A stretch of 64,000 nt of DNA from Ktedonobacterales bacterium. Lineage in GTDB: Bacteria; Chloroflexota; Ktedonobacteria; Ktedonobacterales; JADMIN01. Numbering within the stretch: position 1 is the first letter of the stretch; each line of letters opens with the position of its first letter. Both the position numbers and the translations under genes were made by a program. The stretch is taken from positions 9,492 to 73,491 of the forward strand of contig DASUHD010000178.1 of NCBI GenBank assembly GCA_036273675.1. Direction: 5' to 3'. This document shows, piece after piece, positions 1 to 64,000 of this stretch. The notes under the pieces are model-generated. The model did no database searches and was not told where the DNA came from. It saw only the letters and a program-made list of their open reading frames with translations.

Positions 1-671
1 TGCATGACGATACAGCGCAGACGCTCGTGGCGCTCTCTCGCGGACTGGACGCGCTCTCCTCGCGGCGTCCCAATCAGCTTGTCGCAGAGCACGATACACG
101 CTTCATCGCGGAACTGGGCGATCTTGCCAAGCGCAGCCTCGACAGCATCCGCCGCGCCTGTCAGGATCTGCGCCCCTCTGTATTGGACGACCTGGGGCTT
201 GCCGCCGCGCTGGCCTCGCTGGCGACCAGCACCACGCAGCGCGGGCTAGAGTGCGAGTTCGAGCAGGAGGGCGAGAGCAGCCTACCCGCCACGCGCGAGT
301 TCGAAGTGACAATCTATCGTATCGCGCAGGAAGCGCTCTCCAACGCGCGCCGCCACGCCAACGCCACCAGCGCCAAAATTACGCTGAAATACGATGATGA
401 TCGGCTCACGCTGACCGTCGCGGATAACGGCCAGGGATTCTCGGTCGCGGAGACGCTGAGCCGGGTGCGCTCGCCCCAGGCGAAAGGCGACGCCGAATCG
501 CGCAGCGGCCTTGGTTTGCGCGGCATGCGCGAGCGCGCCGGACTGATCAAGGCGCACCTGGAGATCGAGAGTGACCCCGAGCTGGGTACGACGGTCACAC
601 TCACCGTGCCACTCAGCGCTCCCGCCAGAGCCGAGGCGCCCACGCACGATCTCGCCCAGCCCACCGCGTGA
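1..671 (+). CDS. Sensor histidine kinase, C-terminal part (5' end lies outside window); HisKA_3-type H-box plus HATPase_c
   Basis: Frame 3 reads H-D-D-T-A-Q-T-L from nt 3 (NarL-class H-box HDxxxQxL). It continues through the N-box (EALSNARRHA), G1 (DNGQGF) and G2 (GLGLRGMRERA) motifs to the stop at 671. The M at nt 27 in the ORF track is internal. Confidence 0.8.
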   Translation, partial: HDDTAQTLVALSRGLDALSSRRPNQLVAEHDTRFIAELGDLAKRSLDSIRRACQDLRPSVLDDLGLAAALASLATSTTQRGLECEFEQEGESSLPATREFEVTIYRIAQEALSNARRHANATSAKITLKYDDDRLTLTVADNGQGFSVAETLSRVRSPQAKGDAESRSGLGLRGMRERAGLIKAHLEIESDPELGTTVTLTVPLSAPARAEAPTHDLAQPTA

Positions 672-684
672 GACCTCACCCCCA

Positions 685-709
685 TCCCCTCTCCTTGTGG
701 GAGAGGGGA
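685..709. terminator. Candidate bidirectional hairpin between convergent genes
   Basis: tcccctctcc (685-694) pairs with ggagagggga (700-709) around a 5-nt loop. It lies between the kinase stop (671) and the M20 peptidase stop (727). No clear U-tract. Confidence 0.4.
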
Positions 710-726
710 GCCAGCGTCCCGGTACG

Positions 727-2058
727 CTACCCGAAGCGGCGCAACGCGTGATAGATAGCCTCCGCGCCAAAGTTCACCGCCTCCACGGGGATGCGCTCGT
801 CGGCGGCGTGGATGAGCTGGATGACGGGGAAATCGGCGGGCAGGCGCATCGGCAGGTAGCCATAGGTCTGGATGCCCAGCCGCGCGAGGTGCCGTCCGTC
901 GGTGACGCCCGCGAGCAGCAGCGGAATCGGCGTCCCTTCGGGGTCTGCCTCGCGCAGAATCCCCGCCAGCGTCTCGAACAGCCCCATATCAGGCTCGGCC
1001 GTTGGCGTCAGGTCGCTGCGCCCGGCGGAGAACGCGGCCAGGTCGCCCGCTAGCTGATGCAGTTCCGCCAACATGTCTTCCGGGGTGAATCCCGGCAGCA
1101 GCCGCCCATCCAGCGCCACCGTGATCTCGCTGGGGATGACGTTCTCTTTGTCGCCGCCACGCACGACGGTCGCGTTGACGGTATTGTGCAGCAGCGGATC
1201 GAAGAGCGCGCCCTGCGCGCCAAGCGCGTCGAGCGTCGCGTCGGTGTGCGCTGGGTCGAGCAGCGGGCGCATCATATCCCCTGGTTCCTGCGGCAGCGCA
1301 TTCGCCATTCCCTCGATCATCATGCGTGTCACGGGGGTAATATGCGTCGGCAGGCGGTGATGGTCGAGCCGCTGGAGCAGTTGTCCCAGCTTGGCCATCG
1401 CGCCACCGTGCATCGGCAGCGAGCCGTGGCCGCCGGGACCGCGCACCATCGCCGTGATGGCCACTCCCTGCTTCTCGGCGACCATGATGGGATAGAACCG
1501 CCGCTCGCCGATGTGAATCGTGAAGCCGCCAATCTCGCCGATGGCATAGCGGACCCCGCGAAACAGGTCGGCGTGCTCTTCGACGAGATAGCGCGCGCCA
1601 TAGTCGCCCCAGTTTTCCTCGTCGGCCAGCGCGGCGAAGATCACGTCACCGGGCAGGTCGGCGCCCTCTGCGGCGGCGCGCAGGAACGCGGCGAGCATCA
1701 TGGCGACGCCGCCCTTCATATCGAGCGCGCCACGCCCCCAGATCGCGCCATCGGCCAGGTCACCTGAGAACGGTGGATGGCTCCAGTGCTGCCCCGCTGT
1801 CGTAACGACATCCACATGGCCATACAGCAGCAGCGGCGGCGCGTTGCCCCGGCCAGCCAGGCGAGCGATGAGATTCGGACGGGCGGGATCGCGCGCCAGA
1901 ATGGTCGCCGGGATACCGGCCTCGGCCAGCAGATCGCGGATATAGCCAATGCAGGCAGCCTCGTTGCCCGGTGGGTTGGTCGTATCGAAGCGAATCAGGT
2001 GTTGCAGCAGCTCGGCGGGGCGTGTGTAGAGCGGCGAGCCAGCATCGGCGGTGGACAT
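727..2058 (-). CDS. M20 family metallopeptidase (ArgE/DapE/ACY1/CPG2-like)
   Basis: 443-aa ORF with M20 signature stretches: LLLYGHVDVV, WSHPPFSG, GRGALDMKGG, and the dimerisation-domain region. Confidence 0.85.
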   Translation of the reverse strand: MSTADAGSPLYTRPAELLQHLIRFDTTNPPGNEAACIGYIRDLLAEAGIPATILARDPARPNLIARLAGRGNAPPLLLYGHVDVVTTAGQHWSHPPFSGDLADGAIWGRGALDMKGGVAMMLAAFLRAAAEGADLPGDVIFAALADEENWGDYGARYLVEEHADLFRGVRYAIGEIGGFTIHIGERRFYPIMVAEKQGVAITAMVRGPGGHGSLPMHGGAMAKLGQLLQRLDHHRLPTHITPVTRMMIEGMANALPQEPGDMMRPLLDPAHTDATLDALGAQGALFDPLLHNTVNATVVRGGDKENVIPSEITVALDGRLLPGFTPEDMLAELHQLAGDLAAFSAGRSDLTPTAEPDMGLFETLAGILREADPEGTPIPLLLAGVTDGRHLARLGIQTYGYLPMRLPADFPVIQLIHAADERIPVEAVNFGAEAIYHALRRFG

Positions 2059-2166
2059 CGGGGAGGAACCTTTCTACTCGCGTGGTCGCGTGTGCATCGT
2101 TCGCCACCATTGTGCGCCCTTGAGGTTCGCGGCGCAAGTTACGGATCGTCTGGCTCGTATTCATCG

Positions 2167-2631
2167 CTAATTGTCGTGACGAATCTTTACCGGCGTAATG
2201 CGGATAGCTTGAGAAAACTGTGCGGCATACTCTTCTGGAACGTGGTCACTGCCAAAAATCCGCTGGCTCAAATTCCTATATTTGGCGTCATAGGGGGGAT
2301 ATTGCAGCCAGTTGGAAGGCTCGTCAACGAGTTCCGCAATTCCGTCAACAACCACTGAGAAGTAGTCTTCAAAGCCGAAACTTTCCAGCGCCAAAGAGAC
2401 TTGTGGATTCTCCCGGATGTTGCGCACTTTGACTGAATCTGGCAGACTGAAGATTAGGATGCTGCCGTTCTCGTAGAGGAAACAGACGGGGATGGCGTGC
2501 GGACGTCCATCAGGGCGGACGGTGATGAGAAACCCGTATTCTGCGCTTTCAAGACGTTCCTGCGTTTGCGCCTGAAGCGGGTCTGTGCGGTCGAGCATCT
2601 GCGGTCTCCTAAACGTTTGTGGGGAAAACAT
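2167..2631 (-). CDS. Pyridoxamine 5'-phosphate oxidase (PPOX) family protein, possibly F420/FMN-binding split-barrel
   Basis: 154 aa. GFLITVRPDGRPHAIPVCFLYENGSILIFS is typical of the PNPOx-like split-barrel family. Alternative start at M12 (nt 2598). Confidence 0.65.
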   Translation of the reverse strand: MFSPQTFRRPQMLDRTDPLQAQTQERLESAEYGFLITVRPDGRPHAIPVCFLYENGSILIFSLPDSVKVRNIRENPQVSLALESFGFEDYFSVVVDGIAELVDEPSNWLQYPPYDAKYRNLSQRIFGSDHVPEEYAAQFSQAIRITPVKIRHDN

Positions 2632-3100
2632 CTACATCGACGGGCAGAACGGCGGCCAGCACGTAGCATCATTGCTACACTACCACACGTACAATGCTGA
2701 TAGCCAGCTTATGACATCGCACGCACTGGCGAAAGAGAGTCACGCGCTGGTAGCACCATAAGATATGCGGATGTCTGCCACCGCGATGATCCTGGCACAA
2801 TACCCCTAAAATTCCCAGATTCACCCAATATGGCTATACGGCGACCGCATCCTTCCGGGCCGCTGGCTCGTCTAAAGAATCGGACGGCATGAAACGTCTC
2901 CTCAGGGAACAGGATACCCAACACTCGCCAAAGCTCGTCATCGGTTGGCACAGACTGCCACTGACCGCCAGCAACTGCCACTGGAGCCATTGGTCGGCGA
3001 TTTTGGGTGATTTCCACCGATTGCGTGATTGTCAGAAGCCCTTGCTCGTATTACACTATAGAACGTAAGTTCTAGTTGCGGGCGAGTGGTTGGTTGAGCG

Positions 3101-3140
3101 ATGCAGATGGATGCAGATGGATGCAGATGGATGCAGATGA
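3101..3140. repeat. Perfect 10-bp tandem repeat (ATGCAGATGG x3 plus ATGCAGATGA)
   Basis: Read directly at 3101-3140. It ends 57 nt upstream of the response-regulator start codon at 3197. Confidence 0.95.
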
Positions 3141-3196
3141 GAGTACACCGCGCCGGGATGCTGCCGCGCATCCCTGTCAGGAAGGGGAAGAGAGGC

Positions 3197-3634
3197 ATGT
3201 CACAGGTACTGGTTGTGGATGATGACCGCGCCATCCGCGAATTGCTGCGCTATGCGCTGGAGGCGGAGGGCTATGTGGTGACGCAGTTCCGCGATGGCCG
3301 GGGCGTCGTCGAGGCGCTGGAGGCGGCGCAGGAACCATGCGTTGTGTTGATGGATCTGATGATGCCGGAGATGAACGGCTGGGATGTCTGCCGCGCCCTC
3401 GAAGCACGGGGTGGGCTGAAGCAGCGGCATGGGCTGGCGCTGATGTCGGCGGGGCTGCTGCCTGGTCAGGAATATCCGGCGGTAGTGGATGCGCTGGTGC
3501 GCAAGCCATTCCGCCTGGACCAGGTCTATACGCTGGTCGAGGCGATGTTCGAGGCGCTAGCCGAGCAGGCCGACGAGCAAGCGCTCGTTCCCGTACTGAC
3601 GTGTGAGTCGCAGGCGATGGGGTCGGTGGCGTGA
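3197..3634 (+). CDS. Stand-alone response regulator (CheY-like receiver)
   Basis: MSQVLVVDDDRAIRELL..., the LMDLMMPEMNGW phospho-acceptor region, and KPF. The ATG at 3197 is preceded by GAAGGGGAAGAGAGG. The ORF-track start at 3101 lies inside the tandem repeat and is unlikely. Confidence 0.8.
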   Translation: MSQVLVVDDDRAIRELLRYALEAEGYVVTQFRDGRGVVEALEAAQEPCVVLMDLMMPEMNGWDVCRALEARGGLKQRHGLALMSAGLLPGQEYPAVVDALVRKPFRLDQVYTLVEAMFEALAEQADEQALVPVLTCESQAMGSVA

Positions 3635-3711
3635 GTGTTGAGTGTGGTGGCTATGAGGCTTGGGACGGTTGGGCCGGTTCGGATTCGGACACATGCGCAT
3701 GAGATGCGGGA

Positions 3712-4686
3712 CTAGGGCGGCGGTGGATAATTGCCACTGTCGCCTTTCGCTTTGATCGCATCCGCCAGCGCCTGATATGCCTGCGCGCCATCGTCGTAGG
3801 CACGCTGCTCGCGCTCGGTCTTCGGCATCTTTACACGGACATGCTCTTCGACGTGTCCTGGCACAAGGTCCAGTAATGTCCGCACCGCCTGCTCATCTTT
3901 GGCCCGCTGCTTGTTGAGCCAGCCCTGCGCCTGGCGCGTTCCCTCAGCGCCATAGGTCGCATCTTCCGTCGCATGGAAGTGTTCGTGTTTGTAGACCAGT
4001 TCGCGCGCCCAGTAGTGATTGCGCGGCGGCACGTGGTCTTTGGGGTCGGGCGTCAGATCGACGGCGACCTTGAGGTAGTTTCCACTATTGATCGCCGGAT
4101 CAGCATCCCCGGTGATATTGATCTCGTGGTGGGGGCCATTGCCGGGGCATACTTGCACTTTGATCTCCAGCTCTTCCGTGGCCTTCACGGTGAAGCCTCG
4201 TTTTCCTGTCTTCACCTCGACATCCTTGAGCGGAAGCGCCTTGAAGGTCGTCGTGCCATACTCGCCGCCCGGTGGGTTGACTGGCTCATCGGTGCGGCTC
4301 GACGTGAACCCAAGCACGCTCTGAACACGCTGTGTGGCGCCCGAAGCGCCTCCGCTGAGTGGCAGCGCGTCTGTCTCATCCTCCGTTGGCGCTGGCACGT
4401 CAACGCCCTGGTCCTCGATGGGTGGTAGCACAGTCTGTTTACCGTCGCCCCGCTCGCCATCGGCCTGACGATTTGCTTCCAGTGGGATGGTGACCATGAA
4501 TGCGTGGCGGGTAGACACACGCTCCTCCCAGGAGATTGGCGCGGTTACGGCGACGCTGCCAAAGCTATGCCCCGCGCTGGCTGTGCTACTGCTATCCGCG
4601 TAAGTGTCCGGTACGCGCGTGGCCTGACGCGCGGCAAGCGCGAGCGGCTCAGCGTGTGGGCGGCGGATGCGCTGGCGATCAGACAT
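3712..4686 (-). CDS. Hypothetical protein with C-terminal HExxH motif (HEHFH), downstream of portal-like gene
   Basis: 324-aa ORF with coding-like composition. The N-terminal GHSFGSVAV stretch is reminiscent of the FGxDFSxVRVH start of DUF4157-type proteins. The only catalytic-looking motif is YKHEHFHATED. Confidence 0.5.
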   Translation of the reverse strand: MSDRQRIRRPHAEPLALAARQATRVPDTYADSSSTASAGHSFGSVAVTAPISWEERVSTRHAFMVTIPLEANRQADGERGDGKQTVLPPIEDQGVDVPAPTEDETDALPLSGGASGATQRVQSVLGFTSSRTDEPVNPPGGEYGTTTFKALPLKDVEVKTGKRGFTVKATEELEIKVQVCPGNGPHHEINITGDADPAINSGNYLKVAVDLTPDPKDHVPPRNHYWARELVYKHEHFHATEDATYGAEGTRQAQGWLNKQRAKDEQAVRTLLDLVPGHVEEHVRVKMPKTEREQRAYDDGAQAYQALADAIKAKGDSGNYPPPP

Positions 4687-4801
4687 TGCGCGCCTCGCGG
4701 GTCTCTCATCGGTGGCTGATGCGGCAACAATCTATGAGCACTTCTACCGCAACACGCTATCAGGCGCGCAACATGAATGTCAAGAGATGGCCTCATCTCG
4801 T

Positions 4802-6076
4802 TTATCGCGGGCGTTCCGGCTCGGGCAGGTGGAGCAGCCGCGCTGCCTGGGCGGGCGAGACAACGCCAAGCGGAATCAGCCGGGCGAAGGCTTCGGCGCG
4901 GGCGGCGAAATCTTCTGGCTCTTCGATGCCGCCGAAGCTGACGGTGAAGCGCGGATCGAGCCACTGGCGCACTTTGCGTGTGAGGAAGTTGGAGGCCAAC
5001 GCGACGACCGGCGCAACGGCACGGCGATAGACAACGTTTTGCTGCGACTCGCCAACGCTGCGGTTGCTGGTGTCGGTAAAGCCCAGCTCGTCCATCGTCA
5101 GGCCGAATGCGGCGACGGTGACGTTGAGCAGGAAGCGGTCGAACTCGACCAGCGGATCGTCGCCCGCGAGTGCGAGCCAGTTGCTCCCTGGCGGCAGCGC
5201 CTTGGCCCGCACGCGCCAGGCATCGTTGCCCGCCAGCAATCCATTGAAGGCGCGCTCGAACGTCTCTAGCTGATCTGGCGTCCAGCTGAGGCCGGCGGGC
5301 GGTTGGATCAGCCCCAGCGGCGTCGCGCCATCGGTGAAGCGGGTCAGGTCGAAGTTCTGCTTGCGTAGCGCCTGATTGACGCGCAGGAGAATCCGCTCGA
5401 CGCGCGAGATGCCATAGACGCTCTCGGTGCGGGCGGTCTCGCGCAGATAGTCCATCTCATCGAGGGTATAGTCGCCCGCGACGATGCCATAGAGCACCTG
5501 CTGATAGGCGGGCGCGGGCGGCTGGGGCGTGCGTCCAGCCTCGTCTACCAGCGGTTTGATGGTCTCACCGGCGATCAACTCTAACGCATAGAGCTGGCCA
5601 GAGCGGGTGAGGCGTGTGTAGACGGCAACGGCGTCGATCTCCATCAGGTCGCGCACGAAGGCCACCAGCCACGAGCGCAAATCCTGGATGCGGTCAGGCG
5701 ATTCGAGCAACGCCTCGATACGCCGGGCAGGCTCGCGCCAACGTGGAGCCGCAGCGTCCTCGCCATCGTCCAGCAGCTCGGCGCGCGGCAAGACCCGTAG
5801 CTCCAGCCGCCCGATCAGGTCGAAGTAGACCCGCTCGCAGATCTGGATGCCGTCGTAGAGCGCGGCGAGGTTGCGCAACTGCTCGAAGGTGGTGGTCTCG
5901 GTGGCGCGTGGCCGCTGGGTGAGGTTGAAGCCGACGGGATAGGCCCATTGGCGCGGCTGCCGCGCGATGCCATCCAGCGCGGTGGCTGGGGGTGGCGAAC
6001 CCGGCGCGAAGCTCGCCATCGCCTCTATCGTCTCCTGCGCGCCACGCTGCCCGCGCGCTTTTCGCTTGCCACCCAT
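4802..6076 (-). CDS. Phage portal protein-like (HK97-type portal family resemblance)
   Basis: 424 aa. The region VTVAAFGLTMDELGFTDTSNRSVGESQQNVVYRRAVAPV resembles the conserved portal core (AFGVPxxLxG...N.A..E). Size is appropriate for a portal. No terminase, capsid or protease genes are adjacent. Confidence 0.55.
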   Translation of the reverse strand: MGGKRKARGQRGAQETIEAMASFAPGSPPPATALDGIARQPRQWAYPVGFNLTQRPRATETTTFEQLRNLAALYDGIQICERVYFDLIGRLELRVLPRAELLDDGEDAAAPRWREPARRIEALLESPDRIQDLRSWLVAFVRDLMEIDAVAVYTRLTRSGQLYALELIAGETIKPLVDEAGRTPQPPAPAYQQVLYGIVAGDYTLDEMDYLRETARTESVYGISRVERILLRVNQALRKQNFDLTRFTDGATPLGLIQPPAGLSWTPDQLETFERAFNGLLAGNDAWRVRAKALPPGSNWLALAGDDPLVEFDRFLLNVTVAAFGLTMDELGFTDTSNRSVGESQQNVVYRRAVAPVVALASNFLTRKVRQWLDPRFTVSFGGIEEPEDFAARAEAFARLIPLGVVSPAQAARLLHLPEPERPR

Positions 6077-6272
6077 CGCTTCTTCCTCTGCCTCTCCGCC
6101 TGGCCCGACACACGCTATCTTGCTATCTCATCAAAAGGTAGCATGGACATGGAGATGGCACGAGAGGGACAGCCGCCAGCAACCTGGGCAGGAAGCTGTC
6201 AGCGGCGGTCACGAGTTTGTGAAGGGATGGCTAGAGACAGTTCCGAACCTCTGGCAAGTTGGCTCAGCCTAT

Positions 6273-7538
6273 TCAGCCCCCCGACTCCGCTTCCGTGTTG
6301 AACATCCAGCGCGACCCCTGCACGGGGAGGCGCGGCAATAAGCCATAGCGCAACTTGAGCGCGAGAATGCGCTGGACTGATGCATCGAGTTGCGCCGTCG
6401 AGAGGTCGCCTTTGGTTAATGCCACTTGGAGGCCGGCGAGAATACCACGGATCAGCGAGGGGCTCCATGGAGCCATGATCATATCATTGCCAGCTTCGAT
6501 GGCAAGCACAGCGGCTTGCGCGAACGACCACTTCTCCGTGATGCCAGCCATGTAGAGCGCATCGGTGATAGCCACGCCATTGAAATGCAGTTCATCACGC
6601 AGGATGCCGGTGATGATGGGCCGCGAGAGCTCGGCGGGCATGTTCGGATCCAGCGCCGGAACCAGGACGTCTGTGGACATGACCATCCCTACCTGCCCGG
6701 TCGCTATCAGCGCACGGTAGGGAGCCAACTCGGTCGCTTCGAACTGTGTACGGGTGCGGCCAATGACTGGCAAGCTCGTGTGGGCATCGGTGGTCGCGGC
6801 GCCCAGCCCAGGAAAGTGTTTCAGGCAGCCAACGACCTGCTGACTCTGCAGTCCTTCCAGCCAGGCCCCGGCGTAGGTCGTCACGGTCTGTGGATCTTTA
6901 CCAAAGGTGCGCCCCCATTGGTCAGGACCGTTCACCAGCGCGACATCCACATCGGGGGCAAGATCCGCGTTGAAGCCAAGGCTTTGCAGGTCACGGGCCG
7001 CCCGCGCGCCCTGCTGTGTCGCAACCTGCGGGTTGCCAGTCGCGGCGATCGCGGGCGCCCCCATATGTGGGCCACTGTATCCCGCCAGGCGGTCCACGAC
7101 GCCGCCCTCTTGATCGGTGAAGGTGAACATGGGGATCTGGCTATCCCGCTGCGCATCCGCGAGCAGGGTACGTACCTGAGGTGCGGTACCCATCGCGTAG
7201 CCATAGAGGATCACACCACCCGGTTGGAACGGGACGACAAGGGCTGCCTGATCCGGTGTGTAGGTCATGTGCGTGAACTGGATGATGATGAGTTGCCCGA
7301 GTTTCTCAGCCAGCGACATCTGCCGTACCATCATGGCGGCCTGCGTATCGGGGCTCATCAGTTTGACTGGCGCCCACGTCTGCCCTTTTGGCACAGACAC
7401 CGGCGGCGCGATTGATGGGATCTGAGTCGGGGCGCTGTGGCTGCTACAGGCCGAAAGCAGGAGTGACAACAGGAGCGATAACGACAGGAAGCCCTTCTTA
7501 TACCAGGCCCCAATCGCGGCCCATCGCCTCATGCACAT
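6273..7538 (-). CDS. Glycoside hydrolase family 3 lipoprotein (NagZ-like beta-N-acetylhexosaminidase)
   Basis: GH3 N-terminal domain motifs: KLGQLIIIQF, DQEGGVVDRL, GFNADLAPDVDV, KHFPGLGAATTDAHTSLP. The start at 7538 (MCMRRW...) is preceded by AAGGGGAAGG. It gives a signal peptide with lipobox LLLSAC. Confidence 0.85.
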   Translation of the reverse strand: MCMRRWAAIGAWYKKGFLSLSLLLSLLLSACSSHSAPTQIPSIAPPVSVPKGQTWAPVKLMSPDTQAAMMVRQMSLAEKLGQLIIIQFTHMTYTPDQAALVVPFQPGGVILYGYAMGTAPQVRTLLADAQRDSQIPMFTFTDQEGGVVDRLAGYSGPHMGAPAIAATGNPQVATQQGARAARDLQSLGFNADLAPDVDVALVNGPDQWGRTFGKDPQTVTTYAGAWLEGLQSQQVVGCLKHFPGLGAATTDAHTSLPVIGRTRTQFEATELAPYRALIATGQVGMVMSTDVLVPALDPNMPAELSRPIITGILRDELHFNGVAITDALYMAGITEKWSFAQAAVLAIEAGNDMIMAPWSPSLIRGILAGLQVALTKGDLSTAQLDASVQRILALKLRYGLLPRLPVQGSRWMFNTEAESGG

Positions 7539-8173
7539 GTATGTCCTTCCCCTTGATACTCCAGATAACTCCCAGATAACTTCTACATGACTCCCACATG
7601 ACTCCCAGTTGAAACATGCAACTGGCGCCATGTCTTCACGGCGTCGCTTGCATGTTATTACCATACAGCGGCTACCGGAAGCAGCACCAGATGTAATATC
7701 GTTGAGAGCGCCGCCGCGATCCCTCTCGGTCCTGCAGAGCGTCGTTATGATCGCCGACACGCGAACACCACTCGCCAGCTACTGGGGCGTTTGATGCCTG
7801 CGCACGTTCACGGATCGGGCAGGCCCCATGCTATCAGCAATGCCCATCATCGTCATTATCCGTTGCGGGGTATGGATTGAAATTGTGATGCCTCATATAC
7901 ACGAGAACCCCTTGCCGTGATGCACATGTGGTGCAGAGACGCTATGCCTGAAGCAGCGATAAGTTCTTAGAAACTGTCCGAGAAGGAGGTAAGAGAGAAG
8001 GGCCACCAGGAGATACCCTACCGAAATGAGTGTCTCAAACACAGTTCGGAGGGCATTCCTGGTATGGCAACCGGCGATCAAGCGGTTGGGGCCGTCTGAG
8101 GCGCCGAAATCCGCCGGAACGAAGCGCGTCTGAAAACGCTCGACGAGGTTGGACACGTCGTCGGAACTTTCGC

Positions 8174-8305
8174 GCGCGTGCTCTGTTTGTGCTAGACCGC
8201 GGGGGAATCATCCGCTTCGGCCAGGTCTATCCCGATCAGCTTGACCCAGGCGTTAACGGCATTCTGACCACCCTGGAAGCCTTGCCCAGCGCCAATCCGC
8301 CGTGA
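8174..8305 (+). pseudogene. Peroxiredoxin (AhpC/TSA/Bcp-type) C-terminal remnant
   Basis: RALFVLDRGGIIRFGQVYPDQLDPGVNGILTTLEAL matches the C-terminal RAxFVIDxxGxIR...IL.AL segment of peroxiredoxins. No N-terminal catalytic Cys region is present. Upstream similarity (GTFAR) is in another frame. Confidence 0.45.
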
Positions 8306-8487
8306 GCAAATGCACTTTCGACTCGCCCTCTGAGTTCGCCAGCACGTACCACTTACAACGCCCTGAAATCCTGGCGGCAGTCTCGTCAGCTTCTTGAAAT
8401 ATGAGTAACCGCTCATGTATGATGCGAATGGCGATATGTATGCTCAATACATGCGTGAGGGCGCATGTGCGAAGAATCGGGGGTGAC

Positions 8488-9882
8488 ATGGCGACAATGG
8501 TCAGAGAGACGACGTACACCTATCCGCCAGGGCCGAAGGGCTTCCCGGTCTTTGGCAACCTCCCACAGTTCCAGCGCGATCCGCTGACCTTTCTCGAAGG
8601 CCTCCATCGCGCGTATGGCCCCATCGCAACTGTTCATATGTTCAGCGAGCCAGTCGTCTTCACCTTCCGTCCGGAGCACGCCTACGACCTGCTGGTCGAG
8701 CGCGCCCGCAGTGTTGGCGTTGGCGAGCGCCCGGGACTGCGCGCGCGGCTCGGCGTCTCGCTGCTCACCACCGACGGCGCGATGCACCGGCGGCAGCGCC
8801 GACTCGTCCAGCCAGCCTTCCACCGCAAGCGCGTGGAGGGCTACGCCGAGATCATGACCAGCCAGACCGTCGAGATGCTCTATGGCTGGCATGTTGGCGA
8901 CGAGATAGATTTTGCCGCCAGGCTGCGCGAGCTGACGTTGCGCATTATCATCAAGGCGCTCTTCGATCTGGACCTCGCCGAAGAAGGCACGCGCCTGAGT
9001 CGCATCTTTGCCACAGTCGTAGACGCCCAGCCCTCCGGGTTCGGCACAATGCTGCCGCCCGCGCTGCTTGGCCTGCCCTTCATGCCCGGACACGCCGCGC
9101 GCGAGACGGTGCGTGCCGCCGGAGCCGATCTGGATGCCTTCGTCTACGGCCTGATCGCCAGTCGCCGGGCGGAGGGTATAGATCGCGGCGACGTGCTCTC
9201 GATGCTGCTGGAAGCGCGCGACGAAGATGGGCAGCCCCTTGGCGAGGTCGAGATTCGCGACCAGGCTATGACCCTGATCGCCGCGGGCCACGAGACGACC
9301 TTTACCGCGCTCTCCTGGACGCTCGATCTGCTCTCGCGGTGGCCAGAGGCCTATGCGCGGCTCCGCGCTGAGGTGGCCGACGTGCTCGGCGGGAGCGTGC
9401 CAGGCGCCGCCGATCTTGCCCGGCTGCCCTATCTGGACGCTGTGATTCAGGAATCGCTGCGCCTGCGGCCGCCCGCGTGGTCTATCAACCGGACGCCTCT
9501 GGAGCCGATCACGCTGGACGGCTATACCTTCCCCGTCGGTTCATCGTTGATCGTCAGTCCGTGGATTCTGCACCGCGAGCCGTCTATCTGGGGCGACGCC
9601 GAGGTCTTCCGCCCGGAGCGCTGGCTCGATGGCAGCACGGAGCATCTGCCACGCGGCGCGTATTTCCCCTTCGGATTGGGGCCGCGTATCTGCATCGGCA
9701 TGCCACTGGCGGAGATGGAGATGCGGCTCGTGCTGGCGACGATCCTCCAGCAGGTCACGCCGGTCGTCGTGCCTGGCTTCCGCCCGATACCGCGCCCGCG
9801 TGTCACCCTCCGGCTGGCGAATGGGCTGCGCGTCCGGTTGGAGTCCGCCACCGCCTCCTCCGCGTTGCCGAAGGTTGTGTGA
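8488..9882 (+). CDS. Cytochrome P450
   Basis: Heme-ligand loop FPFGLGPRICIG, ExxR (ESLR), I-helix AGHETT. The ATG at 8488 (MATMVRE...YPPGPKG) follows GGGGG. Confidence 0.9.
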   Translation: MATMVRETTYTYPPGPKGFPVFGNLPQFQRDPLTFLEGLHRAYGPIATVHMFSEPVVFTFRPEHAYDLLVERARSVGVGERPGLRARLGVSLLTTDGAMHRRQRRLVQPAFHRKRVEGYAEIMTSQTVEMLYGWHVGDEIDFAARLRELTLRIIIKALFDLDLAEEGTRLSRIFATVVDAQPSGFGTMLPPALLGLPFMPGHAARETVRAAGADLDAFVYGLIASRRAEGIDRGDVLSMLLEARDEDGQPLGEVEIRDQAMTLIAAGHETTFTALSWTLDLLSRWPEAYARLRAEVADVLGGSVPGAADLARLPYLDAVIQESLRLRPPAWSINRTPLEPITLDGYTFPVGSSLIVSPWILHREPSIWGDAEVFRPERWLDGSTEHLPRGAYFPFGLGPRICIGMPLAEMEMRLVLATILQQVTPVVVPGFRPIPRPRVTLRLANGLRVRLESATASSALPKVV

Positions 9883-10541
9883 TGATCCCCGACAATCCAC
9901 TACGCAGGCGCCCACAGCAACCGCGCGGCCAGCGCCGTATCGAGGCGATCCTCGACGCGGCGGAGCGCGTGTTCGCCGTGGTGGGCTACGAGGCCACCAG
10001 CACCAACCAGATCGCGGCGGAGGCCCATACCTCCATCGGCTCGCTCTACCAGTTCTTTCCCAACAAAGAGGCCATCCTGCGGGCGCTCGTCGCGCGCTCG
10101 CAGGAGCAGATGCGCGCGGTGCTAGATAGGGTATTCGCCAGCGACCCACGGGACGAGCTATCGCCCGACGAGTTGCTGGACCGTCTGCTCGATCCGCTCA
10201 TTACCCTGTATGCGCGTGGCTACCGCATGCTTGCGCTCTTCGTGGCGCTGCCCCGCATTGGCGATGGCGCGCAGGCCGGGGAGCCGCTTGTGGAGGAGAT
10301 CATATGGCGGCTGGATGCGCGCCTCGCGCGGCGCATGCCTGGGCTATCCCCCGAGCGCCGCGAACTGTCTGTGCGGATGATTGTCGAGACAGTTCGCGCG
10401 CTGATGCCGCTGATGACCACCGCCGAGGGACAGGTGCGCCCGGAGGCTGTCACGGAACTGAAGCGGATGCTACGCGCCTACATCGCGGCGGGGACTTCAG
10501 CATATCAGCTCCGAACGGACCAGACTGGCACAGAGGGATAA
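9882..10541 (+). CDS. TetR/AcrR family transcriptional regulator
   Basis: N-terminal HTH region RIEAILDAAERVFAVVGYEATSTNQIAAEAHTSIGSLYQFFPNKEAI. The start ATG overlaps the P450 stop (TGATG at 9880-9884). Confidence 0.85.
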   Translation: MIPDNPLRRRPQQPRGQRRIEAILDAAERVFAVVGYEATSTNQIAAEAHTSIGSLYQFFPNKEAILRALVARSQEQMRAVLDRVFASDPRDELSPDELLDRLLDPLITLYARGYRMLALFVALPRIGDGAQAGEPLVEEIIWRLDARLARRMPGLSPERRELSVRMIVETVRALMPLMTTAEGQVRPEAVTELKRMLRAYIAAGTSAYQLRTDQTGTEG

Positions 10542-10565
10542 GTCTCCGCGGTCCCGACATATGCG

Positions 10566-11063
10566 CTAGCGCGTCTCAGTGTTCATCTGCTCGCGCCAGG
10601 TGCGGATCATGGTGGTGTGCAGCGGGTAGTGGCTGTAGGTATCGAGCCGCAGGCGGTGACGGAAGCGCGTCTCCGTAGCAAATTGCGCTTCAGGCACGCT
10701 CTGAAGATAAGCGATGAGTTGGCGGTGCGTCTCCACCAGCAGCCGCTGGACTTCGGCGAGCGAGAGACCGCGTTTTGCCTCCGTCATCCGCGCGTTGAAC
10801 GCATCGATGCCACCATAGCTGGCGTAGCGCGGCGGCCTGCCTCCCGCGAGAACCAGCGGGAGGTACTTCAGCGCCTCCTCCTCCCAGGTGGCGACGTGCG
10901 CCAGCATGTCTTTCACCGACCACTCGCCCGCGACGCCCGGCGCCATCATCTCCGCCTCTGTCAGTCCAGCGTATGATTCCCCAAGCGCGGTCCATGCTTT
11001 ATCCAGCCGGGCAAGGAGGTGCTCTCGATTCATTGCCTGCCAGTCACTTTCTCGCACTGTCAT
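10566..11063 (-). CDS. DinB-family four-helix-bundle protein
   Basis: LLARLDKAW..., WSVKDMLAHVATWEEEA and YSHYPLHTTMIR are typical of DinB_2/mycothiol-maleylpyruvate-isomerase-N-like proteins. The start is uncertain (11063 or 11033). The ORF-track start at 11252 overlaps the divergent promoter region. Confidence 0.65.
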   Translation of the reverse strand: MTVRESDWQAMNREHLLARLDKAWTALGESYAGLTEAEMMAPGVAGEWSVKDMLAHVATWEEEALKYLPLVLAGGRPPRYASYGGIDAFNARMTEAKRGLSLAEVQRLLVETHRQLIAYLQSVPEAQFATETRFRHRLRLDTYSHYPLHTTMIRTWREQMNTETR

Positions 11064-11172
11064 ACAAATGCCATGCCGACCTATGGAACAGTGAGATGTC
11101 GCGCTTCGATTCAGCCATTTTTCGCAATGTGATTCCACAACGATATTGTATGCTGGTATAGAGGTGACCCAC

Positions 11173-13269
11173 ATGCACGATATTAACCTGCTGATCAATG
11201 TCGCGGTAGCGCTAGCGGCTGCCTTCATTGGTGGGTTGCTGGCGCGGCGCATCGGCTTGCCAACGCTCGTTGGCTATCTGATCGCCGGGGTCATCATTGG
11301 ACCGTTCACGCCGGGCTTCGTTGGCGACACCGGGACGATTAGCCAGTTGGCGGAACTCGGCATCATTTTCCTGCTCTTCGGTGTGGGCCTGCACTTCTCA
11401 CTGCGTGACCTGTGGGCGGTGCGCGCGGTCGCCATCCCCGGCGCATTGGCGCAGATGATTCTTATCACCGCACTCGGATTCGGCCTGGCGCGCTGGTGGG
11501 GCATGACCACAGCATCTGGGATCGTGCTTGGCCTCACGCTCTCGATTTCCAGCACCGTCGTGCTCCTGCGCGCCCTGATGGATAACGGCCTGCTCAATAC
11601 CTCTCATGGGCGCGTTGCCGTGGGCTGGCTGGTCGTCGAAGACCTGGCTACGGTGCTGATTCTTGTCTTGTTGCCCGCACTCACTGAGGAAACCGGCGTA
11701 CCCGTATGGCAATCAGTGGGTCTGGCGTTGCTGAAGGCGGCGATCTTCGCGGCGCTGATGCTGATCGTCGGGACGCGCTTCATTCCCTGGTTGTTGCTGA
11801 GTGTCGCGCAGATGCGTTCGCGCGAGCTATTCATCGTTATAGTCGTAGTCATTACCGTCGGTACGGCGGTCGCCGCGGCGGAACTCTTTGGTGTCTCGCT
11901 GGCGCTCGGCGCATTCCTTGCTGGGGTCGTCGTCAGTGAATCGTCGACTCGGCACCAGGTGAGCGCCGAGGTGCTTCCCTTCCGTGAAACGTTCACCGTT
12001 CTCTTCTTTGTCTCCATCGGCATGCTCCTCAATCCGCGCAATTTGCTGGGAATCGTCTGGATGGAACTAGCCCTCACGGTTGTCGTCGTCGTGGGCAAAG
12101 CCGTCTTGACGTTCCTTTCCGGCTTCGCGTTGCCCACACCAGCCAGAACGATCCTGGTGGTGGCGGCGGGACGCAGCCAGATCGGCGAATTCTCCTTTGT
12201 ACTGGCGGAATCGGCCATCCTTGCTGGCGTCTTCACGCAGGAGCAATACTCAATGGTGCTGACCACCGCGATTATCTCGATTCTGGTCAACCCATTCATG
12301 TTCCGCCTCATCAAACCCGCTGAATCACTGCTGCGTCGCGCGCCGGGCCTCTGGCGTCGCCTGGACCGGCATGGGACGCCACCAAAGGCGCCCACGGAAG
12401 ACATGAGCGGACACGTTGTCGTCGTCGGATATGGGCGCGTCGGCGAACACATCGTCACCGTGCTGGGCCGTCTGGGGATACCGCGTCTGGTGGTGGAGTT
12501 GGATATTGGCCGCGCCATCGAGCTCGATCAGCAGGGGGTGGCGACGCTCTATGGGGACGCCGCCGACTCGGAGGTGCTCGATCACGCGGGGCTTAGCCGG
12601 GCGCGGGCGCTCGTCGTGACACTGCCAGACGAGACGGCCTGTGAGGTCGTGGTCGCCGCAGGGAGGCGTCAGGCGCCGCAGCTGCCCATCATTGCGCGCG
12701 CCGCGACGCAGCATGGCGTCGAACAGCTGCAGCAACTGGGCGCGCAGGATGTCATCCTGCCCGAGCTGGAGGGCGGCCTCGAAATCATGCGTCATACCCT
12801 CCTGCAACTTGGCTATCCCACGACATATGTAGACAGCTATGCGGAGGTGGTGCGCCGCGACCGCTACGATATCTCCGTCTCGACAGCGGACGAGCGAGGC
12901 GCCCTCGATCAACTCCTGCGCGCGAGCCGCGCCCTTGGCATCGCCTGGTTCTGCATCAGCGAGGGCAGTTCCCTCATCGACCAGCCGCTATCGGAGGTGC
13001 GGCTGAATACCAATCGCCGGAGCCGCATCATTGCGGTATTGCGCGATGGCCAACTGATCGCGCATCCCGAACCCGGTTTCCGCTTGCGGTCAAACGACCT
13101 GGTGAGTGTCATCGGCGAAAGTGGCGCATCCGACGGTGTAGATGGTTCGGATGGCGTCGCTATCGGCTCGCTCTCTTCTTCGAATGCGCTCGAAGACGCT
13201 CTCAATCGTCAACTGAAACCGCTCGAAGCCGAGAATATTGCTGAGCCAGGCCCTCCAGAACCCCGTTAA
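11173..13269 (+). CDS. CPA2 cation:proton antiporter with C-terminal RCK (TrkA-N and TrkA-C) domains (YbaL/KefB-like)
   Basis: About 12 TM Na_H_exchanger region (GLPTLVGYLIAGVIIGP), Rossmann motif VVVVGYGRVGEHI, and a TrkA-C-like end (IIAVLRDGQLIAHPEPGFRLRSNDLVSVIG). Confidence 0.85.
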   Translation: MHDINLLINVAVALAAAFIGGLLARRIGLPTLVGYLIAGVIIGPFTPGFVGDTGTISQLAELGIIFLLFGVGLHFSLRDLWAVRAVAIPGALAQMILITALGFGLARWWGMTTASGIVLGLTLSISSTVVLLRALMDNGLLNTSHGRVAVGWLVVEDLATVLILVLLPALTEETGVPVWQSVGLALLKAAIFAALMLIVGTRFIPWLLLSVAQMRSRELFIVIVVVITVGTAVAAAELFGVSLALGAFLAGVVVSESSTRHQVSAEVLPFRETFTVLFFVSIGMLLNPRNLLGIVWMELALTVVVVVGKAVLTFLSGFALPTPARTILVVAAGRSQIGEFSFVLAESAILAGVFTQEQYSMVLTTAIISILVNPFMFRLIKPAESLLRRAPGLWRRLDRHGTPPKAPTEDMSGHVVVVGYGRVGEHIVTVLGRLGIPRLVVELDIGRAIELDQQGVATLYGDAADSEVLDHAGLSRARALVVTLPDETACEVVVAAGRRQAPQLPIIARAATQHGVEQLQQLGAQDVILPELEGGLEIMRHTLLQLGYPTTYVDSYAEVVRRDRYDISVSTADERGALDQLLRASRALGIAWFCISEGSSLIDQPLSEVRLNTNRRSRIIAVLRDGQLIAHPEPGFRLRSNDLVSVIGESGASDGVDGSDGVAIGSLSSSNALEDALNRQLKPLEAENIAEPGPPEPR

Positions 13270-13482
13270 TCGGCGTCAGCAGCCTTGGGGCGCAGGCTGA
13301 AGGACCAGGAGTCTGCGCGCCGTCCTCTCTAACTCTGCGCAAATACGGCGGATCTCTGCGCGAATCCGCTGAATTTCTGCGCTCTTGGGCGAGATGGCAG
13401 CACGTATGATGCCGTAGTTCTTGCTGATTGCCAACTGCATGCAAGGGCAAGCATTGTTCGCGTTCTCAGGAGAAAGCAGGAT

Positions 13483-15216
13483 ATGCGCTCACGTAAAACA
13501 ATCATGTTCGCGCTGGTCACCATGGCGTCAGTGCTGGTCATGGTACTCACCGCTTGTGGCGGCAGCACCAGCGGAACTGGCGCTCAGGCCCCCGACAGCA
13601 AACAGGTGATCAGCGTCAGCCTGGTACCTGCGGCGAACGACATTCGTCGTCTTGACCCGCAGAGGATCACCGACCTGTACTCGTTCTCGGCGGCCCAGCC
13701 GGTATTTCCGGGGCTGTATACCTACGACAACGATTACAAGATTATTCCATGGGCGGCCCAGGCGCTGCCTACCGTGACAGATGGCGGCCTGACCTACACC
13801 TTCAAGATCCGCCCTGGTCTGAAGTGGTCCGATGGCACCCCGATTGACGCCAACACGTTCGCGTATTCGTGGAACCGTGGCCTTGATCCCTGCACCAATT
13901 CAGGCGCGTCTTCGTACCTGTATCCGATCAAAGGCGCCGCCGCGTTCAATCAGGGAACTTGCCCTGACGCCAACGCCACGAACCCGGTTTCTACCGACAC
14001 GCTGATTGGCAAGTCCATTGTAGTGACCGACCCGCAGACGCTGACCGTCACGCTCGAGAAGCCGTTCGCCTATTTCTTGCCAACTGTGGCTGCGACCGCT
14101 GTCGTGCTGGCTTCTCCGAAGCAGTTGATCGAGAAGTATGGCATCAAAGACTGGACCGAGCACCTGACCGATAACGGTGGATTTGGTGGCAACCTGTTCA
14201 AAGTCACCGTCTGGGATCACAAGGGTAACTTGCAGTTGACCCGCAACGACGGCTTCTGGGGAACCAAGCCGAAGCTGCGCCAGATCAACTTCAAGATCTA
14301 CAAAGACGCCGACACTTCCTACAACTCCTACCTGAATGGGCAGGTCGATGTGGGTGTCGCTGGCCTGCCGCCCACGGCAACCTACCAGCAGATGAAGACG
14401 CGCAGTGACTTCCACCAGAGCGATAATCTGGCCACCAGTTATCTCGGCCCGAACTGGGCGAAGCCGCCATTCGACGATCTCGCCGCTCGCCAGGCCTTCG
14501 CGCTGGCCGTTGACCGCGACGCACTGAACGCGGTGGCTCAGGGCGCTGGCACGCCGACCTACCACATCGTGCCAAAGGGGCAGCCGGGCTACTTCGACGG
14601 CCTCAAGAACATTGATGGGAAGACCGGCGCCGCTGCCAACAAGGCGGACGACGCCATGGCGAAGCAGTTGATCACCGACTACGCCAACCGCAAGTGCGGT
14701 GGGGATATCACCAAGTGTCCTAAAGTGACGTACGAGACCAGCAACACCCCCAGCAACATCGCCGGGTCGCAGGCGCTGCTTCAGATGTGGAAGACCGCCA
14801 TGCCTGGGTATCCGGTGGAGATTTCGAACGTTGACTTCGGCACACTCATCAACGATGTCTATTCCGGCAGTGCGCCGCAGCTCTTCGGCATCGGCTGGAT
14901 TGTGGACTATCCCGATCCTCAGGACTGGCTCTCGCTGCAATTCCTGCCTGGTTCCTCGGTGAACGTGCAGAACATCAACTACGCGCCAGCCAATGACCTG
15001 ATGAATCAGGCCGATATCGAGCAGGATCAGACGAAGCGCTTCCAGTTGTACAATCAGGCCGAGCAGATGATGGTTGACCAGGTCGGCTGGATTGTCACGA
15101 ACCAGCAAATCGCGGTCTGGCTCTTCAGCGGGAGCAAGATCGCAGGGTATCGCCAGAATACCTCTGGCTACACCTCGCTGACCGACTGGCAGAATACCGT
15201 CTACGTGAAGGGCTAG
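13483..15216 (+). CDS. ABC transporter substrate-binding lipoprotein, family 5 (peptide/nickel, OppA/DppA-like)
   Basis: Signal peptide with lipobox LTACGGS. 577 aa with family-5 SBP-like blocks (LTYTFKIRPGLKWSDGTPI, WIVDYPDPQDWL). Confidence 0.85.
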   Translation: MRSRKTIMFALVTMASVLVMVLTACGGSTSGTGAQAPDSKQVISVSLVPAANDIRRLDPQRITDLYSFSAAQPVFPGLYTYDNDYKIIPWAAQALPTVTDGGLTYTFKIRPGLKWSDGTPIDANTFAYSWNRGLDPCTNSGASSYLYPIKGAAAFNQGTCPDANATNPVSTDTLIGKSIVVTDPQTLTVTLEKPFAYFLPTVAATAVVLASPKQLIEKYGIKDWTEHLTDNGGFGGNLFKVTVWDHKGNLQLTRNDGFWGTKPKLRQINFKIYKDADTSYNSYLNGQVDVGVAGLPPTATYQQMKTRSDFHQSDNLATSYLGPNWAKPPFDDLAARQAFALAVDRDALNAVAQGAGTPTYHIVPKGQPGYFDGLKNIDGKTGAAANKADDAMAKQLITDYANRKCGGDITKCPKVTYETSNTPSNIAGSQALLQMWKTAMPGYPVEISNVDFGTLINDVYSGSAPQLFGIGWIVDYPDPQDWLSLQFLPGSSVNVQNINYAPANDLMNQADIEQDQTKRFQLYNQAEQMMVDQVGWIVTNQQIAVWLFSGSKIAGYRQNTSGYTSLTDWQNTVYVKG

Positions 15217-15243
15217 CGCCCAGGCGCTTGTCTGACGTGTAGT

Positions 15244-15287
15244 GGAAGGGGAAGCAGGGCCGCATCCGTGGCTCTGCCTTCTCCTTC
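15244..15287 (+). terminator. Candidate intra-operon hairpin after the SBP gene
   Basis: GGAAGGGGAAGCAGGGCC (15244-15261) pairs imperfectly with GGCTCTGCCTTCTCCTTC (15270-15287). The pairing has one mismatch and a few G-U pairs. This is the typical position for an SBP/permease attenuating hairpin. Confidence 0.3.
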
Positions 15288-15421
15288 GCTCACAACGACG
15301 CTTAGTCAGGTGGGGTATGCGTACCAAACGTATCTCGTCATCTATTCCGCTCCTGCGCATAGCGACACCTCTTGCGCAACGTTGAACCATGCGGTGCGAA
15401 AGTCGCCAGGGGAGATAAAGT

Positions 15422-16441
15422 ATGGGTGATTTTCTTTCGGGCGCCGTCCCGGTAATTCTCGGCCTCGCGGTGCTGGCATTACTGGTGTTAGCGACTCTCC
15501 GGTTGGGAGTTCGCTTCGTAATACGCCGCCTGGTGGGACTGGTTTTCGTGATTATTGGGGTGACATTCATCACGTTCATCATGGGCTACTTTGCCCCTGG
15601 AAACGCCGTCTATACGCAACTGGGCCAGCATTATACCAAAGAAGCGTACGACCATCTTACCCAGTTCTATGGGCTGAATCTGCCCTGGTATCAGCAGTAT
15701 CTCAACTTCCTGGGGCGGCTCCTCCATTTCGATCTGGGCTACTCCTTTATCAATGAAGCGGATTCTGTCTGGACAATCCTGGGGCGTTACGTACCCGCCT
15801 CAGCGGTGTTGGGTATCTCGGGCGTTGTGCTCGCAGTGCTGGTGGGCGTGCCTCTAGGCGTGATCGCGGCGATGCGCGCGCGCACCCGTGTTGATAGCAC
15901 GGTGCAAGGCGTCGCGCTGGTGCTATTTGCGTTGCCGAGTTTCGTGATTATCCCGATTTTCGACCTCGCGATGGTCTGGCTGCATTCCCAGGGTCTGCCC
16001 TCTCTGGCGGTCTCTGGTTGGGGATCGCTTGATACCATGATCGCTCCGATTGTGATTTTCAGCGCGAGCATCTTCGCCTTCTACGTGCGTCTCACCCGTT
16101 CGAGCATGCTCGAAGTGCTGGGACAAGACTACGTGCGTACGGCGCGCGCTAAGGGCATACACGAGCGCATGGTCATCTGGCGTCATGCGTTTCGCAACGC
16201 GCTCATTCCGCTGCTCACCGCTGTCGGCCCAGCGCTGGCCTTCGCCGTAGTAGGCGTGTTTGTGGTCGAGCTGCTCTTCAATATCCCCGGCATCGGCACG
16301 GAAACGATCGCGGCAATTACCCAGCGCGACTTCCCCGTTGTGCAGGGGACGGTGATTCTGCTCGCCGTCACGATTGTCCTCATGAATCTGATGACGGATA
16401 TCGCGTATGGTTTCGCCGACCCACGCATCAAGACCGAATAG
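15422..16441 (+). CDS. ABC transporter permease (DppB/OppB-like)
   Basis: BPD_transp_1 EAA-like loop (YVRTARAKGIHERMVIWRHAFRNALIP) and six TM segments. Confidence 0.85.
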   Translation: MGDFLSGAVPVILGLAVLALLVLATLRLGVRFVIRRLVGLVFVIIGVTFITFIMGYFAPGNAVYTQLGQHYTKEAYDHLTQFYGLNLPWYQQYLNFLGRLLHFDLGYSFINEADSVWTILGRYVPASAVLGISGVVLAVLVGVPLGVIAAMRARTRVDSTVQGVALVLFALPSFVIIPIFDLAMVWLHSQGLPSLAVSGWGSLDTMIAPIVIFSASIFAFYVRLTRSSMLEVLGQDYVRTARAKGIHERMVIWRHAFRNALIPLLTAVGPALAFAVVGVFVVELLFNIPGIGTETIAAITQRDFPVVQGTVILLAVTIVLMNLMTDIAYGFADPRIKTE

Positions 16442-16483
16442 CAGGCGCGAGATGCAGGCTACGTACGAGAAGGCTGGTGAGTT

Positions 16484-17554
16484 ATGACGATCAATCGTGA
16501 CTTCGAGGAGCAGAGCGCTGGCGCCCAGGTTGGTGTTGGTCCATTCTACGACAATACAAATGCGCCGACCCAGGCGATGCTCGATACCCAGGTGATGATG
16601 GACAGCCCGGAAGCGAAATCGCGGTCACCACTGGTGGCCTCGCTGCGGCGCTTCGGGCGCGATAAACGGGCGATGATTAGCCTGGCGATCATTGTGGTCA
16701 TCGTCGGGATCGCCTTCATCGGTCCGCTCATCTATATGCACATCGGTCCGACTATCATCGGTGGCCCGTCGTTGCAGGATCACATCGGCCCGCAGATTTA
16801 CCACGACCCCACCCACCAGGAGTTGACCAAACTTAATCAGCCGCCCAGCGCAGCCTATCCGCTGGGTACGGACCAGCTTGGTCGCGACATTCTGGCCCGC
16901 CTGATGGCCGGAGTTCAGGTCTCGATCGTTATCACCATGGTGGTTGTGACCTTTGACGTTGTCCTGGGTCTGATTATCGGGACGCTCGCGGGTTTCTTCG
17001 GCGGCTGGATGGATACATTCCTGGCGCGCTTCACCGATCTGATGTTCGCGTTCCCCATCCTGCTCTTCGCGATCCTCGCGGCTGCGACGCTCGGCCCGGC
17101 ATTTATCGACCGTTTCGGCCCGTCAGGACGACTGCTGCTGGTGGCCCTGGCGCTCGGATTCACCATCTGGCCACAGATGGCGCGTTTTGTGCGCGGCCAG
17201 ACGCTTTCGCTCAAAGGGCAGCAATATGTCGAGGCGGCGAGGAGTGTCGGCGGCACCGACCGGGCGGTTATCACGCGCCACATCGTCCCCAATCTCTTCA
17301 ATATCGTGCTGACGGCGGCGACATTGGATATGGTGGGCATCATCACGGCGGAGGCGACGCTCTCGCTGCTCGGCCTGGGGGTGCAGGCGCCGGGGTCGAG
17401 CCTGGGGCTGATGATCTCCGATGCCTCGGGACTGATCTACATTCAGTGGACCGAGGTGCTCTGGCCGGTGTTGGTGCTGGCCGCGCTGGTTCTCTGCTTC
17501 TCGTTTGTCGGCGACGGGGTGGGCGATGCGTTCAACCCGCGGACGAAAGACTAG
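16484..17554 (+). CDS. ABC transporter permease (DppC/OppC-like)
   Basis: N-terminal OppC-type region (PLGTDQLGRDILARL) and EAA loop (YVEAARSVGGTDRAVITRHIVPN). Confidence 0.85.
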   Translation: MTINRDFEEQSAGAQVGVGPFYDNTNAPTQAMLDTQVMMDSPEAKSRSPLVASLRRFGRDKRAMISLAIIVVIVGIAFIGPLIYMHIGPTIIGGPSLQDHIGPQIYHDPTHQELTKLNQPPSAAYPLGTDQLGRDILARLMAGVQVSIVITMVVVTFDVVLGLIIGTLAGFFGGWMDTFLARFTDLMFAFPILLFAILAAATLGPAFIDRFGPSGRLLLVALALGFTIWPQMARFVRGQTLSLKGQQYVEAARSVGGTDRAVITRHIVPNLFNIVLTAATLDMVGIITAEATLSLLGLGVQAPGSSLGLMISDASGLIYIQWTEVLWPVLVLAALVLCFSFVGDGVGDAFNPRTKD

Positions 17555-17606
17555 CCAGGGGACGATAGGTAGCAAGGATGGTTATGAGTGAGCAAGGACG
17601 AGAGTC

Positions 17607-18368
17607 ATGCTGACTGATCAACAGATGCCGGATGCCTCCGGCGCGGGAAGCTCCAGCCAGCCTCCCGCGCCGCGCGGGCGGCGTCCGCTGGCGATTGCCG
17701 GGGCGGTTGTCGTGCTGGTGGCGATCATCGCGGGGGTCGTCTGGGGCGTGACGCGCGGGAATGCGGGCGTAGCGAACCATCCAGGCGCCACGCCGAGCGC
17801 TACGGTGACGCCCGCGCCACGGGTGGTCTATCAGTCCGACTGGTCGCACGGCGCCGATGGCTGGACGCTGCCCGCGACGGCACGGGTTGTCGATGGGCAT
17901 CTGGCGATCTCCGGCAGCCAGGCGGTGCAGGTCGAGATTCCCTATGTGCCGACGACGCGCAACTACACGATTGAGATGGACTACCAGATCGTGCGCGCGG
18001 AGATTGGGGGACACTTCGGCCTGACGGCGTTCAACGGCTCTGGCGACCGCCAGTATCTGGCGCAGATGCAGTGTACGCCGATGCACCAGGGCGCGTGGAA
18101 CCCCTCGCTGGGAGGATGCGTCGGCGCGGTCCTGGTGACGGCGCGCGGCGGCACGTATCCCGCGGGCCTGTTTACCTCAGACTACGTCGTCCACGGTGGG
18201 GCGCAGTCATTTAGCCTTGGCCTGGCGGGCGATACCGTCAACTTCTGCTCGTCGGGTGACTGCGTCTCGCCCGTATCGAGCGCGACGCCGCTGGACACCT
18301 CGCCGCACCTGATGATCGAAGACCGCGCCGTCAACCTGATCGTCACGCGCATTGCGGTGCTGGCCTGA
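17607..18368 (+). CDS. Hypothetical membrane-anchored protein (single N-terminal TM, extracytoplasmic beta-rich domain)
   Basis: TM segment LAIAGAVVVLVAIIAGVVWGV followed by a ~190-aa domain with no motif I can name. Coding-like composition. Confidence 0.5.
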   Translation: MLTDQQMPDASGAGSSSQPPAPRGRRPLAIAGAVVVLVAIIAGVVWGVTRGNAGVANHPGATPSATVTPAPRVVYQSDWSHGADGWTLPATARVVDGHLAISGSQAVQVEIPYVPTTRNYTIEMDYQIVRAEIGGHFGLTAFNGSGDRQYLAQMQCTPMHQGAWNPSLGGCVGAVLVTARGGTYPAGLFTSDYVVHGGAQSFSLGLAGDTVNFCSSGDCVSPVSSATPLDTSPHLMIEDRAVNLIVTRIAVLA

Positions 18369-18503
18369 CAGAGCGGGTATCACGCCGAGCGGTCAGGCGA
18401 AGTCGTCGGCGTGATATTGTGTATGTAGAAGCCCGCCCTGGGCTTCTCTGGACGAGATGCGCCGTACCCGGTCCGCAAAGTCGACGCATGGAGTCCCACC
18501 CCT

Positions 18504-18866
18504 TTGACCATCAGTAGCATTCCGCAAATCTTCGGCGCCTTGCTCATCCTCGCTCCCTTTGCCCTTGCGCAGTTCCGCCTGCTTGGCCAGCATTCCTGGC
18601 CCTATCTACTCCCAAATATGGCTGGCTCGGCTCTACTCTGTGCGCTCGCGCTGCTCGGCGCGCAGTGGGGCTTCGTGCTGCTGGAAAACGTCTGGGCGCT
18701 TGTCTCGCTATGGGGCCACATTGCCCTGTTACGTGGCAAGCGCACCCCGCCCCGAATCCTTAGCCCAGGCAGGCGGACGGGGGATTGCTGGCCATGTCCT
18801 GACCACCTACTCTTCCGCGCCGCATATGTGGCTCGTGTTCAACGTGTTGTGCTACTATATCGTTAG
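18504..18866 (+). CDS. Small hydrophobic membrane protein (resembles CBU_0592-type small membrane proteins; call from memory)
   Basis: The first ~80 aa form 2-3 TM helices (IFGALLILAPFALAQF, GSALLCALALLGAQWGFVLLENVWALVSLWG). The C-terminal tail is poorly coding-like. Confidence 0.35.
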   Translation: MTISSIPQIFGALLILAPFALAQFRLLGQHSWPYLLPNMAGSALLCALALLGAQWGFVLLENVWALVSLWGHIALLRGKRTPPRILSPGRRTGDCWPCPDHLLFRAAYVARVQRVVLLYR

Positions 18867-18935
18867 GCTAACGAACGATCTGGCTGCGCGCCTCATGCTG
18901 GCACGGCGGACGGTTTAGCCTGCCTGATATTCTCG

Positions 18936-19421
18936 GTGGTCATGGAGGCTATCATGTCGAATTCCCCGGCATCCACGTCCGCAACCGGCACGGTCGACGC
19001 GCTGGCAGTCGCTAACCGTCTGCGGCCAGCGTTGTTGCGCATCCACCGCTATCTCCGTTTGGAGGCGCACGAGTTGGGTGTGACCAGCACGCAGGCGAGT
19101 CTGCTGGGCGCGATACAGCGCGCCGGGGGCATTGGCCTGGGTGAGCTGGCCTCCCAGGAGCACATGAGCGCCCCGACCCTGGTGGGCCACATCGACAAGC
19201 TCCAGGCGCTCGGCCTGCTCGAACGCGCGCGCAGTGACCCCAATGATCGGCGCCGGGTCACGCTGAACCTCACGCCCGCGGGAGAAGGCGTGCTCAAGAC
19301 GCTGCGCGAACGCCGGACCGCGTGGCTCGCCGCTCGCCTGGAGGCGCTGACGCCAGAGGCGCTGACAGCCGTAGAGGCCGCCATCGAGCCGCTGTCTCAG
19401 CTGGTGAGGCGCAACGCATGA
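18936..19421 (+). CDS. MarR family transcriptional regulator
   Basis: Winged-helix core LGVTSTQASLLGAIQRAGGIGLGELASQEHMSAPTLVGHIDKLQALGLLERARSDPNDRRRV. Confidence 0.8.
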   Translation: MVMEAIMSNSPASTSATGTVDALAVANRLRPALLRIHRYLRLEAHELGVTSTQASLLGAIQRAGGIGLGELASQEHMSAPTLVGHIDKLQALGLLERARSDPNDRRRVTLNLTPAGEGVLKTLRERRTAWLAARLEALTPEALTAVEAAIEPLSQLVRRNA

Positions 19422-20698
19422 GGTTCTCCATGCGCGCTTCAGCAGCGGGTGTTCTCGGCAGTCGCACCTTTACGAGCCTACGCAATCATTACAATTACCG
19501 GCTGTATTTCTCAGGTCAATTTCTCTCCCAGGTCGGCACCTGGTTGCAGAGCGCGGCCATGGCCTGGCTCGTCCTCCAGTTAACCAATTCCGCCTTCGCC
19601 GTTGGCCTTCTGGCCTTCTGGCAATTCGGCCCATACGCGCTGCTTGGCCTCTTTGGCGGCGCGCTCGCCGACCGGTTGGATCACCGCAACACGCTGATCG
19701 TAACGCAGGTGGCGCTTGCGCTCTGCAGCACGATCATTGCCGTGCTGACGCTGACGCACGTGGTTACCCTGTGGGAGGCATATGCGATTGCCGCTATGCG
19801 CGGGCTGGCGCTCGTCCTCAATAATCCCAGCCGCCAGGCGTTCATCTTTCAGATGGTCGGGCGCGAGGAGCTTCCCAACGCCATCGCGCTCAACTCTAGC
19901 CTGGCGAACGCCACGCGCATTCTGGGGCCGGGCATCGGCGGCATCCTGATCGCCTCGTTCGGTGTAGGCGTCTGCTTCGCAATCGATGCGCTCAGCTATG
20001 TGGCGGTTATTATCGCGCTGCTGCTTATGCGAGTAGACGAGTTGTTGTCACAGGATCGTGGCCCGCGCACGACGATGTGGACCAGCGTTGTCGAGGGGCT
20101 GGGCTTTGTCCGGCGGACGCCCCCATTGCGGCTTGCGCTCGGAATATTCACCATCATTGCCACGGTCTGTATCAACTTCTCCGTGCTGCTGCCCCTGGTG
20201 GCCAGCGACACGTTGCACTCCGACGCCAGGGTCTACGGTCTGATTACCGCATGCTTCGGCGCGGGCGCGTTAGCTGGCGCGCTCATCTCGGCCTCCATCG
20301 GGCGCGTGAGCTGGCCTATTTTGCTGGGGAGCGCGGCGGGGTTTGGTCTGGGTGAGCTTCTGCTCGCGCCGCAGCGTACGGTGCTGAGTGTAGTGGCGCT
20401 GATCATCATGACGGGCATCTGCTATACCATCTATACCTCGACAACCAACGCGATGGTGCAGTTATCGGCGCCTCCCTATTTGCAGGGCCGGGTGGCTGGA
20501 CTCTACAGCTACATCTTTGCTGGCTCCAGCCCGTTCGGCGCGCTGATCGCCGGGAGTCTGGCCGCGCGCGGCGGGACCGAGCTTGCGTTTCTCGTCGCGG
20601 GCTGCACCGCGCTGGCGAGCGCCGCTTTCGGAGTGATCGCGCGACCACGCGATCACGTGCGCGCGAACCCCGCCGAGAAGATTCCCAGGGCTGTCTGA
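19418..20698 (+). CDS. MFS transporter (MFS_3/EntS-like)
   Basis: MRFSM...FTSLRNHYNYRLYFSGQFLSQVGTWLQ start typical of the family, ~12 TMs. The ATG at 19418 overlaps the MarR stop (ATGA). Confidence 0.8.
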   Translation: MRFSMRASAAGVLGSRTFTSLRNHYNYRLYFSGQFLSQVGTWLQSAAMAWLVLQLTNSAFAVGLLAFWQFGPYALLGLFGGALADRLDHRNTLIVTQVALALCSTIIAVLTLTHVVTLWEAYAIAAMRGLALVLNNPSRQAFIFQMVGREELPNAIALNSSLANATRILGPGIGGILIASFGVGVCFAIDALSYVAVIIALLLMRVDELLSQDRGPRTTMWTSVVEGLGFVRRTPPLRLALGIFTIIATVCINFSVLLPLVASDTLHSDARVYGLITACFGAGALAGALISASIGRVSWPILLGSAAGFGLGELLLAPQRTVLSVVALIIMTGICYTIYTSTTNAMVQLSAPPYLQGRVAGLYSYIFAGSSPFGALIAGSLAARGGTELAFLVAGCTALASAAFGVIARPRDHVRANPAEKIPRAV

Positions 20699-20830
20699 GT
20701 GCGACTGCCCTCGCGCAACATACCCCAACGGGATTGGGAGCGCGAGGGCGTGGAGGCGTGGAAGCGTGGATGCGTGGAGGCGGTGGTGTACGTGTATGCG
20801 GCACGACCGGCTCCTGGCCGACCCAGCGTC

Positions 20831-21517
20831 TTATGCTTCTTTGGGGGTGAGCAGCTTCCACTGCCCCTCAGAGACGACCTCGACGGCGCCGTCAACCACT
20901 TTGATGGCGGTCTCGTCGTCGATGGCATACGCCGGACCGCCGATGTCGGCCGCCCATTTTTCCGCGGTGGCCATGGTGTTCGACGGCAGGTCCGGGTTGT
21001 CGAGGTGCGGGAAGATCGAGAAGGGAACCACGCCCAGCGTCTTGTCGCCCGCGCCGGTCGGGGAATGCCAGGTGACAAAGTCCTCGCCGATGCGCGGGGT
21101 CATCACCATGCTCCCGGCGCTCAGTCCCACCCAGACCGTCTTGCTCAGCGACGGCAGCAGGTCCGCCAGGCCAGACGCGCGCATCCAGTGGCACAGGTAC
21201 GCGGCATCGCCGCCTTCGACCAGCAGGACGTCTGTCTCTCGGACCAGGGGAACCCAGCGCTCTTCACCGAGGCTGGGCAGCGCGGTAAGTTCTAGCACGC
21301 CCATGGACTTCCACCCCAGTCCAACCATGGGGCAGCGCGGTTCTTGTCCGCTGATGAACCGCCACGCATTGCGCGGACCGGCCATGGGGTGTCCGTAGAC
21401 GGCCGTGGGGATGCAGAGGGCATCGCACTCGGCGATCGGTTTGTCCAGCAGCTCGACCAGCGCGTTGTGGATGCTCGCGTTCTTAACGCCACCGGACGTG
21501 AGAAGATACTTCATCAT
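20831..21517 (-). CDS. Peptidase S51 (PepE-like) / type 1 glutamine amidotransferase-like
   Basis: MMKYLLTSGG, GGDAAYLCHWMRASGL, and the nucleophile region VWVGLSAGSMV. Confidence 0.8.
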   Translation of the reverse strand: MMKYLLTSGGVKNASIHNALVELLDKPIAECDALCIPTAVYGHPMAGPRNAWRFISGQEPRCPMVGLGWKSMGVLELTALPSLGEERWVPLVRETDVLLVEGGDAAYLCHWMRASGLADLLPSLSKTVWVGLSAGSMVMTPRIGEDFVTWHSPTGAGDKTLGVVPFSIFPHLDNPDLPSNTMATAEKWAADIGGPAYAIDDETAIKVVDGAVEVVSEGQWKLLTPKEA

Positions 21518-21968
21518 GCCTCCCTACAAACACTCCCCTTGCGTTTACTACGGCAAGGGGATTTTCGGGCTACCCGCGGGGCAACCCTTCATGTTGACGT
21601 CTGAGGCGGTATCCCCGCCTCCCGCAAGGAGTGCTCCGCCCGAGGAGGGAACGATTACAGCGCCTTGCGAGCGCGTATTCTCACACCGCACAGAAGAACC
21701 GGAAGATGCTATTACCATAGCTGGGGTCAGGGGTCTGCGCGCCGAGGAGGAGAGGTCACGGCGCTCAAGGCCTGCAATCACGGCCGATGGTCTTCACAGC
21801 CTGTTTGAGAATATGACAGACGCTCGCCGCACCGCTTTTCGAAACTGCCTGTACACGTATCACGATTGAACCTTTCAGCCATTTCGACGCACATACTCTT
21901 TGCATAGACGTATTGAGGTTCCAGGTTGGGGCCTCCCCAGAGCATCAGGAGGAAGGTTGCCTGACGAC

Positions 21969-22541
21969 ATGACGACGCCAGATCCTGTACTCTTGCTCTG
22001 GCAGGTCGCAGAGGGCGACGAAGAAGCGCTACGCCAACTCTATGTCGCGTATCGCCCACGATTGCGGCGCTACCTGTGGCATCAACTCGATGGCGACGGC
22101 CACGCGGTAGAGGAGGCGTTACAGGACACATTCCTCGCGGTTTGGCGCACAGCTGGCGGCTACCGTGGGGACGCGAAAGTCGCGACCTGGCTCTTCCAAA
22201 TCGCGCATTATGTCGCGCTCCGCACGCGCAAGGCCGCGGCCCGGCGTGGGTGGAGCGAGGGCGATCTCGAACGCTCGGAAGAAGCGGCTATTCCGATGGC
22301 TACGTCACCAGAAGACATGGTACTCGGCCAGTTGAGTCTCGACGAGGCGCTAAGTCGTCTCTCGCTGAAGCATCGCGCGGTGCTTCATCTCGTCTTCCAG
22401 CAAGGATTCACCGCCGAAGAGGCTGCCCAGATCCTTGGGGTTCCCGTCGGAACGGTGAAAAGTCGCATGAGTTATGCCCGTCGGGCGCTCCAAAGAGCAC
22501 TCGATTGCTGGGTACCTGAGGATGCACGTCATGACGCCTGA
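21969..22541 (+). CDS. ECF-type RNA polymerase sigma-70 factor
   Basis: Region 2 (LYVAYRPRLRRYLWHQL, DTFLAVWR) and region 4 HTH (FTAEEAAQILGVPVGTVKSRMSYAR). Confidence 0.85.
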   Translation: MTTPDPVLLLWQVAEGDEEALRQLYVAYRPRLRRYLWHQLDGDGHAVEEALQDTFLAVWRTAGGYRGDAKVATWLFQIAHYVALRTRKAAARRGWSEGDLERSEEAAIPMATSPEDMVLGQLSLDEALSRLSLKHRAVLHLVFQQGFTAEEAAQILGVPVGTVKSRMSYARRALQRALDCWVPEDARHDA

Positions 22542-24099
22542 TCTCTCATGCGCGCAATGCCAGGACTCCTTGCCCTGGTATCTTGCGAACTCACTCTCAC
22601 ATAGCGAACGTGCGGCGATGGAGCGCCATCTGGCCTCCTGCGAGCGTTGCGGCGCCGCGCTCGCGGAGTGGCGCGAGATAACTGGGGCAATACGTCGCGC
22701 CGACGAACGTATCCCGCTCGATACCGCATCGGTCACCACCTGGGAAAACATCTCCCATCAATTAGGCGAACAAACCGCCCAGCCATATACAGTCAACGAA
22801 AGGACTACTATGCGCCTGCATGATAGACATATCTCGGACACCCCCACGCCAGACAGCGAGACGCCCACGATTCGCCCGCGCGGACGCGTCCATGCCTTTG
22901 TGGGTCTGGTCGCGGTGGTGGCGCTCATCGCGCTCAGCGCGGGCATCTTTAGTCACTTCGCTACGCGCGGGAGTTCTCAGCCCGGCCAGGGACCCGCGAC
23001 GACCCAATCCAGTTGTGCGCCTTCCCAGGCAACGGCGCATCTCCCGGCGCACACCATTCTCAGCGCCATCGCGCCTCTGGGGACGGATGATGGCTGGGCC
23101 GTCGGCGGCGTATCGAATGCCAATCAGCCCGCTTCGCCGCCTTCCGCGCTGATCCTGCGCCTGCGGAACTGCCACTGGGCCGCGGTAGGGACGCCAATCC
23201 CGAACGCCCGGCTCAACGCCATCTCGATGGACTCCGCCGACGATGGCTGGGCCGTCGGCGTCACGATGACAATCACCGGGGACTATGACCAGCCACTGGT
23301 GCTGCACTACACACATGATTCCTGGCAGACGGTGAAGGTGGCCGCAAACCCGCAGACGAGCGCCGTGAAGGTGAAGATGACATCCGCAAGCGATGGCTGG
23401 ATGTTGCTATACGATGGCAAACACTTGAACAGCGCCAACTCCCTGGACTATGGGTACTCGCTCTTGCGCTATCAGCATGGGACGTGGGCCAATGTCTCGC
23501 TTGGCTTCCTCAAGCCCTCGATGGTTGTGACGGATCTCGATGCGCGTCAGCCTGGAGAAGTCTGGCTCGTGGGTGAAGATATCACGGTCGTCAACAATAT
23601 CCAGCCTGCCTTCGTGGCGCACTACGCTCACGGCGCGTGGACGCCGTACATCGGCGGCGCAATCGGCGCGGGCGCGAGCGGCTTCAACAGTGTTAGTGCG
23701 CTTGCGCCAAACGATGTCTGGGTTGGTGGGGACGGGATATTTCATTTTGACGGCGCGCACTGGAGCAAGGCAAGTATCCATGGCGCTACCAGCGCCTTCA
23801 TGCCCTCTATCTTCCAGATTGCCATGCTCTCTCCCACCCAGGGTTGGGCATTTCCGCAACCTGTCGGGGTCAACGCATTATCTCCAGGCGCGGCATTGCG
23901 CTATGATCACGGCGTCTGGACGTGGACATCGCCGCACATCAAAGGGGTGAACACCCCCTTACCAATTATCAGCCTCGCGATGTCGTCGCCAACGCAGGGC
24001 TGGGCGCTTGGCCTCCACATTCTATCGGGCAATGACCAGGAAACGCTGCTACTCTCCTATGATGCGGGCGCCTGGGGTGTCGTGCGCCAGCAGTCATAG
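22531..24099 (+). CDS. Anti-sigma factor (zf-HC2) with TM and large extracytoplasmic beta-propeller-like domain
   Basis: The N-terminus CAQCQDSLPWYL...HLASCERC is a putative zinc-finger anti-sigma motif, followed by TM VGLVAVVALIALSAGIF. At least 7 recurring D/Q-G-W-A-x-G blade-like motifs follow (DDGWAVGG, DDGWAVGV, SDGWML, EVWLVGE, DVWVGGDG, TQGWAFP, TQGWALG). The start overlaps the sigma gene (22522 or 22531). Confidence 0.7.
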   Translation: MTPDLSCAQCQDSLPWYLANSLSHSERAAMERHLASCERCGAALAEWREITGAIRRADERIPLDTASVTTWENISHQLGEQTAQPYTVNERTTMRLHDRHISDTPTPDSETPTIRPRGRVHAFVGLVAVVALIALSAGIFSHFATRGSSQPGQGPATTQSSCAPSQATAHLPAHTILSAIAPLGTDDGWAVGGVSNANQPASPPSALILRLRNCHWAAVGTPIPNARLNAISMDSADDGWAVGVTMTITGDYDQPLVLHYTHDSWQTVKVAANPQTSAVKVKMTSASDGWMLLYDGKHLNSANSLDYGYSLLRYQHGTWANVSLGFLKPSMVVTDLDARQPGEVWLVGEDITVVNNIQPAFVAHYAHGAWTPYIGGAIGAGASGFNSVSALAPNDVWVGGDGIFHFDGAHWSKASIHGATSAFMPSIFQIAMLSPTQGWAFPQPVGVNALSPGAALRYDHGVWTWTSPHIKGVNTPLPIISLAMSSPTQGWALGLHILSGNDQETLLLSYDAGAWGVVRQQS

Positions 24100-24127
24100 C
24101 GCGCGCACAACCTGACCAGAGCCAGAT

Positions 24128-24158
24128 ACTCCCCTTCCACAACTCGTGGAAGGGGAGT
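24128..24158. terminator. Bidirectional hairpin between convergent genes
   Basis: Perfect 13-bp stem: ACTCCCCTTCCAC (24128-24140) and GTGGAAGGGGAGT (24146-24158) with a 5-nt loop. It lies between the anti-sigma stop (24099) and the response-regulator stop (24215). Confidence 0.5.
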
Positions 24159-24214
24159 CAGTCTGTGGTCCGCCAAAGCGTCCGTTTATACTGCGCGTGG
24201 TCGTTCGGACGCCG

Positions 24215-24586
24215 TCACTCGGGGAGATAACGGCGTATGAGGGCAAGCAGGTCGTCCAGGTCGAATGGTTTGGGGATGAACCCATCGGCCACGATCTCAC
24301 TGGCGCGCTGGCGCGAGTCGTGGGCCGCAGTCATCACGATGATCGGCGCGTGTGGCCCGCCCTGCTGGCGATAGGCGCTGGCAAAAGCCCAGCCGTCCAT
24401 CACCGGCATTTTCATATCGAGCAAAATGACGGCTGGCGACGACTCCTCGGTGCGCTCCAGAGCCTCCTTGCCATTGTGCGCGATCATGACCTTATATCCC
24501 TCCTCGGCGAGAAGTGATTCGAGGGTCATGGCGATGGTGTCGTCATCATCCACGACCAGGATGGGCCGTTGGTCTAGTGCCGTCAT
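24215..24586 (-). CDS. Stand-alone response regulator (CheY-like receiver)
   Basis: ILVVDDDDTIAMTLESLL, LLDMKMPVMDGW, KPFDLDDLL. The ATG at 24586 has GGAG 5 nt upstream. The ORF-track start at 24622 is also possible. Confidence 0.85.
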   Translation of the reverse strand: MTALDQRPILVVDDDDTIAMTLESLLAEEGYKVMIAHNGKEALERTEESSPAVILLDMKMPVMDGWAFASAYRQQGGPHAPIIVMTAAHDSRQRASEIVADGFIPKPFDLDDLLALIRRYLPE

Positions 24587-24676
24587 GTTACTCCGGTCAG
24601 CCGGTCCATTCGACCTGCCCAAGTCGTGCCTCCTTGCATTGATAGAGCCACACTGTCGAGACTGCGCCTCCGTCTG

Positions 24677-25936
24677 TTATGGTTGATGTCTCGCCGCCCG
24701 CGATGTAGATGTGGCGTGTACAGGCAGCCGAATTACAAATCGCGTGCCACCATCTGGCGGGAACTCCGCGCTAATCTCGCCATCATGTTGAGCAATGATT
24801 TGCTGGCTGATGTAAAGACCGAGGCCCAGACCGGAGCGATGGTCGTCGGCATGCGCCTGATAAAATCGCTCGAAGATCGACCCGCGCCGCTCCGGCGAGA
24901 TACCGATGCCATGATCGCGGACGGCAATGAAGATAGATTTCTCGTCAATGTGTCCAACCTCGACGCACACGCGACCACCTTCAGGGCTATATTTGAGCGC
25001 GTTATCGAGCAGGTTGCTCAATACCTGTTCGATGCTCTCAGGGTCAACATCGGCGATCACCTCGCGCTCGGAAGTCAGAACAATCCGATGGCGTATCGTG
25101 CGGGCGGTGAATGAGGTGACGAGATGTTCCGCCAGCGCCGAGATATCGGTCGCCGGACGTTCGAGTGTGAGCTTGCTCTGGTCAAGTCGCGTGACATCCA
25201 GCAGCTGGCCGATCAGCCGCGCCAGCCTGCCCGACTGCTCGTCGACAGCCCGCAGGCCGTTGCTGAGCCACGGTGGGGCCTCAACATCGCTCTTTTTGAG
25301 CTTGCGGGCGATGATCTGTGCGGTGGCGCGTAGTCCTGTTAGTGGCGTTTTCAACTCATGCGCCGCCACCGAGAGAAACTCATCGCGCGCCTGTGTCGCC
25401 GCCTCCGCCGCGATGCGCGCCTCCCGCTCGCCCGCCATCGCCGCCTCCAACGCCGCTGTGCGCTCCTCCACGCGGCGCTCCAGCTCATGGTTCAGCTCCT
25501 CGAGCTGGCGTGTCTTGCGGTACAGGTCAGACAGCACGCTCACCTTCGCCCGCAGAATCTCTGGGATAACCGGTACGGGAATATAGTCGATCGCGCCGAC
25601 TTCATAGCCCTTGAGCCGGTCGAGCTCGGTCAGATGGACCGCGGAGACGAAGATGATGGCCGTCTTCTGGTAGCGTGGGTGCTGGCGGATCATCTCAGCA
25701 AGCTCGAAGCCGTCCATCTCCGGCATGCTGACGTCCATCAGGACAATGGCGATCTCCGTTTTGAGGAGATGCCCCAGCGCCTCGCGGGCGGAGGTCGCCT
25801 TGATGAGGTTTGCCCCTACATCCGCGAGAATCGCCTCGTAACTCAGGAGCTTTGCCAGCTGGTCATCGACCATCAGGATGTTCACCTGATCTCCCGATGT
25901 TGACGTGGTTATGTCATGTGTTTCGGCTGCATGCAT
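24677..25936 (-). CDS. Hybrid response regulator / histidine kinase (REC-coiled coil-HisKA-HATPase_c)
   Basis: N-terminal receiver (ILMVDDQ...LMDVSMPEMDGF), H-box (FLSVAAHELKTPL), N-box (NLLDNALKYSP), G1 (DHGIGI), G2 (GLGLGLYISQQI). Confidence 0.85.
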   Translation of the reverse strand: MHAAETHDITTSTSGDQVNILMVDDQLAKLLSYEAILADVGANLIKATSAREALGHLLKTEIAIVLMDVSMPEMDGFELAEMIRQHPRYQKTAIIFVSAVHLTELDRLKGYEVGAIDYIPVPVIPEILRAKVSVLSDLYRKTRQLEELNHELERRVEERTAALEAAMAGEREARIAAEAATQARDEFLSVAAHELKTPLTGLRATAQIIARKLKKSDVEAPPWLSNGLRAVDEQSGRLARLIGQLLDVTRLDQSKLTLERPATDISALAEHLVTSFTARTIRHRIVLTSEREVIADVDPESIEQVLSNLLDNALKYSPEGGRVCVEVGHIDEKSIFIAVRDHGIGISPERRGSIFERFYQAHADDHRSGLGLGLYISQQIIAQHDGEISAEFPPDGGTRFVIRLPVHATSTSRAARHQP

Positions 25937-25969
25937 GAGTGACGCACTCTCTCACTAGAAATAGAGAAT

Positions 25970-28900
25970 TTAGCGATGGAGCCACATACGCAACGCGGAT
26001 AGAAGCTGCTCGGTATTGACTGGTTTGGCGAGATAGTCGGATGCGCCCGCTTCGAGGCACTTTTCGCGGTCGCCCTTCATTGCTTTGGCCGTGAGCGCGA
26101 CGATGGGCAGGCGCTGAAGCGCGGGATTCCGCCGAATGACCTGCATTGTCTCGTATCCGTCCATCTCTGGCATCATGATATCCATCAGGACAATAGCCAG
26201 ATCCGGTGTTGTCTTCAGCGTCTCGATGGCTTCGCGGCCTGTGCCAGCGGTGAGCACGATCATGCCGCGCCGCTCCAGGACGCTGCTGAGTGCGAAGATG
26301 TTGCGGACATCGTCGTCAACCACCAGCACCTTCTTGCCTACCAGGTCATCATCAGAACTGTGAAGACGGTTGAGCAGGCGCTGCTTCTCCAGCGGTAGAT
26401 CGCCAACCACGCGATGGAGGAAGAGCGCCGTCTCATCCAGCAGTCGCTCGGGCGACTCGACCCCCTTCACGACAACGCTGCGCGCCAGCGTATGCAGGCG
26501 GGCGTCTTCTTCGGCTGTGAGTTGCTTGCCGGTAAACACCACCACCGGAATATCACGGAGCGCCTCGTTATCACGAATATGTTCGAGCACCTCGAACCCG
26601 GACATATCGGGTAGCCGCAGATCGAGCACGATGCAGTCGAACGGGTCGCCGTGGATCGCGTCCAGCGCCTCGGCGCCGCTGCCAACGGTGACAATCTCGA
26701 TATCGCCGAAGCCCAGCAGTTCCGTGATGCTGAGCCGCTCGGCATCGTTATCTTCGACCACCAGCAGCCGCTTGCGATGTGGCGCCGCGTAGTCCTTGAT
26801 ACGGTCGAGCGCCAGTTCCAGACCTTCGGTTGTCGTCGGCTTCGTCAGGAAGGAGAATGCCCCGCGCGCAAGGCCGTGTCGCCGATCTTCGTCCACGGTG
26901 ATGATCTGCACCGGGATATGCCGCAATGTGGGGTCCTGCTTGAGTTGGTTGAGGACGGTCCATCCGAGCATATCTGGCAGAAACACATCAAGCGAGACCG
27001 CCGTCGGGTGGAACTGGCGGGCGAGCGCGAGCGCATCGAGGCCGCGTGTCGCCGCGATCACCTTGAACCCTTTGTCGCGCGCGAGATCAACCAGCACACG
27101 ACCGTAGTATGGGTCATCCTCGACGATCAGCAGCACCGCATCGTCAGGCTGCGCGTCATCACGGTCATCGAGCAGCGGAGCAAAGTCGGTCGGACGCTCG
27201 GTAATTCGGGCAACCGTCAGCGGGTGAGACCAGCGGGTCTCACTCATCTCAGTCCTGTCAGCACGCGCGTGCGCGGTTTCCTCTGCCGTTTCCCCAACGA
27301 GGTTACCTGAAGGGAGCGATCCGACGTAGGTCTGCGGCACGTAGAGGGTAAACGTGCTGCCAACCTCCAGCGTGCTGCGCAGATGAATCTCGCCGCCCAG
27401 CAAGCTTGCCAGCTCGCGGCTGATTGCCAGGCCCAGACCAGTGCCGCCGAAGCGGCGGTCAGTGCTGGCCTCGGCCTGTTGGAATGGCTCGAAGATGAGC
27501 TTTTGTTTGTCTGGCGGGATGCCAATGCCAGTATCGGAAACCTCAAACGCGACGACAGACGCCGTACCTTTGAGCACCGGGTGATCGGCGCTCCAGCCGC
27601 TCTTCGCCGGGTAGACGCTCAGATGAACGCCTCCCTGCTCGGTGAACTTGAAGGCATTGGAGAGCAGGTTCTTGAGGATCTGTTGCAGGCGTTTGGCGTC
27701 GGTGACGATGCTCGGGCTAAGATGGGTGTCCACCTGTGCCTCGAAGGTGAGCCGCCGGTTGTCCGCCTCATGGCGGAACGGGCGCGCCACCATCTCCAGC
27801 AGGCTGACGATGCCGATTTCCTCCGCATCGACCGAGACCGTGCCGGACTCGATCTTGGAGAGGTCAAGGATATCAGTAATCAGGTTCAGCAGGTCAGTTC
27901 CAGCGCCATGGATCGTTCGGGCGAACTCCACTTGCTTCGGCGAGAGATTGCCATCGGGGTTATCGCCCAATTGTTGACCGAGGATCAGGATGCTATTCAG
28001 TGGCGTGCGCAGCTCGTGCGACATATTCGCCATGAACTCGGATTTGTACTTCGAGGTCAGCGCCAGTTCCGCGGCCTTCTCTTCCAGCGCGCGGCGCGCC
28101 TGCTCGATCTCCTGATTTTTGCGTTCCACCTCGACGTTGCGCTCGGCCAGCTGCTGCGCTTTCTGCTCCAACTGGTCGTTGGTCTGTTGCAGCTCCGTTT
28201 GTTGCGTCTGAAGCTCGGTGGCCAGCTGTTGCGACTGCTTGAGCAGCCCCTCCGTCTGCATGGTAGCCTCGATGCTATTGAGCACAATGCCGATGCTCGC
28301 GGTCAATTGTTCAAGAAACGCCAGATGCGACGCGGTGAACTTGCTCAGCGAGGCTAGCTCGATGACGGCCTTCACCTGGCCCTCGAAGAGCACGGGCAAC
28401 ACCACGACATTGCGCGGGACCGTCTCGAAGAGGCTTGAGCGAATCGGCGTTGTCTCGGGCGGCAGGTTGGTAATGAGCATGCTTCGTTTCTCGACAGCGA
28501 CCTGCCCCAACAACCCCTCGCCGAACCGCAGATGCTCCTGATGACCATCCGCGCCGGAGTCGGCATAGGCCGAGAGCAACGCAAGGCCGGGCGCCGCTTC
28601 TGTCTCTACCTGATAGATGACGCCCTGTTGCGCGTCTACCAGCGAGGTAAGCTCCGAGAGCAACATCCGGCCGACAGCGGTCAGGTCACGCTGCCCTTGC
28701 AGCATGCTGGTGAAGCGGGCGAGGTTGGTCTTTAGCCAGTCCTGTTCGGTGTTGCGGTCAGTCGTCAACCGCAGGTTATCGATCATCGTGTTGATGTTAT
28801 CCGAAAGCTCGGCAACCTCGCCCCGCGCCTCCACCTGGATCGAGCGCGTCAGGTCGCCCTGCGTGACTGCCGTTGCCACCTCCGCGATCGCGCGCACCTG

Positions 28901-30433
28901 ATTGGTCAGGTTCGCCGCCAGCAGGTTGACGTTGCCGGTGAGGTCTTTCCAGGTGCCTGAGGCGCCGGGAACATTCGCCTGCCCGCCGAGGCGCCCATCG
29001 ACGCCCACCTCGCGCGCCACCGTCGTCACCTGATCGGCGAACGTTGCCAGCGTACCCGTCATGTTGTTGATGGTCTCGGCCAGCGCGGCAACCTCGCCTT
29101 TGGCGTTCACTGTGAGCTTCTGGTCGAGATCGCCATTGGCTACCGCCGTCACCACCTTGACGATGCCGCGCACCTGTTCCGTCAGGTTGTTCGCCATCAC
29201 GTTGACGTTGTCGGTCAGGTCTTTCCACGTCCCGGCCACCCCCGGCACAACCGCCTGGCCGCCCAACTTGCCTTCGGTGCCGACCTCGCGCGCCACGCGG
29301 GTGACCTCGCCCGCGAAGGCGTTGAGCTGGTCCACCATGGTATTGATGGTCTCCTTCAGCAGCAGGATCTCGCCTTTGACATCGACGGTGATCTTGCGCG
29401 AGAGGTCACCCAGCGCCACCGCCGTCGTCACTTCGGCGATGTTGCGCACCTGCGCGGTGAGGTTATTGGCCATCGAGTTGACGTTGTCAGTCAAATCCTT
29501 CCAGACACCGCCCACCGCTGGCGCCTGGGCCTGGCCGCCGAGCTTGCCTTCGGTGCCGACCTCGCGCGCCACGCGGGTGACCTCGCCCGCGAAGGCGTTG
29601 AGTTGGTCCACCATGGTATTGATGGTCTCTTTGAGCTGCAAAATCTCGCCACTGACGTTCACAGTAATCTTGCGCGAGAGGTCGCCGTTGGCGATTGCGG
29701 TCGATACCTCAGCGATGTTGCGGACCTGGGCGGTGAGGTTGTTGGCCATCGAGTTGACGTTATCGGTCAATCCCTTCCATGTCCCGGCCACCCCTGGGAC
29801 GACTGCCTGCCCGCCGAGCTTGCCTTCGGTGCCGACCTCGCGCGCCACGCGGGTGACCTCGGAGGTGAAGACGCCGAGTTGCTGAATCATGGTATTGACG
29901 ATCATGGCTGACCGCAGGAATTCGCCTTCCAGCGGCCTGCCATCTACATCCATGCGGACGGTCTGGCGCAGGTCGCCCTGCGCGACGGCGGCGATGGCGC
30001 CCGTCACTTCGGTCGTCGGACGTAGCAAGTCATCCACCAGGGTGTTGATGGAGACCTCCATCTCGGCCCAGGCGCCATGTGAGCGAGCGAGATGCGCACG
30101 CTCACGGGTCTTTCCTTCCTTGCCGACGACATGCCCGACCCGCTGTAGCTCCTGCGCCATGTGTTGGTTCGCGGCGACGATGTCGTTGAAGGTGTCGGCT
30201 ATCTTGCCTTCCAGTCCTATCCAGTCGCCAGGGAGTCGTACCGAGAAATCGCCCGAGCGCATCGCCTGGAGTCCCTGGAGCAGCGCGCGAATCTCGGGCT
30301 GGGATTGCTTGTCGTGTCCGTTTTTCCTTCCCTGGCCATTCTGCGCGACGTGGCCTGTTGGTTCAGCGACTGTTGTGCTGTTGCTTGTCTGAGCCGCCGA
30401 ACTCCCCTGCCTGCCTCGCGTTGTCCTCGTCAT
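25970..30433 (-). CDS. Large cytoplasmic hybrid sensor kinase: poly-HAMP array - GAF - HisKA - HATPase_c - three receiver domains
   Basis: 1487 aa with no obvious TM segment. ~92-aa HAMP-pair repeats span residues ~47-556, followed by a GAF-like segment. H-box [16 protein letters not shown]-box [10 protein letters not shown]1 DTGIGI, G2 GTGLGLAIS. Three REC domains: LLIVEDDP.., LLVVEDND.., VLVVDDDV...IMMPEMDG...KP. Confidence 0.9.
28766..30295 (-). repeat. In-frame ~276-bp (92-aa) tandem coding repeats encoding the poly-HAMP array
   Basis: Near-identical DNA blocks recur with ~276-bp period, for example ccttcggtgccgacctcgcgcgccacgcgggtgacctcgcccgcgaaggcgttgag at ~29271 and ~29547, with a divergent copy at ~29823. 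The protein repeat (E/Q)VT(R/T)VAREVG starts at residues 191, 283, 375 and 467. Confidence 0.85.
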
Positions 30434-31000
30434 GATGCGACTCCCTGGAACCTGAGTTGAATGCTGTCTGGTCGTGGTAGCAATCGCGGAGGTGGTAATC
30501 GTGACTCCCCACGCGTTCGCGAACCGCCAAAGTGGCAGACGCGATTGCTGTGCGGTAGTAACCCAGCGAATTTCGTGCCAATTTCGGCGAGTGCTTGTGG
30601 ATTGCGATGCCGTTCAAGCGGAAGGGTTGTTGAGTTGTCGGACACTGGATCATGAGAAAGCTCGATACAGCCTGCTCTGGGCGCGATACACGCGGGGCAG
30701 TGCGACCATGCTGCCCCGCCGATACTTCGGATGAGATTTCGATGACCATTAGTACTAATCCGCACATTATTGGCGCTGTTCCAGCCTGCGTCGCGTGCGC
30801 TACCGCTTCGTCAGTCTCTCATCACCCTCACTTGATCCTCACTTACCGCGCGACCTGATGAGATTGTGATGCCAGACTACTGTACAGAGAGAGCGGTGTC
30901 TGCTATAGTCGCCTGAACGCGCCCTGTCTGGATGTCGCGCCTTGATCATGAGGCGCGGAAGGGTGGTGTAGCGATGTAGCGATGGGGAGGGTAAGCGCAG

Positions 31001-32239
31001 GTGGAAGAAGAGTCAGAAGAGTCAGAAGAGGAGCATTCGTCAGCGGATAGCGCGGAGAGCGCGTCCGCCGCAACAGATAGTCCCGAACACAGTCCCGAGC
31101 CAGCAACGGTCGCGGATAGCCAGGCGGAGACGCTGACCGCGACGACATGGACGGTCACGGCGCCGCCAGCCCGGACAAAGAAGCGGTCTGTGCGCGTGGC
31201 ATTGCTAGTGGCGAGCGTCCTGTTGCTGGTGGCAAGCCTCGCCGCCACGCTGTATATCGGCAGTGGGAACGCCGCGGGATTCTTGGTGGCGTTCACCGCG
31301 TCCAGCCCAACGGCGCGCGCGACGCATCGGCCCGCCACCGCCACGGCGATCCCGCCAACCGCGACGTTGACTGCCACCGCGACTCCGAAGGCCACTCCGG
31401 CTATCGTGGGTGATGGCGTGCCGCCAACGAGCGGCGGTTCACTCCCACCCTATACCGGCCCAATCTCGGGCGGGCAGGGTTGCCCCAGCGGCCAGGCGCC
31501 AGCGCCAGCGGGCCGGGCGATACGCAGCGCGAGCGATTATGGCGCGCCACACGCCAACGTGGTCGCCCTGACCTTCGACGACGGCCCGACGCCTGCCTAC
31601 TCCCCGGCGATTATCTCCTACCTGGAGAAGACGCATACACCCGCCACATTCTTTGTGCTCGGCCAGTACGCCAAGGCCTATCCCTGGCTGATTCAGCGTG
31701 AGGCGGCGGATGGGTTCACCATTGGCATTCACACCTGGAACCACCCCGACATGACGACGCTCACCCCCGCGCAGCGCGCCTGGCAGCTTGCCGCGACAGC
31801 GCAGCAACTGCATGCCGACCTGGGCGCGAGCGCATGCCTCTGGCTCTGGCGTCCGCCGTACGGCGCCTATAACGGCGCCATCATTGCTCAGGCGGGATCA
31901 TTTGGCCTCACAACGGTCATCTGGAATGATGATCCGGCGGACTGGTCGCAGCCGGGGACGATGACAATCGTCAATCGCGTGCTGGGCAATGTGCATCCCG
32001 GTTCGATCATCCTGATGCACGACGGCCCCGCCGGGCGCTCACAGACCCTCGCCGCGCTGCCCTATATCCTCGCTGGGCTGCATCAGCGCGGCCTGACGCC
32101 GGTAAGCCTGCCGCAGTTGCTCTTCGGCTACCAGCCGCCGACACCCACGCCGACCCCGACGGGCGTCGCGACCCCAACCGAAACGCCGACACCCACGGCG
32201 ACTGATACGCCGACACCCGCGCCCAGCCCGGCCGCGTGA
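31001..32239 (+). CDS. Polysaccharide deacetylase (NodB homology, CE4) with acidic N-terminus, TM anchor and Pro/Thr-rich tail
   Basis: NodB motifs TFDDGP and HTWNHPDM, plus LMHDG. TM VALLVASVLLLVASLAATLYI. C-terminal PPTPTPTPTGVATPTETPTPTATDTPTPAP. GTG start as in the ORF track; the true start is uncertain. Confidence 0.75.
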   Translation: MEEESEESEEEHSSADSAESASAATDSPEHSPEPATVADSQAETLTATTWTVTAPPARTKKRSVRVALLVASVLLLVASLAATLYIGSGNAAGFLVAFTASSPTARATHRPATATAIPPTATLTATATPKATPAIVGDGVPPTSGGSLPPYTGPISGGQGCPSGQAPAPAGRAIRSASDYGAPHANVVALTFDDGPTPAYSPAIISYLEKTHTPATFFVLGQYAKAYPWLIQREAADGFTIGIHTWNHPDMTTLTPAQRAWQLAATAQQLHADLGASACLWLWRPPYGAYNGAIIAQAGSFGLTTVIWNDDPADWSQPGTMTIVNRVLGNVHPGSIILMHDGPAGRSQTLAALPYILAGLHQRGLTPVSLPQLLFGYQPPTPTPTPTGVATPTETPTPTATDTPTPAPSPAA

Positions 32240-32263
32240 GCAGAGATATCCAGTGGTCGGCGC

Positions 32264-33217
32264 TCACTTGCCTGCCAGGCGCGCCACCACCGGAGCGAAC
32301 GCCTCGAAGGCGTCTTCGCGCGCCACGATATACGAGATGCCGTGTGTCACGCGCAGTTGCATGAGCCGATCTACCATCTCGTCCACACTGCCGATCAGCC
32401 AGTATGGACTTTGTAGCAGCACGTCGGCGGTCACGGTGCTGCCGCCAGCCTGTAGCTCGCGCGCGCGCGCCTCCGCCGCCTGCTGCCGGTCGTCCGTCAC
32501 GATGACGCCGCTGAGCAGCAGGTTCAGTTCTATCGCCGCGAATCGCGCCCCCGCCGCCTCGCGCACCCACGCGATCTTTCGCGCCAGCGCCGACTCCAAC
32601 CGTTCTTCCGCGTCCACGGTGTTGTCCGCGTTGACCTTGAAGTGCAGCCCGACGATATCCGCCTCTCGTCCCGCCAGCGTCAGCAGCCGCTTGCCGCCGC
32701 CTCCGATGAAGATCGGCGGATGTGGCCGCTGCACGGGCGTTGGCATGCTCCGCAACCCCGTCACCTGGTAATGTTTCCCCGCGAACGTCACCGACTCCTG
32801 CGTGAAGAATTGCCGTATGATGGTGATTGCCTCGGCCAGCCGCTCGATCCGCAGCCCCGCGCTCTCGAAGGGTAGTCCTGTTTGCTCGTAGTCGGCGAGA
32901 TTCCAGCCCGCCCCGATTCCGAATTCCAGGCGGCCATCCGAGAGCAGGTCGAGCGTCGCGGTCTCCTTCGCCAGCAGCGCCGGATGGCGGAAGTCGTTGT
33001 CGTAGACATAGCTGCCAATGCGCAGACGTGGCGTGGCGTCTGCGGCAGCCATCAGCGCCACCGAGGGCGGAAATAGCTCGTCGAAGTGGTCGGGTACCAG
33101 CAAGACCGCATACCCCAGCTCTTCGATGCGGCGCGCCAACGTCACCCACTCCGCGCGCGAGCCTGCCCCGGTGACTCCCGCGCCAAACCGAAACGCCCGT
33201 GCCTCCGCCATCGCCAT
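32264..33217 (-). CDS. LLM-class (luciferase-like) F420-dependent oxidoreductase
   Basis: MAMAEARAFRFGAG..., LLVPDHF, RLEFGIGAGW, PPIFIGGGGKR are typical of the TIGR03621-like LLM family. The start at 33217 was chosen over the upstream ORF-track start. Confidence 0.8.
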   Translation of the reverse strand: MAMAEARAFRFGAGVTGAGSRAEWVTLARRIEELGYAVLLVPDHFDELFPPSVALMAAADATPRLRIGSYVYDNDFRHPALLAKETATLDLLSDGRLEFGIGAGWNLADYEQTGLPFESAGLRIERLAEAITIIRQFFTQESVTFAGKHYQVTGLRSMPTPVQRPHPPIFIGGGGKRLLTLAGREADIVGLHFKVNADNTVDAEERLESALARKIAWVREAAGARFAAIELNLLLSGVIVTDDRQQAAEARARELQAGGSTVTADVLLQSPYWLIGSVDEMVDRLMQLRVTHGISYIVAREDAFEAFAPVVARLAGK

Positions 33218-33435
33218 GGTATCCGCGCTCCTCTCATTTTCGTCGCGTCGATGTGTCCAGCTGATGTATTTGTGAATGTACTCTTGATGGTACGCGATGC
33301 CAAAGCGACTGAGCAAACTGTCTGATCGCCAACTTTGCGTAGAGAGTTCCAGAGATGATACGCTGGCGCTATGCTGCGCGCACGACGGAGCCGAGCCTGA
33401 TTGAAGTTATCACCCATGCGGAAGGGACGTCACCC

Positions 33436-34434
33436 ATGCGGAAGATCGATGCGTTCGCACACATCCTGCCTCGCGCGTATCTCGACCGGCTGGAGCGGCA
33501 GCTTGAGCAGACCATGGCTCCAAGCCAACTCAACTATTACCGCGAGGGCGTCTTCACCTTCGATCCGGTGCTGACCGACTTGGACGCGCGGTGGCGGAAG
33601 ATCGAGCCGTACGGCGAGTACGCGCAGATCCTGGCGCTTGCCGTGCCGCCGCTGGAAGAGGTTGGGCCGCCAGCGGTCGCGGCGGAGTTTGCGCGCATCG
33701 CCAATGACGAGATGGCGGAGCTGGTGCGGCGGTTTCCAGATCGCTTCGCGGGCTTCGCGGCGGCGCTGCCGATGAGCGACGTCGATGCCGCCTTGATCGA
33801 GCTTGACCGCGCCCTGACGCAGCTCGGTGCGCTGGGGGCGCAGTTCTACACGAACGTCCTGGGTGTTCCGCTCGACGATCCGCGCTTCGAGCCGTTATTC
33901 GCCCGACTCGAAGAGGCCGAGCGCGCTATCTGGCTACACCCGACGCGAAGCGCGGCATGGGCCGACTATCCAGCCGAGAGCCGATCCGACTACGGCCTGT
34001 GGTGGTCCATCGGCTGGCCCTACGAGACCGCTGCCGCCCTGGCGCGCCTGGTCTATTCAGGGCATATGGAGCGTCACCCGCGCCAGCTTGTGATCGCGCA
34101 TCACGGTGGCGGCATGGTCCCGCACTTCTCGGCCCGCCTCGCGATGGGTCCCGGCTATCGGCAGGTCAAGGATACCTTGCCCCGACCGCCGCTCGACTAC
34201 TTCCGGCAGTTCTACGTTGACACGGCGCTGTTTGGCGCGCCACACGCGGTCCGCTGCATCCTCGACTTCTTCGGCCCGCAACACGTGCTCTTCGGGACCG
34301 ACATGCCGCTTGGCCCCGCCAACGCGGTTGAGGCGACCATCGCGGACATCGACGCGGCCAACCTTTCCAGTGAGGACATGGCCGCGGTCTACGCGGGGAA
34401 TGTCGCGCGCCTGCTTGGGCTGGGGGACGGCTAA
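33436..34434 (+). CDS. Amidohydrolase-2 family protein (ACMSD-like metal-dependent hydrolase/decarboxylase)
   Basis: MRKIDAFAHILP (the metal-binding HxH position reads AH), IAHHGGGMVP and LFGTDMP (metal-binding Asp) are typical of PF04909. The ATG at 33436 is preceded by GAAGGGA. Confidence 0.75.
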   Translation: MRKIDAFAHILPRAYLDRLERQLEQTMAPSQLNYYREGVFTFDPVLTDLDARWRKIEPYGEYAQILALAVPPLEEVGPPAVAAEFARIANDEMAELVRRFPDRFAGFAAALPMSDVDAALIELDRALTQLGALGAQFYTNVLGVPLDDPRFEPLFARLEEAERAIWLHPTRSAAWADYPAESRSDYGLWWSIGWPYETAAALARLVYSGHMERHPRQLVIAHHGGGMVPHFSARLAMGPGYRQVKDTLPRPPLDYFRQFYVDTALFGAPHAVRCILDFFGPQHVLFGTDMPLGPANAVEATIADIDAANLSSEDMAAVYAGNVARLLGLGDG

Positions 34435-34491
34435 CAAAGCTGCCGGTATTTCGCCTCATCAGAGAGCGATCTGCCCCGCCTTGTCGCGTGG

Positions 34492-34571
34492 GCGCGGTAT
34501 TGCAGCGCCTCGGCCACATGCGGCGCGGTGATCGTCTCGCTCTCGGTCAGATCGGCAATCGTGCGCGCCAG
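34492..34571 (-). pseudogene. comM: comM/yifB (Mg-chelatase-like AAA ATPase) 3'-end fragment, copy A (~80 bp)
   Basis: The minus strand encodes LARTIADLTESETITAPHVAEALQYRA, the extreme C-terminal ComM/YifB signature. It shares the core gcgcggtattgcagcgcctcggccacatgcggcgcggtgatcgtctcgct with copies B-D. Confidence 0.6.
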
Positions 34572-34677
34572 AGTCGTCGCAGGGGCAAGCGCGCGGGTAA
34601 CAATTACTCTATCGATTGCCGATATGTACTCGTACGGAGATATCACTTGTATAGGGAAGCCTGCGCTGGAGTTTGCC

Positions 34678-36348
34678 TCATTGTAGTGTCATCACGAATG
34701 TGTATTGACCACCGAGCGAGTCCTTCACCAGGATCGCATAAGATACCGCCTGCGGCTTGCAGCCCGCTGTCGCCACGAGCGTAGCCTGCCCACCTGGTGG
34801 CGTGTTGGTGGTTGCGTTCGGCCAGCCTACCGACGGTCCACCATTGACCTGAAAGTGGAATCCCCCGACGGTTGGCGGTTGCCATGCCCATCCCACGCTG
34901 CTCGCGGTATTGTTCCGAATGGTCTGGGTGGCAATGCACGTTTTAGAATTCGCAGCGCTGGGCGTAAGGACAAGCGGGGTAGGCGCAATCGAGAGAGGTG
35001 AAGCAGGCGCAGATGTCGCGGTAGGCCTTGCCCCTGCAGTGGACTGAGCATACGGGGTATACGTTGCGGCGAATGTCGCTAGCGGCGTTTGATTGGACAC
35101 TGGACCGCCTACGGTGGTTTGGCTCGCCTGCGCGGTACCCTGAATGGTCGAAGGATGATGAAGGTCCTGTCCACGATGCTGCAACGCCGACACCACTCCC
35201 GCGAGGGATGCCACCACGACGGCAACGACAACGCCGAAGGCCAGCAGCCAGCGTAGGCTCCGCTGCTGATTCCGTCGCGCCGCTGCCTGCATCGGTGACG
35301 GCATTGCAGCGTGTGCTGATGACCAAAAATGGTCTGGAAGCGGTACTGTCATGGCCGCCGTGAAGAGGACTTCGGTGCTGGGATCCTCGTTGCCCGGGTG
35401 CAGGCTGACTGCCTGCGCTTGACGTAACGCCAAAGCGAATGCGGCCATAGTGGGGTATCGGTCACCCGGTTCACGGGCCAGCGCGGTGAGAACGACGTGC
35501 TCAAGCGCCGGCGGGATCGCAGCCTCATACGTCGAAGGCGGTGTGAGTGAGCCAGTAAGCGCTTGCGCCGCAATGTCGTAAGCGGACCCACCTTCGAAGG
35601 GGCGCTTGCCCGTCAACAGTTCATACAGCACCACTCCCAACGCATAGATGTCTGCTCGCTGGTCGATGGTTGTGTTGTGAAACTGTTCGGGCGCCATGTA
35701 TTCTGGCGTTCCCCACGGCTGCTGCGTGGCCACGTTCGCTGGGCGCCACACCTCGCGGGCAAGGCCAAAGTCAGCGAGCGCTGCCTGTCCCTCGGCATCG
35801 AGGAGGATGTTACCGGGTTTCACATCGCGATGAATAAGTCCATGGCGATGGGCAGCATGCAATCCGTCAGCAACCTGGAGCACTACTCTGATGGCTTCCG
35901 CGGGCGACAGTTTGCCGCTACGGAGCAGGACGTCTTCAAGCGATTCATGCAGCAAGGGCATCACGAGGTAGAGATAACGCTGTCCGTTCACGCTATCCTC
36001 TCCGGCATGGTAGACCGGCACGAGATGCGGATGGCGGAGGGCCGCTACCCTGCGCGCTTCCGCGCGGAAGCGCTCGACATACGTGCTATCGTCCGCTAAC
36101 GAGCTTGAGAGCACTTTCACGGCAACATCGCGTAGGAGAATCCGATCATATGCCCAATACACCTCGGCCATGCCCCCGGCGCCCAAGAGTTTGCCCAGGT
36201 CGTAATCTCCCAGGCGCTGTCCAGTGAGAGCGTGAAGGTGTTGCGTCTCAGTTGGCGGCTCATGTTGTGTCCCAGGTGATAGGTGCACGGCGAACCGAGG
36301 GAGAGCAACGCCTTGCCCTTGTTCAGGTGGTGGAGTCTGCTTGGTCAT
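34678..36348 (-). CDS. Ser/Thr protein kinase (Hanks type) with TM and extracytoplasmic C-terminal domain
   Basis: G-loop GAGGMAEVY, VAVKVL Lys, catalytic loop HRDVKPGNILL, DFGLA, GTPEYMAPE. TM WLLAFGVVVAVVVASLAGVV is followed by a ~190-aa Ser/Thr/Pro-rich region and a beta-rich region. The ATG at 36348 has GGAAGGGAG upstream; 36369 is an alternative. Confidence 0.85.
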   Translation of the reverse strand: MTKQTPPPEQGQGVALPRFAVHLSPGTQHEPPTETQHLHALTGQRLGDYDLGKLLGAGGMAEVYWAYDRILLRDVAVKVLSSSLADDSTYVERFRAEARRVAALRHPHLVPVYHAGEDSVNGQRYLYLVMPLLHESLEDVLLRSGKLSPAEAIRVVLQVADGLHAAHRHGLIHRDVKPGNILLDAEGQAALADFGLAREVWRPANVATQQPWGTPEYMAPEQFHNTTIDQRADIYALGVVLYELLTGKRPFEGGSAYDIAAQALTGSLTPPSTYEAAIPPALEHVVLTALAREPGDRYPTMAAFALALRQAQAVSLHPGNEDPSTEVLFTAAMTVPLPDHFWSSAHAAMPSPMQAAARRNQQRSLRWLLAFGVVVAVVVASLAGVVSALQHRGQDLHHPSTIQGTAQASQTTVGGPVSNQTPLATFAATYTPYAQSTAGARPTATSAPASPLSIAPTPLVLTPSAANSKTCIATQTIRNNTASSVGWAWQPPTVGGFHFQVNGGPSVGWPNATTNTPPGGQATLVATAGCKPQAVSYAILVKDSLGGQYTFVMTLQ

Positions 36349-36600
36349 GTCGTCTCCCTTCCTGCCCATCGTGGTGTACGCGCAGCCCGCGTTCTCCATG
36401 CGCGCCGCTGGTGTGCATAAGCGTCGCGAAATAACGTGTGCCGCAGCAGCATCCGATGCCAGCTGTACGAGGCAAAGGAGATTGTCAGTGTGATTGATTG
36501 TTATGATAGCAGATGGCGGGAAGTTAGAGGCTGCTTCTGTGCAGAAACCGCTCGTCTTCTCGACAGTATGGCGAATGCCAATCAACCGGCCTCGCCCCGT

Positions 36601-36756
36601 GCGCGGTATTGCAGCGCCTCGGCCACATGCGGCGCGGTGATCGTCTCGCTGCCTGCCAGGTCAGCAATCGTGCGCGCCAGCTTGAGGACGCGGTGGAAGG
36701 CGCGAGCGGAGAGCCGGAGCCGTTGCGTGGCGGCGCGCAGAATCGGCTGGGCGGCG
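36601..36756 (-). pseudogene. comM: comM/yifB 3'-end fragment, copy B (~156 bp)
   Basis: The minus strand encodes ..AAQPILRAATQRLRLSARAFHRVLKLARTIADLAGSETITAPHVAEALQYRA. It is near-identical in DNA to 38341-38496. Confidence 0.65.
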
Positions 36757-36776
36757 TTTCTGTTCGCGAGACGGTG

Positions 36777-37187
36777 TTAGCCGCCGCTGCTGTGATATGG
36801 AAAAGCCCTGAGTAGGCGGTCAATCTCCGCGTGGATCTCGGCTGGGGTCACTCCAAGTTGATGAGCAGTCACCAGCAGGCGAGTGACTGCCTGCTCGAAC
36901 TCGTGTGCCCGGATCTCCGTGACCCGTGTAGACGAGAAGGGCGCTACCTGGACCCCCTTCCGAGTGGTGGTGACCACCCATCCCTCGCGTTCGAGCTCAC
37001 TATACGCGCGCATCACCGTATTCGGGGCAACTCCCAGATCACGTGCTAATTGGCGCACTGAAGGGAGTACAGAGCCCGGCGCAAGCTGCCCCGTGGCGAT
37101 GTGCAGGCGAATCTGCACCCGAATCTGCTCATACGGTGGGACTGGGCTCGCTGGATCGAGGACGAGAGGTGATGGCAGTGTACTCAT
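36777..37187 (-). CDS. GntR family transcriptional regulator (short YtrA-like type)
   Basis: PPYEQIRVQIRLHIATGQLAPGSVLPSVRQLARDLGVAPNTVMRAYSELEREGWV is a winged-helix GntR N-domain with a short C-terminal extension. Confidence 0.8.
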   Translation of the reverse strand: MSTLPSPLVLDPASPVPPYEQIRVQIRLHIATGQLAPGSVLPSVRQLARDLGVAPNTVMRAYSELEREGWVVTTTRKGVQVAPFSSTRVTEIRAHEFEQAVTRLLVTAHQLGVTPAEIHAEIDRLLRAFPYHSSGG

Positions 37188-37197
37188 ATAACCTGCG

Positions 37198-38235
37198 CTA
37201 AACGCGCGCCGGACGCCACGGCCAGCCAGCAATGCGCCCACCGATACGGCCAGCGCACGCCGGGAGCAAGAAGCCTGCTATCACCACAATTGCTGCAAAC
37301 CAATACCACGTATCAAGCACCGGGCTCAAGGGCCGGACGCCCAACCGCCAGAAGCCACTGTGCCACAAACCCATGCTTATGAGCAGGCCATGGACTATCC
37401 CAAAACTGCCAATCACATTCAGCTCATATCCCTGGAGAGCGCCAATCGCGAGCGCGCGCAGCAGATTATCCGCACGCTGGGCACTTGCGGGCTGGTGGGT
37501 TAGCAAGAGCCGAGGAAGCCGCGCGATCTGACCGAGGAGGATCTCACCCACGATGAGTGTCAGCAGCATTGCGGCTGGTAGCGTCCACAGAAACCAGGCA
37601 GGAGCCACACTCCGTGTTATCCCATCCCCTAGGTCGAGGGGCACCCCTGCCTCAAGATGGGGCCACATGATGAGCGTGATCAGCGCAACGCCCATGGTCA
37701 GGACGGCTGCGATCAAGGGAAATACGACCGAGCGATAATCGGAGAGCGTCCGCGGTTGCAGATCGCCATACGTGGGTTCTCGTGCTGTGAGCCGTCGCAG
37801 TCGCCAGACCCCGTACAGATAGCCAAGCCCATAGCCCGCCAGGAAGCTCAAGAACAGGGCAGGCAGGAATAACTGCCGGATCATGTCCACGACGAAGGTT
37901 CCAGAGGCGGTCGATGGAGCGATCCATACAAGCGCCAAGCCACCACACACGAAAAGGACGACGGCCAACCCCAATCCAATCATGGCTGAGGAGAGGATGA
38001 TGTCTCGCGAGCGGGAAAACTCTTCTAGCAAATCAGGATAAGCCGCATCAGGGGTTACCACTTCCCACTTGAGCAGTTGCCGCCAGCTATTGCGCCACCC
38101 AAACGCCCCCGGATGGTAGAGGAGATACCATCCGAACGCGACGGCAGCGATGCCAGATCCCAGGAGCAGAAGCACGGGAAGCAGAAAGACCACACCAATG
38201 AGTAAACTGAGGAATGAGTTGGGATCAATACGCAT
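37198..38235 (-). CDS. Polytopic membrane protein of unknown function, co-transcribed with the GntR regulator
   Basis: About 8 hydrophobic helices. The ATG at 38235 is preceded by AAGGAG. The stop is 10 nt before the GntR start. Confidence 0.6.
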   Translation of the reverse strand: MRIDPNSFLSLLIGVVFLLPVLLLLGSGIAAVAFGWYLLYHPGAFGWRNSWRQLLKWEVVTPDAAYPDLLEEFSRSRDIILSSAMIGLGLAVVLFVCGGLALVWIAPSTASGTFVVDMIRQLFLPALFLSFLAGYGLGYLYGVWRLRRLTAREPTYGDLQPRTLSDYRSVVFPLIAAVLTMGVALITLIMWPHLEAGVPLDLGDGITRSVAPAWFLWTLPAAMLLTLIVGEILLGQIARLPRLLLTHQPASAQRADNLLRALAIGALQGYELNVIGSFGIVHGLLISMGLWHSGFWRLGVRPLSPVLDTWYWFAAIVVIAGFLLPACAGRIGGRIAGWPWRPARV

Positions 38236-38321
38236 TATCGGCTCCTTCTGTATCAAATACATGATACAGGCAAAGCCCTTCTGTGTCAAGCTGTTGAGAC
38301 AGGGCTATTATCCCGCAATTC

Positions 38322-38800
38322 CTATCCCACGTCGCCGCGCGCGCGGTATTGTAGCGCCTCGGCCACATGCGGCGCGGTGATCGTCTCGCTGCCTGCCAGA
38401 TCGGCAATCGTGCGGGCGAGCTTGAGGACGCGGTGGAAGGCGCGGGCGGAGAGCTGGAGCCGTTGCGTGGCGGCGCGCAGAATCGGCTGGGCGGCGGCGT
38501 CCACCTCGCAGTGGGCGCGCACCTCGGCTGGCCCCATCTCGGCGTTACAGGTGATGGACGTACCAGTGAACCGCCGCGCCTGCACCGCCCGCGCCGCGTT
38601 CACCCGCGCCCGCACCACCGCCGAGCGCTCGCCCTCCTGTCTGCCCGTCAGCTTCTCATACTCGACGCGCGGGACCTCGACGTGGATATCGATGCGGTCC
38701 AGCAGCGGGCCGGAGAGGCGTTTCTGGTAGCGGGCGATCGTGGAAGGTGAGCAGGTACATTCGCGCACGGGGTCCGTCGCATAGCCGCAGGGACACCCAT
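38322..38800 (-). pseudogene. comM: comM/yifB C-terminal ~160 codons, copy C (longest); lacks the AAA+ ATPase and N-terminal Lon-like parts
   Basis: The minus strand reads ..CPCGYATDPVRECTCSPSTIARYQKRLSGPLLDRIDIHVEVPRV...LKLARTIADLAGSETITAPHVAEALQYRARGDVG*. Similarity stops near 38800, about 90 bp before the IS element. Confidence 0.75.
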
Positions 38801-38910
38801 GCAGGTAACAATTGCTACTTGGCTCATAATTTTTCTCTCACGCGCAGATACCTGGCGTGAGGTGCGGCAGAGGTCAAAGAGATAAGCCACGATTAGGTTC
38901 TGTTGACATT

Positions 38911-39252
38911 TCAGCGCAACCAGATGAGCGCGCAGACAAAGTGGACAAAGCCCAGGTAGGAGCGATCCAGTTTGTCAAAGCGCGAGAAGATGCGACGAAA
39001 GTGTTTGAGCTTGTTGATACAACACTCGATGAGATGCCGCTCGCGATAGAGCCAGCGGTCGTATTCCCGCTGGACCGTGGCCGATTGATGCGGCGGGATG
39101 ACCGCTTCAGCGCCCTGGGCTTGGACGTGGGCGACGAACGCCGCGCCCGCATAGCCGCGATCAGCGATCACCCGCTCGAACGTGAGGCCATCCAGCAAGG
39201 CGACTGCCTGCGTGCTGTCATGGCGTTGTCCCGCCGTCAGCAGCACCCGCAA
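38911..39252 (-). CDS. IS5-family transposase, downstream frame (orfB, DDE domain)
   Basis: A -1 shift at the A7 run gives ..QKKRGAQALGRSRGGFSCKIHLTVDGLGNPLRVLLTAGQRHDSTQ..IADRGYAG..., the hallmark DDE_Tnp_1_2 sequence. It ends inside the left IR region. Confidence 0.8.
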   Translation of the reverse strand: MRVLLTAGQRHDSTQAVALLDGLTFERVIADRGYAGAAFVAHVQAQGAEAVIPPHQSATVQREYDRWLYRERHLIECCINKLKHFRRIFSRFDKLDRSYLGFVHFVCALIWLR

Positions 39253-39260
39253 CGGGTTGC

Positions 39261-39665
39261 CTAACCCATCGACCGTGAGGTGGATTTTGCAACTGAACCC
39301 GCCGCGACTCCGCCCGAGCGCTTGCGCGCCGCGTTTTTTTGCGCGCCTGCCGCACAGGGATGGGCGCGCACAATCGTCGCGTCAAGCATGCCATGCTCGG
39401 TGTCGGGATCGGTGGCAAGCGCAGCCAGCAGCCGCTCCCACACGCCCGCTTCGCACCAGCGCACAAACCGCTTGTACACGGTGTTCCACGCGCCATATTC
39501 GGCGGGCAGCAAGCGCCATTGCGCCCCGCTACGGCTCATCCACTTCACCGCGTCCACGAAGCGGCGGCAGGATTCTTCGTCTCGGCCCACGTAGGCCCGC
39601 GACTCCTGGCGCAAGAACTCCCGCATCTTGCTCCACTCTGCGTCGCTCAATCGTATGTTGGGCAT
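39261..39665 (-). CDS. IS5-family transposase, upstream frame (orfA)
   Basis: LSDAEWSKMREFL..., WRLLPAEYGAWNTVYKRFVRWCEAGVWERL is the typical N-terminal DUF4096/HTH part. The ORF contains the slippery A AAA AAC (T-run 39334-39340 on the plus strand). Confidence 0.8.
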   Translation of the reverse strand: MPNIRLSDAEWSKMREFLRQESRAYVGRDEESCRRFVDAVKWMSRSGAQWRLLPAEYGAWNTVYKRFVRWCEAGVWERLLAALATDPDTEHGMLDATIVRAHPCAAGAQKNAARKRSGGVAAGSVAKSTSRSMG

Positions 39666-40104
39666 CCCTCCATTCTACGGGGTCATGTCTAAATGTCAAC
39701 AGAACCTAATACAGAGAGCAATCGCTCACAGCACCAGGTTGCCTCATCACTTTCAATAGCCGCATGCACGAGATCGTGACGAGACTGCACTTTCCTCATC
39801 GTGGGGGATCGCTGTTGGCACACCCTAACCCTATACCGGCGTAGTAACTCACGGCATGCGTGTTGCTTATGCAGCCCGACAATCTGGCGCCGTTTCTCAG
39901 CATACAATCGCAAAACGTATGCCAGGCAGGATGGCGATACCGTGCGCGTGGGAGAATCTCCACCTGGTTCGCATCACGGTCGAATCACTGCGACCGTGAT
40001 CATTGGTTTCACCCGGCCCGCGGGCTCCTATCCTCCGCGAAAGAGAGGGACGCTCGCGGTTTGGGCAAGCGTCCCTCTGGGGTATGGAGTTTTAGCGAGT
40101 TTCG

Positions 40105-40494
40105 CTACAGGCCAACTGCCGCCAGAACTGGAATCGCGTCGCTCCACCGCAGCGCGACAAGCCCAACGGCGAGCACAAGGAAGGCGATTGGCATGCCTAG
40201 ATTCACCATGTCCTTGCGGACGACATGCGCGCCGGTCGCGACAATGAAATAGGCGACCATCCACAATGCCGCGGCTGCGCCTACGGCTGGGTATACTACA
40301 CCCGCAAACAGGCCTACAGCCCCGATCGTAGCCACAATCTTCGCCAGAAGCCAGAACCAGCTCGGATAACTGAGCGCTTCGCGCGTCTTGGCGACGCTGG
40401 CTGGTTTGCCAGTGATGAGGGAGTAGGCCGCGAAGGCGGTGAATGCCCCCATGAATCCTTCAAGAACAAGCGCCGCAAGTTGCAAGACAGACAT
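40105..40494 (-). CDS. DoxX-family small membrane protein
   Basis: 129 aa, four TM helices, with DoxX-like pattern (LEGFMGAFTAFAAYSLITG..., LWMVAYFIVATGAHV). Confidence 0.65.
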   Translation of the reverse strand: MSVLQLAALVLEGFMGAFTAFAAYSLITGKPASVAKTREALSYPSWFWLLAKIVATIGAVGLFAGVVYPAVGAAAALWMVAYFIVATGAHVVRKDMVNLGMPIAFLVLAVGLVALRWSDAIPVLAAVGL

Positions 40495-40660
40495 TCAGTA
40501 CACTCCCCTCAGGTCATCCGGAGCGCGTCCGCCCATCTGATCGTGCGTCACAACGTCGCCACCGGGTTCTGGAGAGCAGTGTACGGGTGGCCCGCTGGCA
40601 TCAACGCTTGTAGTGGCGCTTGTAGAGGGGTATGACGCCAAAAACTCGCGCAAGTGGGGC

Positions 40661-43600
40661 TCAGACTTGCGCGCCGCTGCGTAGCGCCTCGGCTAGCGCG
40701 GTCGTCTCCGGCGCGGGCGTAGTCGCCAACTCGTTGCGCAGCAGTCGAGTAAGTGAGTCGAAGTGGCGCAGCGCCTGGGCGCGCTCACCCAACCGCGCCA
40801 GTAACAACATCAGCGCGCGGTGCGCCTGCTCTTGATAGGGGTCGGCCTCAATCAGGCGACGGTAGACGGTCACGGCGCGGGCGTGGTCGCCGGTCGAGAC
40901 AAGCAGCCCAGCAAGCAGAGCGACGGCGTCTAGCCAGCGCTGGTGGAGCCCGGCGCGGTAGGTCGCGATCCAATCTCCAGCGGTGTTGCCCGTTTCGCTT
41001 GCGAGGAAGTCGCCATGGTACATCCGCATGGCGTTCTCCAGCAGCGAAATGGCCTTCCCCTGCGCGTCCGGTGCGTCCGGAGCGCTTGCGAGCGCCTGCC
41101 GCGCCTGGGTAAGCGCTGTCTCGAAAGCGGAAACATCATAGCTGTGGGTCCGCTCACGGTTGAAGCGGTAACGTCCGCCCTCAAAGAGCACCCACGCTGG
41201 GTCGCCCAGTGCCCGGCGACAGGCGTATAATACGGGATGCAGCTGCGAACGCACGTGGGCGGCGTCCGCGTCTGGCCAGAGTGCGAGGCCAATGCGCGAC
41301 TTGGTGGCTGGGCCATGCGCCAGCAGGAATAGGAGCAACTCGTGGGCCTTGCTGTAGGTCCAGTCGCTGGACGCCAGCAGCTTGCTCCGAACATAGACGC
41401 GCGGTGCGCCGAGGGCGAATATGCGCAACTCAACCGGCGGGCGTGGCGCTCGCCTCACTTCTGGCGGCCGCGGGAGTTCAGTTGGGCCATCCACCGTAGC
41501 GGGCGTGACAGCCAAAGGCGCGCTGACGGCATTCGGCGCGCGGCCAGCAGCCTCAGGCGAGAGCGCGCGGCCAGCGGTCAGTTCACAAGCGAATGCCTCC
41601 TCGCCCAGCAAGTCGCGGGCAACGGCGATCCAACGCTCGGTGAAGGCACGGTCGAGCGCGAGAATAGGCGCGCTGACGCGCTCACGCGCCGCCACCGCCG
41701 CGCCGAAGCAGTGAGCTGCGGTGGCACCATCGTCAGCATGCGCTGCAAGTGCGCCCAGCCCTTCGAGCGCAGCGGCCTGCCCTTCCAGGTCACCAATCGC
41801 CAGTCGTAGCGCGAGCGATTCCTGAAAGTGCGCGTGCGTAGCGGCTGGCTGGCCCTGTGCCAGCGCGACACGGCCCAGGTAGAGCAGGGTATGGGCTGCG
41901 CCGCCTTTGTCGCCATGCAGGCGGCGGATTGCCAAGCTCTCCTCGAAATACGGCAGCGCCTGCGCGTGCTCACCCTGCATGAAGAGTGTAACGCCCAAAT
42001 CAGTGAGACTTCCGGCAATGTTGCGGCTATCGCCCGACGCGCGCGCCATGGCGATGCTTTCGGTTCCCAGCGCCTGCGCCCGCTCGTATTGGCCCAGATT
42101 CAGCGCTGCCTTTCCCATCGAGCTAAGCGAGAGTGCGGCGCCATGCGTGTAGTTCACTTGCGCGCAGAGCGGCAGGCTTTCCTCGAAGTAGTCGATGGCC
42201 TGGGCGTAGTCGCCGTTGCCGAGTGCGAGAATCCCGACGTTGAGGATCGCAGTCGCCAGCCCTTTTATATCGCCCAGATCCCGGTAGAGCGCCAATGCCT
42301 CCTCGACAAGCCTGATTGCGGCGCGGTAGCCCTCATGGTGGTAGCTGAGGATGCTCAGGACGAGCAGTGCGCGGGCGCGGGTGAGGCTACGCTCAGGAAC
42401 CAGTTCCAGCGCTTGGCGCAGCCAGCTCCGCCCCTCACTGAGGTAGCCACGCACGAGCCAGAATCGCCAGATGTGGCTTGCCAGACGGGCGGCGGAGTCA
42501 TCACGCGTTTGCTGGATGCTCCACTGCAGGGCGGCGCGGATGTTGTCATGCTCCTGTTCTAGCAGATTGAGCCACTGAAGTTGCGCAGGGCCTTCCAACT
42601 CAGGCTCGGCTGGCTCCACTAGGTGGCGGAAGTAGTCGTAATGACGGCGGCGCGTATGCTCCAGTTCGCCCGAGGCGGTCAGCTTCTCCACGCCGTATTG
42701 GCGCAATACCTCCAGCAGGTGGTAGCGGCGTTCGTCCTGGCCCCCCTGAAAGTCGTGTGCGCTCGGGATGCGCTGGACGGCGACCAGCGATTTGTCTATC
42801 AGGTAACCAAGGAGGGTGAGGACGTCCACCTCCGCGTCGCCGCCGCCCACAGCTTCTGCTGCTTCGAGCGTAAAGCCGCCAGTGAAGACTGCGAGGCGCT
42901 GGAAGAGCAGCGCCTCCGGCTCAGGCAGCAGCGCATAGCTCCAGTCCAGCGTAGCGCGTAGGGCCTGGTGGCGTGGCAGTGCAGTGCGGCTTCCGCCGGT
43001 CAGCAACGAGATGGCGGAAGTCAGCCGCTCGGCGATAGCGTCGGGGGAGAGCATGCGCACGCGCGAGGCGGCCAGCTCGATGGCCAGTGGCAGGCCATCC
43101 AGGCGGCGGCAGATCGTGGCCGTCGCCACGGCCGTCGACTGGGTCAGCATGAAACCTGGCGCCACGGAGCACGCGCGCTCGATGAAGAGTTGGACAGCTT
43201 CGGACTGGGTGATGGTGTCAATGCTGTCATGGTCGTCTGGCAGCGTGAGGGACGGGACGGTGTAGACGGTCTCGCCGGAGATATTGAGCGTCTCACGGCT
43301 GGTCGCCAAGATGGTCAGCGTGGGGCAAGCGGAGAGCAGGGTCTGTGCCATCTGGGCGCAAGCTTCGATTAGATGCTCGCAATTATCGAGGATGAGCAGG
43401 CTATTGGTCGGGGCGAGCCGCGCAACTATTGTGTCTTCAAGCGCCTCACCTGGCTTCTCGTCTGCTTGGCAGGTGGTCGCCAGGGCATGGCTGATGAATG
43501 CAGGATCGGAGAGGGGCGCCAGATCGGCCCACCAGACGCCATCTGGATAGACGTCACGCGAGGCGATCGCCACCTCACGCGCCAGGCGGGTCTTGCCACA

Positions 43601-43741
43601 ACCGCCGACACCTACCAGGGTCAGCAGTCGTGTGGACGCCAAGATCCGGCTGAGCGCGCTGATATCTTGCCTGCGCCCGATGAAGCTGGTCAGCGGGCGC
43701 GGCAGCGTATCCAGTGCGTGAGCGTGGAGTCTCTCGGCCAT
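40661..43741 (-). CDS. Large STAND-type transcriptional regulator: N-terminal P-loop NB-ARC/AAA, central TPR array, C-terminal SARP winged-helix plus BTAD
   Basis: Walker A GVGGCGKTRLA. Multiple TPR-like repeats (..YEEALALYRDLGD.., ..FEESLAIRRLHGD.., ..FQESLALRLAIGD..). The C-terminus has ELRIFALGAPRVYV...YSKAHELLLFLL (OmpR/SARP wHTH) followed by BTAD (MRMYHGDFLA...YRRLIEADPYQEQAHRALMLLLARLGERAQALRHFDSL). Confidence 0.8.
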   Translation of the reverse strand: MAERLHAHALDTLPRPLTSFIGRRQDISALSRILASTRLLTLVGVGGCGKTRLAREVAIASRDVYPDGVWWADLAPLSDPAFISHALATTCQADEKPGEALEDTIVARLAPTNSLLILDNCEHLIEACAQMAQTLLSACPTLTILATSRETLNISGETVYTVPSLTLPDDHDSIDTITQSEAVQLFIERACSVAPGFMLTQSTAVATATICRRLDGLPLAIELAASRVRMLSPDAIAERLTSAISLLTGGSRTALPRHQALRATLDWSYALLPEPEALLFQRLAVFTGGFTLEAAEAVGGGDAEVDVLTLLGYLIDKSLVAVQRIPSAHDFQGGQDERRYHLLEVLRQYGVEKLTASGELEHTRRRHYDYFRHLVEPAEPELEGPAQLQWLNLLEQEHDNIRAALQWSIQQTRDDSAARLASHIWRFWLVRGYLSEGRSWLRQALELVPERSLTRARALLVLSILSYHHEGYRAAIRLVEEALALYRDLGDIKGLATAILNVGILALGNGDYAQAIDYFEESLPLCAQVNYTHGAALSLSSMGKAALNLGQYERAQALGTESIAMARASGDSRNIAGSLTDLGVTLFMQGEHAQALPYFEESLAIRRLHGDKGGAAHTLLYLGRVALAQGQPAATHAHFQESLALRLAIGDLEGQAAALEGLGALAAHADDGATAAHCFGAAVAARERVSAPILALDRAFTERWIAVARDLLGEEAFACELTAGRALSPEAAGRAPNAVSAPLAVTPATVDGPTELPRPPEVRRAPRPPVELRIFALGAPRVYVRSKLLASSDWTYSKAHELLLFLLAHGPATKSRIGLALWPDADAAHVRSQLHPVLYACRRALGDPAWVLFEGGRYRFNRERTHSYDVSAFETALTQARQALASAPDAPDAQGKAISLLENAMRMYHGDFLASETGNTAGDWIATYRAGLHQRWLDAVALLAGLLVSTGDHARAVTVYRRLIEADPYQEQAHRALMLLLARLGERAQALRHFDSLTRLLRNELATTPAPETTALAEALRSGAQV

Positions 43742-44030
43742 GCCCTCCCCCGATGTGGCTGCCGCCTCGCGCCCTCAGCATTACCCTAGCGGCGCTCGTC
43801 ACATCCCCTCATCGTGGCATTATACATGATGACATATGCCCAGATACCGGTGCCGCACACGCCCACGTCCTGGTTGCCAACAACAGGCGGCGCCATCGAG
43901 CGCAAGGCCGTGGTGTACGTTGGGTTATGCCTGGCAAGCGTGCGCAACTGATGCGCTTGCTACGAAGCTGAGTTGCCCTGGACCTGCCTGTCCCGATTCT
44001 TCGGACCTCTCACCCGACATCGCCTCTCGC

Positions 44031-44153
44031 CCGATATTGCAGCGCCCCAGCCACATGCGGCGCGGTGATCGTCTCGCTGCCCGCCAGATCGGCGTTAGTA
44101 CGTCAGAATCCGGTGAAAGGCGCGGGCGGAGAGTTGGAGACGTTGGGAGGTGG
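44031..44153 (-). pseudogene. comM: comM/yifB 3'-end fragment, copy D (degenerate, ~120 bp)
   Basis: Shares ccgatattgcagcgccccagccacatgcggcgcggtgatcgtctcgctgcccgccagatcggc and later ggcgcgggcggagagttggag with copies B and C. The internal segment is replaced or mutated, so the reading frame is not preserved. Confidence 0.5.
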
Positions 44154-44329
44154 CGTAACTCGAAAGGCACTCGTGCAGTTAGCAATAAAATGATAGCTGC
44201 TTATTGCACGCTAGAGCGGATATATGGAACCTGAACTTTCCGACATAGAATCGGGATCAGAATATGGCCGCGTCGAAACGTGGCCGCATGGTAAGCGTCA
44301 AAGTACGATGCACGGAAGAGGTTGCTATA

Positions 44330-45150
44330 CACGGTGGGGGAAGCAGCCCCTCATAACTTGCCCTTGCTCGCAGGGAACGATCTGCAAGCCCGTGGCTACC
44401 GAGTCACCGGCTGGAGGGTATCCCGTGGATGCGGAGTTGACGCGACAGGGTTGCCGCGCGAGCCTGTACACCATGCGCCGTTCGCTGCATCGCCCTTGCT
44501 GGAGTTGGCAGGGAGGAGGCGGCTCAAGTGTGTCTTGGGCCTCTCGGATCCGGAATACGTCAGGAAAATGCCGCTGGAGAGCAGGCAGCAAGCATGATGG
44601 CGACCGGACGTGACGTCTGGTTCAGCGATGAAACGACGATAGACGAGATCCCGCCAGTGCGCGACCTGGGTACGACGCGCGGAGCAGGCGGTCGTGGTGA
44701 TGAATGGGCTCAGCCGTCGCCGGGTGCTTCATGGGACATTGACAGTGACCACGGATGAGTTCGTCACACTGATTCGCGAGCGCTGACGCCAGGACAACAT
44801 TGGTGCATTCTTAAGAATCGGTGAATCAGGTGCGCCTCGACATTCCGAAGCTCCTTTTACGACAATGTCCAGACACATCTTAACTATCAGGTTCAGGCGG
44901 CGGCACACTTCACAATTGCCTGGCGCCCCTTTCGCGCAGTGTAGCCGATGTCCTGTAGTGAGCTTTTAAAGACCTTTGGCGCTAGACCCAAGCGGTTGTG
45001 GCTGCCAATCACATCTACGACGCCTGTCAATCGCCCGCCGAGTAGACGGCCGTCTGGCTGGAGGTGCTTACTGTCCGAATCTCTCCGCTGGAGCAGCATG
45101 CAGTGCACATCGTTTCCGTGGCTAGCTACGCAACTGGCGATGGCAGAATT
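44330..45150 (+). pseudogene. IS630/Tc1-mariner-type transposase remnant, multiply frameshifted
   Basis: Family-like peptides are scattered over all three + frames: SLYTMRRSLHR.CWSWQ (HTH end), VWFSDETTI (first DDE Asp), FYDNVQTH (second Asp), RLWLPITSTTPV / SPAE*TAVWLEVL (WLPxYSPxLNPxE..W..LK region). In-frame stops are present and no terminal repeats were identified. Confidence 0.4.
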
Positions 45151-45374
45151 AGCAAGCCTTCATGACAGCAACGATCGATATTAACCAAAGGTACCGTATC
45201 CCAGCGTTTACGCACGATTACGTACATCTGTGCTCTTGACATCAAGGGATCGGATACCATAATATCACGAGCACTCCATGGGTATTCAAAGGCAGTTGCC
45301 ATACGTAATGATGGGCACCAATCAGAAATCGATCGGGTGAAGCGCCAGCACTTGGAGAGAGCGAGCCGCCCACC

Positions 45375-47159
45375 ATGTCGTCACCATCCAGTCTAAGCAG
45401 CGGCTTCACTACCCTGGTTGACCTCCTCCGCTGGCGCGCGATTAGGCAGCCGAGTATGCACGGCTACACCTACCTTGTCGATGGCGAGACTACCGAGGTT
45501 GGCCTGACATACGAAGAACTTGATCGGCGTGCACGTGCGATTGCCGCTGCGTTACAACTCGCTGGAGGGTCCGGCGAACGAGTGCTCCTCCTCTATCCAT
45601 CCGGGCTTGATTTCATCGCGGCGTTCTTCGGATGTCTGTATGCCGGGGCGGTGGCCGTTCCTGCCTATCCACCTGCAGCGCACAAGTCCGCTCAGCGTCT
45701 CCAGGTAATTGCTGCCGATGCGCAGGCCAGACTGGCGCTGACAACCAGCGCGATCAAGATTCAGACGAAGACAAGTTGGCCGGAGTTGGCAGACATACAG
45801 ACGATACTTACTGATGTGCTGCCTCCAGGCTCAGAGGAGCATTGGCAGAATCCAGCGGCAGCAGGTGAGTCATGCGCACTGCTTCAGTACACCTCGGGTT
45901 CGACCGCCATACCTCGCGGGGTACTAGTCACCCACAATAACCTTCTCGACAATTTGGAGCTTATTCACACCTGCGTCGATACATCGCCGGATACGCCGGG
46001 AGTATGCTGGCTCCCCATGTTTCATGATATGGGGCTCCTGACTGGCATTCTTGAGCCGATCTACGTCGGGGCGCATGTCACCCTCATGTCGCCGATCGCG
46101 TTCTTGCAGCGGCCATTTCGCTGGCTCCAAGCACTTTCGCACCGGCGCGCCGTAATCACTGGTGCGCCGAACTTCGCGTTGGATCTCTGCGTACGACGAA
46201 TTACCATAGACCAGCGTGCAATGCTTGATCTGAGTAGTCTCGACGTGCTGTTCGTGAGCGCCGAACCCGTGCGGATAGAGACGCTGGACCGCTTCGGTGA
46301 GTATTTCGCATCCTCGGGTTTCCGCCGTACCGCCTTTTACCCATGCTATGGGCTTGCTGAGTCGACGTTGGTGGTTGCAGGAGGGGCGCGAGCCGCTCCT
46401 CCTGTGGTAAAGCGCTTCATGGTTGACGGACTTGCCAGGAATCGAGTACGGATCGCTCACCGCAACGACGAGCCGGCGCGAAGCCTCGTCGGCTGCGGAC
46501 ATACACGCGGCAATCACCAGCTCCTGATCGTCGATCCAGTGACGTTCAGGCGCTGCCTACCGAACCAGGTCGGAGAGATTTGGGTCAGTGGGTCAAGCGT
46601 GGCGCAGGGCTATTGGAACAGTCCATCGGAGACCAATCAAACATTTCGTGCATACCTCGCCGATACTGGCGAGGGCCCCTTCTTACGCACCGGCGATCTC
46701 GGATTCTGCAAGGCCAATGAGCTGTTCATCACCGGTCGTATGAAGGATGCCATCATCATCCATGGCACGAATCATTCACCGCAAGAGATTGAGGCAACGG
46801 TCGAAGAGAGCGATCCCGCGCTACGGCCAGGGTGTGGCGCCGCAATCGCTGTCGAGATCGCAGGGGAAGAGCGGCTGGTGACGATCCACGAGGTAGAGCG
46901 CGGCTATCATATGGAGGACGTCGAAACGGTCATTGGAGCAATCCGTCAGCGCGTGGCCGAAGAGCATGGGCTACAAATCTACGCCATTGTGTTGGTCAAA
47001 CCAGGGAGCATCCCAAAGACGACAAGCGGCAAGATCCAGCGATTCGCATGCCGAGAACGATTTCTCGCCGGTACACTGGAGATCGTCGCTTTCCGGCAAT
47101 TGAGTTCTGTCCCATTGGGAGGACGGCAGAGCGTCTGTGAAGATAATGTCCGTCAATGA
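45375..47159 (+). CDS. Fatty acyl-AMP ligase (FAAL)
   Basis: N-terminus TLVDLLRWRA...YTYLVDGE..LTYEELDRRARAIAAAL, LLLYPSGLDFIAAFFGCLYAGAVAVPAYPP, and core LLQYTSGSTAIPRGVLVTHNNLL are typical of FadD32/FAAL-type starters. Confidence 0.85.
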   Translation: MSSPSSLSSGFTTLVDLLRWRAIRQPSMHGYTYLVDGETTEVGLTYEELDRRARAIAAALQLAGGSGERVLLLYPSGLDFIAAFFGCLYAGAVAVPAYPPAAHKSAQRLQVIAADAQARLALTTSAIKIQTKTSWPELADIQTILTDVLPPGSEEHWQNPAAAGESCALLQYTSGSTAIPRGVLVTHNNLLDNLELIHTCVDTSPDTPGVCWLPMFHDMGLLTGILEPIYVGAHVTLMSPIAFLQRPFRWLQALSHRRAVITGAPNFALDLCVRRITIDQRAMLDLSSLDVLFVSAEPVRIETLDRFGEYFASSGFRRTAFYPCYGLAESTLVVAGGARAAPPVVKRFMVDGLARNRVRIAHRNDEPARSLVGCGHTRGNHQLLIVDPVTFRRCLPNQVGEIWVSGSSVAQGYWNSPSETNQTFRAYLADTGEGPFLRTGDLGFCKANELFITGRMKDAIIIHGTNHSPQEIEATVEESDPALRPGCGAAIAVEIAGEERLVTIHEVERGYHMEDVETVIGAIRQRVAEEHGLQIYAIVLVKPGSIPKTTSGKIQRFACRERFLAGTLEIVAFRQLSSVPLGGRQSVCEDNVRQ

Positions 47160-47359
47160 GGCGCAAATAAGGCGCAATCAATCCGGGCCTCAGGCCAAAT
47201 GCTCTGCTCTGGGTTGCGCAGCGGTCAGCACGGTCAGCACGGTAAGGCGCGTCTTTAGTAGAACCACTCGATGAAAGCAGTCTCGTGCAATTCGCGGCTG
47301 TACCCATAAGCAAACGTCACGAGCCAGCATAGGCAGGCCAGCATCGATAGGAGGCTGAT

Positions 47360-48925
47360 GTGCGCATCCTTCTCGTTAGCCCAGCGTCCAACGCCTCACT
47401 GATTGCCCTGACCGAGGTTGGAGACATCACAGGTCACCATAGCTACATGCCCAACCTTGCGCTACCTACGCTCGCAGCGCTGGCTCCGGACGATGTAGAA
47501 ATCACTATCGTTGATGAACAAGTAACGCCAATCGATTTCACCCAACATTGGGATCTCGTAGGTATCACCGGGTATACGACGCACCAGCGACGCATGCTCG
47601 ATATCGCCGACGAATTCCGACGGCGCGGGCAGCTTGTAGCGATTGGTGGGCCGTACGCGAGTCTCTCTCCAGGTCACGTGCGACCGCACACGGATATTCT
47701 CTTCGTTGGTGAGGCCGAAGAAACCTGGCCGCAGTTTCTCCGAGAGTTCCGCGCTGGCTACTGGCAGCCTGAATATCGGGCGGTCTCAGCAATTGATCTG
47801 CGGTTCTCGCCAGTACCTGACATTCAGAAACTCCCGCTAGACGCCTACCTCGCAGGGGTTGTGCAGACGAGCCGGGGGTGCCCATTCGAGTGCGATTTTT
47901 GCGATGTGATCATTTACCTAGGTCGCAAGCAGCGCCACAAGTCTGCGGAGCGTGTCATCCAGGAACTGGAGCAATGGTATGAGGCAGGCTATCGCAGTGT
48001 CTTCCTCTCAGATGACAATTTCACTGTCAACCGCAGACACGCCACGGAGGTCATGACCGCCATTGCAGCATGGAATCAGTCCGTGTCCGAACCGATAGAC
48101 TTCTACACCCAGTTCTCGATTGACATCGCCCGTGACCAGGATACAGAACTGCTCGAACTCTGTGCCAGAGCCGGCCTCAAACAAGCGTTCATTGGATTGG
48201 AGTCACCTAACGCCGATGCGCTACGGGAGGTAAAAAAACGCCAAAACCTCCGATCTGATCTGATCGCCGATGTGCACCGCGTTCAGCAGCACGGGATCGT
48301 GGTACAGGCAGGCATTATCACCGGATTTGATGCCGATACAAGTGCGTCCTTTCGCTCGACGTTCGAGTTCCTGCAAGAGGCTGGCATCCCGATAGTTATC
48401 GTGAACATCATGCAGGCGCCGCAAGGAACTTCGCTGGCAGATCGGTTATTGCGAGAAGGTCGGCTAATTCCTCAACCATTTGCAGAGCACAAACCTACTC
48501 ACTTTCACACCAACATCATTGCGAAGGGCATGAGTCATCACGAGTTGGTCGCTGGCACGGTGTGGCTGCTCAACCGACTCTACGCTCCAGAGATGTTCCT
48601 GGAAAGATGCCGTGTCCTTGCAAAGAATCTTCCTGAGTCCCATACACCAGCGCGCACATCGCGGCGCGCGCTCGAAGTGTGGCAGCGCCTGCTCGCCTCG
48701 TATACGGCGCTTGGACCAGAATTCAGCGAACTGCCGCGCCAGGTGCTCAAGCTCTTCCGCCATCGCGAAACACAGGGGATTGGGACCGCCTTAATCCACT
48801 ACAAACATGTCGTGGCCACTCTGCGCCGAGACGCGCTATGGAACTCAGAACTGGGGCAGCGCGAAACCCCCGATTTCTCGATACACCTACCTGATTCTGA
48901 TATTGAGGAGGCATCTCATGCCTGA
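47360..48925 (+). CDS. B12-binding (class B) radical SAM enzyme
   Basis: N-terminal cobalamin-binding Rossmann-like region (MRILLVSPA..., DLVGITGYTT..., VAIGGPYAS). Radical SAM cluster motif SRGCPFECDFCDV (CxxxCxxC). GTG start preceded by AGGAGG. Confidence 0.8.
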   Translation: MRILLVSPASNASLIALTEVGDITGHHSYMPNLALPTLAALAPDDVEITIVDEQVTPIDFTQHWDLVGITGYTTHQRRMLDIADEFRRRGQLVAIGGPYASLSPGHVRPHTDILFVGEAEETWPQFLREFRAGYWQPEYRAVSAIDLRFSPVPDIQKLPLDAYLAGVVQTSRGCPFECDFCDVIIYLGRKQRHKSAERVIQELEQWYEAGYRSVFLSDDNFTVNRRHATEVMTAIAAWNQSVSEPIDFYTQFSIDIARDQDTELLELCARAGLKQAFIGLESPNADALREVKKRQNLRSDLIADVHRVQQHGIVVQAGIITGFDADTSASFRSTFEFLQEAGIPIVIVNIMQAPQGTSLADRLLREGRLIPQPFAEHKPTHFHTNIIAKGMSHHELVAGTVWLLNRLYAPEMFLERCRVLAKNLPESHTPARTSRRALEVWQRLLASYTALGPEFSELPRQVLKLFRHRETQGIGTALIHYKHVVATLRRDALWNSELGQRETPDFSIHLPDSDIEEASHA

Positions 48926-51900
48926 TGATCCTGCTGTCTCGGCTCGAGCCGAAGAGCGGCAGCAAGTCACGGTAAGACGCAGCGCCAAAGAGATCGAGAA
49001 CTGGCTGGTTAGGCAACTTGCCGAGCTGCTGGAGATTGCGCCCGAGGAGGTGGACGTCCGCAAACCATTCACTTACTTTGGCTTGGGCTCCGCCGAGTCC
49101 GTACTACTTGCTGCGGATCTGGAGCAATGGCTGGGAGTATCCGTTGAACCAACTGTCACCTGGGATCACCCAACCATCAAAAAAGTCGCACGCTTTTTGG
49201 CGAGGTCAGATGTATCTATCTCCGTAACAGAAACAAGTCAGATTGATCGTCAGGAAGCCAGGGAGATGGCGGAGTTGCTGCGGGCACAGTTGGGGCTTCC
49301 TCCGCCTTCTCTTCCCCTATCGCTCGGTCAACGCGCGCTATGGTATATCCACCAGATTGCTCCTACCAATTCTGCCTATAACTTGACGTATCTCGCCAGG
49401 CTGCAGGGACATCTCGATATCGTGGCCCTGCAAGGCGCTCTCAAGCTCCTGATCGACCGGCATCCCATCCTGCGCACGACGTATACATTGCAGGATGGAC
49501 AGCCCGTCCAGACAATTCATCCACAGCCAGGTACGAACCTCGAAGTGGTTCCGGTTATGCACTGGGGCAAAGAGCGACTGGACAAGGCCATCGCACAAAT
49601 AGCCGATTCCCCATTCGATCTGGAAAGTGGCCCAATCCTGCGCGCCCACCTTTTCACCCGCTCTAAGCGGACATCCCTTCTTATGTTGACCGTCCACCAC
49701 ATCGCGGCAGACATGTGGTCACTTGCCCGTCTTGCAGATGAACTCATCGCTCTGTATGTCGCGACAGCCAGTGGCACACCACCCACCCTTGCCCCAGCGA
49801 AATTTGACCACGAGGACTACGTCTCCTGGCAGCGGCAACTACTCGCAGGTTCCGAGGGAGATCGACAATGGGCCTTCTGGAGCGACCAGTTGCACGATGC
49901 GCCACCACATCTTGACCTGCCCACCGACCACTCACGCCCCCCTGTGCAGACGTACAGCGGAGCGACCGCCGAATTCAATCTGAACCCACTCCTGTGGCGT
50001 AAAGTCGTTGCGCTGGCACGTCGGGAGCATGTAACTCCCTTTATCGTGCTCTTAGCGACATTCCAGGTTCTGCTTTTCCGCTACACCGGACAGGAGGACA
50101 TCATCGTTGGCTGCCCAATGTTGGGTCGTACCCGAGCTGGGCTGAGTGAAACGATCGGCTATCTGGCCAATCCCGTACCGCTACGAGCCAACTTTTCTGG
50201 TGAGCCGACATTCCACGCGTTCCTGCATCAAGTGCGCGACACCGTTCGTGATGCAACCGACCACCAGGATTACCCGTTGCCGCTTCTCGTGGAGCGGCTA
50301 CAACCCGCCCGCGATCCCTCGCGCTCGCCGCTCTTCCAGATTGCGTTCGCCTGGGAGTGGCTCGGCAAGACGACGACTCCCAACATGGTGGCGGCTCAAT
50401 CGCTCGGGCTCTCAGTACACCCTCTCGAGATGAGCCAACGCGGCGCCCCCTTCGATTTGACACTTATGGCCATTCAAGAGGATAGCCAGTGTCACGGTGT
50501 GCTCCAATATAACGCCGATCTGTTCGAGGCATCCACGATGGCACGCTTGGCGCATCACTTCAGGTCGTTACTTGCAGAGATTGTTGCTCATTCTGAGCAG
50601 CCTGTGACCAGCCTCTCATTGCTGACGAGCGACGAACGCCAAGCTCTCATGCAAGAGTGGACAACGAGCGCCGAAGAGCACCTTGAGCCAGCATGCATCC
50701 ATCACCTCTTCGAGGCTCAGTCAGCGCTTCTTCCTGACTCTCCAGCTGTGATCAGTGGTGAGACGTCCATAACTTACCGGGAACTCAATCAGCGATCTGA
50801 GCAACTTGCTGAAAGGTTTCGGGCGCTTGGCATCGGAACTGAGGCGCGCGTCGGCGTCTTCCTGGATCGCTCGATTGACCTTGTCATCACATTGCTTGCT
50901 GTCCTAAAGGCAGGTGGCGCATACGTGCCGCTTGACCCGGCAACCCCCCAAGAGCGTCTGGCTTATATGCTTGCCGATGCAGGCGTCACGCTCGTGCTGA
51001 CAAACCAGCGACTGCTTGCGACGCTCCCGTCTACCGGTGCGGACGTGCTATGTATTGATGAATCAGCGATGACCGCGGACACGATGGAACCCGTGCTACA
51101 CAAGCGCATCTCGCGACCCGAGCAGCTTGCCTACATCATCTATACCTCCGGCTCGACTGGTCAACCGAAAGGGGTCGCCATCGAGCACCAGAGTGTCGCT
51201 AACCTGATACAATGGGCACGGCGTACCTATTCGCCGGAAGAACTCGCGGGCGTCCTCGCATCCACCTCGATTGGATTCGATATCTCGGTCTTCGAACTAC
51301 TCGTTCCGCTCTGTTGCGGAGGGACGGTTGTCCTTGTCGATAACCTGTTTGACTTGTCACGTTTGCCGAACGGGCAAGTGCATCTTGTCAACAGTGTGCC
51401 ATCGCTCGTCGCGGAGGTGCTCAAACAGGCTAGCTTGCCATCCACTGTATACACTCTAAACCTTGCGGGCGAACCATGTCCGGCGGATCTTGTTCAGCGG
51501 ATCTATGCACAGAGCCGGGTTGAGCGTATCCGAAACTTGTACGGCCCCACGGAGGCAACTATCTACGCCACAGCCGCTGAAGTGCCGCGCGACTGGAGTC
51601 GTCCCGTGCCTATTGGTCGGCCCATCGTCAACACCACGGCTTTCGTGCTGGATAGGCAAATGCAGCCGGTGCCCATCGGCGTGATCGGCGAACTCTACTT
51701 GGGTGGGGCCGGGCTGGCGCGTGGTTACTGGAATCGCCAGGATCTGACGCATGAACGCTTCGTTCATGGAACATTCAGCGAACACAAAAGTCTGCGGTTG
51801 TATCGAACTGGCGATATGGTTCGACGCCGTCCCGATGGCTCCCTCGTCTTTGTTGGGCGCGCGGATCATCAGGTGAAGTTGCGCGGGGTACGCATTGAAT

Positions 51901-52451
51901 TGGAAGAGTTGGAGAACATCCTTCGCCAAAATCGCACTGTTTCACAGGCCGTTGTCGTACTCCAAGACCGCGAAGATATCGGAAAGCGATTGGTAGCCTA
52001 CTGCGTGCTCCAAGATCAGTTACCCACCTCCGACCAGCAGGGCATCAGCAGTGAACTGCGCGCTCATATGCGGAGGTATGTCCCAGAGTATATGGTGCCC
52101 TCGTCTTTTGTGCTGCTCGACAGGCTCCCACTGACTCCGACGGGCAAGATTGATCGTCGAGCGCTGCCATCGGTGGATCCAGACAGTGCGTTGGCAGAGC
52201 GATACCGAGCATATGTAGCACCACAGACTGCTCTCGAGCGCCAGTTAAGTACTATTTGGACCGAGGTGCTCGGTTTGCCACAAATCAGTATCTACGACAA
52301 CTTTTTCGACCTGGGCGGGGTATCCCTACAGGCGCTCGAAGTCATCTCTCGGCTGCGTGATCTGGGCATCGAACTCGCACCGGAGGCGCTGCTCCAATAT
52401 CAGACAATCGCTGAGTTGGCATCGCTTCTGGAGCAGGAGATTGGGTCATGA
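48918..52451 (+). CDS. Non-ribosomal peptide synthetase, single module with loading carrier: T0-C-A-T1, no TE/R domain
   Basis: T0 (FTYFGLGSAESVLL), C domain with LTVHHIAADMWS (HHxxxD), A domain (YIIYTSGSTGQPKG, NLYGPTE, YRTGDMV, PLTPTGKIDRRAL), T1 (FFDLGGVSLQALEV). The ATG at 48918 overlaps the radical SAM gene end. Confidence 0.9.
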   Translation: MPDDPAVSARAEERQQVTVRRSAKEIENWLVRQLAELLEIAPEEVDVRKPFTYFGLGSAESVLLAADLEQWLGVSVEPTVTWDHPTIKKVARFLARSDVSISVTETSQIDRQEAREMAELLRAQLGLPPPSLPLSLGQRALWYIHQIAPTNSAYNLTYLARLQGHLDIVALQGALKLLIDRHPILRTTYTLQDGQPVQTIHPQPGTNLEVVPVMHWGKERLDKAIAQIADSPFDLESGPILRAHLFTRSKRTSLLMLTVHHIAADMWSLARLADELIALYVATASGTPPTLAPAKFDHEDYVSWQRQLLAGSEGDRQWAFWSDQLHDAPPHLDLPTDHSRPPVQTYSGATAEFNLNPLLWRKVVALARREHVTPFIVLLATFQVLLFRYTGQEDIIVGCPMLGRTRAGLSETIGYLANPVPLRANFSGEPTFHAFLHQVRDTVRDATDHQDYPLPLLVERLQPARDPSRSPLFQIAFAWEWLGKTTTPNMVAAQSLGLSVHPLEMSQRGAPFDLTLMAIQEDSQCHGVLQYNADLFEASTMARLAHHFRSLLAEIVAHSEQPVTSLSLLTSDERQALMQEWTTSAEEHLEPACIHHLFEAQSALLPDSPAVISGETSITYRELNQRSEQLAERFRALGIGTEARVGVFLDRSIDLVITLLAVLKAGGAYVPLDPATPQERLAYMLADAGVTLVLTNQRLLATLPSTGADVLCIDESAMTADTMEPVLHKRISRPEQLAYIIYTSGSTGQPKGVAIEHQSVANLIQWARRTYSPEELAGVLASTSIGFDISVFELLVPLCCGGTVVLVDNLFDLSRLPNGQVHLVNSVPSLVAEVLKQASLPSTVYTLNLAGEPCPADLVQRIYAQSRVERIRNLYGPTEATIYATAAEVPRDWSRPVPIGRPIVNTTAFVLDRQMQPVPIGVIGELYLGGAGLARGYWNRQDLTHERFVHGTFSEHKSLRLYRTGDMVRRRPDGSLVFVGRADHQVKLRGVRIELEELENILRQNRTVSQAVVVLQDREDIGKRLVAYCVLQDQLPTSDQQGISSELRAHMRRYVPEYMVPSSFVLLDRLPLTPTGKIDRRALPSVDPDSALAERYRAYVAPQTALERQLSTIWTEVLGLPQISIYDNFFDLGGVSLQALEVISRLRDLGIELAPEALLQYQTIAELASLLEQEIGS

Positions 52452-54469
52452 GCACGGGCAACATGATCATCGAGAGCATTGGCGCCTTTCTTCCAGAAAG
52501 GGTCGTTACGACGGACGAGGTGTTGCGAGGCTGTGCCACCAAGCTCGTGTTTCCGCTCGAACGAATCACCGGAATCCGCTCGCGACGAATGGCCGGAGAG
52601 GCGGAATTCTCAATTGACCTCGCGCGCCGGGCCGTCGAACGCTGCTTCCAGTTGTCGCGGTATCGCCCGGAAGACATTGACATTGTCATCTGCAGCAATA
52701 TCTCGCGCTGCGATGGCCCAAATTCGCAATTTACCTTCGAACCCAGCACAGCTGTGCGACTCAGCGCGCTCGTTGGCTGTACACATGCGCTCACATTTGA
52801 TATTGCGAACGCCTGTGCAGGCACGTTCACCGCATTCGCCCTTGCGGATGGGCTGCTCAAATCAGGCAAATACCATCGGGCTTTAGTGGCCAGTGGAGAG
52901 TACATCACATGTTTGACGCGAACCGCGCAGCGCGAGATCGAAGGAGCAGCAGATCCAAGACTGGCATGCTTGACGCTGGGTGACTCGGGTGTCGCGACGA
53001 TCCTGGAACTGGGGCAGAGCAAGACCGTTGGCTTCCAGCAGCTTGACATTTGTACGCTCGGTCGCTACAGCGATTGTTGTACAGCGGGCGCGTCGCATCG
53101 CAGTCACGGCGCGGTAATGCTCACTGATGCGTTGCGGCTCACCGCAGCCTCACTCACAGAGGGGCTGCCGCTCGCAATGGCTGGCCTCGCGCAGAACGGC
53201 TGGAGCCCTGATAATGCACAACATATCATTCTTCACCAAACCTCACGAACGACACTCGTTGGCGGTATGCGAGCGATCAACCATGCCGTTGGACGTGAGG
53301 CGTGTCATGTTGGCAATATGATTGACCATCTTGCGGATAGAGGGAACACGGCGACAAACAGCCACATGCTTGCACTCTACGAAAACATGGTATCTGGGAG
53401 AATTGGATCTGGTGAGACGGTGCTTTTTGGTGTGACGGGTTCAGGGCTGACCGTTGGTTCGGCCGTCTACACCCTTGATGACCTGCCAGAACGGGTGCGT
53501 CTCCAGGTCAATGGCCGCGGAGGGTATGCCAGGCAGACAGCCACACAAACCAAGCGCGCGCCCATGGACGCGCACGCGCCAGGGATCAGGATAGCCTGTG
53601 CAGCAACTAGCTCTACCCTGGCAGAAGAGGGCCATACTGCCCGGATGCTCGCGCACATCGCCGCCGAGCGATGCCTGGAACGCTGGCCAGGTGATCGCGA
53701 AGCGATTCCATTGTTGCTGTACGCGGGAGTGTATCGCGATGACTTTATGTGCGAGCCGGCGATGGCCGCCCTGCTGACTGCGGACCTGGACCTCGATCAT
53801 GCGCAAGCAGCGGCGAGCGTACAACGCAGATTGGCCTTCGATGTGTTCAACGGCTCGCTTGGATTCTTACAGGGCTGCTACCTGGCCAGCCAGTTGATGC
53901 GGGCGCGTGGGTTCGATTGCGCCATGATCGCGACAGGCGAGATCGAGAACAATGCTACGGTGTTCCCAGCGCGGATGCGGGGGCTTGTTGAGATGGGCAG
54001 TGCGCTAGTTCTCGAGACTCACAACGGCTCGGGTGGGTTCGGTGGCTTTCTCTTCCGTTCCTTTGTCGAGCACCTTGACGCGCTCTTCACCCGCACGAAT
54101 GAGGAGGGCGGAAAAACCTATCTGGAGTGTGCCAAGAGCGAGGACCTCGAAGAGCGCTACCTCACATGCATTGCCCAGACTGTGCGTGAATTTCTGGCTG
54201 CGGAGGAGATTGTGCTGGATCAAGTAAACGTGGTCTTTCCACCGCAAATTTCGAGTTCGTTTATCTCCCGTCTCGCGACAATCCTTGGCCTCGATCGATC
54301 CAGGTTCGTTGACGCATGCCTGGATAATGGAGATGCTTTCACGTCCTCGCTGCCCCTCGCACTCGAACAGGCGCGCGAGCATGGGTCAATGAACGCAGGC
54401 GACATCGGGCTTATGATCGCGGTCGGGTCAGGTGTCCAGGTGGGTTGCGCGCTCTATCGCTTCCTCTAG
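52448..54469 (+). CDS. KASIII (FabH)-like enzyme fused to a second, catalytically degenerate KASIII-like half
   Basis: Half 1 has the full Cys-His-Asn triad context: IANACAGTF (C123, nt 52814-52816), ILHQTS (H263), DRGNTATNS (N300). Half 2 (residues ~378-673) keeps the fold pattern but reads FNGSLGF, FPPQIS and DNGDAFTSS at the equivalent sites. The start overlaps the NRPS stop (ATGA). Confidence 0.8.
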   Translation: MSTGNMIIESIGAFLPERVVTTDEVLRGCATKLVFPLERITGIRSRRMAGEAEFSIDLARRAVERCFQLSRYRPEDIDIVICSNISRCDGPNSQFTFEPSTAVRLSALVGCTHALTFDIANACAGTFTAFALADGLLKSGKYHRALVASGEYITCLTRTAQREIEGAADPRLACLTLGDSGVATILELGQSKTVGFQQLDICTLGRYSDCCTAGASHRSHGAVMLTDALRLTAASLTEGLPLAMAGLAQNGWSPDNAQHIILHQTSRTTLVGGMRAINHAVGREACHVGNMIDHLADRGNTATNSHMLALYENMVSGRIGSGETVLFGVTGSGLTVGSAVYTLDDLPERVRLQVNGRGGYARQTATQTKRAPMDAHAPGIRIACAATSSTLAEEGHTARMLAHIAAERCLERWPGDREAIPLLLYAGVYRDDFMCEPAMAALLTADLDLDHAQAAASVQRRLAFDVFNGSLGFLQGCYLASQLMRARGFDCAMIATGEIENNATVFPARMRGLVEMGSALVLETHNGSGGFGGFLFRSFVEHLDALFTRTNEEGGKTYLECAKSEDLEERYLTCIAQTVREFLAAEEIVLDQVNVVFPPQISSSFISRLATILGLDRSRFVDACLDNGDAFTSSLPLALEQAREHGSMNAGDIGLMIAVGSGVQVGCALYRFL

Positions 54470-54546
54470 AGCGCCTGCCTATCGCAGATAGCGCCGACCG
54501 CTGGACGATGACCGTGTTAGAAGACAAACACTTGATGGAGGATGAC

Positions 54547-55407
54547 ATGAGCATCCCGCATTCTACTGCCATACGTGTGACAACGGAACCGATGCGCTGG
54601 CTATTCCGCAGTGTGAGCGCCCTTGCCCTCATTACTGGCTTCTCGCTGTATGTGCTCAGTGAGCGTACCGATCACTTCTTCTCCTGGACAATTCTCCCAC
54701 CGATCACGGCCGCTTTCTTTGGCGCCTGCTTCTGGACGGCAGCGATCATCGCCTTCCTGGCCTCCCGACAGCACGTCTGGATTCGGGCGAGGATCGCTGG
54801 TCCGGTGATACTGAGCTTCACCGTGCTCACATTGATTGCAACACTGCTGCATTTGGAGAAGTTCCACTTATTCAGTTCAGATATGGTGGCTCGTGGCGCT
54901 GCCTGGGCCTGGATGATTCTCTACGTGGTAGTGCCACCGGTCACACTGGTATTACTCCCTCTGCAACTACGGACGCCTGGGCACGACCCGGCACGGTCGA
55001 GGCCACTTTTCCGCTGGCTTCGTGTCACCCTTGGCATCCAGGCCGGGGTGCTTGTGGCGGTTGGCCTCGTGCTCTTCCTCGCCCCTCAGACAGCTACTTT
55101 CTGGCCGTGGAAACTGACGCCGCTGACTGCTCAAGTGACCGGCGGATGGTTGCTCGCCGTTGGCGGGGCGGCAGCGCAGACTGTTTGGGAGAACGATTGG
55201 TCGCGGGTCGCAATAGCGCTCATCAGCTATACAGCGCTCGGTGCGCTCCAACTTGTGGCGCTGGCGCGCTATGTCTCCCAGATACAATGGAGCAGCCTGT
55301 GGAGCTGGTTGTATACCCTCTTTGTTGTCACCATCGTGGTGGTCGGCGTTGTGTGTTGGCGCACGGCATGGCCAGCAGCCGTGGAGAGTCCTGAGCTAGC
55401 CAGTTGA
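54547..55407 (+). CDS. Polytopic membrane protein of unknown function (cluster-associated)
   Basis: About 8 hydrophobic helices. The ATG at 54547 is preceded by GGAGG. Earlier in-frame ATGs at 54508 and 54535 are possible. Confidence 0.5.
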   Translation: MSIPHSTAIRVTTEPMRWLFRSVSALALITGFSLYVLSERTDHFFSWTILPPITAAFFGACFWTAAIIAFLASRQHVWIRARIAGPVILSFTVLTLIATLLHLEKFHLFSSDMVARGAAWAWMILYVVVPPVTLVLLPLQLRTPGHDPARSRPLFRWLRVTLGIQAGVLVAVGLVLFLAPQTATFWPWKLTPLTAQVTGGWLLAVGGAAAQTVWENDWSRVAIALISYTALGALQLVALARYVSQIQWSSLWSWLYTLFVVTIVVVGVVCWRTAWPAAVESPELAS

Positions 55408-55436
55408 GCGAATGGATCGCGCCTGGCGTCCGTCGA

Positions 55437-55925
55437 TCAGGCATCTGGGGTCTGAGTTGAAATGGCGCCAGAGGGCGCGCGCTCAAGGGTCTTTTTCAGA
55501 CGATCCATTGCACGCAGATTCATCGGACGAATCAACAGCGGCCAGTTGATCGACTTAACGATCATGCCGACGACCCGCGGCAGTCGGGTACTAATATGGC
55601 GCTCGATCAATGTTCCGTCACCATCTGACCGGAACGTGAACTCGTGCAAGAACTCGCCGTCAATGCCACGAGCAACAAATGCAAGCCGATCTGGAGGGGT
55701 AAGTTCGGTGATCACCACCTCAGAGTGGAAGGGCAAGCCAGCTGTTTTGCCCACGGAATGGAATGTACTTCCCACAACTACAGGGCCCGGTGCATCGGCC
55801 TCAATGCGTAGTTCAGTACCAGACCATTCTGAGTGACGACTCAAATCCGACACGTATGCATATGCTGTGGCGGGTGGAACGGTGACATGTGTCTGATACG
55901 TCCAGACAAACGTCTTCGCAGCCAT
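55437..55925 (-). CDS. SRPBCC (START/polyketide cyclase-dehydrase-like) family protein
   Basis: 162 aa. VTVPPATAYAYVSDLSRHSEWSG... is typical of the Polyketide_cyc2/SRPBCC N-terminus. Confidence 0.7.
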   Translation of the reverse strand: MAAKTFVWTYQTHVTVPPATAYAYVSDLSRHSEWSGTELRIEADAPGPVVVGSTFHSVGKTAGLPFHSEVVITELTPPDRLAFVARGIDGEFLHEFTFRSDGDGTLIERHISTRLPRVVGMIVKSINWPLLIRPMNLRAMDRLKKTLERAPSGAISTQTPDA

Positions 55926-56080
55926 AAAACACTCTCCTCAAATAGGTTGTCCCGCTCGTAAGAGCATCTCAGCACGTCAGCATGTCAGCACGTCAGCTAC
56001 TGCGCCCACTAATATCTATGGGACTATTCATAACGGACCAGCGTTATACGCTATTGCGCAGTTGCCCATATATGTGGGAA

Positions 56081-56833
56081 TCACGGCGACCAGGACCAGA
56101 GGCGAAGGCTCGTAGGTGGCCCCTGGACAGCAACAGTCGCCACAAAGCCGGAATCCGGCGTGAGAGCATACAAAGACCATCTCGCCGCATCTTCGATACT
56201 GCCCGCAATGCGAAGCAGACGCGCAGAATCGGTCGGCGCCACGGAGACCGCAAACGAGTCCAGAGGGATGCTCATCCCTAGCCCCAGCGCCTTCATAAAA
56301 GCCTCCTTTCGTGTCCAGCACGTGAAGAACGCCATCTGACGAGCAGGCATGGAGAGGCCCTGTAGGGCCACACGTTCCTCTGCCGCGAAGTAGAGTTCTG
56401 CCATCAGGTCAAAGTGGACGAGTGATCTGACGCGCTCAATATCTGCCCCTATTACGTGATTGCGTGTGACGGCGTAGAGCGCGATCCCTTCCGAGTGTGC
56501 GACATTGAACGACAAGAGCGATGCCTGACGAGGTGCGGCAAGTTCCGGCTTACCGTGCCGTCCGTATTGGAATTCAAGACTTTGCGGTTCAGCGCCCACA
56601 TAACGCGCCAGAAGCATTCGCAGGCTTGCTCGTCCGACCACGTACCGCTGACGATCCCGCTCGAAGTGGAAGCGTTGCGCGCGCTCTCTCTCTCCTGGCG
56701 CGAGGATCGTTGTGAGCCAATGCACATGCCCGGGTGGCTGGTCGAGAAATACGCGATAGATGTGTATCTCGTTCTCAGCGAAATGAATCGAACTAGGAGC
56801 AACTATCCACTCCCTGGCAAGACAGTCCGTCAT
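56081..56833 (-). CDS. Sfp-type 4'-phosphopantetheinyl transferase
   Basis: ERERAQRFHFERDRQRYVVGRASLR, FNVAHSEG, GADIE and FFTCWTRKEAFMKALGLG (W/KEA motif). Confidence 0.85.
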   Translation of the reverse strand: MTDCLAREWIVAPSSIHFAENEIHIYRVFLDQPPGHVHWLTTILAPGERERAQRFHFERDRQRYVVGRASLRMLLARYVGAEPQSLEFQYGRHGKPELAAPRQASLLSFNVAHSEGIALYAVTRNHVIGADIERVRSLVHFDLMAELYFAAEERVALQGLSMPARQMAFFTCWTRKEAFMKALGLGMSIPLDSFAVSVAPTDSARLLRIAGSIEDAARWSLYALTPDSGFVATVAVQGPPTSLRLWSWSP

Positions 56834-56942
56834 GTGTATCCCCTTGATTGCCCACAGCGCAAGAAGGCTCCAATCGCTTGTGACTGGCCGCGACTGTCAT
56901 ACCTGTCATGCCCGTCAAATTGGTGCCTGCGTGACGTTACCA

Positions 56943-58379
56943 TCAGTCATGCGCTATGTCCTGCCCGTTGGAATCTGGCGACTCTCCGCTAAAGCGATGC
57001 ATAGTCATCGGTATGCCGCCGCGGGGGCGCAATGTCACCAGCGGGTCTGGGATAACGCGGACGTCGGGTGATACGAGACGCAGTTGATAACGCGACAGGA
57101 TTGTCGCCAGGATCAGTTGCGCCTCCATCATGGCGAATTGATTGCCGATGCACTGGCGTGGGCCACCGCTAAAAGGAAAGTACACGAAACGGGCGCGTCC
57201 GGCGGCCCGCTCAGCGGCAAACCGTTCAGGATCGAAGGCGTCTGGCTGCTCCCAGAGGTCAGGGCGCCGATGCGTCACATACTGGAAGACCAGAATGTAT
57301 GCCCCCCCAGGTATGGTATAGCCACCGATCTCGTCGCCAGCCAAGGCGCGTCGTCCGAGCGCCCAAGCTGGCGGATAGAGACGCATCGTTTCCTCGACGA
57401 CCATACGAGTCAGAGGGAACTGGGGAAGATCGTTGAACTGTGGCAGCCGCCCCAGCAGCGCCTGTTGATACTCCGAATACAGGTTTGCTATGACATTCGG
57501 GTGCTGTGCCAGCAGGTAGAATGTCCAGGCTAACGTGGTGGCGGTCGTTTCGTGACCCGCTATCAGCAATGTCATGATCTCATCGCGCATCTGCTGGTCC
57601 GACATACCCTCGCCTGTCTCTTCATCGCGCGCCTCAAGAAGCATAGCAAGGAGATCCTCGCGCTGACTGCCAGACATGCGACGCCTGCGAATGATCGCGT
57701 CAACAACTTCATAGAGCTCGCGGCGCGGCGCACGCAACTGGTGACGTTGCGGTGTTGGGAGCAACAGAAGCCACGGCAGGTAATAGGCTTCCGCTAGCAG
57801 GTGATTCGACGTGCCGAGCGCGCGACTTACGCGTTGCATCTCCTCGTCCGATAGATCCGACCCAAACAGTGCATTGCAGACGATTGTCAAGGTGAGTCTG
57901 GACATCTCGTGCAGGATGTCGAATGGGGTGTCGTTGTCGACGCTATTGCTCGTCTCCAGATGGTCGAGCCATGCGACGGTAGCATCAATCATCAATGTTG
58001 CAAAGGTAGCGACCCTATCACGATGGAACGCGGGCTGCATCAAGCGGCGCTGGTGCAGCCACGGCTTGCCGTCGTTGGTAAGCAGCCCGTTGCCCAGGAT
58101 TAAGCTCAAGATGCGATACTCGGGGATTTGCTTGTCGTAGTTGAGATGATTTTCCTGTAGAACGTGGCGTACACCGTCTGGATGGAAGATCAATGTCAGC
58201 CGACCCTTTAGTGTGGGAACAGAAACGACATCCCCGTAGCGCTGATGGAGCTCTAAGCTGAAGTCGAGCGCATGGCGCAAGAACCTGACTGTGTTCCCTG
58301 GTGCCGTATATGATGGCGGTCCAGGCAGACGGGATGCCTGCCGCCCACCAGGGCGGGACGATGGAAAGCCGATTGCCAT
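56943..58379 (-). CDS. Cytochrome P450
   Basis: Heme loop FPFSGGPRQCIG, ExxR (ETMR), I-helix AGHETT. The ATG at 58379 is preceded by GGAGGGA. Confidence 0.85.
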   Translation of the reverse strand: MAIGFPSSRPGGRQASRLPGPPSYTAPGNTVRFLRHALDFSLELHQRYGDVVSVPTLKGRLTLIFHPDGVRHVLQENHLNYDKQIPEYRILSLILGNGLLTNDGKPWLHQRRLMQPAFHRDRVATFATLMIDATVAWLDHLETSNSVDNDTPFDILHEMSRLTLTIVCNALFGSDLSDEEMQRVSRALGTSNHLLAEAYYLPWLLLLPTPQRHQLRAPRRELYEVVDAIIRRRRMSGSQREDLLAMLLEARDEETGEGMSDQQMRDEIMTLLIAGHETTATTLAWTFYLLAQHPNVIANLYSEYQQALLGRLPQFNDLPQFPLTRMVVEETMRLYPPAWALGRRALAGDEIGGYTIPGGAYILVFQYVTHRRPDLWEQPDAFDPERFAAERAAGRARFVYFPFSGGPRQCIGNQFAMMEAQLILATILSRYQLRLVSPDVRVIPDPLVTLRPRGGIPMTMHRFSGESPDSNGQDIAHD

Positions 58380-58831
58380 GCAGCGTTCTCCCTCCGTGCG
58401 CCAACTAGCCATACCGTTGCCCACTTGGCTGGCCAGGATCTGGCCGCTCGGCGCGTACCTCATTGGCTGTCATACCTGGTACCCGCCGCTCAATCGAAGT
58501 TGGTCGGATAGCTGTAGTGTACACCGATTTACGAGACGTGAACTATGGAAGTGACGAGCGCTTCAGCTATTCGACAGACGCTCGACATGATGCTGCGTAC
58601 TGGCCTTACTCTTTCTGTTTCTCAGCATTGATTGGCGGTTCGTGAGCAGGCCGACCGTTCGCTGGCCACAGGTGAGCTTCAACAGGACGATTGTGTTATC
58701 TTACCTTCGATAGCCAGTCTATATCTCCGCCATTCCATGTCGTGTTGTGAGCCATGCGCGAATCATACTCGCGGCGGCCTCTTGGGCGTTTGCAGTTCGT
58801 AAGCTCTTGATAGATAGCGCGGAGGGCGCCA

Positions 58832-61162
58832 GTGCCTCGCAAACACCAATCGTCGCCAGCAGCCAGCATAACTTCGTCGAGGAGCACGCCTGAAGTCGTA
58901 CCTCGCGGTGGTCTACGACTCTTCAACACGCTCACGCGTACGACTGAGCCGATACAATCGCATACTCCCGGCGTCATACGGATGTACACTTGCGGACCCA
59001 CGGTCTATCGCTATGTCCATATTGGCAATCTGCGTACCTACCTCATGGCCGACTGGATTCGGCGTGCCCTGGAGATTGATGGCCAATATCATGTCGAGAT
59101 GGTGCAGAACATTACAGATGTCGGACATATGCGCCAAGATGCCCTAGATCGTGGCGAGGATAAAATGATTGCGGCAGCGCTAGCAGAGGGTAAGACCCCT
59201 CACGAGATTGCCGGTTTTTATACTGATGCCTTTATGGCTGATATCGCGCGTCTAGGAATCCACCCAGCCTCGATATATCCCAGGGCCACGAATCACGTTC
59301 CACAGATGATTGCTCTGATAGAGCGGCTTCTAGCGAGTCAGCACGCTTATGTATCTGGCGGCAATGTCTACTTCGATGTAGCAACCTTTCCCGCATACGG
59401 ATGTCTCTCTGGCAATTACAATGGTAGAGCCCTGCGCGAGGCAGTGCGTGTAGAGACGGATCCGCACAAGCGACATCCCAATGACTTTGCTCTGTGGAAA
59501 GCAGCGGAGCCGGGCCGGATGGTGAAATGGGAAAGCCCGTGGGGATCGGGCTTTCCCGGATGGCACATTGAGTGCAGCGCAATGGCTATTACCTACCTGG
59601 GTGAAACGTTCGACATCCATACCGGCGCAGTCGATAACATCTTTCCCCACCACGAAGACGAAATTGCTCAAAGCGAGGCTGCAACTGGCAAGCCTTTTGC
59701 ACATCACTGGGCGCACGCGCAACACCTACTTGCTGACGGCGTCAAAATGGCCAAATCTACCGGTAATGTGTATACACTCAGCGATCTGATAGCGCGCGGC
59801 TTTACTCCCGGCGACTTCCGGTATCTCTGCCTGACAGTGCATTATCGCCACCGGCTCAATTTTACCTTTACCTCGCTCCGCGCCGCCCGTAATGGGCTAA
59901 ACCATCTGCGCGACCGAGTCATGCAACTGATGAATGAAGCTGACGACATACTTAAGTCACCTGCCATCGCGACCAAGTTCACCATGGACAACATGCAGCA
60001 ATGGCGCACGCGATTCTGGAGCGCGATACGTGCTGACCTCGGTCTGCCCGCAGCGCTTTCAACCCTGTGGGCGATGCTTGCCGCAAGCGAACTCGATGCC
60101 AGACAGAAGCTCATGTTGATTGGCGAATGGGATATCTTGTTGGGTCTCGAACTACTGATGACGGCACGCTCTTGGCCCGAAACCTCCAGCGCACCTGAAG
60201 AAGTGAAGGCCCTCCTACGGCAGCGCGCGAAGGCGCGCAAACGAAAGGCATATGTGCGCGCGGACATGCTCCGTAAACGAATACGTACGCTCGGATTCGA
60301 GACCCGCGATACTATCGACGGCGCACACGTACGCCCGGTGTTTGTGCCTGATGCCCTCGTCGGCGCGATCTCCACGCCTGACCAGGTCCCTTCCTTGTTG
60401 GACAAACCCAATATTGTTGATTACTCGGTGCTTCTCTACGCAACATTCTGGCCGGACGATCTGCGTCGATGCATTGAGAGTCTGCTAAACTCCGCGGAAA
60501 AAGTCTCTCTTGAAATTCTGGTGGTAGATGCCGGGGCAAACCAGAGCGGATTGATATGGCTCACCGAGCGTTCCCTCGAAGATAACCGGATACGTGTGAT
60601 TCGGGCCGATCATGTGATGGGTGAGGCTGACGCGCGTAACGTGGCGATTCGTCAGAGCCGCGGCAAATACTGCGTAGTTATGGACACTAGCGTCGAACTC
60701 ATAGGTGCTATCTGGGAACAGCTCAGACAGGCGCTCTGTCAACCGCATGTCGCGCTCGCTGGCGCGTACGGGCTAATTACACACGACCTGCGCCATTTTG
60801 CGGAATCTGACGGTCCTGATGTCGATGCGTTGCAAGGCTACTTGATGGCCTTCCCACGTGCAGCAGTCCGACGCGTTGGCCTGATGGACCCTCGCTATCG
60901 CTTCTACAGGAACCTTGATCTCGATTACAGCTTTACGTTGCGACAGAAAGGGCGCAAGAAAGCCGCCACCGCTCCCGATCGAGCGGTTGTCGTGAGATTA
61001 CCTGTCGTACGGCATGAGCACAGGATGTGGGAGAGCCTCAGCAAGGAGGAGCGTGCCAGGCAGAGCAAGCAGAATTTTGATGTATTTCTTCGCAAGTGGC
61101 ATCATTACACACATTTGATAGATTCGTCGCCTGCTATGATCGCTGACAATCCCAACAACTGA
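58832..61162 (+). CDS. cysS: Cysteine--tRNA ligase fused to a C-terminal glycosyltransferase family 2-like domain
   Basis: CysRS part: [27 protein letters not shown] (HIGH), [37 protein letters not shown] (KMSKS), and the canonical C-terminal helical region ([38 protein letters not shown]). From ~residue 520: [22 protein letters not shown]...[14 protein letters not shown]...[20 protein letters not shown]...[14 protein letters not shown], a GT2 (GT-A)-like pattern. GTG start. Confidence 0.8.
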
Positions 61163-62259
61163 TGGAGGTCAATAGTTGTTGGGCAACTTGGGTCGAGTGG
61201 CCGCCTTCGGTGAGTCGATTTTCGTGGTTCGCTATCAAAGCGCCCATCGAATCTTTCGGGATTCTATCAAGACTTGGAGGCGTTGGCCAGCGATATCGAT
61301 TTGGCGACAAGTGTGAGGACAAATCGCCTCCTGAGGGATAAAGCAACCCACTTCCCTCTCATTTTGTATTCTGACACAACGGTGATTGTCACGTACGACA
61401 ACGGATGATGTGCATATGGCAGCGAACGATTCTTTAAAGAGCAACTCGCCACAACACTCAGCTATCTCTGCTGCCAGCAATGAGCATTCGATATATGAAC
61501 CAACCATAGGACTACTTGCTATCCTTATTCCTCTAACACTCATCAGCTTTGCCCTGCTATCCACCTCAACGGAGGATGACTTGCACAATTTGGCAGCGCC
61601 TTATGCATCGCGTTTCTTATCGATTTCTTATTAGGAGGCTGTATGGCGCACAACATCAATGAGAAGGACTCATTCGAGGGGCGCGGATAGTTAGACTTGC
61701 TCCGTAGAATACCATTTAACATGTTCGTTGTTTTTCACATCGCCCGGTTGTTCCACATTATCCGTGTGATGTAGGCATTTCAAGGTTCAGCCTTTTAGAG
61801 GGAGACAAATGTTTATTGGGAAAGCGCTCTGCTCATTACCTTTTCATTGCTGCGATATTGATTTTCGTACTCGGAGCGATAGTCTCATGAGCATTCGTGC
61901 AGGTAGCAAGTTGGACCTCACCTCATTATGCACTGTCAGTCCGACGACATTTGGCATAAGACGATATCCCGCATCGTAGGGCTTCATTCATAGGAACGAT
62001 CGAGGGCCAAACACGAAACGCATAGCCCGAAGAATTGGCGGCCTGGAGAGGTTCTCAGGAATTTGCCACCAGAGTGGTTATGGTTCGCTGGTCGGCCACG
62101 ATGGTGCCAATGTGTAATGTATATTGGAAGCCTAACGGATGTAGGCTTGCAGGCTCATCCTCCTCGAATCTTGGGACAAACGGGGGGCGCTACCTACATT
62201 TGGTATCATGCCAATTTGCCAGCGATGTTGCGTTCACTAATACCCCAAAGGAGTGCCCG

Positions 62260-63327
62260 ATGATCAAGCCCTATACGGCCGTTGGACTCATTCCCACTGT
62301 GCGCGGCATTCGCAACCGCTCCGACATCAAACGCAACCTCGACCGCCTCTCGCACCTCGTCAAAGCCGCCGTCTGGCTTTCGAGCCTGGATTTGCCGGTT
62401 AGGTTGATCGCCTTACCCGAGGGCGCGCTCCAGGGGTTCAATGATGAGGTCCTTGACCTGGATCATGTGCAGTTTGCTCGCGAATGTGCCATCGACATCC
62501 CTGGCGAGGAGACGGAAGAATTGGGGAAGATGGCCCGCACCTATAACACATTCATCATGGCCCAGGCCAAAGCGCGCCACCCAGAGATTCAGGATCGCTT
62601 CTTTAATGTCGGCTTTATTCTCAATCCCGCGGGCGAGGTGATATTGCAGCACTATAAAGTCTCACCGCTCTTCCCGGTCGAGCATTCTGTCTGCCCTCAC
62701 GACATCATGGACTGGTGGACGCAGCGGTATGGCAAGACGCTTTCCGCCTTCTGGCCTGTCGCCGATACTGAGATCGGGCGCCTGGGTATCATGATGGCCA
62801 ATGAAGGCTCGTATCCCGAAAATGCTCGTGCTCTCGCGCTGAACGGGGCCGAAGTCGTCTACCGTGCCTCCTACCCGCACCCAGCAACCGGCAACGACTT
62901 TTTCGAGATTCAGAGCCGGGCACGTGCCCTCGACAACAACCTGTATCTTGTCGCGCCCAACATGGGGACCTACTATCTCTTCCCGGAGGACGACACCCCG
63001 ATAGACACCTTTGGCGGGCATTCCTACATATTCAACTACAGGGGCCAGATCGTCGGCAAACAGGAGTATGGTGCGGGCTCGACGTATGTCGCGGGAGTCA
63101 TCGACATCGAAGCCCAGCGCGACCATCGCGCACGAGCACAGTGGGATAACTGGCTGAAAGACTTGCGCACCGAACTGTACCAACTCCTCTATGAGCAGCC
63201 GATCTACCCCAAGAACCTCTATTTGGATCGAGCACCCATGACGCATGCTGAGTATCGTGAGCAGGTCACACAGAAACAAGTCGATCTGATGCATGAGCGG
63301 GGCATCTGGGTGAAGCCAGAGCGATAA
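62260..63327 (+). CDS. Carbon-nitrogen hydrolase (aliphatic amidase/formamidase-like) homologue lacking the nucleophile Cys
   Basis: The ATG at 62260 is preceded by AAAGGAG. Similar to AmiE/AmiF: ALPEGALQG (Glu), DIPGEETE, HYKVSPLFPVE (Lys, second Glu). The ICDDGNYPE site reads MMANEGSYPE. Confidence 0.75.
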   Translation: MIKPYTAVGLIPTVRGIRNRSDIKRNLDRLSHLVKAAVWLSSLDLPVRLIALPEGALQGFNDEVLDLDHVQFARECAIDIPGEETEELGKMARTYNTFIMAQAKARHPEIQDRFFNVGFILNPAGEVILQHYKVSPLFPVEHSVCPHDIMDWWTQRYGKTLSAFWPVADTEIGRLGIMMANEGSYPENARALALNGAEVVYRASYPHPATGNDFFEIQSRARALDNNLYLVAPNMGTYYLFPEDDTPIDTFGGHSYIFNYRGQIVGKQEYGAGSTYVAGVIDIEAQRDHRARAQWDNWLKDLRTELYQLLYEQPIYPKNLYLDRAPMTHAEYREQVTQKQVDLMHERGIWVKPER

Positions 63328-63337
63328 GACATTAACC

Positions 63338-63387
63338 CGACAGATTAGAACGAGGTGCTCATACAACATCCACGTTCTAATCTGTCG
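63338..63387 (+). terminator. Candidate hairpin terminator after the amidase-like gene
   Basis: Perfect 15-bp inverted repeat: cgacagattagaacg (63338-63352) and cgttctaatctgtcg (63373-63387). The loop is 20 nt. It begins 11 nt after the stop codon. No U-tract. Confidence 0.4.
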
Positions 63388-64000
63388 TTACGCTCTTCAG
63401 CAGCACTGAGCAGCGCCTTCGTCAATCGCGAACAACGAACGGACCAGCCCGAGCAGTTGCTCCGTCAGTTTGGTAGCGCGGTACTGTGGCATACTGTGGC
63501 AATGGTTGCTGAATACCCAAGCCTGCTGAGGATCATGGCCACTGTTGTCGCTCAGGCACTTCTGTGTCTGTGGCTCGCCTCGTCCTACACATCGAGCCCC
63601 ATACTGCCTGCCCAATCTCACAGCAGATCCCTACTCTGATCCCCAGATAATCGAACCGCCGCGGCACATATGCGGTCTGGTCGTTCGGCCTTGCCCCGAC
63701 TATTGATGACTTTTCTCTGTCAACGTGCGGTCTCCTCTCTATTTGTCAATCTAGCAAGCGCCCGACCGGAAGTGCGTTGCCCTTGCGAGCGACACCTCTC
63801 TGTGCCATAACTATGAGCGTGCCGTACGTATATACCACTGCATTACTCCGCACTACAACTACTATCCATTTGGAATCTTGGAATCGTCCAGCGAATCGAG
63901 CATCCACGAGACAGGAGACCATGTCCGAGCCAGTTGCTCCACACTGCCGGCGTTGCCTAGCGCAGCACACATCGCCCGCCAGCAAAGGCCCCATTAGTCG

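What the first reader, a model, noticed from the sequence alone, without database searches (positions are those of the whole stretch)
45375..58379. Orphan FAAL / B12-radical SAM / T-C-A-T NRPS / KASIII-didomain cluster with no canonical chain-release domain
Four tightly coupled forward genes have start/stop overlaps at 48918-48925 and 52448-52451. They encode:
- a fatty acyl-AMP ligase
- a class B radical SAM enzyme
- a one-module NRPS whose N-terminal carrier domain is positioned to receive the FAAL-activated acyl chain before a starter-type C domain
- a FabH-like enzyme fused to a degenerate second FabH-like half

A polytopic membrane protein follows. Convergent to these are an SRPBCC protein, an Sfp-type PPTase and a P450.

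The assembly logic predicts an N-acyl amino acid thioester on T1, yet there is no TE, R or terminal C domain. KASIII-like enzymes are known to perform off-loading or chain-joining chemistry in other pathways: pyrone formation by MxnB/CorB/PpyS, tetronate formation, and DpsC/CerJ-type acyl transfer. The FabH-like didomain is therefore a plausible release or condensation catalyst, possibly producing a cyclised or C-C-joined lipoamino-acid-derived product. I do not recognise this gene combination as a characterised pathway.
Basis: partly seen in the sequence, partly recalled or inferred. Interest (0 to 1): 0.7.

Follow-up and report, generated by a model that had tools for sequence, protein, structure and literature searches.

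The report
Lipo-amino-acid synthetase ended by a ketosynthase
A Chloroflexota gene cluster builds a fatty-acyl amino acid on a carrier protein and most likely releases it by carbon-carbon bond formation with a two-lobed FabH-like enzyme, which in hundreds of other bacteria, many mycobacteria among them, is fused to the end of the peptide synthetase and has no characterised member that I could find.

Summary
The forward genes are FAAL, a B12/radical-SAM enzyme, a T-C-A-T NRPS, a KASIII didomain and a membrane protein. An SRPBCC protein, a PPTase and a P450 converge on them. The gene overlaps are exactly as described, and the NRPS carries no TE, R or terminal C domain.

In 54 of 88 related loci the didomain is the C-terminal domain of a C-A-T module. 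Its N-half carries the Glu-Cys-His-Asn tetrad of non-decarboxylative Claisen ketosynthases (OleA, PpyS, NocG). Its C-half has lost Cys, His and Asn but keeps the Glu, like LstB in the LstAB heterodimer. These residues are invariant in 209 family members.

The cluster is not an orphan. Its core belongs to a family with at least 579 loci in five phyla, usually serine-activating and often followed by a reductase. The window clade differs in four ways:
- the KAS gene is split from the NRPS;
- the A-domain code is Ala-like;
- a FAAL-rSAM-carrier cassette is grafted on;
- there is a P450 but no reductase.

The product is unknown. My inference is an N-acyl alpha-amino ketone or beta-keto-acid lipid. 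I found no paper that characterises this family.

The parts
45236..45263 (+). Promoter-like site, TTGACA-16-CATAAT (11 of 12 matches), about 110 nt upstream of the FAAL start
   Evidence: This is the best match in 44-59 kb, but the number of such sites in the region is no higher than in shuffled sequence, so it is only suggestive.
45375..47159 (+). Fatty acyl-AMP ligase (FAAL). It activates a fatty acid and loads it onto T0.
   Evidence: Pfam AMP-binding 1.7e-61 plus DIP2-like C-domain. The NCBIfam fatty-acid--AMP ligase model scores 1e-140, below its cutoff. Orthologues are fused to a carrier domain in L006. dN/dS 0.17 against L003.
47360..48925 (+). Class B (B12-binding) radical SAM enzyme with DUF4070. 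It probably modifies the acyl chain while the chain is on the carrier.
   Evidence: Pfam. CxxxCxxC motif. Homologues of 54-60% identity lie directly before a small carrier-protein gene in L090, L091 and L092, with a FAAL gene directly upstream in L090 and L092.
48918..52451 (+). One-module NRPS, T0-C-A-T1 (1177 aa). It overlaps the rSAM gene by 8 nt.
   Evidence: Pfam. Overlap read. No domain follows T1.
48981..49202 (+). T0 carrier domain (GLGS motif). It takes the place of the free ACP in FAAL-rSAM-ACP cassettes.
   Evidence: Second PP-binding stretch, sequence, cassette comparison. Boundaries are approximate.
49311..50648 (+). Condensation domain (HHIAAD motif). It N-acylates the amino acid held on T1.
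   Evidence: Pfam Condensation 5.7e-102. The nearest solved structures are LCL-type C domains.
50709..52148 (+). Adenylation domain, specificity code DIFNNALIYK (Ala-like)
   Evidence: The code was extracted by alignment to GrsA-PheA, and the reference code was recovered correctly. The assignment to Ala rests on my memory of the code DLFNNALTYK.
52242..52430 (+). T1 carrier domain, which holds the N-acyl-aminoacyl thioester
   Evidence: PP-binding, residues 1146-1208 of the 1214-aa ORF.
52448..53482 (+). KAS didomain, active N-half: E98, C123 (codon 52814-52816), H263, N300
   Evidence: Alignment to FabH and OleA. All four residues are invariant in 209 relatives. ATGA overlap with the NRPS gene.
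53579..54466 (+). KAS didomain, degenerate C-half: Cys->S470, His->P599, Asn->D629. It keeps E436 (codon 53753-53755).
   Evidence: Alignments to E. coli FabH and X. campestris OleA. E436, P437, D465 and E498 are invariant in 209 relatives. AF2 model with pLDDT 86.9 and pTM 0.92.
54547..55407 (+). Polytopic membrane protein of unknown family (start uncertain; the ORF opens at 54445)
   Evidence: No Pfam or NCBIfam hit. Conserved after the KAS gene in L003 and L005. 1568 distant relatives in the representative library. Not homologous to the membrane proteins that follow the KAS gene in L087 or L001.
55437..55925 (-). SRPBCC / Polyketide_cyc2 protein (lipid-binding or cyclase fold)
   Evidence: Pfam 4.6e-09. 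Conserved in L003.
56081..56833 (-). Sfp/HetI-type phosphopantetheinyl transferase, which would activate T0 and T1
   Evidence: Pfam ACPS plus AASDHPPT_N. NCBIfam HetI 2.5e-59, below its cutoff. A PPTase sits next to the KAS didomain in 13 loci.
56943..58463 (-). Cytochrome P450, a probable tailoring oxygenase
   Evidence: Pfam p450 5.1e-90. A P450 directly follows the KAS didomain in Bacteroidota loci. Orthology is not shown: 36% identity to that P450, against 37% to an unrelated P450 in the same window.
40661..43741 (-). STAND NTPase-TPR-BTAD regulator, a possible cluster regulator (membership uncertain)
   Evidence: Pfam. It is absent from the equivalent position in L003.

Best explanation
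This is a thiotemplated lipo-amino-acid pathway whose chain-terminating step is a Claisen-type C-C condensation. The catalyst is a single-chain, pseudo-heterodimeric KASIII enzyme.

Proposed steps:
1. The PPTase activates T0 and T1.
2. FAAL adenylates a fatty acid and loads it onto T0.
3. The B12/radical-SAM enzyme modifies the T0-bound chain. Methylation at an unactivated carbon is the default guess.
4. The A domain loads a small amino acid (Ala-like code) onto T1.
5. The C domain forms N-acyl-aminoacyl-S-T1.
6. The KAS didomain takes an acyl group onto C123. E436 from the degenerate C-half deprotonates the alpha-carbon, as Glu117 does in OleA and LstB-E60 does in LstAB. The carbanion attacks the second thioester, so T1 is freed by C-C bond formation. 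The second acyl group may come from CoA, from ACP, or from a reloaded T0.
7. The resulting alpha-substituted beta-keto acid is either kept or decarboxylates to an N-acyl alpha-amino ketone.
8. The P450, and perhaps the SRPBCC and membrane proteins, tailor or handle the lipid.

What is shown: the gene and domain architecture, the fusions in relatives, and the catalytic-residue pattern. What is inferred: the order of events, the radical-SAM chemistry, the identity of the second substrate, and the product.
For: 1. Rosetta-stone fusions. In 54 of 88 related loci the didomain lies more than 700 residues into an ORF that contains C-A-T. Pfam confirms C-A-T-KAS for L006 and for M. europaeum L067. Some relatives carry the fusion as T-KAS or KR-T-KAS.
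2. In the window clade the split gene still overlaps the NRPS gene by ATGA.
3. The N-half aligns to OleA as 'TFE98PSTAV...FDIANAC123' against OleA 'YLE117PSTAS...FDVANAC143'. FabH enzymes have Met, Phe or Tyr at the Glu position.
4. The C-half aligns as 'MCE436PAMAA' and has Ser/Ala/Gly, Pro and Asp in place of Cys, His and Asn.
5. E98, C123, H263, N300 and E436 are 100% invariant in 209 sequences from at least five phyla.
6. The E-C-H-N tetrad is the published signature of non-decarboxylative Claisen ketosynthases: NocG E100/C125/H275/N304, PpyS E105/C129/H281/N310 and OleA E117/C143/H285/N315 (PMC9486936).
7. In LstAB, one subunit holds the triad and the partner's Glu60 is essential (PMC12141560).
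8. Reductase genes often lie within a few kb downstream of the didomain: an Epimerase/3beta-HSD type in 25 loci and an SDR in 14. This fits a keto product.
9. FAAL-T fusion and FAAL-rSAM-ACP cassettes support loading and modification on T0.
10. All seven genes are under purifying selection.
Against: - Over the whole length, the closest solved structures and sequences are decarboxylating FabH enzymes.
- The window cluster has no reductase and no OleC/OleD-like partner.
- The second substrate is unknown.
- The Glu is also invariant in the N-half, where it would point into a dead site, so its conservation could be structural.
- I could not read the AF2 coordinates, so the E436-C123 proximity rests on homology to FabH/OleA dimers, not on a measurement.
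- I did not check whether acyl-transferring KASIII enzymes (CerJ, DpsC, ChlB6) or PqsC/PqsD also carry this Glu.
- There are no expression or metabolite data.
Confidence: 0.55

Rival explanations
1. The didomain is a FabH-type decarboxylative condensing enzyme. N-acyl-aminoacyl moves to C123 and is extended by malonyl-CoA or malonyl-ACP to a gamma-acylamino-beta-keto acid. That acid is then reduced (statine-like), cyclised (N-acyl tetramic acid) or decarboxylated (methyl ketone).
For: The best overall sequence and fold matches are FabH enzymes. The Cys-His-Asn triad is intact. Relatives are fused to KR-ACP, which looks like a PKS module. Reductases lie downstream. Peptidyl beta-keto acids made by an NRPS followed by a KS are known to decarboxylate spontaneously (PMC10979478).
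Against: The invariant Glu sits at the position that is hydrophobic in FabH and catalytic in OleA, PpyS, NocG and LstB. A decarboxylative mechanism needs no such base. No malonyl-specific AT or ACP is encoded in the window.
Confidence: 0.2
2. The didomain is an acyltransferase or cyclase of the CerJ, DpsC or ChlB6 kind. It moves the N-acyl-aminoacyl group from T1 via C123 to a hydroxyl or amine acceptor, or to an internal nucleophile, and so releases an ester, an amide or a lactone without forming a C-C bond.
For: KASIII-fold acyltransferases exist, and ChlB3 appears among the weaker PDB hits. A C-terminal position behind T fits any release chemistry. Glycosyltransferase and amidase genes occur in some relatives.
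Against: The invariant His, Asn and trans-Glu fit enolate chemistry. Reductases recurring within a few kb downstream argue for a ketone product.
Confidence: 0.12
3. The didomain acts upstream, making or priming the unusual fatty acid that FAAL then activates. The N-acyl amino acid is released by spontaneous or unlinked hydrolysis, for example by a type II TE encoded elsewhere.
For: FabH enzymes normally prime fatty-acid synthesis. A type II TE is present in the relative L006. Didomain genes without an NRPS exist in Lentisphaeria.
Against: A fusion to the C-terminus of T in most relatives is hard to reconcile with an upstream role. FAAL takes free fatty acids.
Confidence: 0.06
4. The cluster is decaying or silent, and the split between the NRPS and KAS genes marks inactivation.
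For: The split differs from the majority fused state. The sequence comes from a metagenome, and there are no expression data.
Against: All ORFs are intact. The same split with the ATGA overlap is found in L003 and L004. dN/dS is 0.14-0.37 for seven genes. All catalytic residues are present.
Confidence: 0.03

Closest known systems
LstAB, the KAS-III heterodimer of lipstatin biosynthesis (Streptomyces toxytricini)
   Same: Two FabH-like lobes. One has Cys-His-Asn (LstA C128/H271/N305). The other lacks the triad but supplies an essential Glu (LstB E60). It performs a non-decarboxylative Claisen condensation to an alpha-branched beta-keto acid (PMC12141560).
   Different: LstAB is two polypeptides acting on acyl-CoAs, and it works with the OleC/OleD-like LstC and LstD to give a beta-lactone. 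Here the two lobes are one chain, placed behind an NRPS carrier domain. The window encodes no LstC/LstD equivalents.
OleA (Xanthomonas campestris) head-to-head thiolase
   Same: The motifs 'EPST' and 'FD(V/I)ANAC' align residue for residue with the didomain's N-half, and the Glu117 equivalent is present in both halves. An Epimerase/3beta-HSD-type reductase lies within a few kb downstream in 25 relatives, as OleD partners OleA (the OleD family assignment is from my own knowledge).
   Different: OleA is a homodimer with two active sites that uses two acyl-CoAs. There is no oleBCD in the window, and overall identity is low (E about 1e-11 to 1e-12).
NocH/NocG of nocuolin A biosynthesis
   Same: A FAAL-ACP loads fatty acids, and a stand-alone ketosynthase with the E/C/H/N residues condenses carrier-bound acyl chains without decarboxylation (PMC9486936).
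   Different: NocG is a single-domain homologue, and no amino acid or NRPS module is involved.
PpyS, MxnB and CorB, pyrone-forming ketosynthases
   Same: Chain-joining and off-loading ketosynthases. PpyS has the same tetrad.
   Different: They need a beta-ketoacyl partner and lactonise to alpha-pyrones. CorB is only a marginal PDB hit (E 3.6e-4). The window has no PKS module to provide a beta-keto chain.
TAS1 (fungal tenuazonic acid synthetase), C-A-PCP-KS
   Same: An NRPS module terminated by a ketosynthase domain that releases the chain (PMC4640141, listed).
   Different: The TAS1 KS is a type I PKS-type domain that performs a Dieckmann cyclisation of an N-acetoacetyl amino acid. The family here uses a KASIII didomain, and the acyl chain is not beta-keto (FAAL only, or KR/DH-containing PKS modules in relatives).

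Membership tests
KASIII/FabH family (thiolase superfamily) | ACP_syn_III and ACP_syn_III_C domains with a FabH-like fold | tested here: met
   Pfam 1e-12 and 6.2e-27. Foldseek top hits are FabH, with TM-score normalised by target length of 0.86-0.91, each covering one half.
KASIII/FabH family (thiolase superfamily) | Cys-His-Asn catalytic triad | tested here: met
   N-half C123/H263/N300, invariant in 209 sequences. Not met in the C-half: S470/P599/D629.
Canonical decarboxylating FabH | Hydrophobic residue (E. coli Phe87') contributed across the dimer interface, and a homodimer | tested here: not met
   Glu at this position in both halves. The protein is a single-chain pseudo-dimer.
Non-decarboxylative Claisen ketosynthases (OleA, PpyS, NocG) | Glu-Cys-His-Asn tetrad, with the Glu about 24-26 residues before the Cys | tested here: met
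   E98/C123/H263/N300, with a spacing of 25. Aligned to OleA E117/C143. Tetrads of the known enzymes are listed in PMC9486936.
Non-decarboxylative Claisen ketosynthases (OleA, PpyS, NocG) | Demonstrated condensation of two acyl thioesters without loss of CO2 | not testable with these tools
   Needs an enzyme assay.
Ole and Lst beta-lactone/olefin pathways | Co-encoded OleC/LstC beta-lactone synthetase and OleD/LstD reductase | tested here: not met
   None in the window. Reductases occur only in relatives.
LstAB-type heteromeric KASIII | One lobe with the triad plus a triad-less lobe that supplies an essential Glu | tested here: met
   Met by sequence pattern only. Whether E436 is essential is untested.
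Fatty acyl-AMP ligase | AMP-binding fold with a FAAL-type C-terminal domain, and transfer to a carrier rather than to CoA | tested here: inconclusive
   Pfam AMP-binding plus DIP2-like. NCBIfam FAAL models reach 1e-140 but stay below their curated cutoffs. Orthologue fused to a carrier in L006. The FAAL insertion motif was not examined.
Class B (cobalamin-dependent) radical SAM | N-terminal B12-binding domain plus a CxxxCxxC radical SAM core | tested here: met
   PF02310 7e-08 and PF04055 1.6e-15. 'CPFECDFC' motif. No NCBIfam equivalog reaches its cutoff.
NRPS starter (Cs) condensation domain | Sequence membership in the Cs clade | tested here: inconclusive
   Nearest solved structures are LCL-type (Txo2 1.4e-77), against SrfA-A Cs at 9e-27 and CDA C1 at 3e-12. 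No phylogeny was run. The function as an N-acylating C domain is inferred from its position.
Canonical NRPS termination | A TE, R or terminal C/CT domain in cis or adjacent | tested here: not met
   T1 ends six residues before the stop codon. No such gene among the Pfam-scanned ORFs from about 22 kb to 63 kb of the window.

The most novel reading that the evidence does not exclude
The C-A-T-KAS-didomain family is a PLP-independent, thiotemplated route to sphingoid-like lipids. N-acyl-Ser-S-T (Gly in some relatives, Ala-like in this window) is joined head-to-head to a fatty acyl thioester. The beta-keto acid loses CO2 to give an N-acyl-2-amino-3-keto-alkane, that is, a 3-keto-dihydroceramide skeleton. 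With Ala the product would be a 1-deoxy analogue. The reductase encoded nearby downstream in relatives would then make a ceramide-like lipid. This would mean that many mycobacteria, Chloroflexota, Planctomycetota and Bacteroidota make ceramide-type lipids with an NRPS instead of serine palmitoyltransferase.
Probability: 0.2. Interest if true: 0.85.

Novelty: new variant of a known kind. Interest (0 to 1): 0.66.

Why it matters
NRPS and PKS lines are known to end by hydrolysis, cyclisation, reduction or, rarely, Dieckmann chemistry. A fused, LstAB-like KASIII pseudo-heterodimer as the standard terminal domain of a lipo-amino-acid synthetase would be a further release logic, namely C-C bond-forming off-loading.

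The family is common. There are at least 579 loci among about 185,000 species genomes. Of the 80 loci kept, 46 are from Mycobacterium, Mycolicibacter or other Actinomycetota. No product has been assigned that I could find. The family therefore marks a sizeable block of unexplored lipid chemistry in environmental and opportunistic mycobacteria, Chloroflexota, Planctomycetota and Bacteroidota.

The catalytic hypothesis can be tested directly in vitro with an E436/C123 mutant pair.

The window clade adds a FAAL-rSAM-carrier cassette. That cassette also occurs on its own in other phyla and is itself uncharacterised.

Tried and rejected
- Literature. Ten full-text searches found no paper on a C-A-T-KASIII didomain or on a FAAL/rSAM/NRPS/KASIII cluster. 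They found only analogues: LstAB, OleA, NocG, TAS1 and coralinone. Subscription-only literature was not searchable, and antiSMASH/MIBiG could not be run.
- Membrane protein. I tested whether the membrane protein after the KAS gene is the same as the weak CDP-alcohol-transferase-like protein after the KAS gene in L087, or the 274-aa protein in Pontibacter L001. There is no similarity. It has no Pfam hit even at E = 1.
- P450. I tested whether the cluster P450 is orthologous to the P450 that follows the KAS gene in Bacteroidota. This is inconclusive: 36% identity, against 37% to an unrelated P450 elsewhere in the window.
- Dieckmann/tetramate release as in TAS1. I rejected this as the main model because the acyl chain is not beta-keto. 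The window has no PKS module, and the PKS modules of relatives carry KR or DH.
- CysRS-GT2 fusion and CN-hydrolase as cluster members. I rejected this because the fusion is the usual CysRS of Chloroflexota.
- A fixed-offset extraction of A-domain codes failed. I replaced it with an alignment to GrsA-PheA.
- AF2 coordinates are not exposed to scripts, so the E436-C123 distance could not be measured.

Full report
**1. What is in the window**

- FAAL, 45375-47159.
- Class B radical SAM, 47360-48925, with B12-binding, Radical_SAM and DUF4070 domains and the motif CPFECDFC.
- NRPS, 48918-52451, with the domain order T0-C-A-T1.
- KASIII didomain, 52448-54469.
- A polytopic membrane protein, about 54547-55407.
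- On the other strand: an SRPBCC protein, a Sfp/HetI-type PPTase and a P450.

The 8-nt (ATGCCTGA) and 4-nt (ATGA) overlaps are real. T1 ends six residues before the stop codon. No TE, R or terminal C domain appears in the Pfam-scanned ORFs from about 22 kb to 63 kb.

The best promoter-like site of the region lies about 110 nt upstream of the FAAL gene. That is weak evidence.

The next gene downstream is a CysRS-GT2 fusion. It has hundreds of 50-70% identical full-length relatives, and all of those that carry an organism name are from Chloroflexota or Dehalococcoidia. The window is therefore from a Chloroflexota bacterium, and the cluster ends at the P450.

A second metagenome contig, L003, carries the same seven genes in the same order at 76-95% amino-acid identity, with dN/dS of 0.14-0.37. 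The genes are therefore maintained by selection.

**2. The KAS didomain**

A 23-sequence alignment and a 209-sequence alignment show an N-half with invariant C123, H263 and N300.

Alignment of the C-half to E. coli FabH puts Ser/Ala/Gly at the Cys position, Pro599 at the His position and Asp629 at the Asn position.

AlphaFold2 gives a confident compact two-lobed model, with pLDDT 86.9 and pTM 0.92. Foldseek matches each lobe to FabH-fold enzymes.

The informative detail is a Glu.
- X. campestris OleA reads 'YLE117PSTAS...FDVANAC143'.
- The N-half reads 'TFE98PSTAV...FDIANAC123'.
- The C-half reads 'MCE436PAMAA...FDVFNGS470'.
- FabH enzymes have Met, Phe or Tyr at this position.

E98, P99, E436 and P437 are invariant in all 209 sequences.

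The Glu-Cys-His-Asn tetrad is the published signature of ketosynthases that perform non-decarboxylative Claisen condensations: NocG, PpyS and OleA (PMC9486936). In the lipstatin enzyme LstAB, LstA holds C128/H271/N305 and the triad-less partner LstB supplies an essential Glu60 (PMC12141560).

From established knowledge of FabH and OleA dimers, this residue reaches into the partner subunit's active site. So E436 of the dead lobe should serve the C123 site. The didomain therefore looks like a single-chain LstAB.

**3. Relatives and context**

The didomain is not rare. There are 575 proteins at E <= 1e-10 among the candidates scored, and at least 579 loci in one-genome-per-species GTDB contigs. 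The 80 loci kept break down as follows:
- 46 Mycobacterium, Mycolicibacter or other Actinomycetota
- 13 Bacteroidota
- 10 Chloroflexota
- 7 Lentisphaeria
- 4 Planctomycetota

In 54 of 88 loci examined, the didomain begins more than 700 residues into an ORF. Pfam shows that this ORF is C-A-T-KAS in Chloroflexia L006 and in M. europaeum L067.

The upstream genes vary:
- FAAL-T in L006.
- FAAL-T-KS-AT-KR-T in mycobacteria.
- FAAL, a luciferase-like monooxygenase and a reducing PKS in Bacteroidota and others.

Some proteins are T-KAS or KR-T-KAS fusions. A few didomains lack an NRPS altogether: one follows a KR-ACP gene in L002 from an Aminicenantes genome, and one is isolated in L086 from a Lentisphaeria genome.

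A domain that sits behind the last carrier domain in most relatives is a chain-terminating domain.

**4. Amino acid and downstream enzymes**

Specificity codes were extracted by alignment to GrsA-PheA, and the control recovered the reference code DAWTIAAICK. Outside the window clade the codes are:
- Ser (DVWHxSLIDK or DPWHFSLIDK) in 36 of 40 modules
- Gly (DILQLGxxWK) in 3
- Tyr-like in 1

The window, L003 and L004 have DIFNNAL(I/V)YK. From memory, this is 8 of 10 identical to the Ala code DLFNNALTYK.

I clustered neighbouring ORFs and annotated them with Pfam. Recurrent genes within a few kb downstream of the didomain are:
- an Epimerase/3beta-HSD-type reductase in 25 loci
- an amidase in 19
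- an FAD/BBE oxidase in 16
- a MacB-type ABC exporter in 16-17
- an SDR in 14
- a PPTase in 13
- a P450 in Bacteroidota

Reductases recurring near a condensing enzyme argue that its product is a ketone.

**5. The radical SAM enzyme**

Only the window clade has this gene inside a KAS cluster. Its 54-60% identical homologues are followed directly by a roughly 100-aa carrier protein in L090, L091 and L092. A FAAL gene lies directly upstream in L090 and L092. In L089 the homologue sits beside a FAAL-ACAD-ACP/PKS gene pair.

The window order FAAL-rSAM-T0 is the same cassette, with the carrier fused to the NRPS. I infer that the enzyme modifies the acyl chain on the carrier. The chemistry is unknown, and methylation is only the default for class B enzymes.

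**6. Mechanism proposed**

The steps are these.
1. FAAL loads T0.
2. The radical SAM enzyme edits the chain.
3. The A domain loads an Ala-like residue onto T1.
4. The C domain makes N-acyl-aminoacyl-S-T1.
5. The KAS didomain forms a C-C bond between this thioester and a second acyl thioester, through a C123-bound enolate generated by E436. This releases T1.
6. The beta-keto acid persists or decarboxylates. Peptidyl beta-keto acids do this spontaneously (PMC10979478).
7. The P450 then oxidises the lipid.

Whichever partner acts as the nucleophile, decarboxylation gives an N-acyl-2-amino-3-keto-alkane. With serine, as in most relatives, and a reductase, that is a dihydroceramide skeleton. I rate this reading at about 0.2.

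The rival explanations are decarboxylative extension with malonyl (0.2), acyl transfer or lactonisation (0.12), an upstream priming role (0.06) and a dead cluster (0.03).

**7. Comparison with known systems, and novelty**

Functionally the didomain resembles LstAB, OleA and NocG. In architecture it resembles the fungal TAS1 (C-A-PCP-KS).

It is not a member of the Ole or Lst pathways, because no OleC/OleD equivalents are present. It is also not a canonical FabH, because Glu replaces the hydrophobic gate residue and the protein is a pseudo-dimer.

By similarity to solved structures the C domain is closer to LCL-type domains than to classical starter C domains.

Ten literature searches found no description of this architecture. 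The limits are that paywalled papers could not be searched and MIBiG was not available.

I class the finding as a new variant of a known kind: a KASIII-type, C-C bond-forming NRPS termination. The window clade is an unusual member of that family, with a split KAS gene, an Ala-like code, an added rSAM cassette and no reductase.

Noticed in passing
window 58832-61162 (+): Cysteinyl-tRNA synthetase fused to a C-terminal GT2 glycosyltransferase (776 aa). It passes the NCBIfam cysS cutoff. Full-length relatives with the same fusion are very numerous, and those carrying an organism name are from Chloroflexota or Dehalococcoidia, so this appears to be the lineage's normal CysRS. The role of the GT2 domain is unknown.
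   Followed up: partly
window 45375-55925 compared with L003: Synonymous divergence jumps at the NRPS/KAS junction. dS is 0.13-0.18 for FAAL, rSAM and NRPS, but 0.41-0.44 for KAS, the membrane protein and SRPBCC. This suggests recombination that swapped one half of the cluster between lineages.
   Followed up: no
L090 6209-9886; L092 5099-8907: A three-gene FAAL / B12-radical-SAM / ACP cassette stands alone in a Pirellulales genome and in another metagenome contig, with no PKS or NRPS called within the 7-8 kb fetched on either side. This looks like an uncharacterised unit for modifying fatty acyl-ACP.
   Followed up: partly
L078 8515-9972 (also L043, L048, L060, L075): In some Bacteroidota loci, a roughly 485-aa protein with no Pfam hit lies directly upstream of the KAS didomain. 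It has a coiled-coil-like N-half, and its C-half contains 'DEAKH' and 'EQDEKRH' motifs, which may mark a di-iron enzyme.
   Followed up: no
L002 8052-13095; L086 10001-12025: KAS didomains without any NRPS. In L002, from a genome annotated as Aminicenantes, the didomain follows a KR-ACP protein and precedes an SDR. In L086, from a Lentisphaeria genome, it stands alone among housekeeping genes. The family's substrate range is wider than lipo-amino acids.
   Followed up: no
window 54547-55407 (+): The membrane protein belongs to a sizeable family with no annotation: 1568 representatives at E <= 1e-3, and no Pfam hit even at E = 1.
   Followed up: partly
window 40661-43741 (-): A 1026-aa STAND NTPase-TPR-BTAD regulator lies about 1.6 kb upstream of the cluster. 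It is followed by a roughly 1.6-kb stretch (43.8-45.4 kb) with only short ORFs. It is absent from the equivalent position in L003.
   Followed up: no
window 8401-9882 (+): A second P450, 37% identical to the cluster P450, lies in an unrelated neighbourhood.
   Followed up: no
window 4802-6076 (-): An ORF with a Phage_portal domain hit (2.6e-13, above the Pfam cutoff) sits among ordinary chromosomal genes. It may be a prophage remnant.
   Followed up: no
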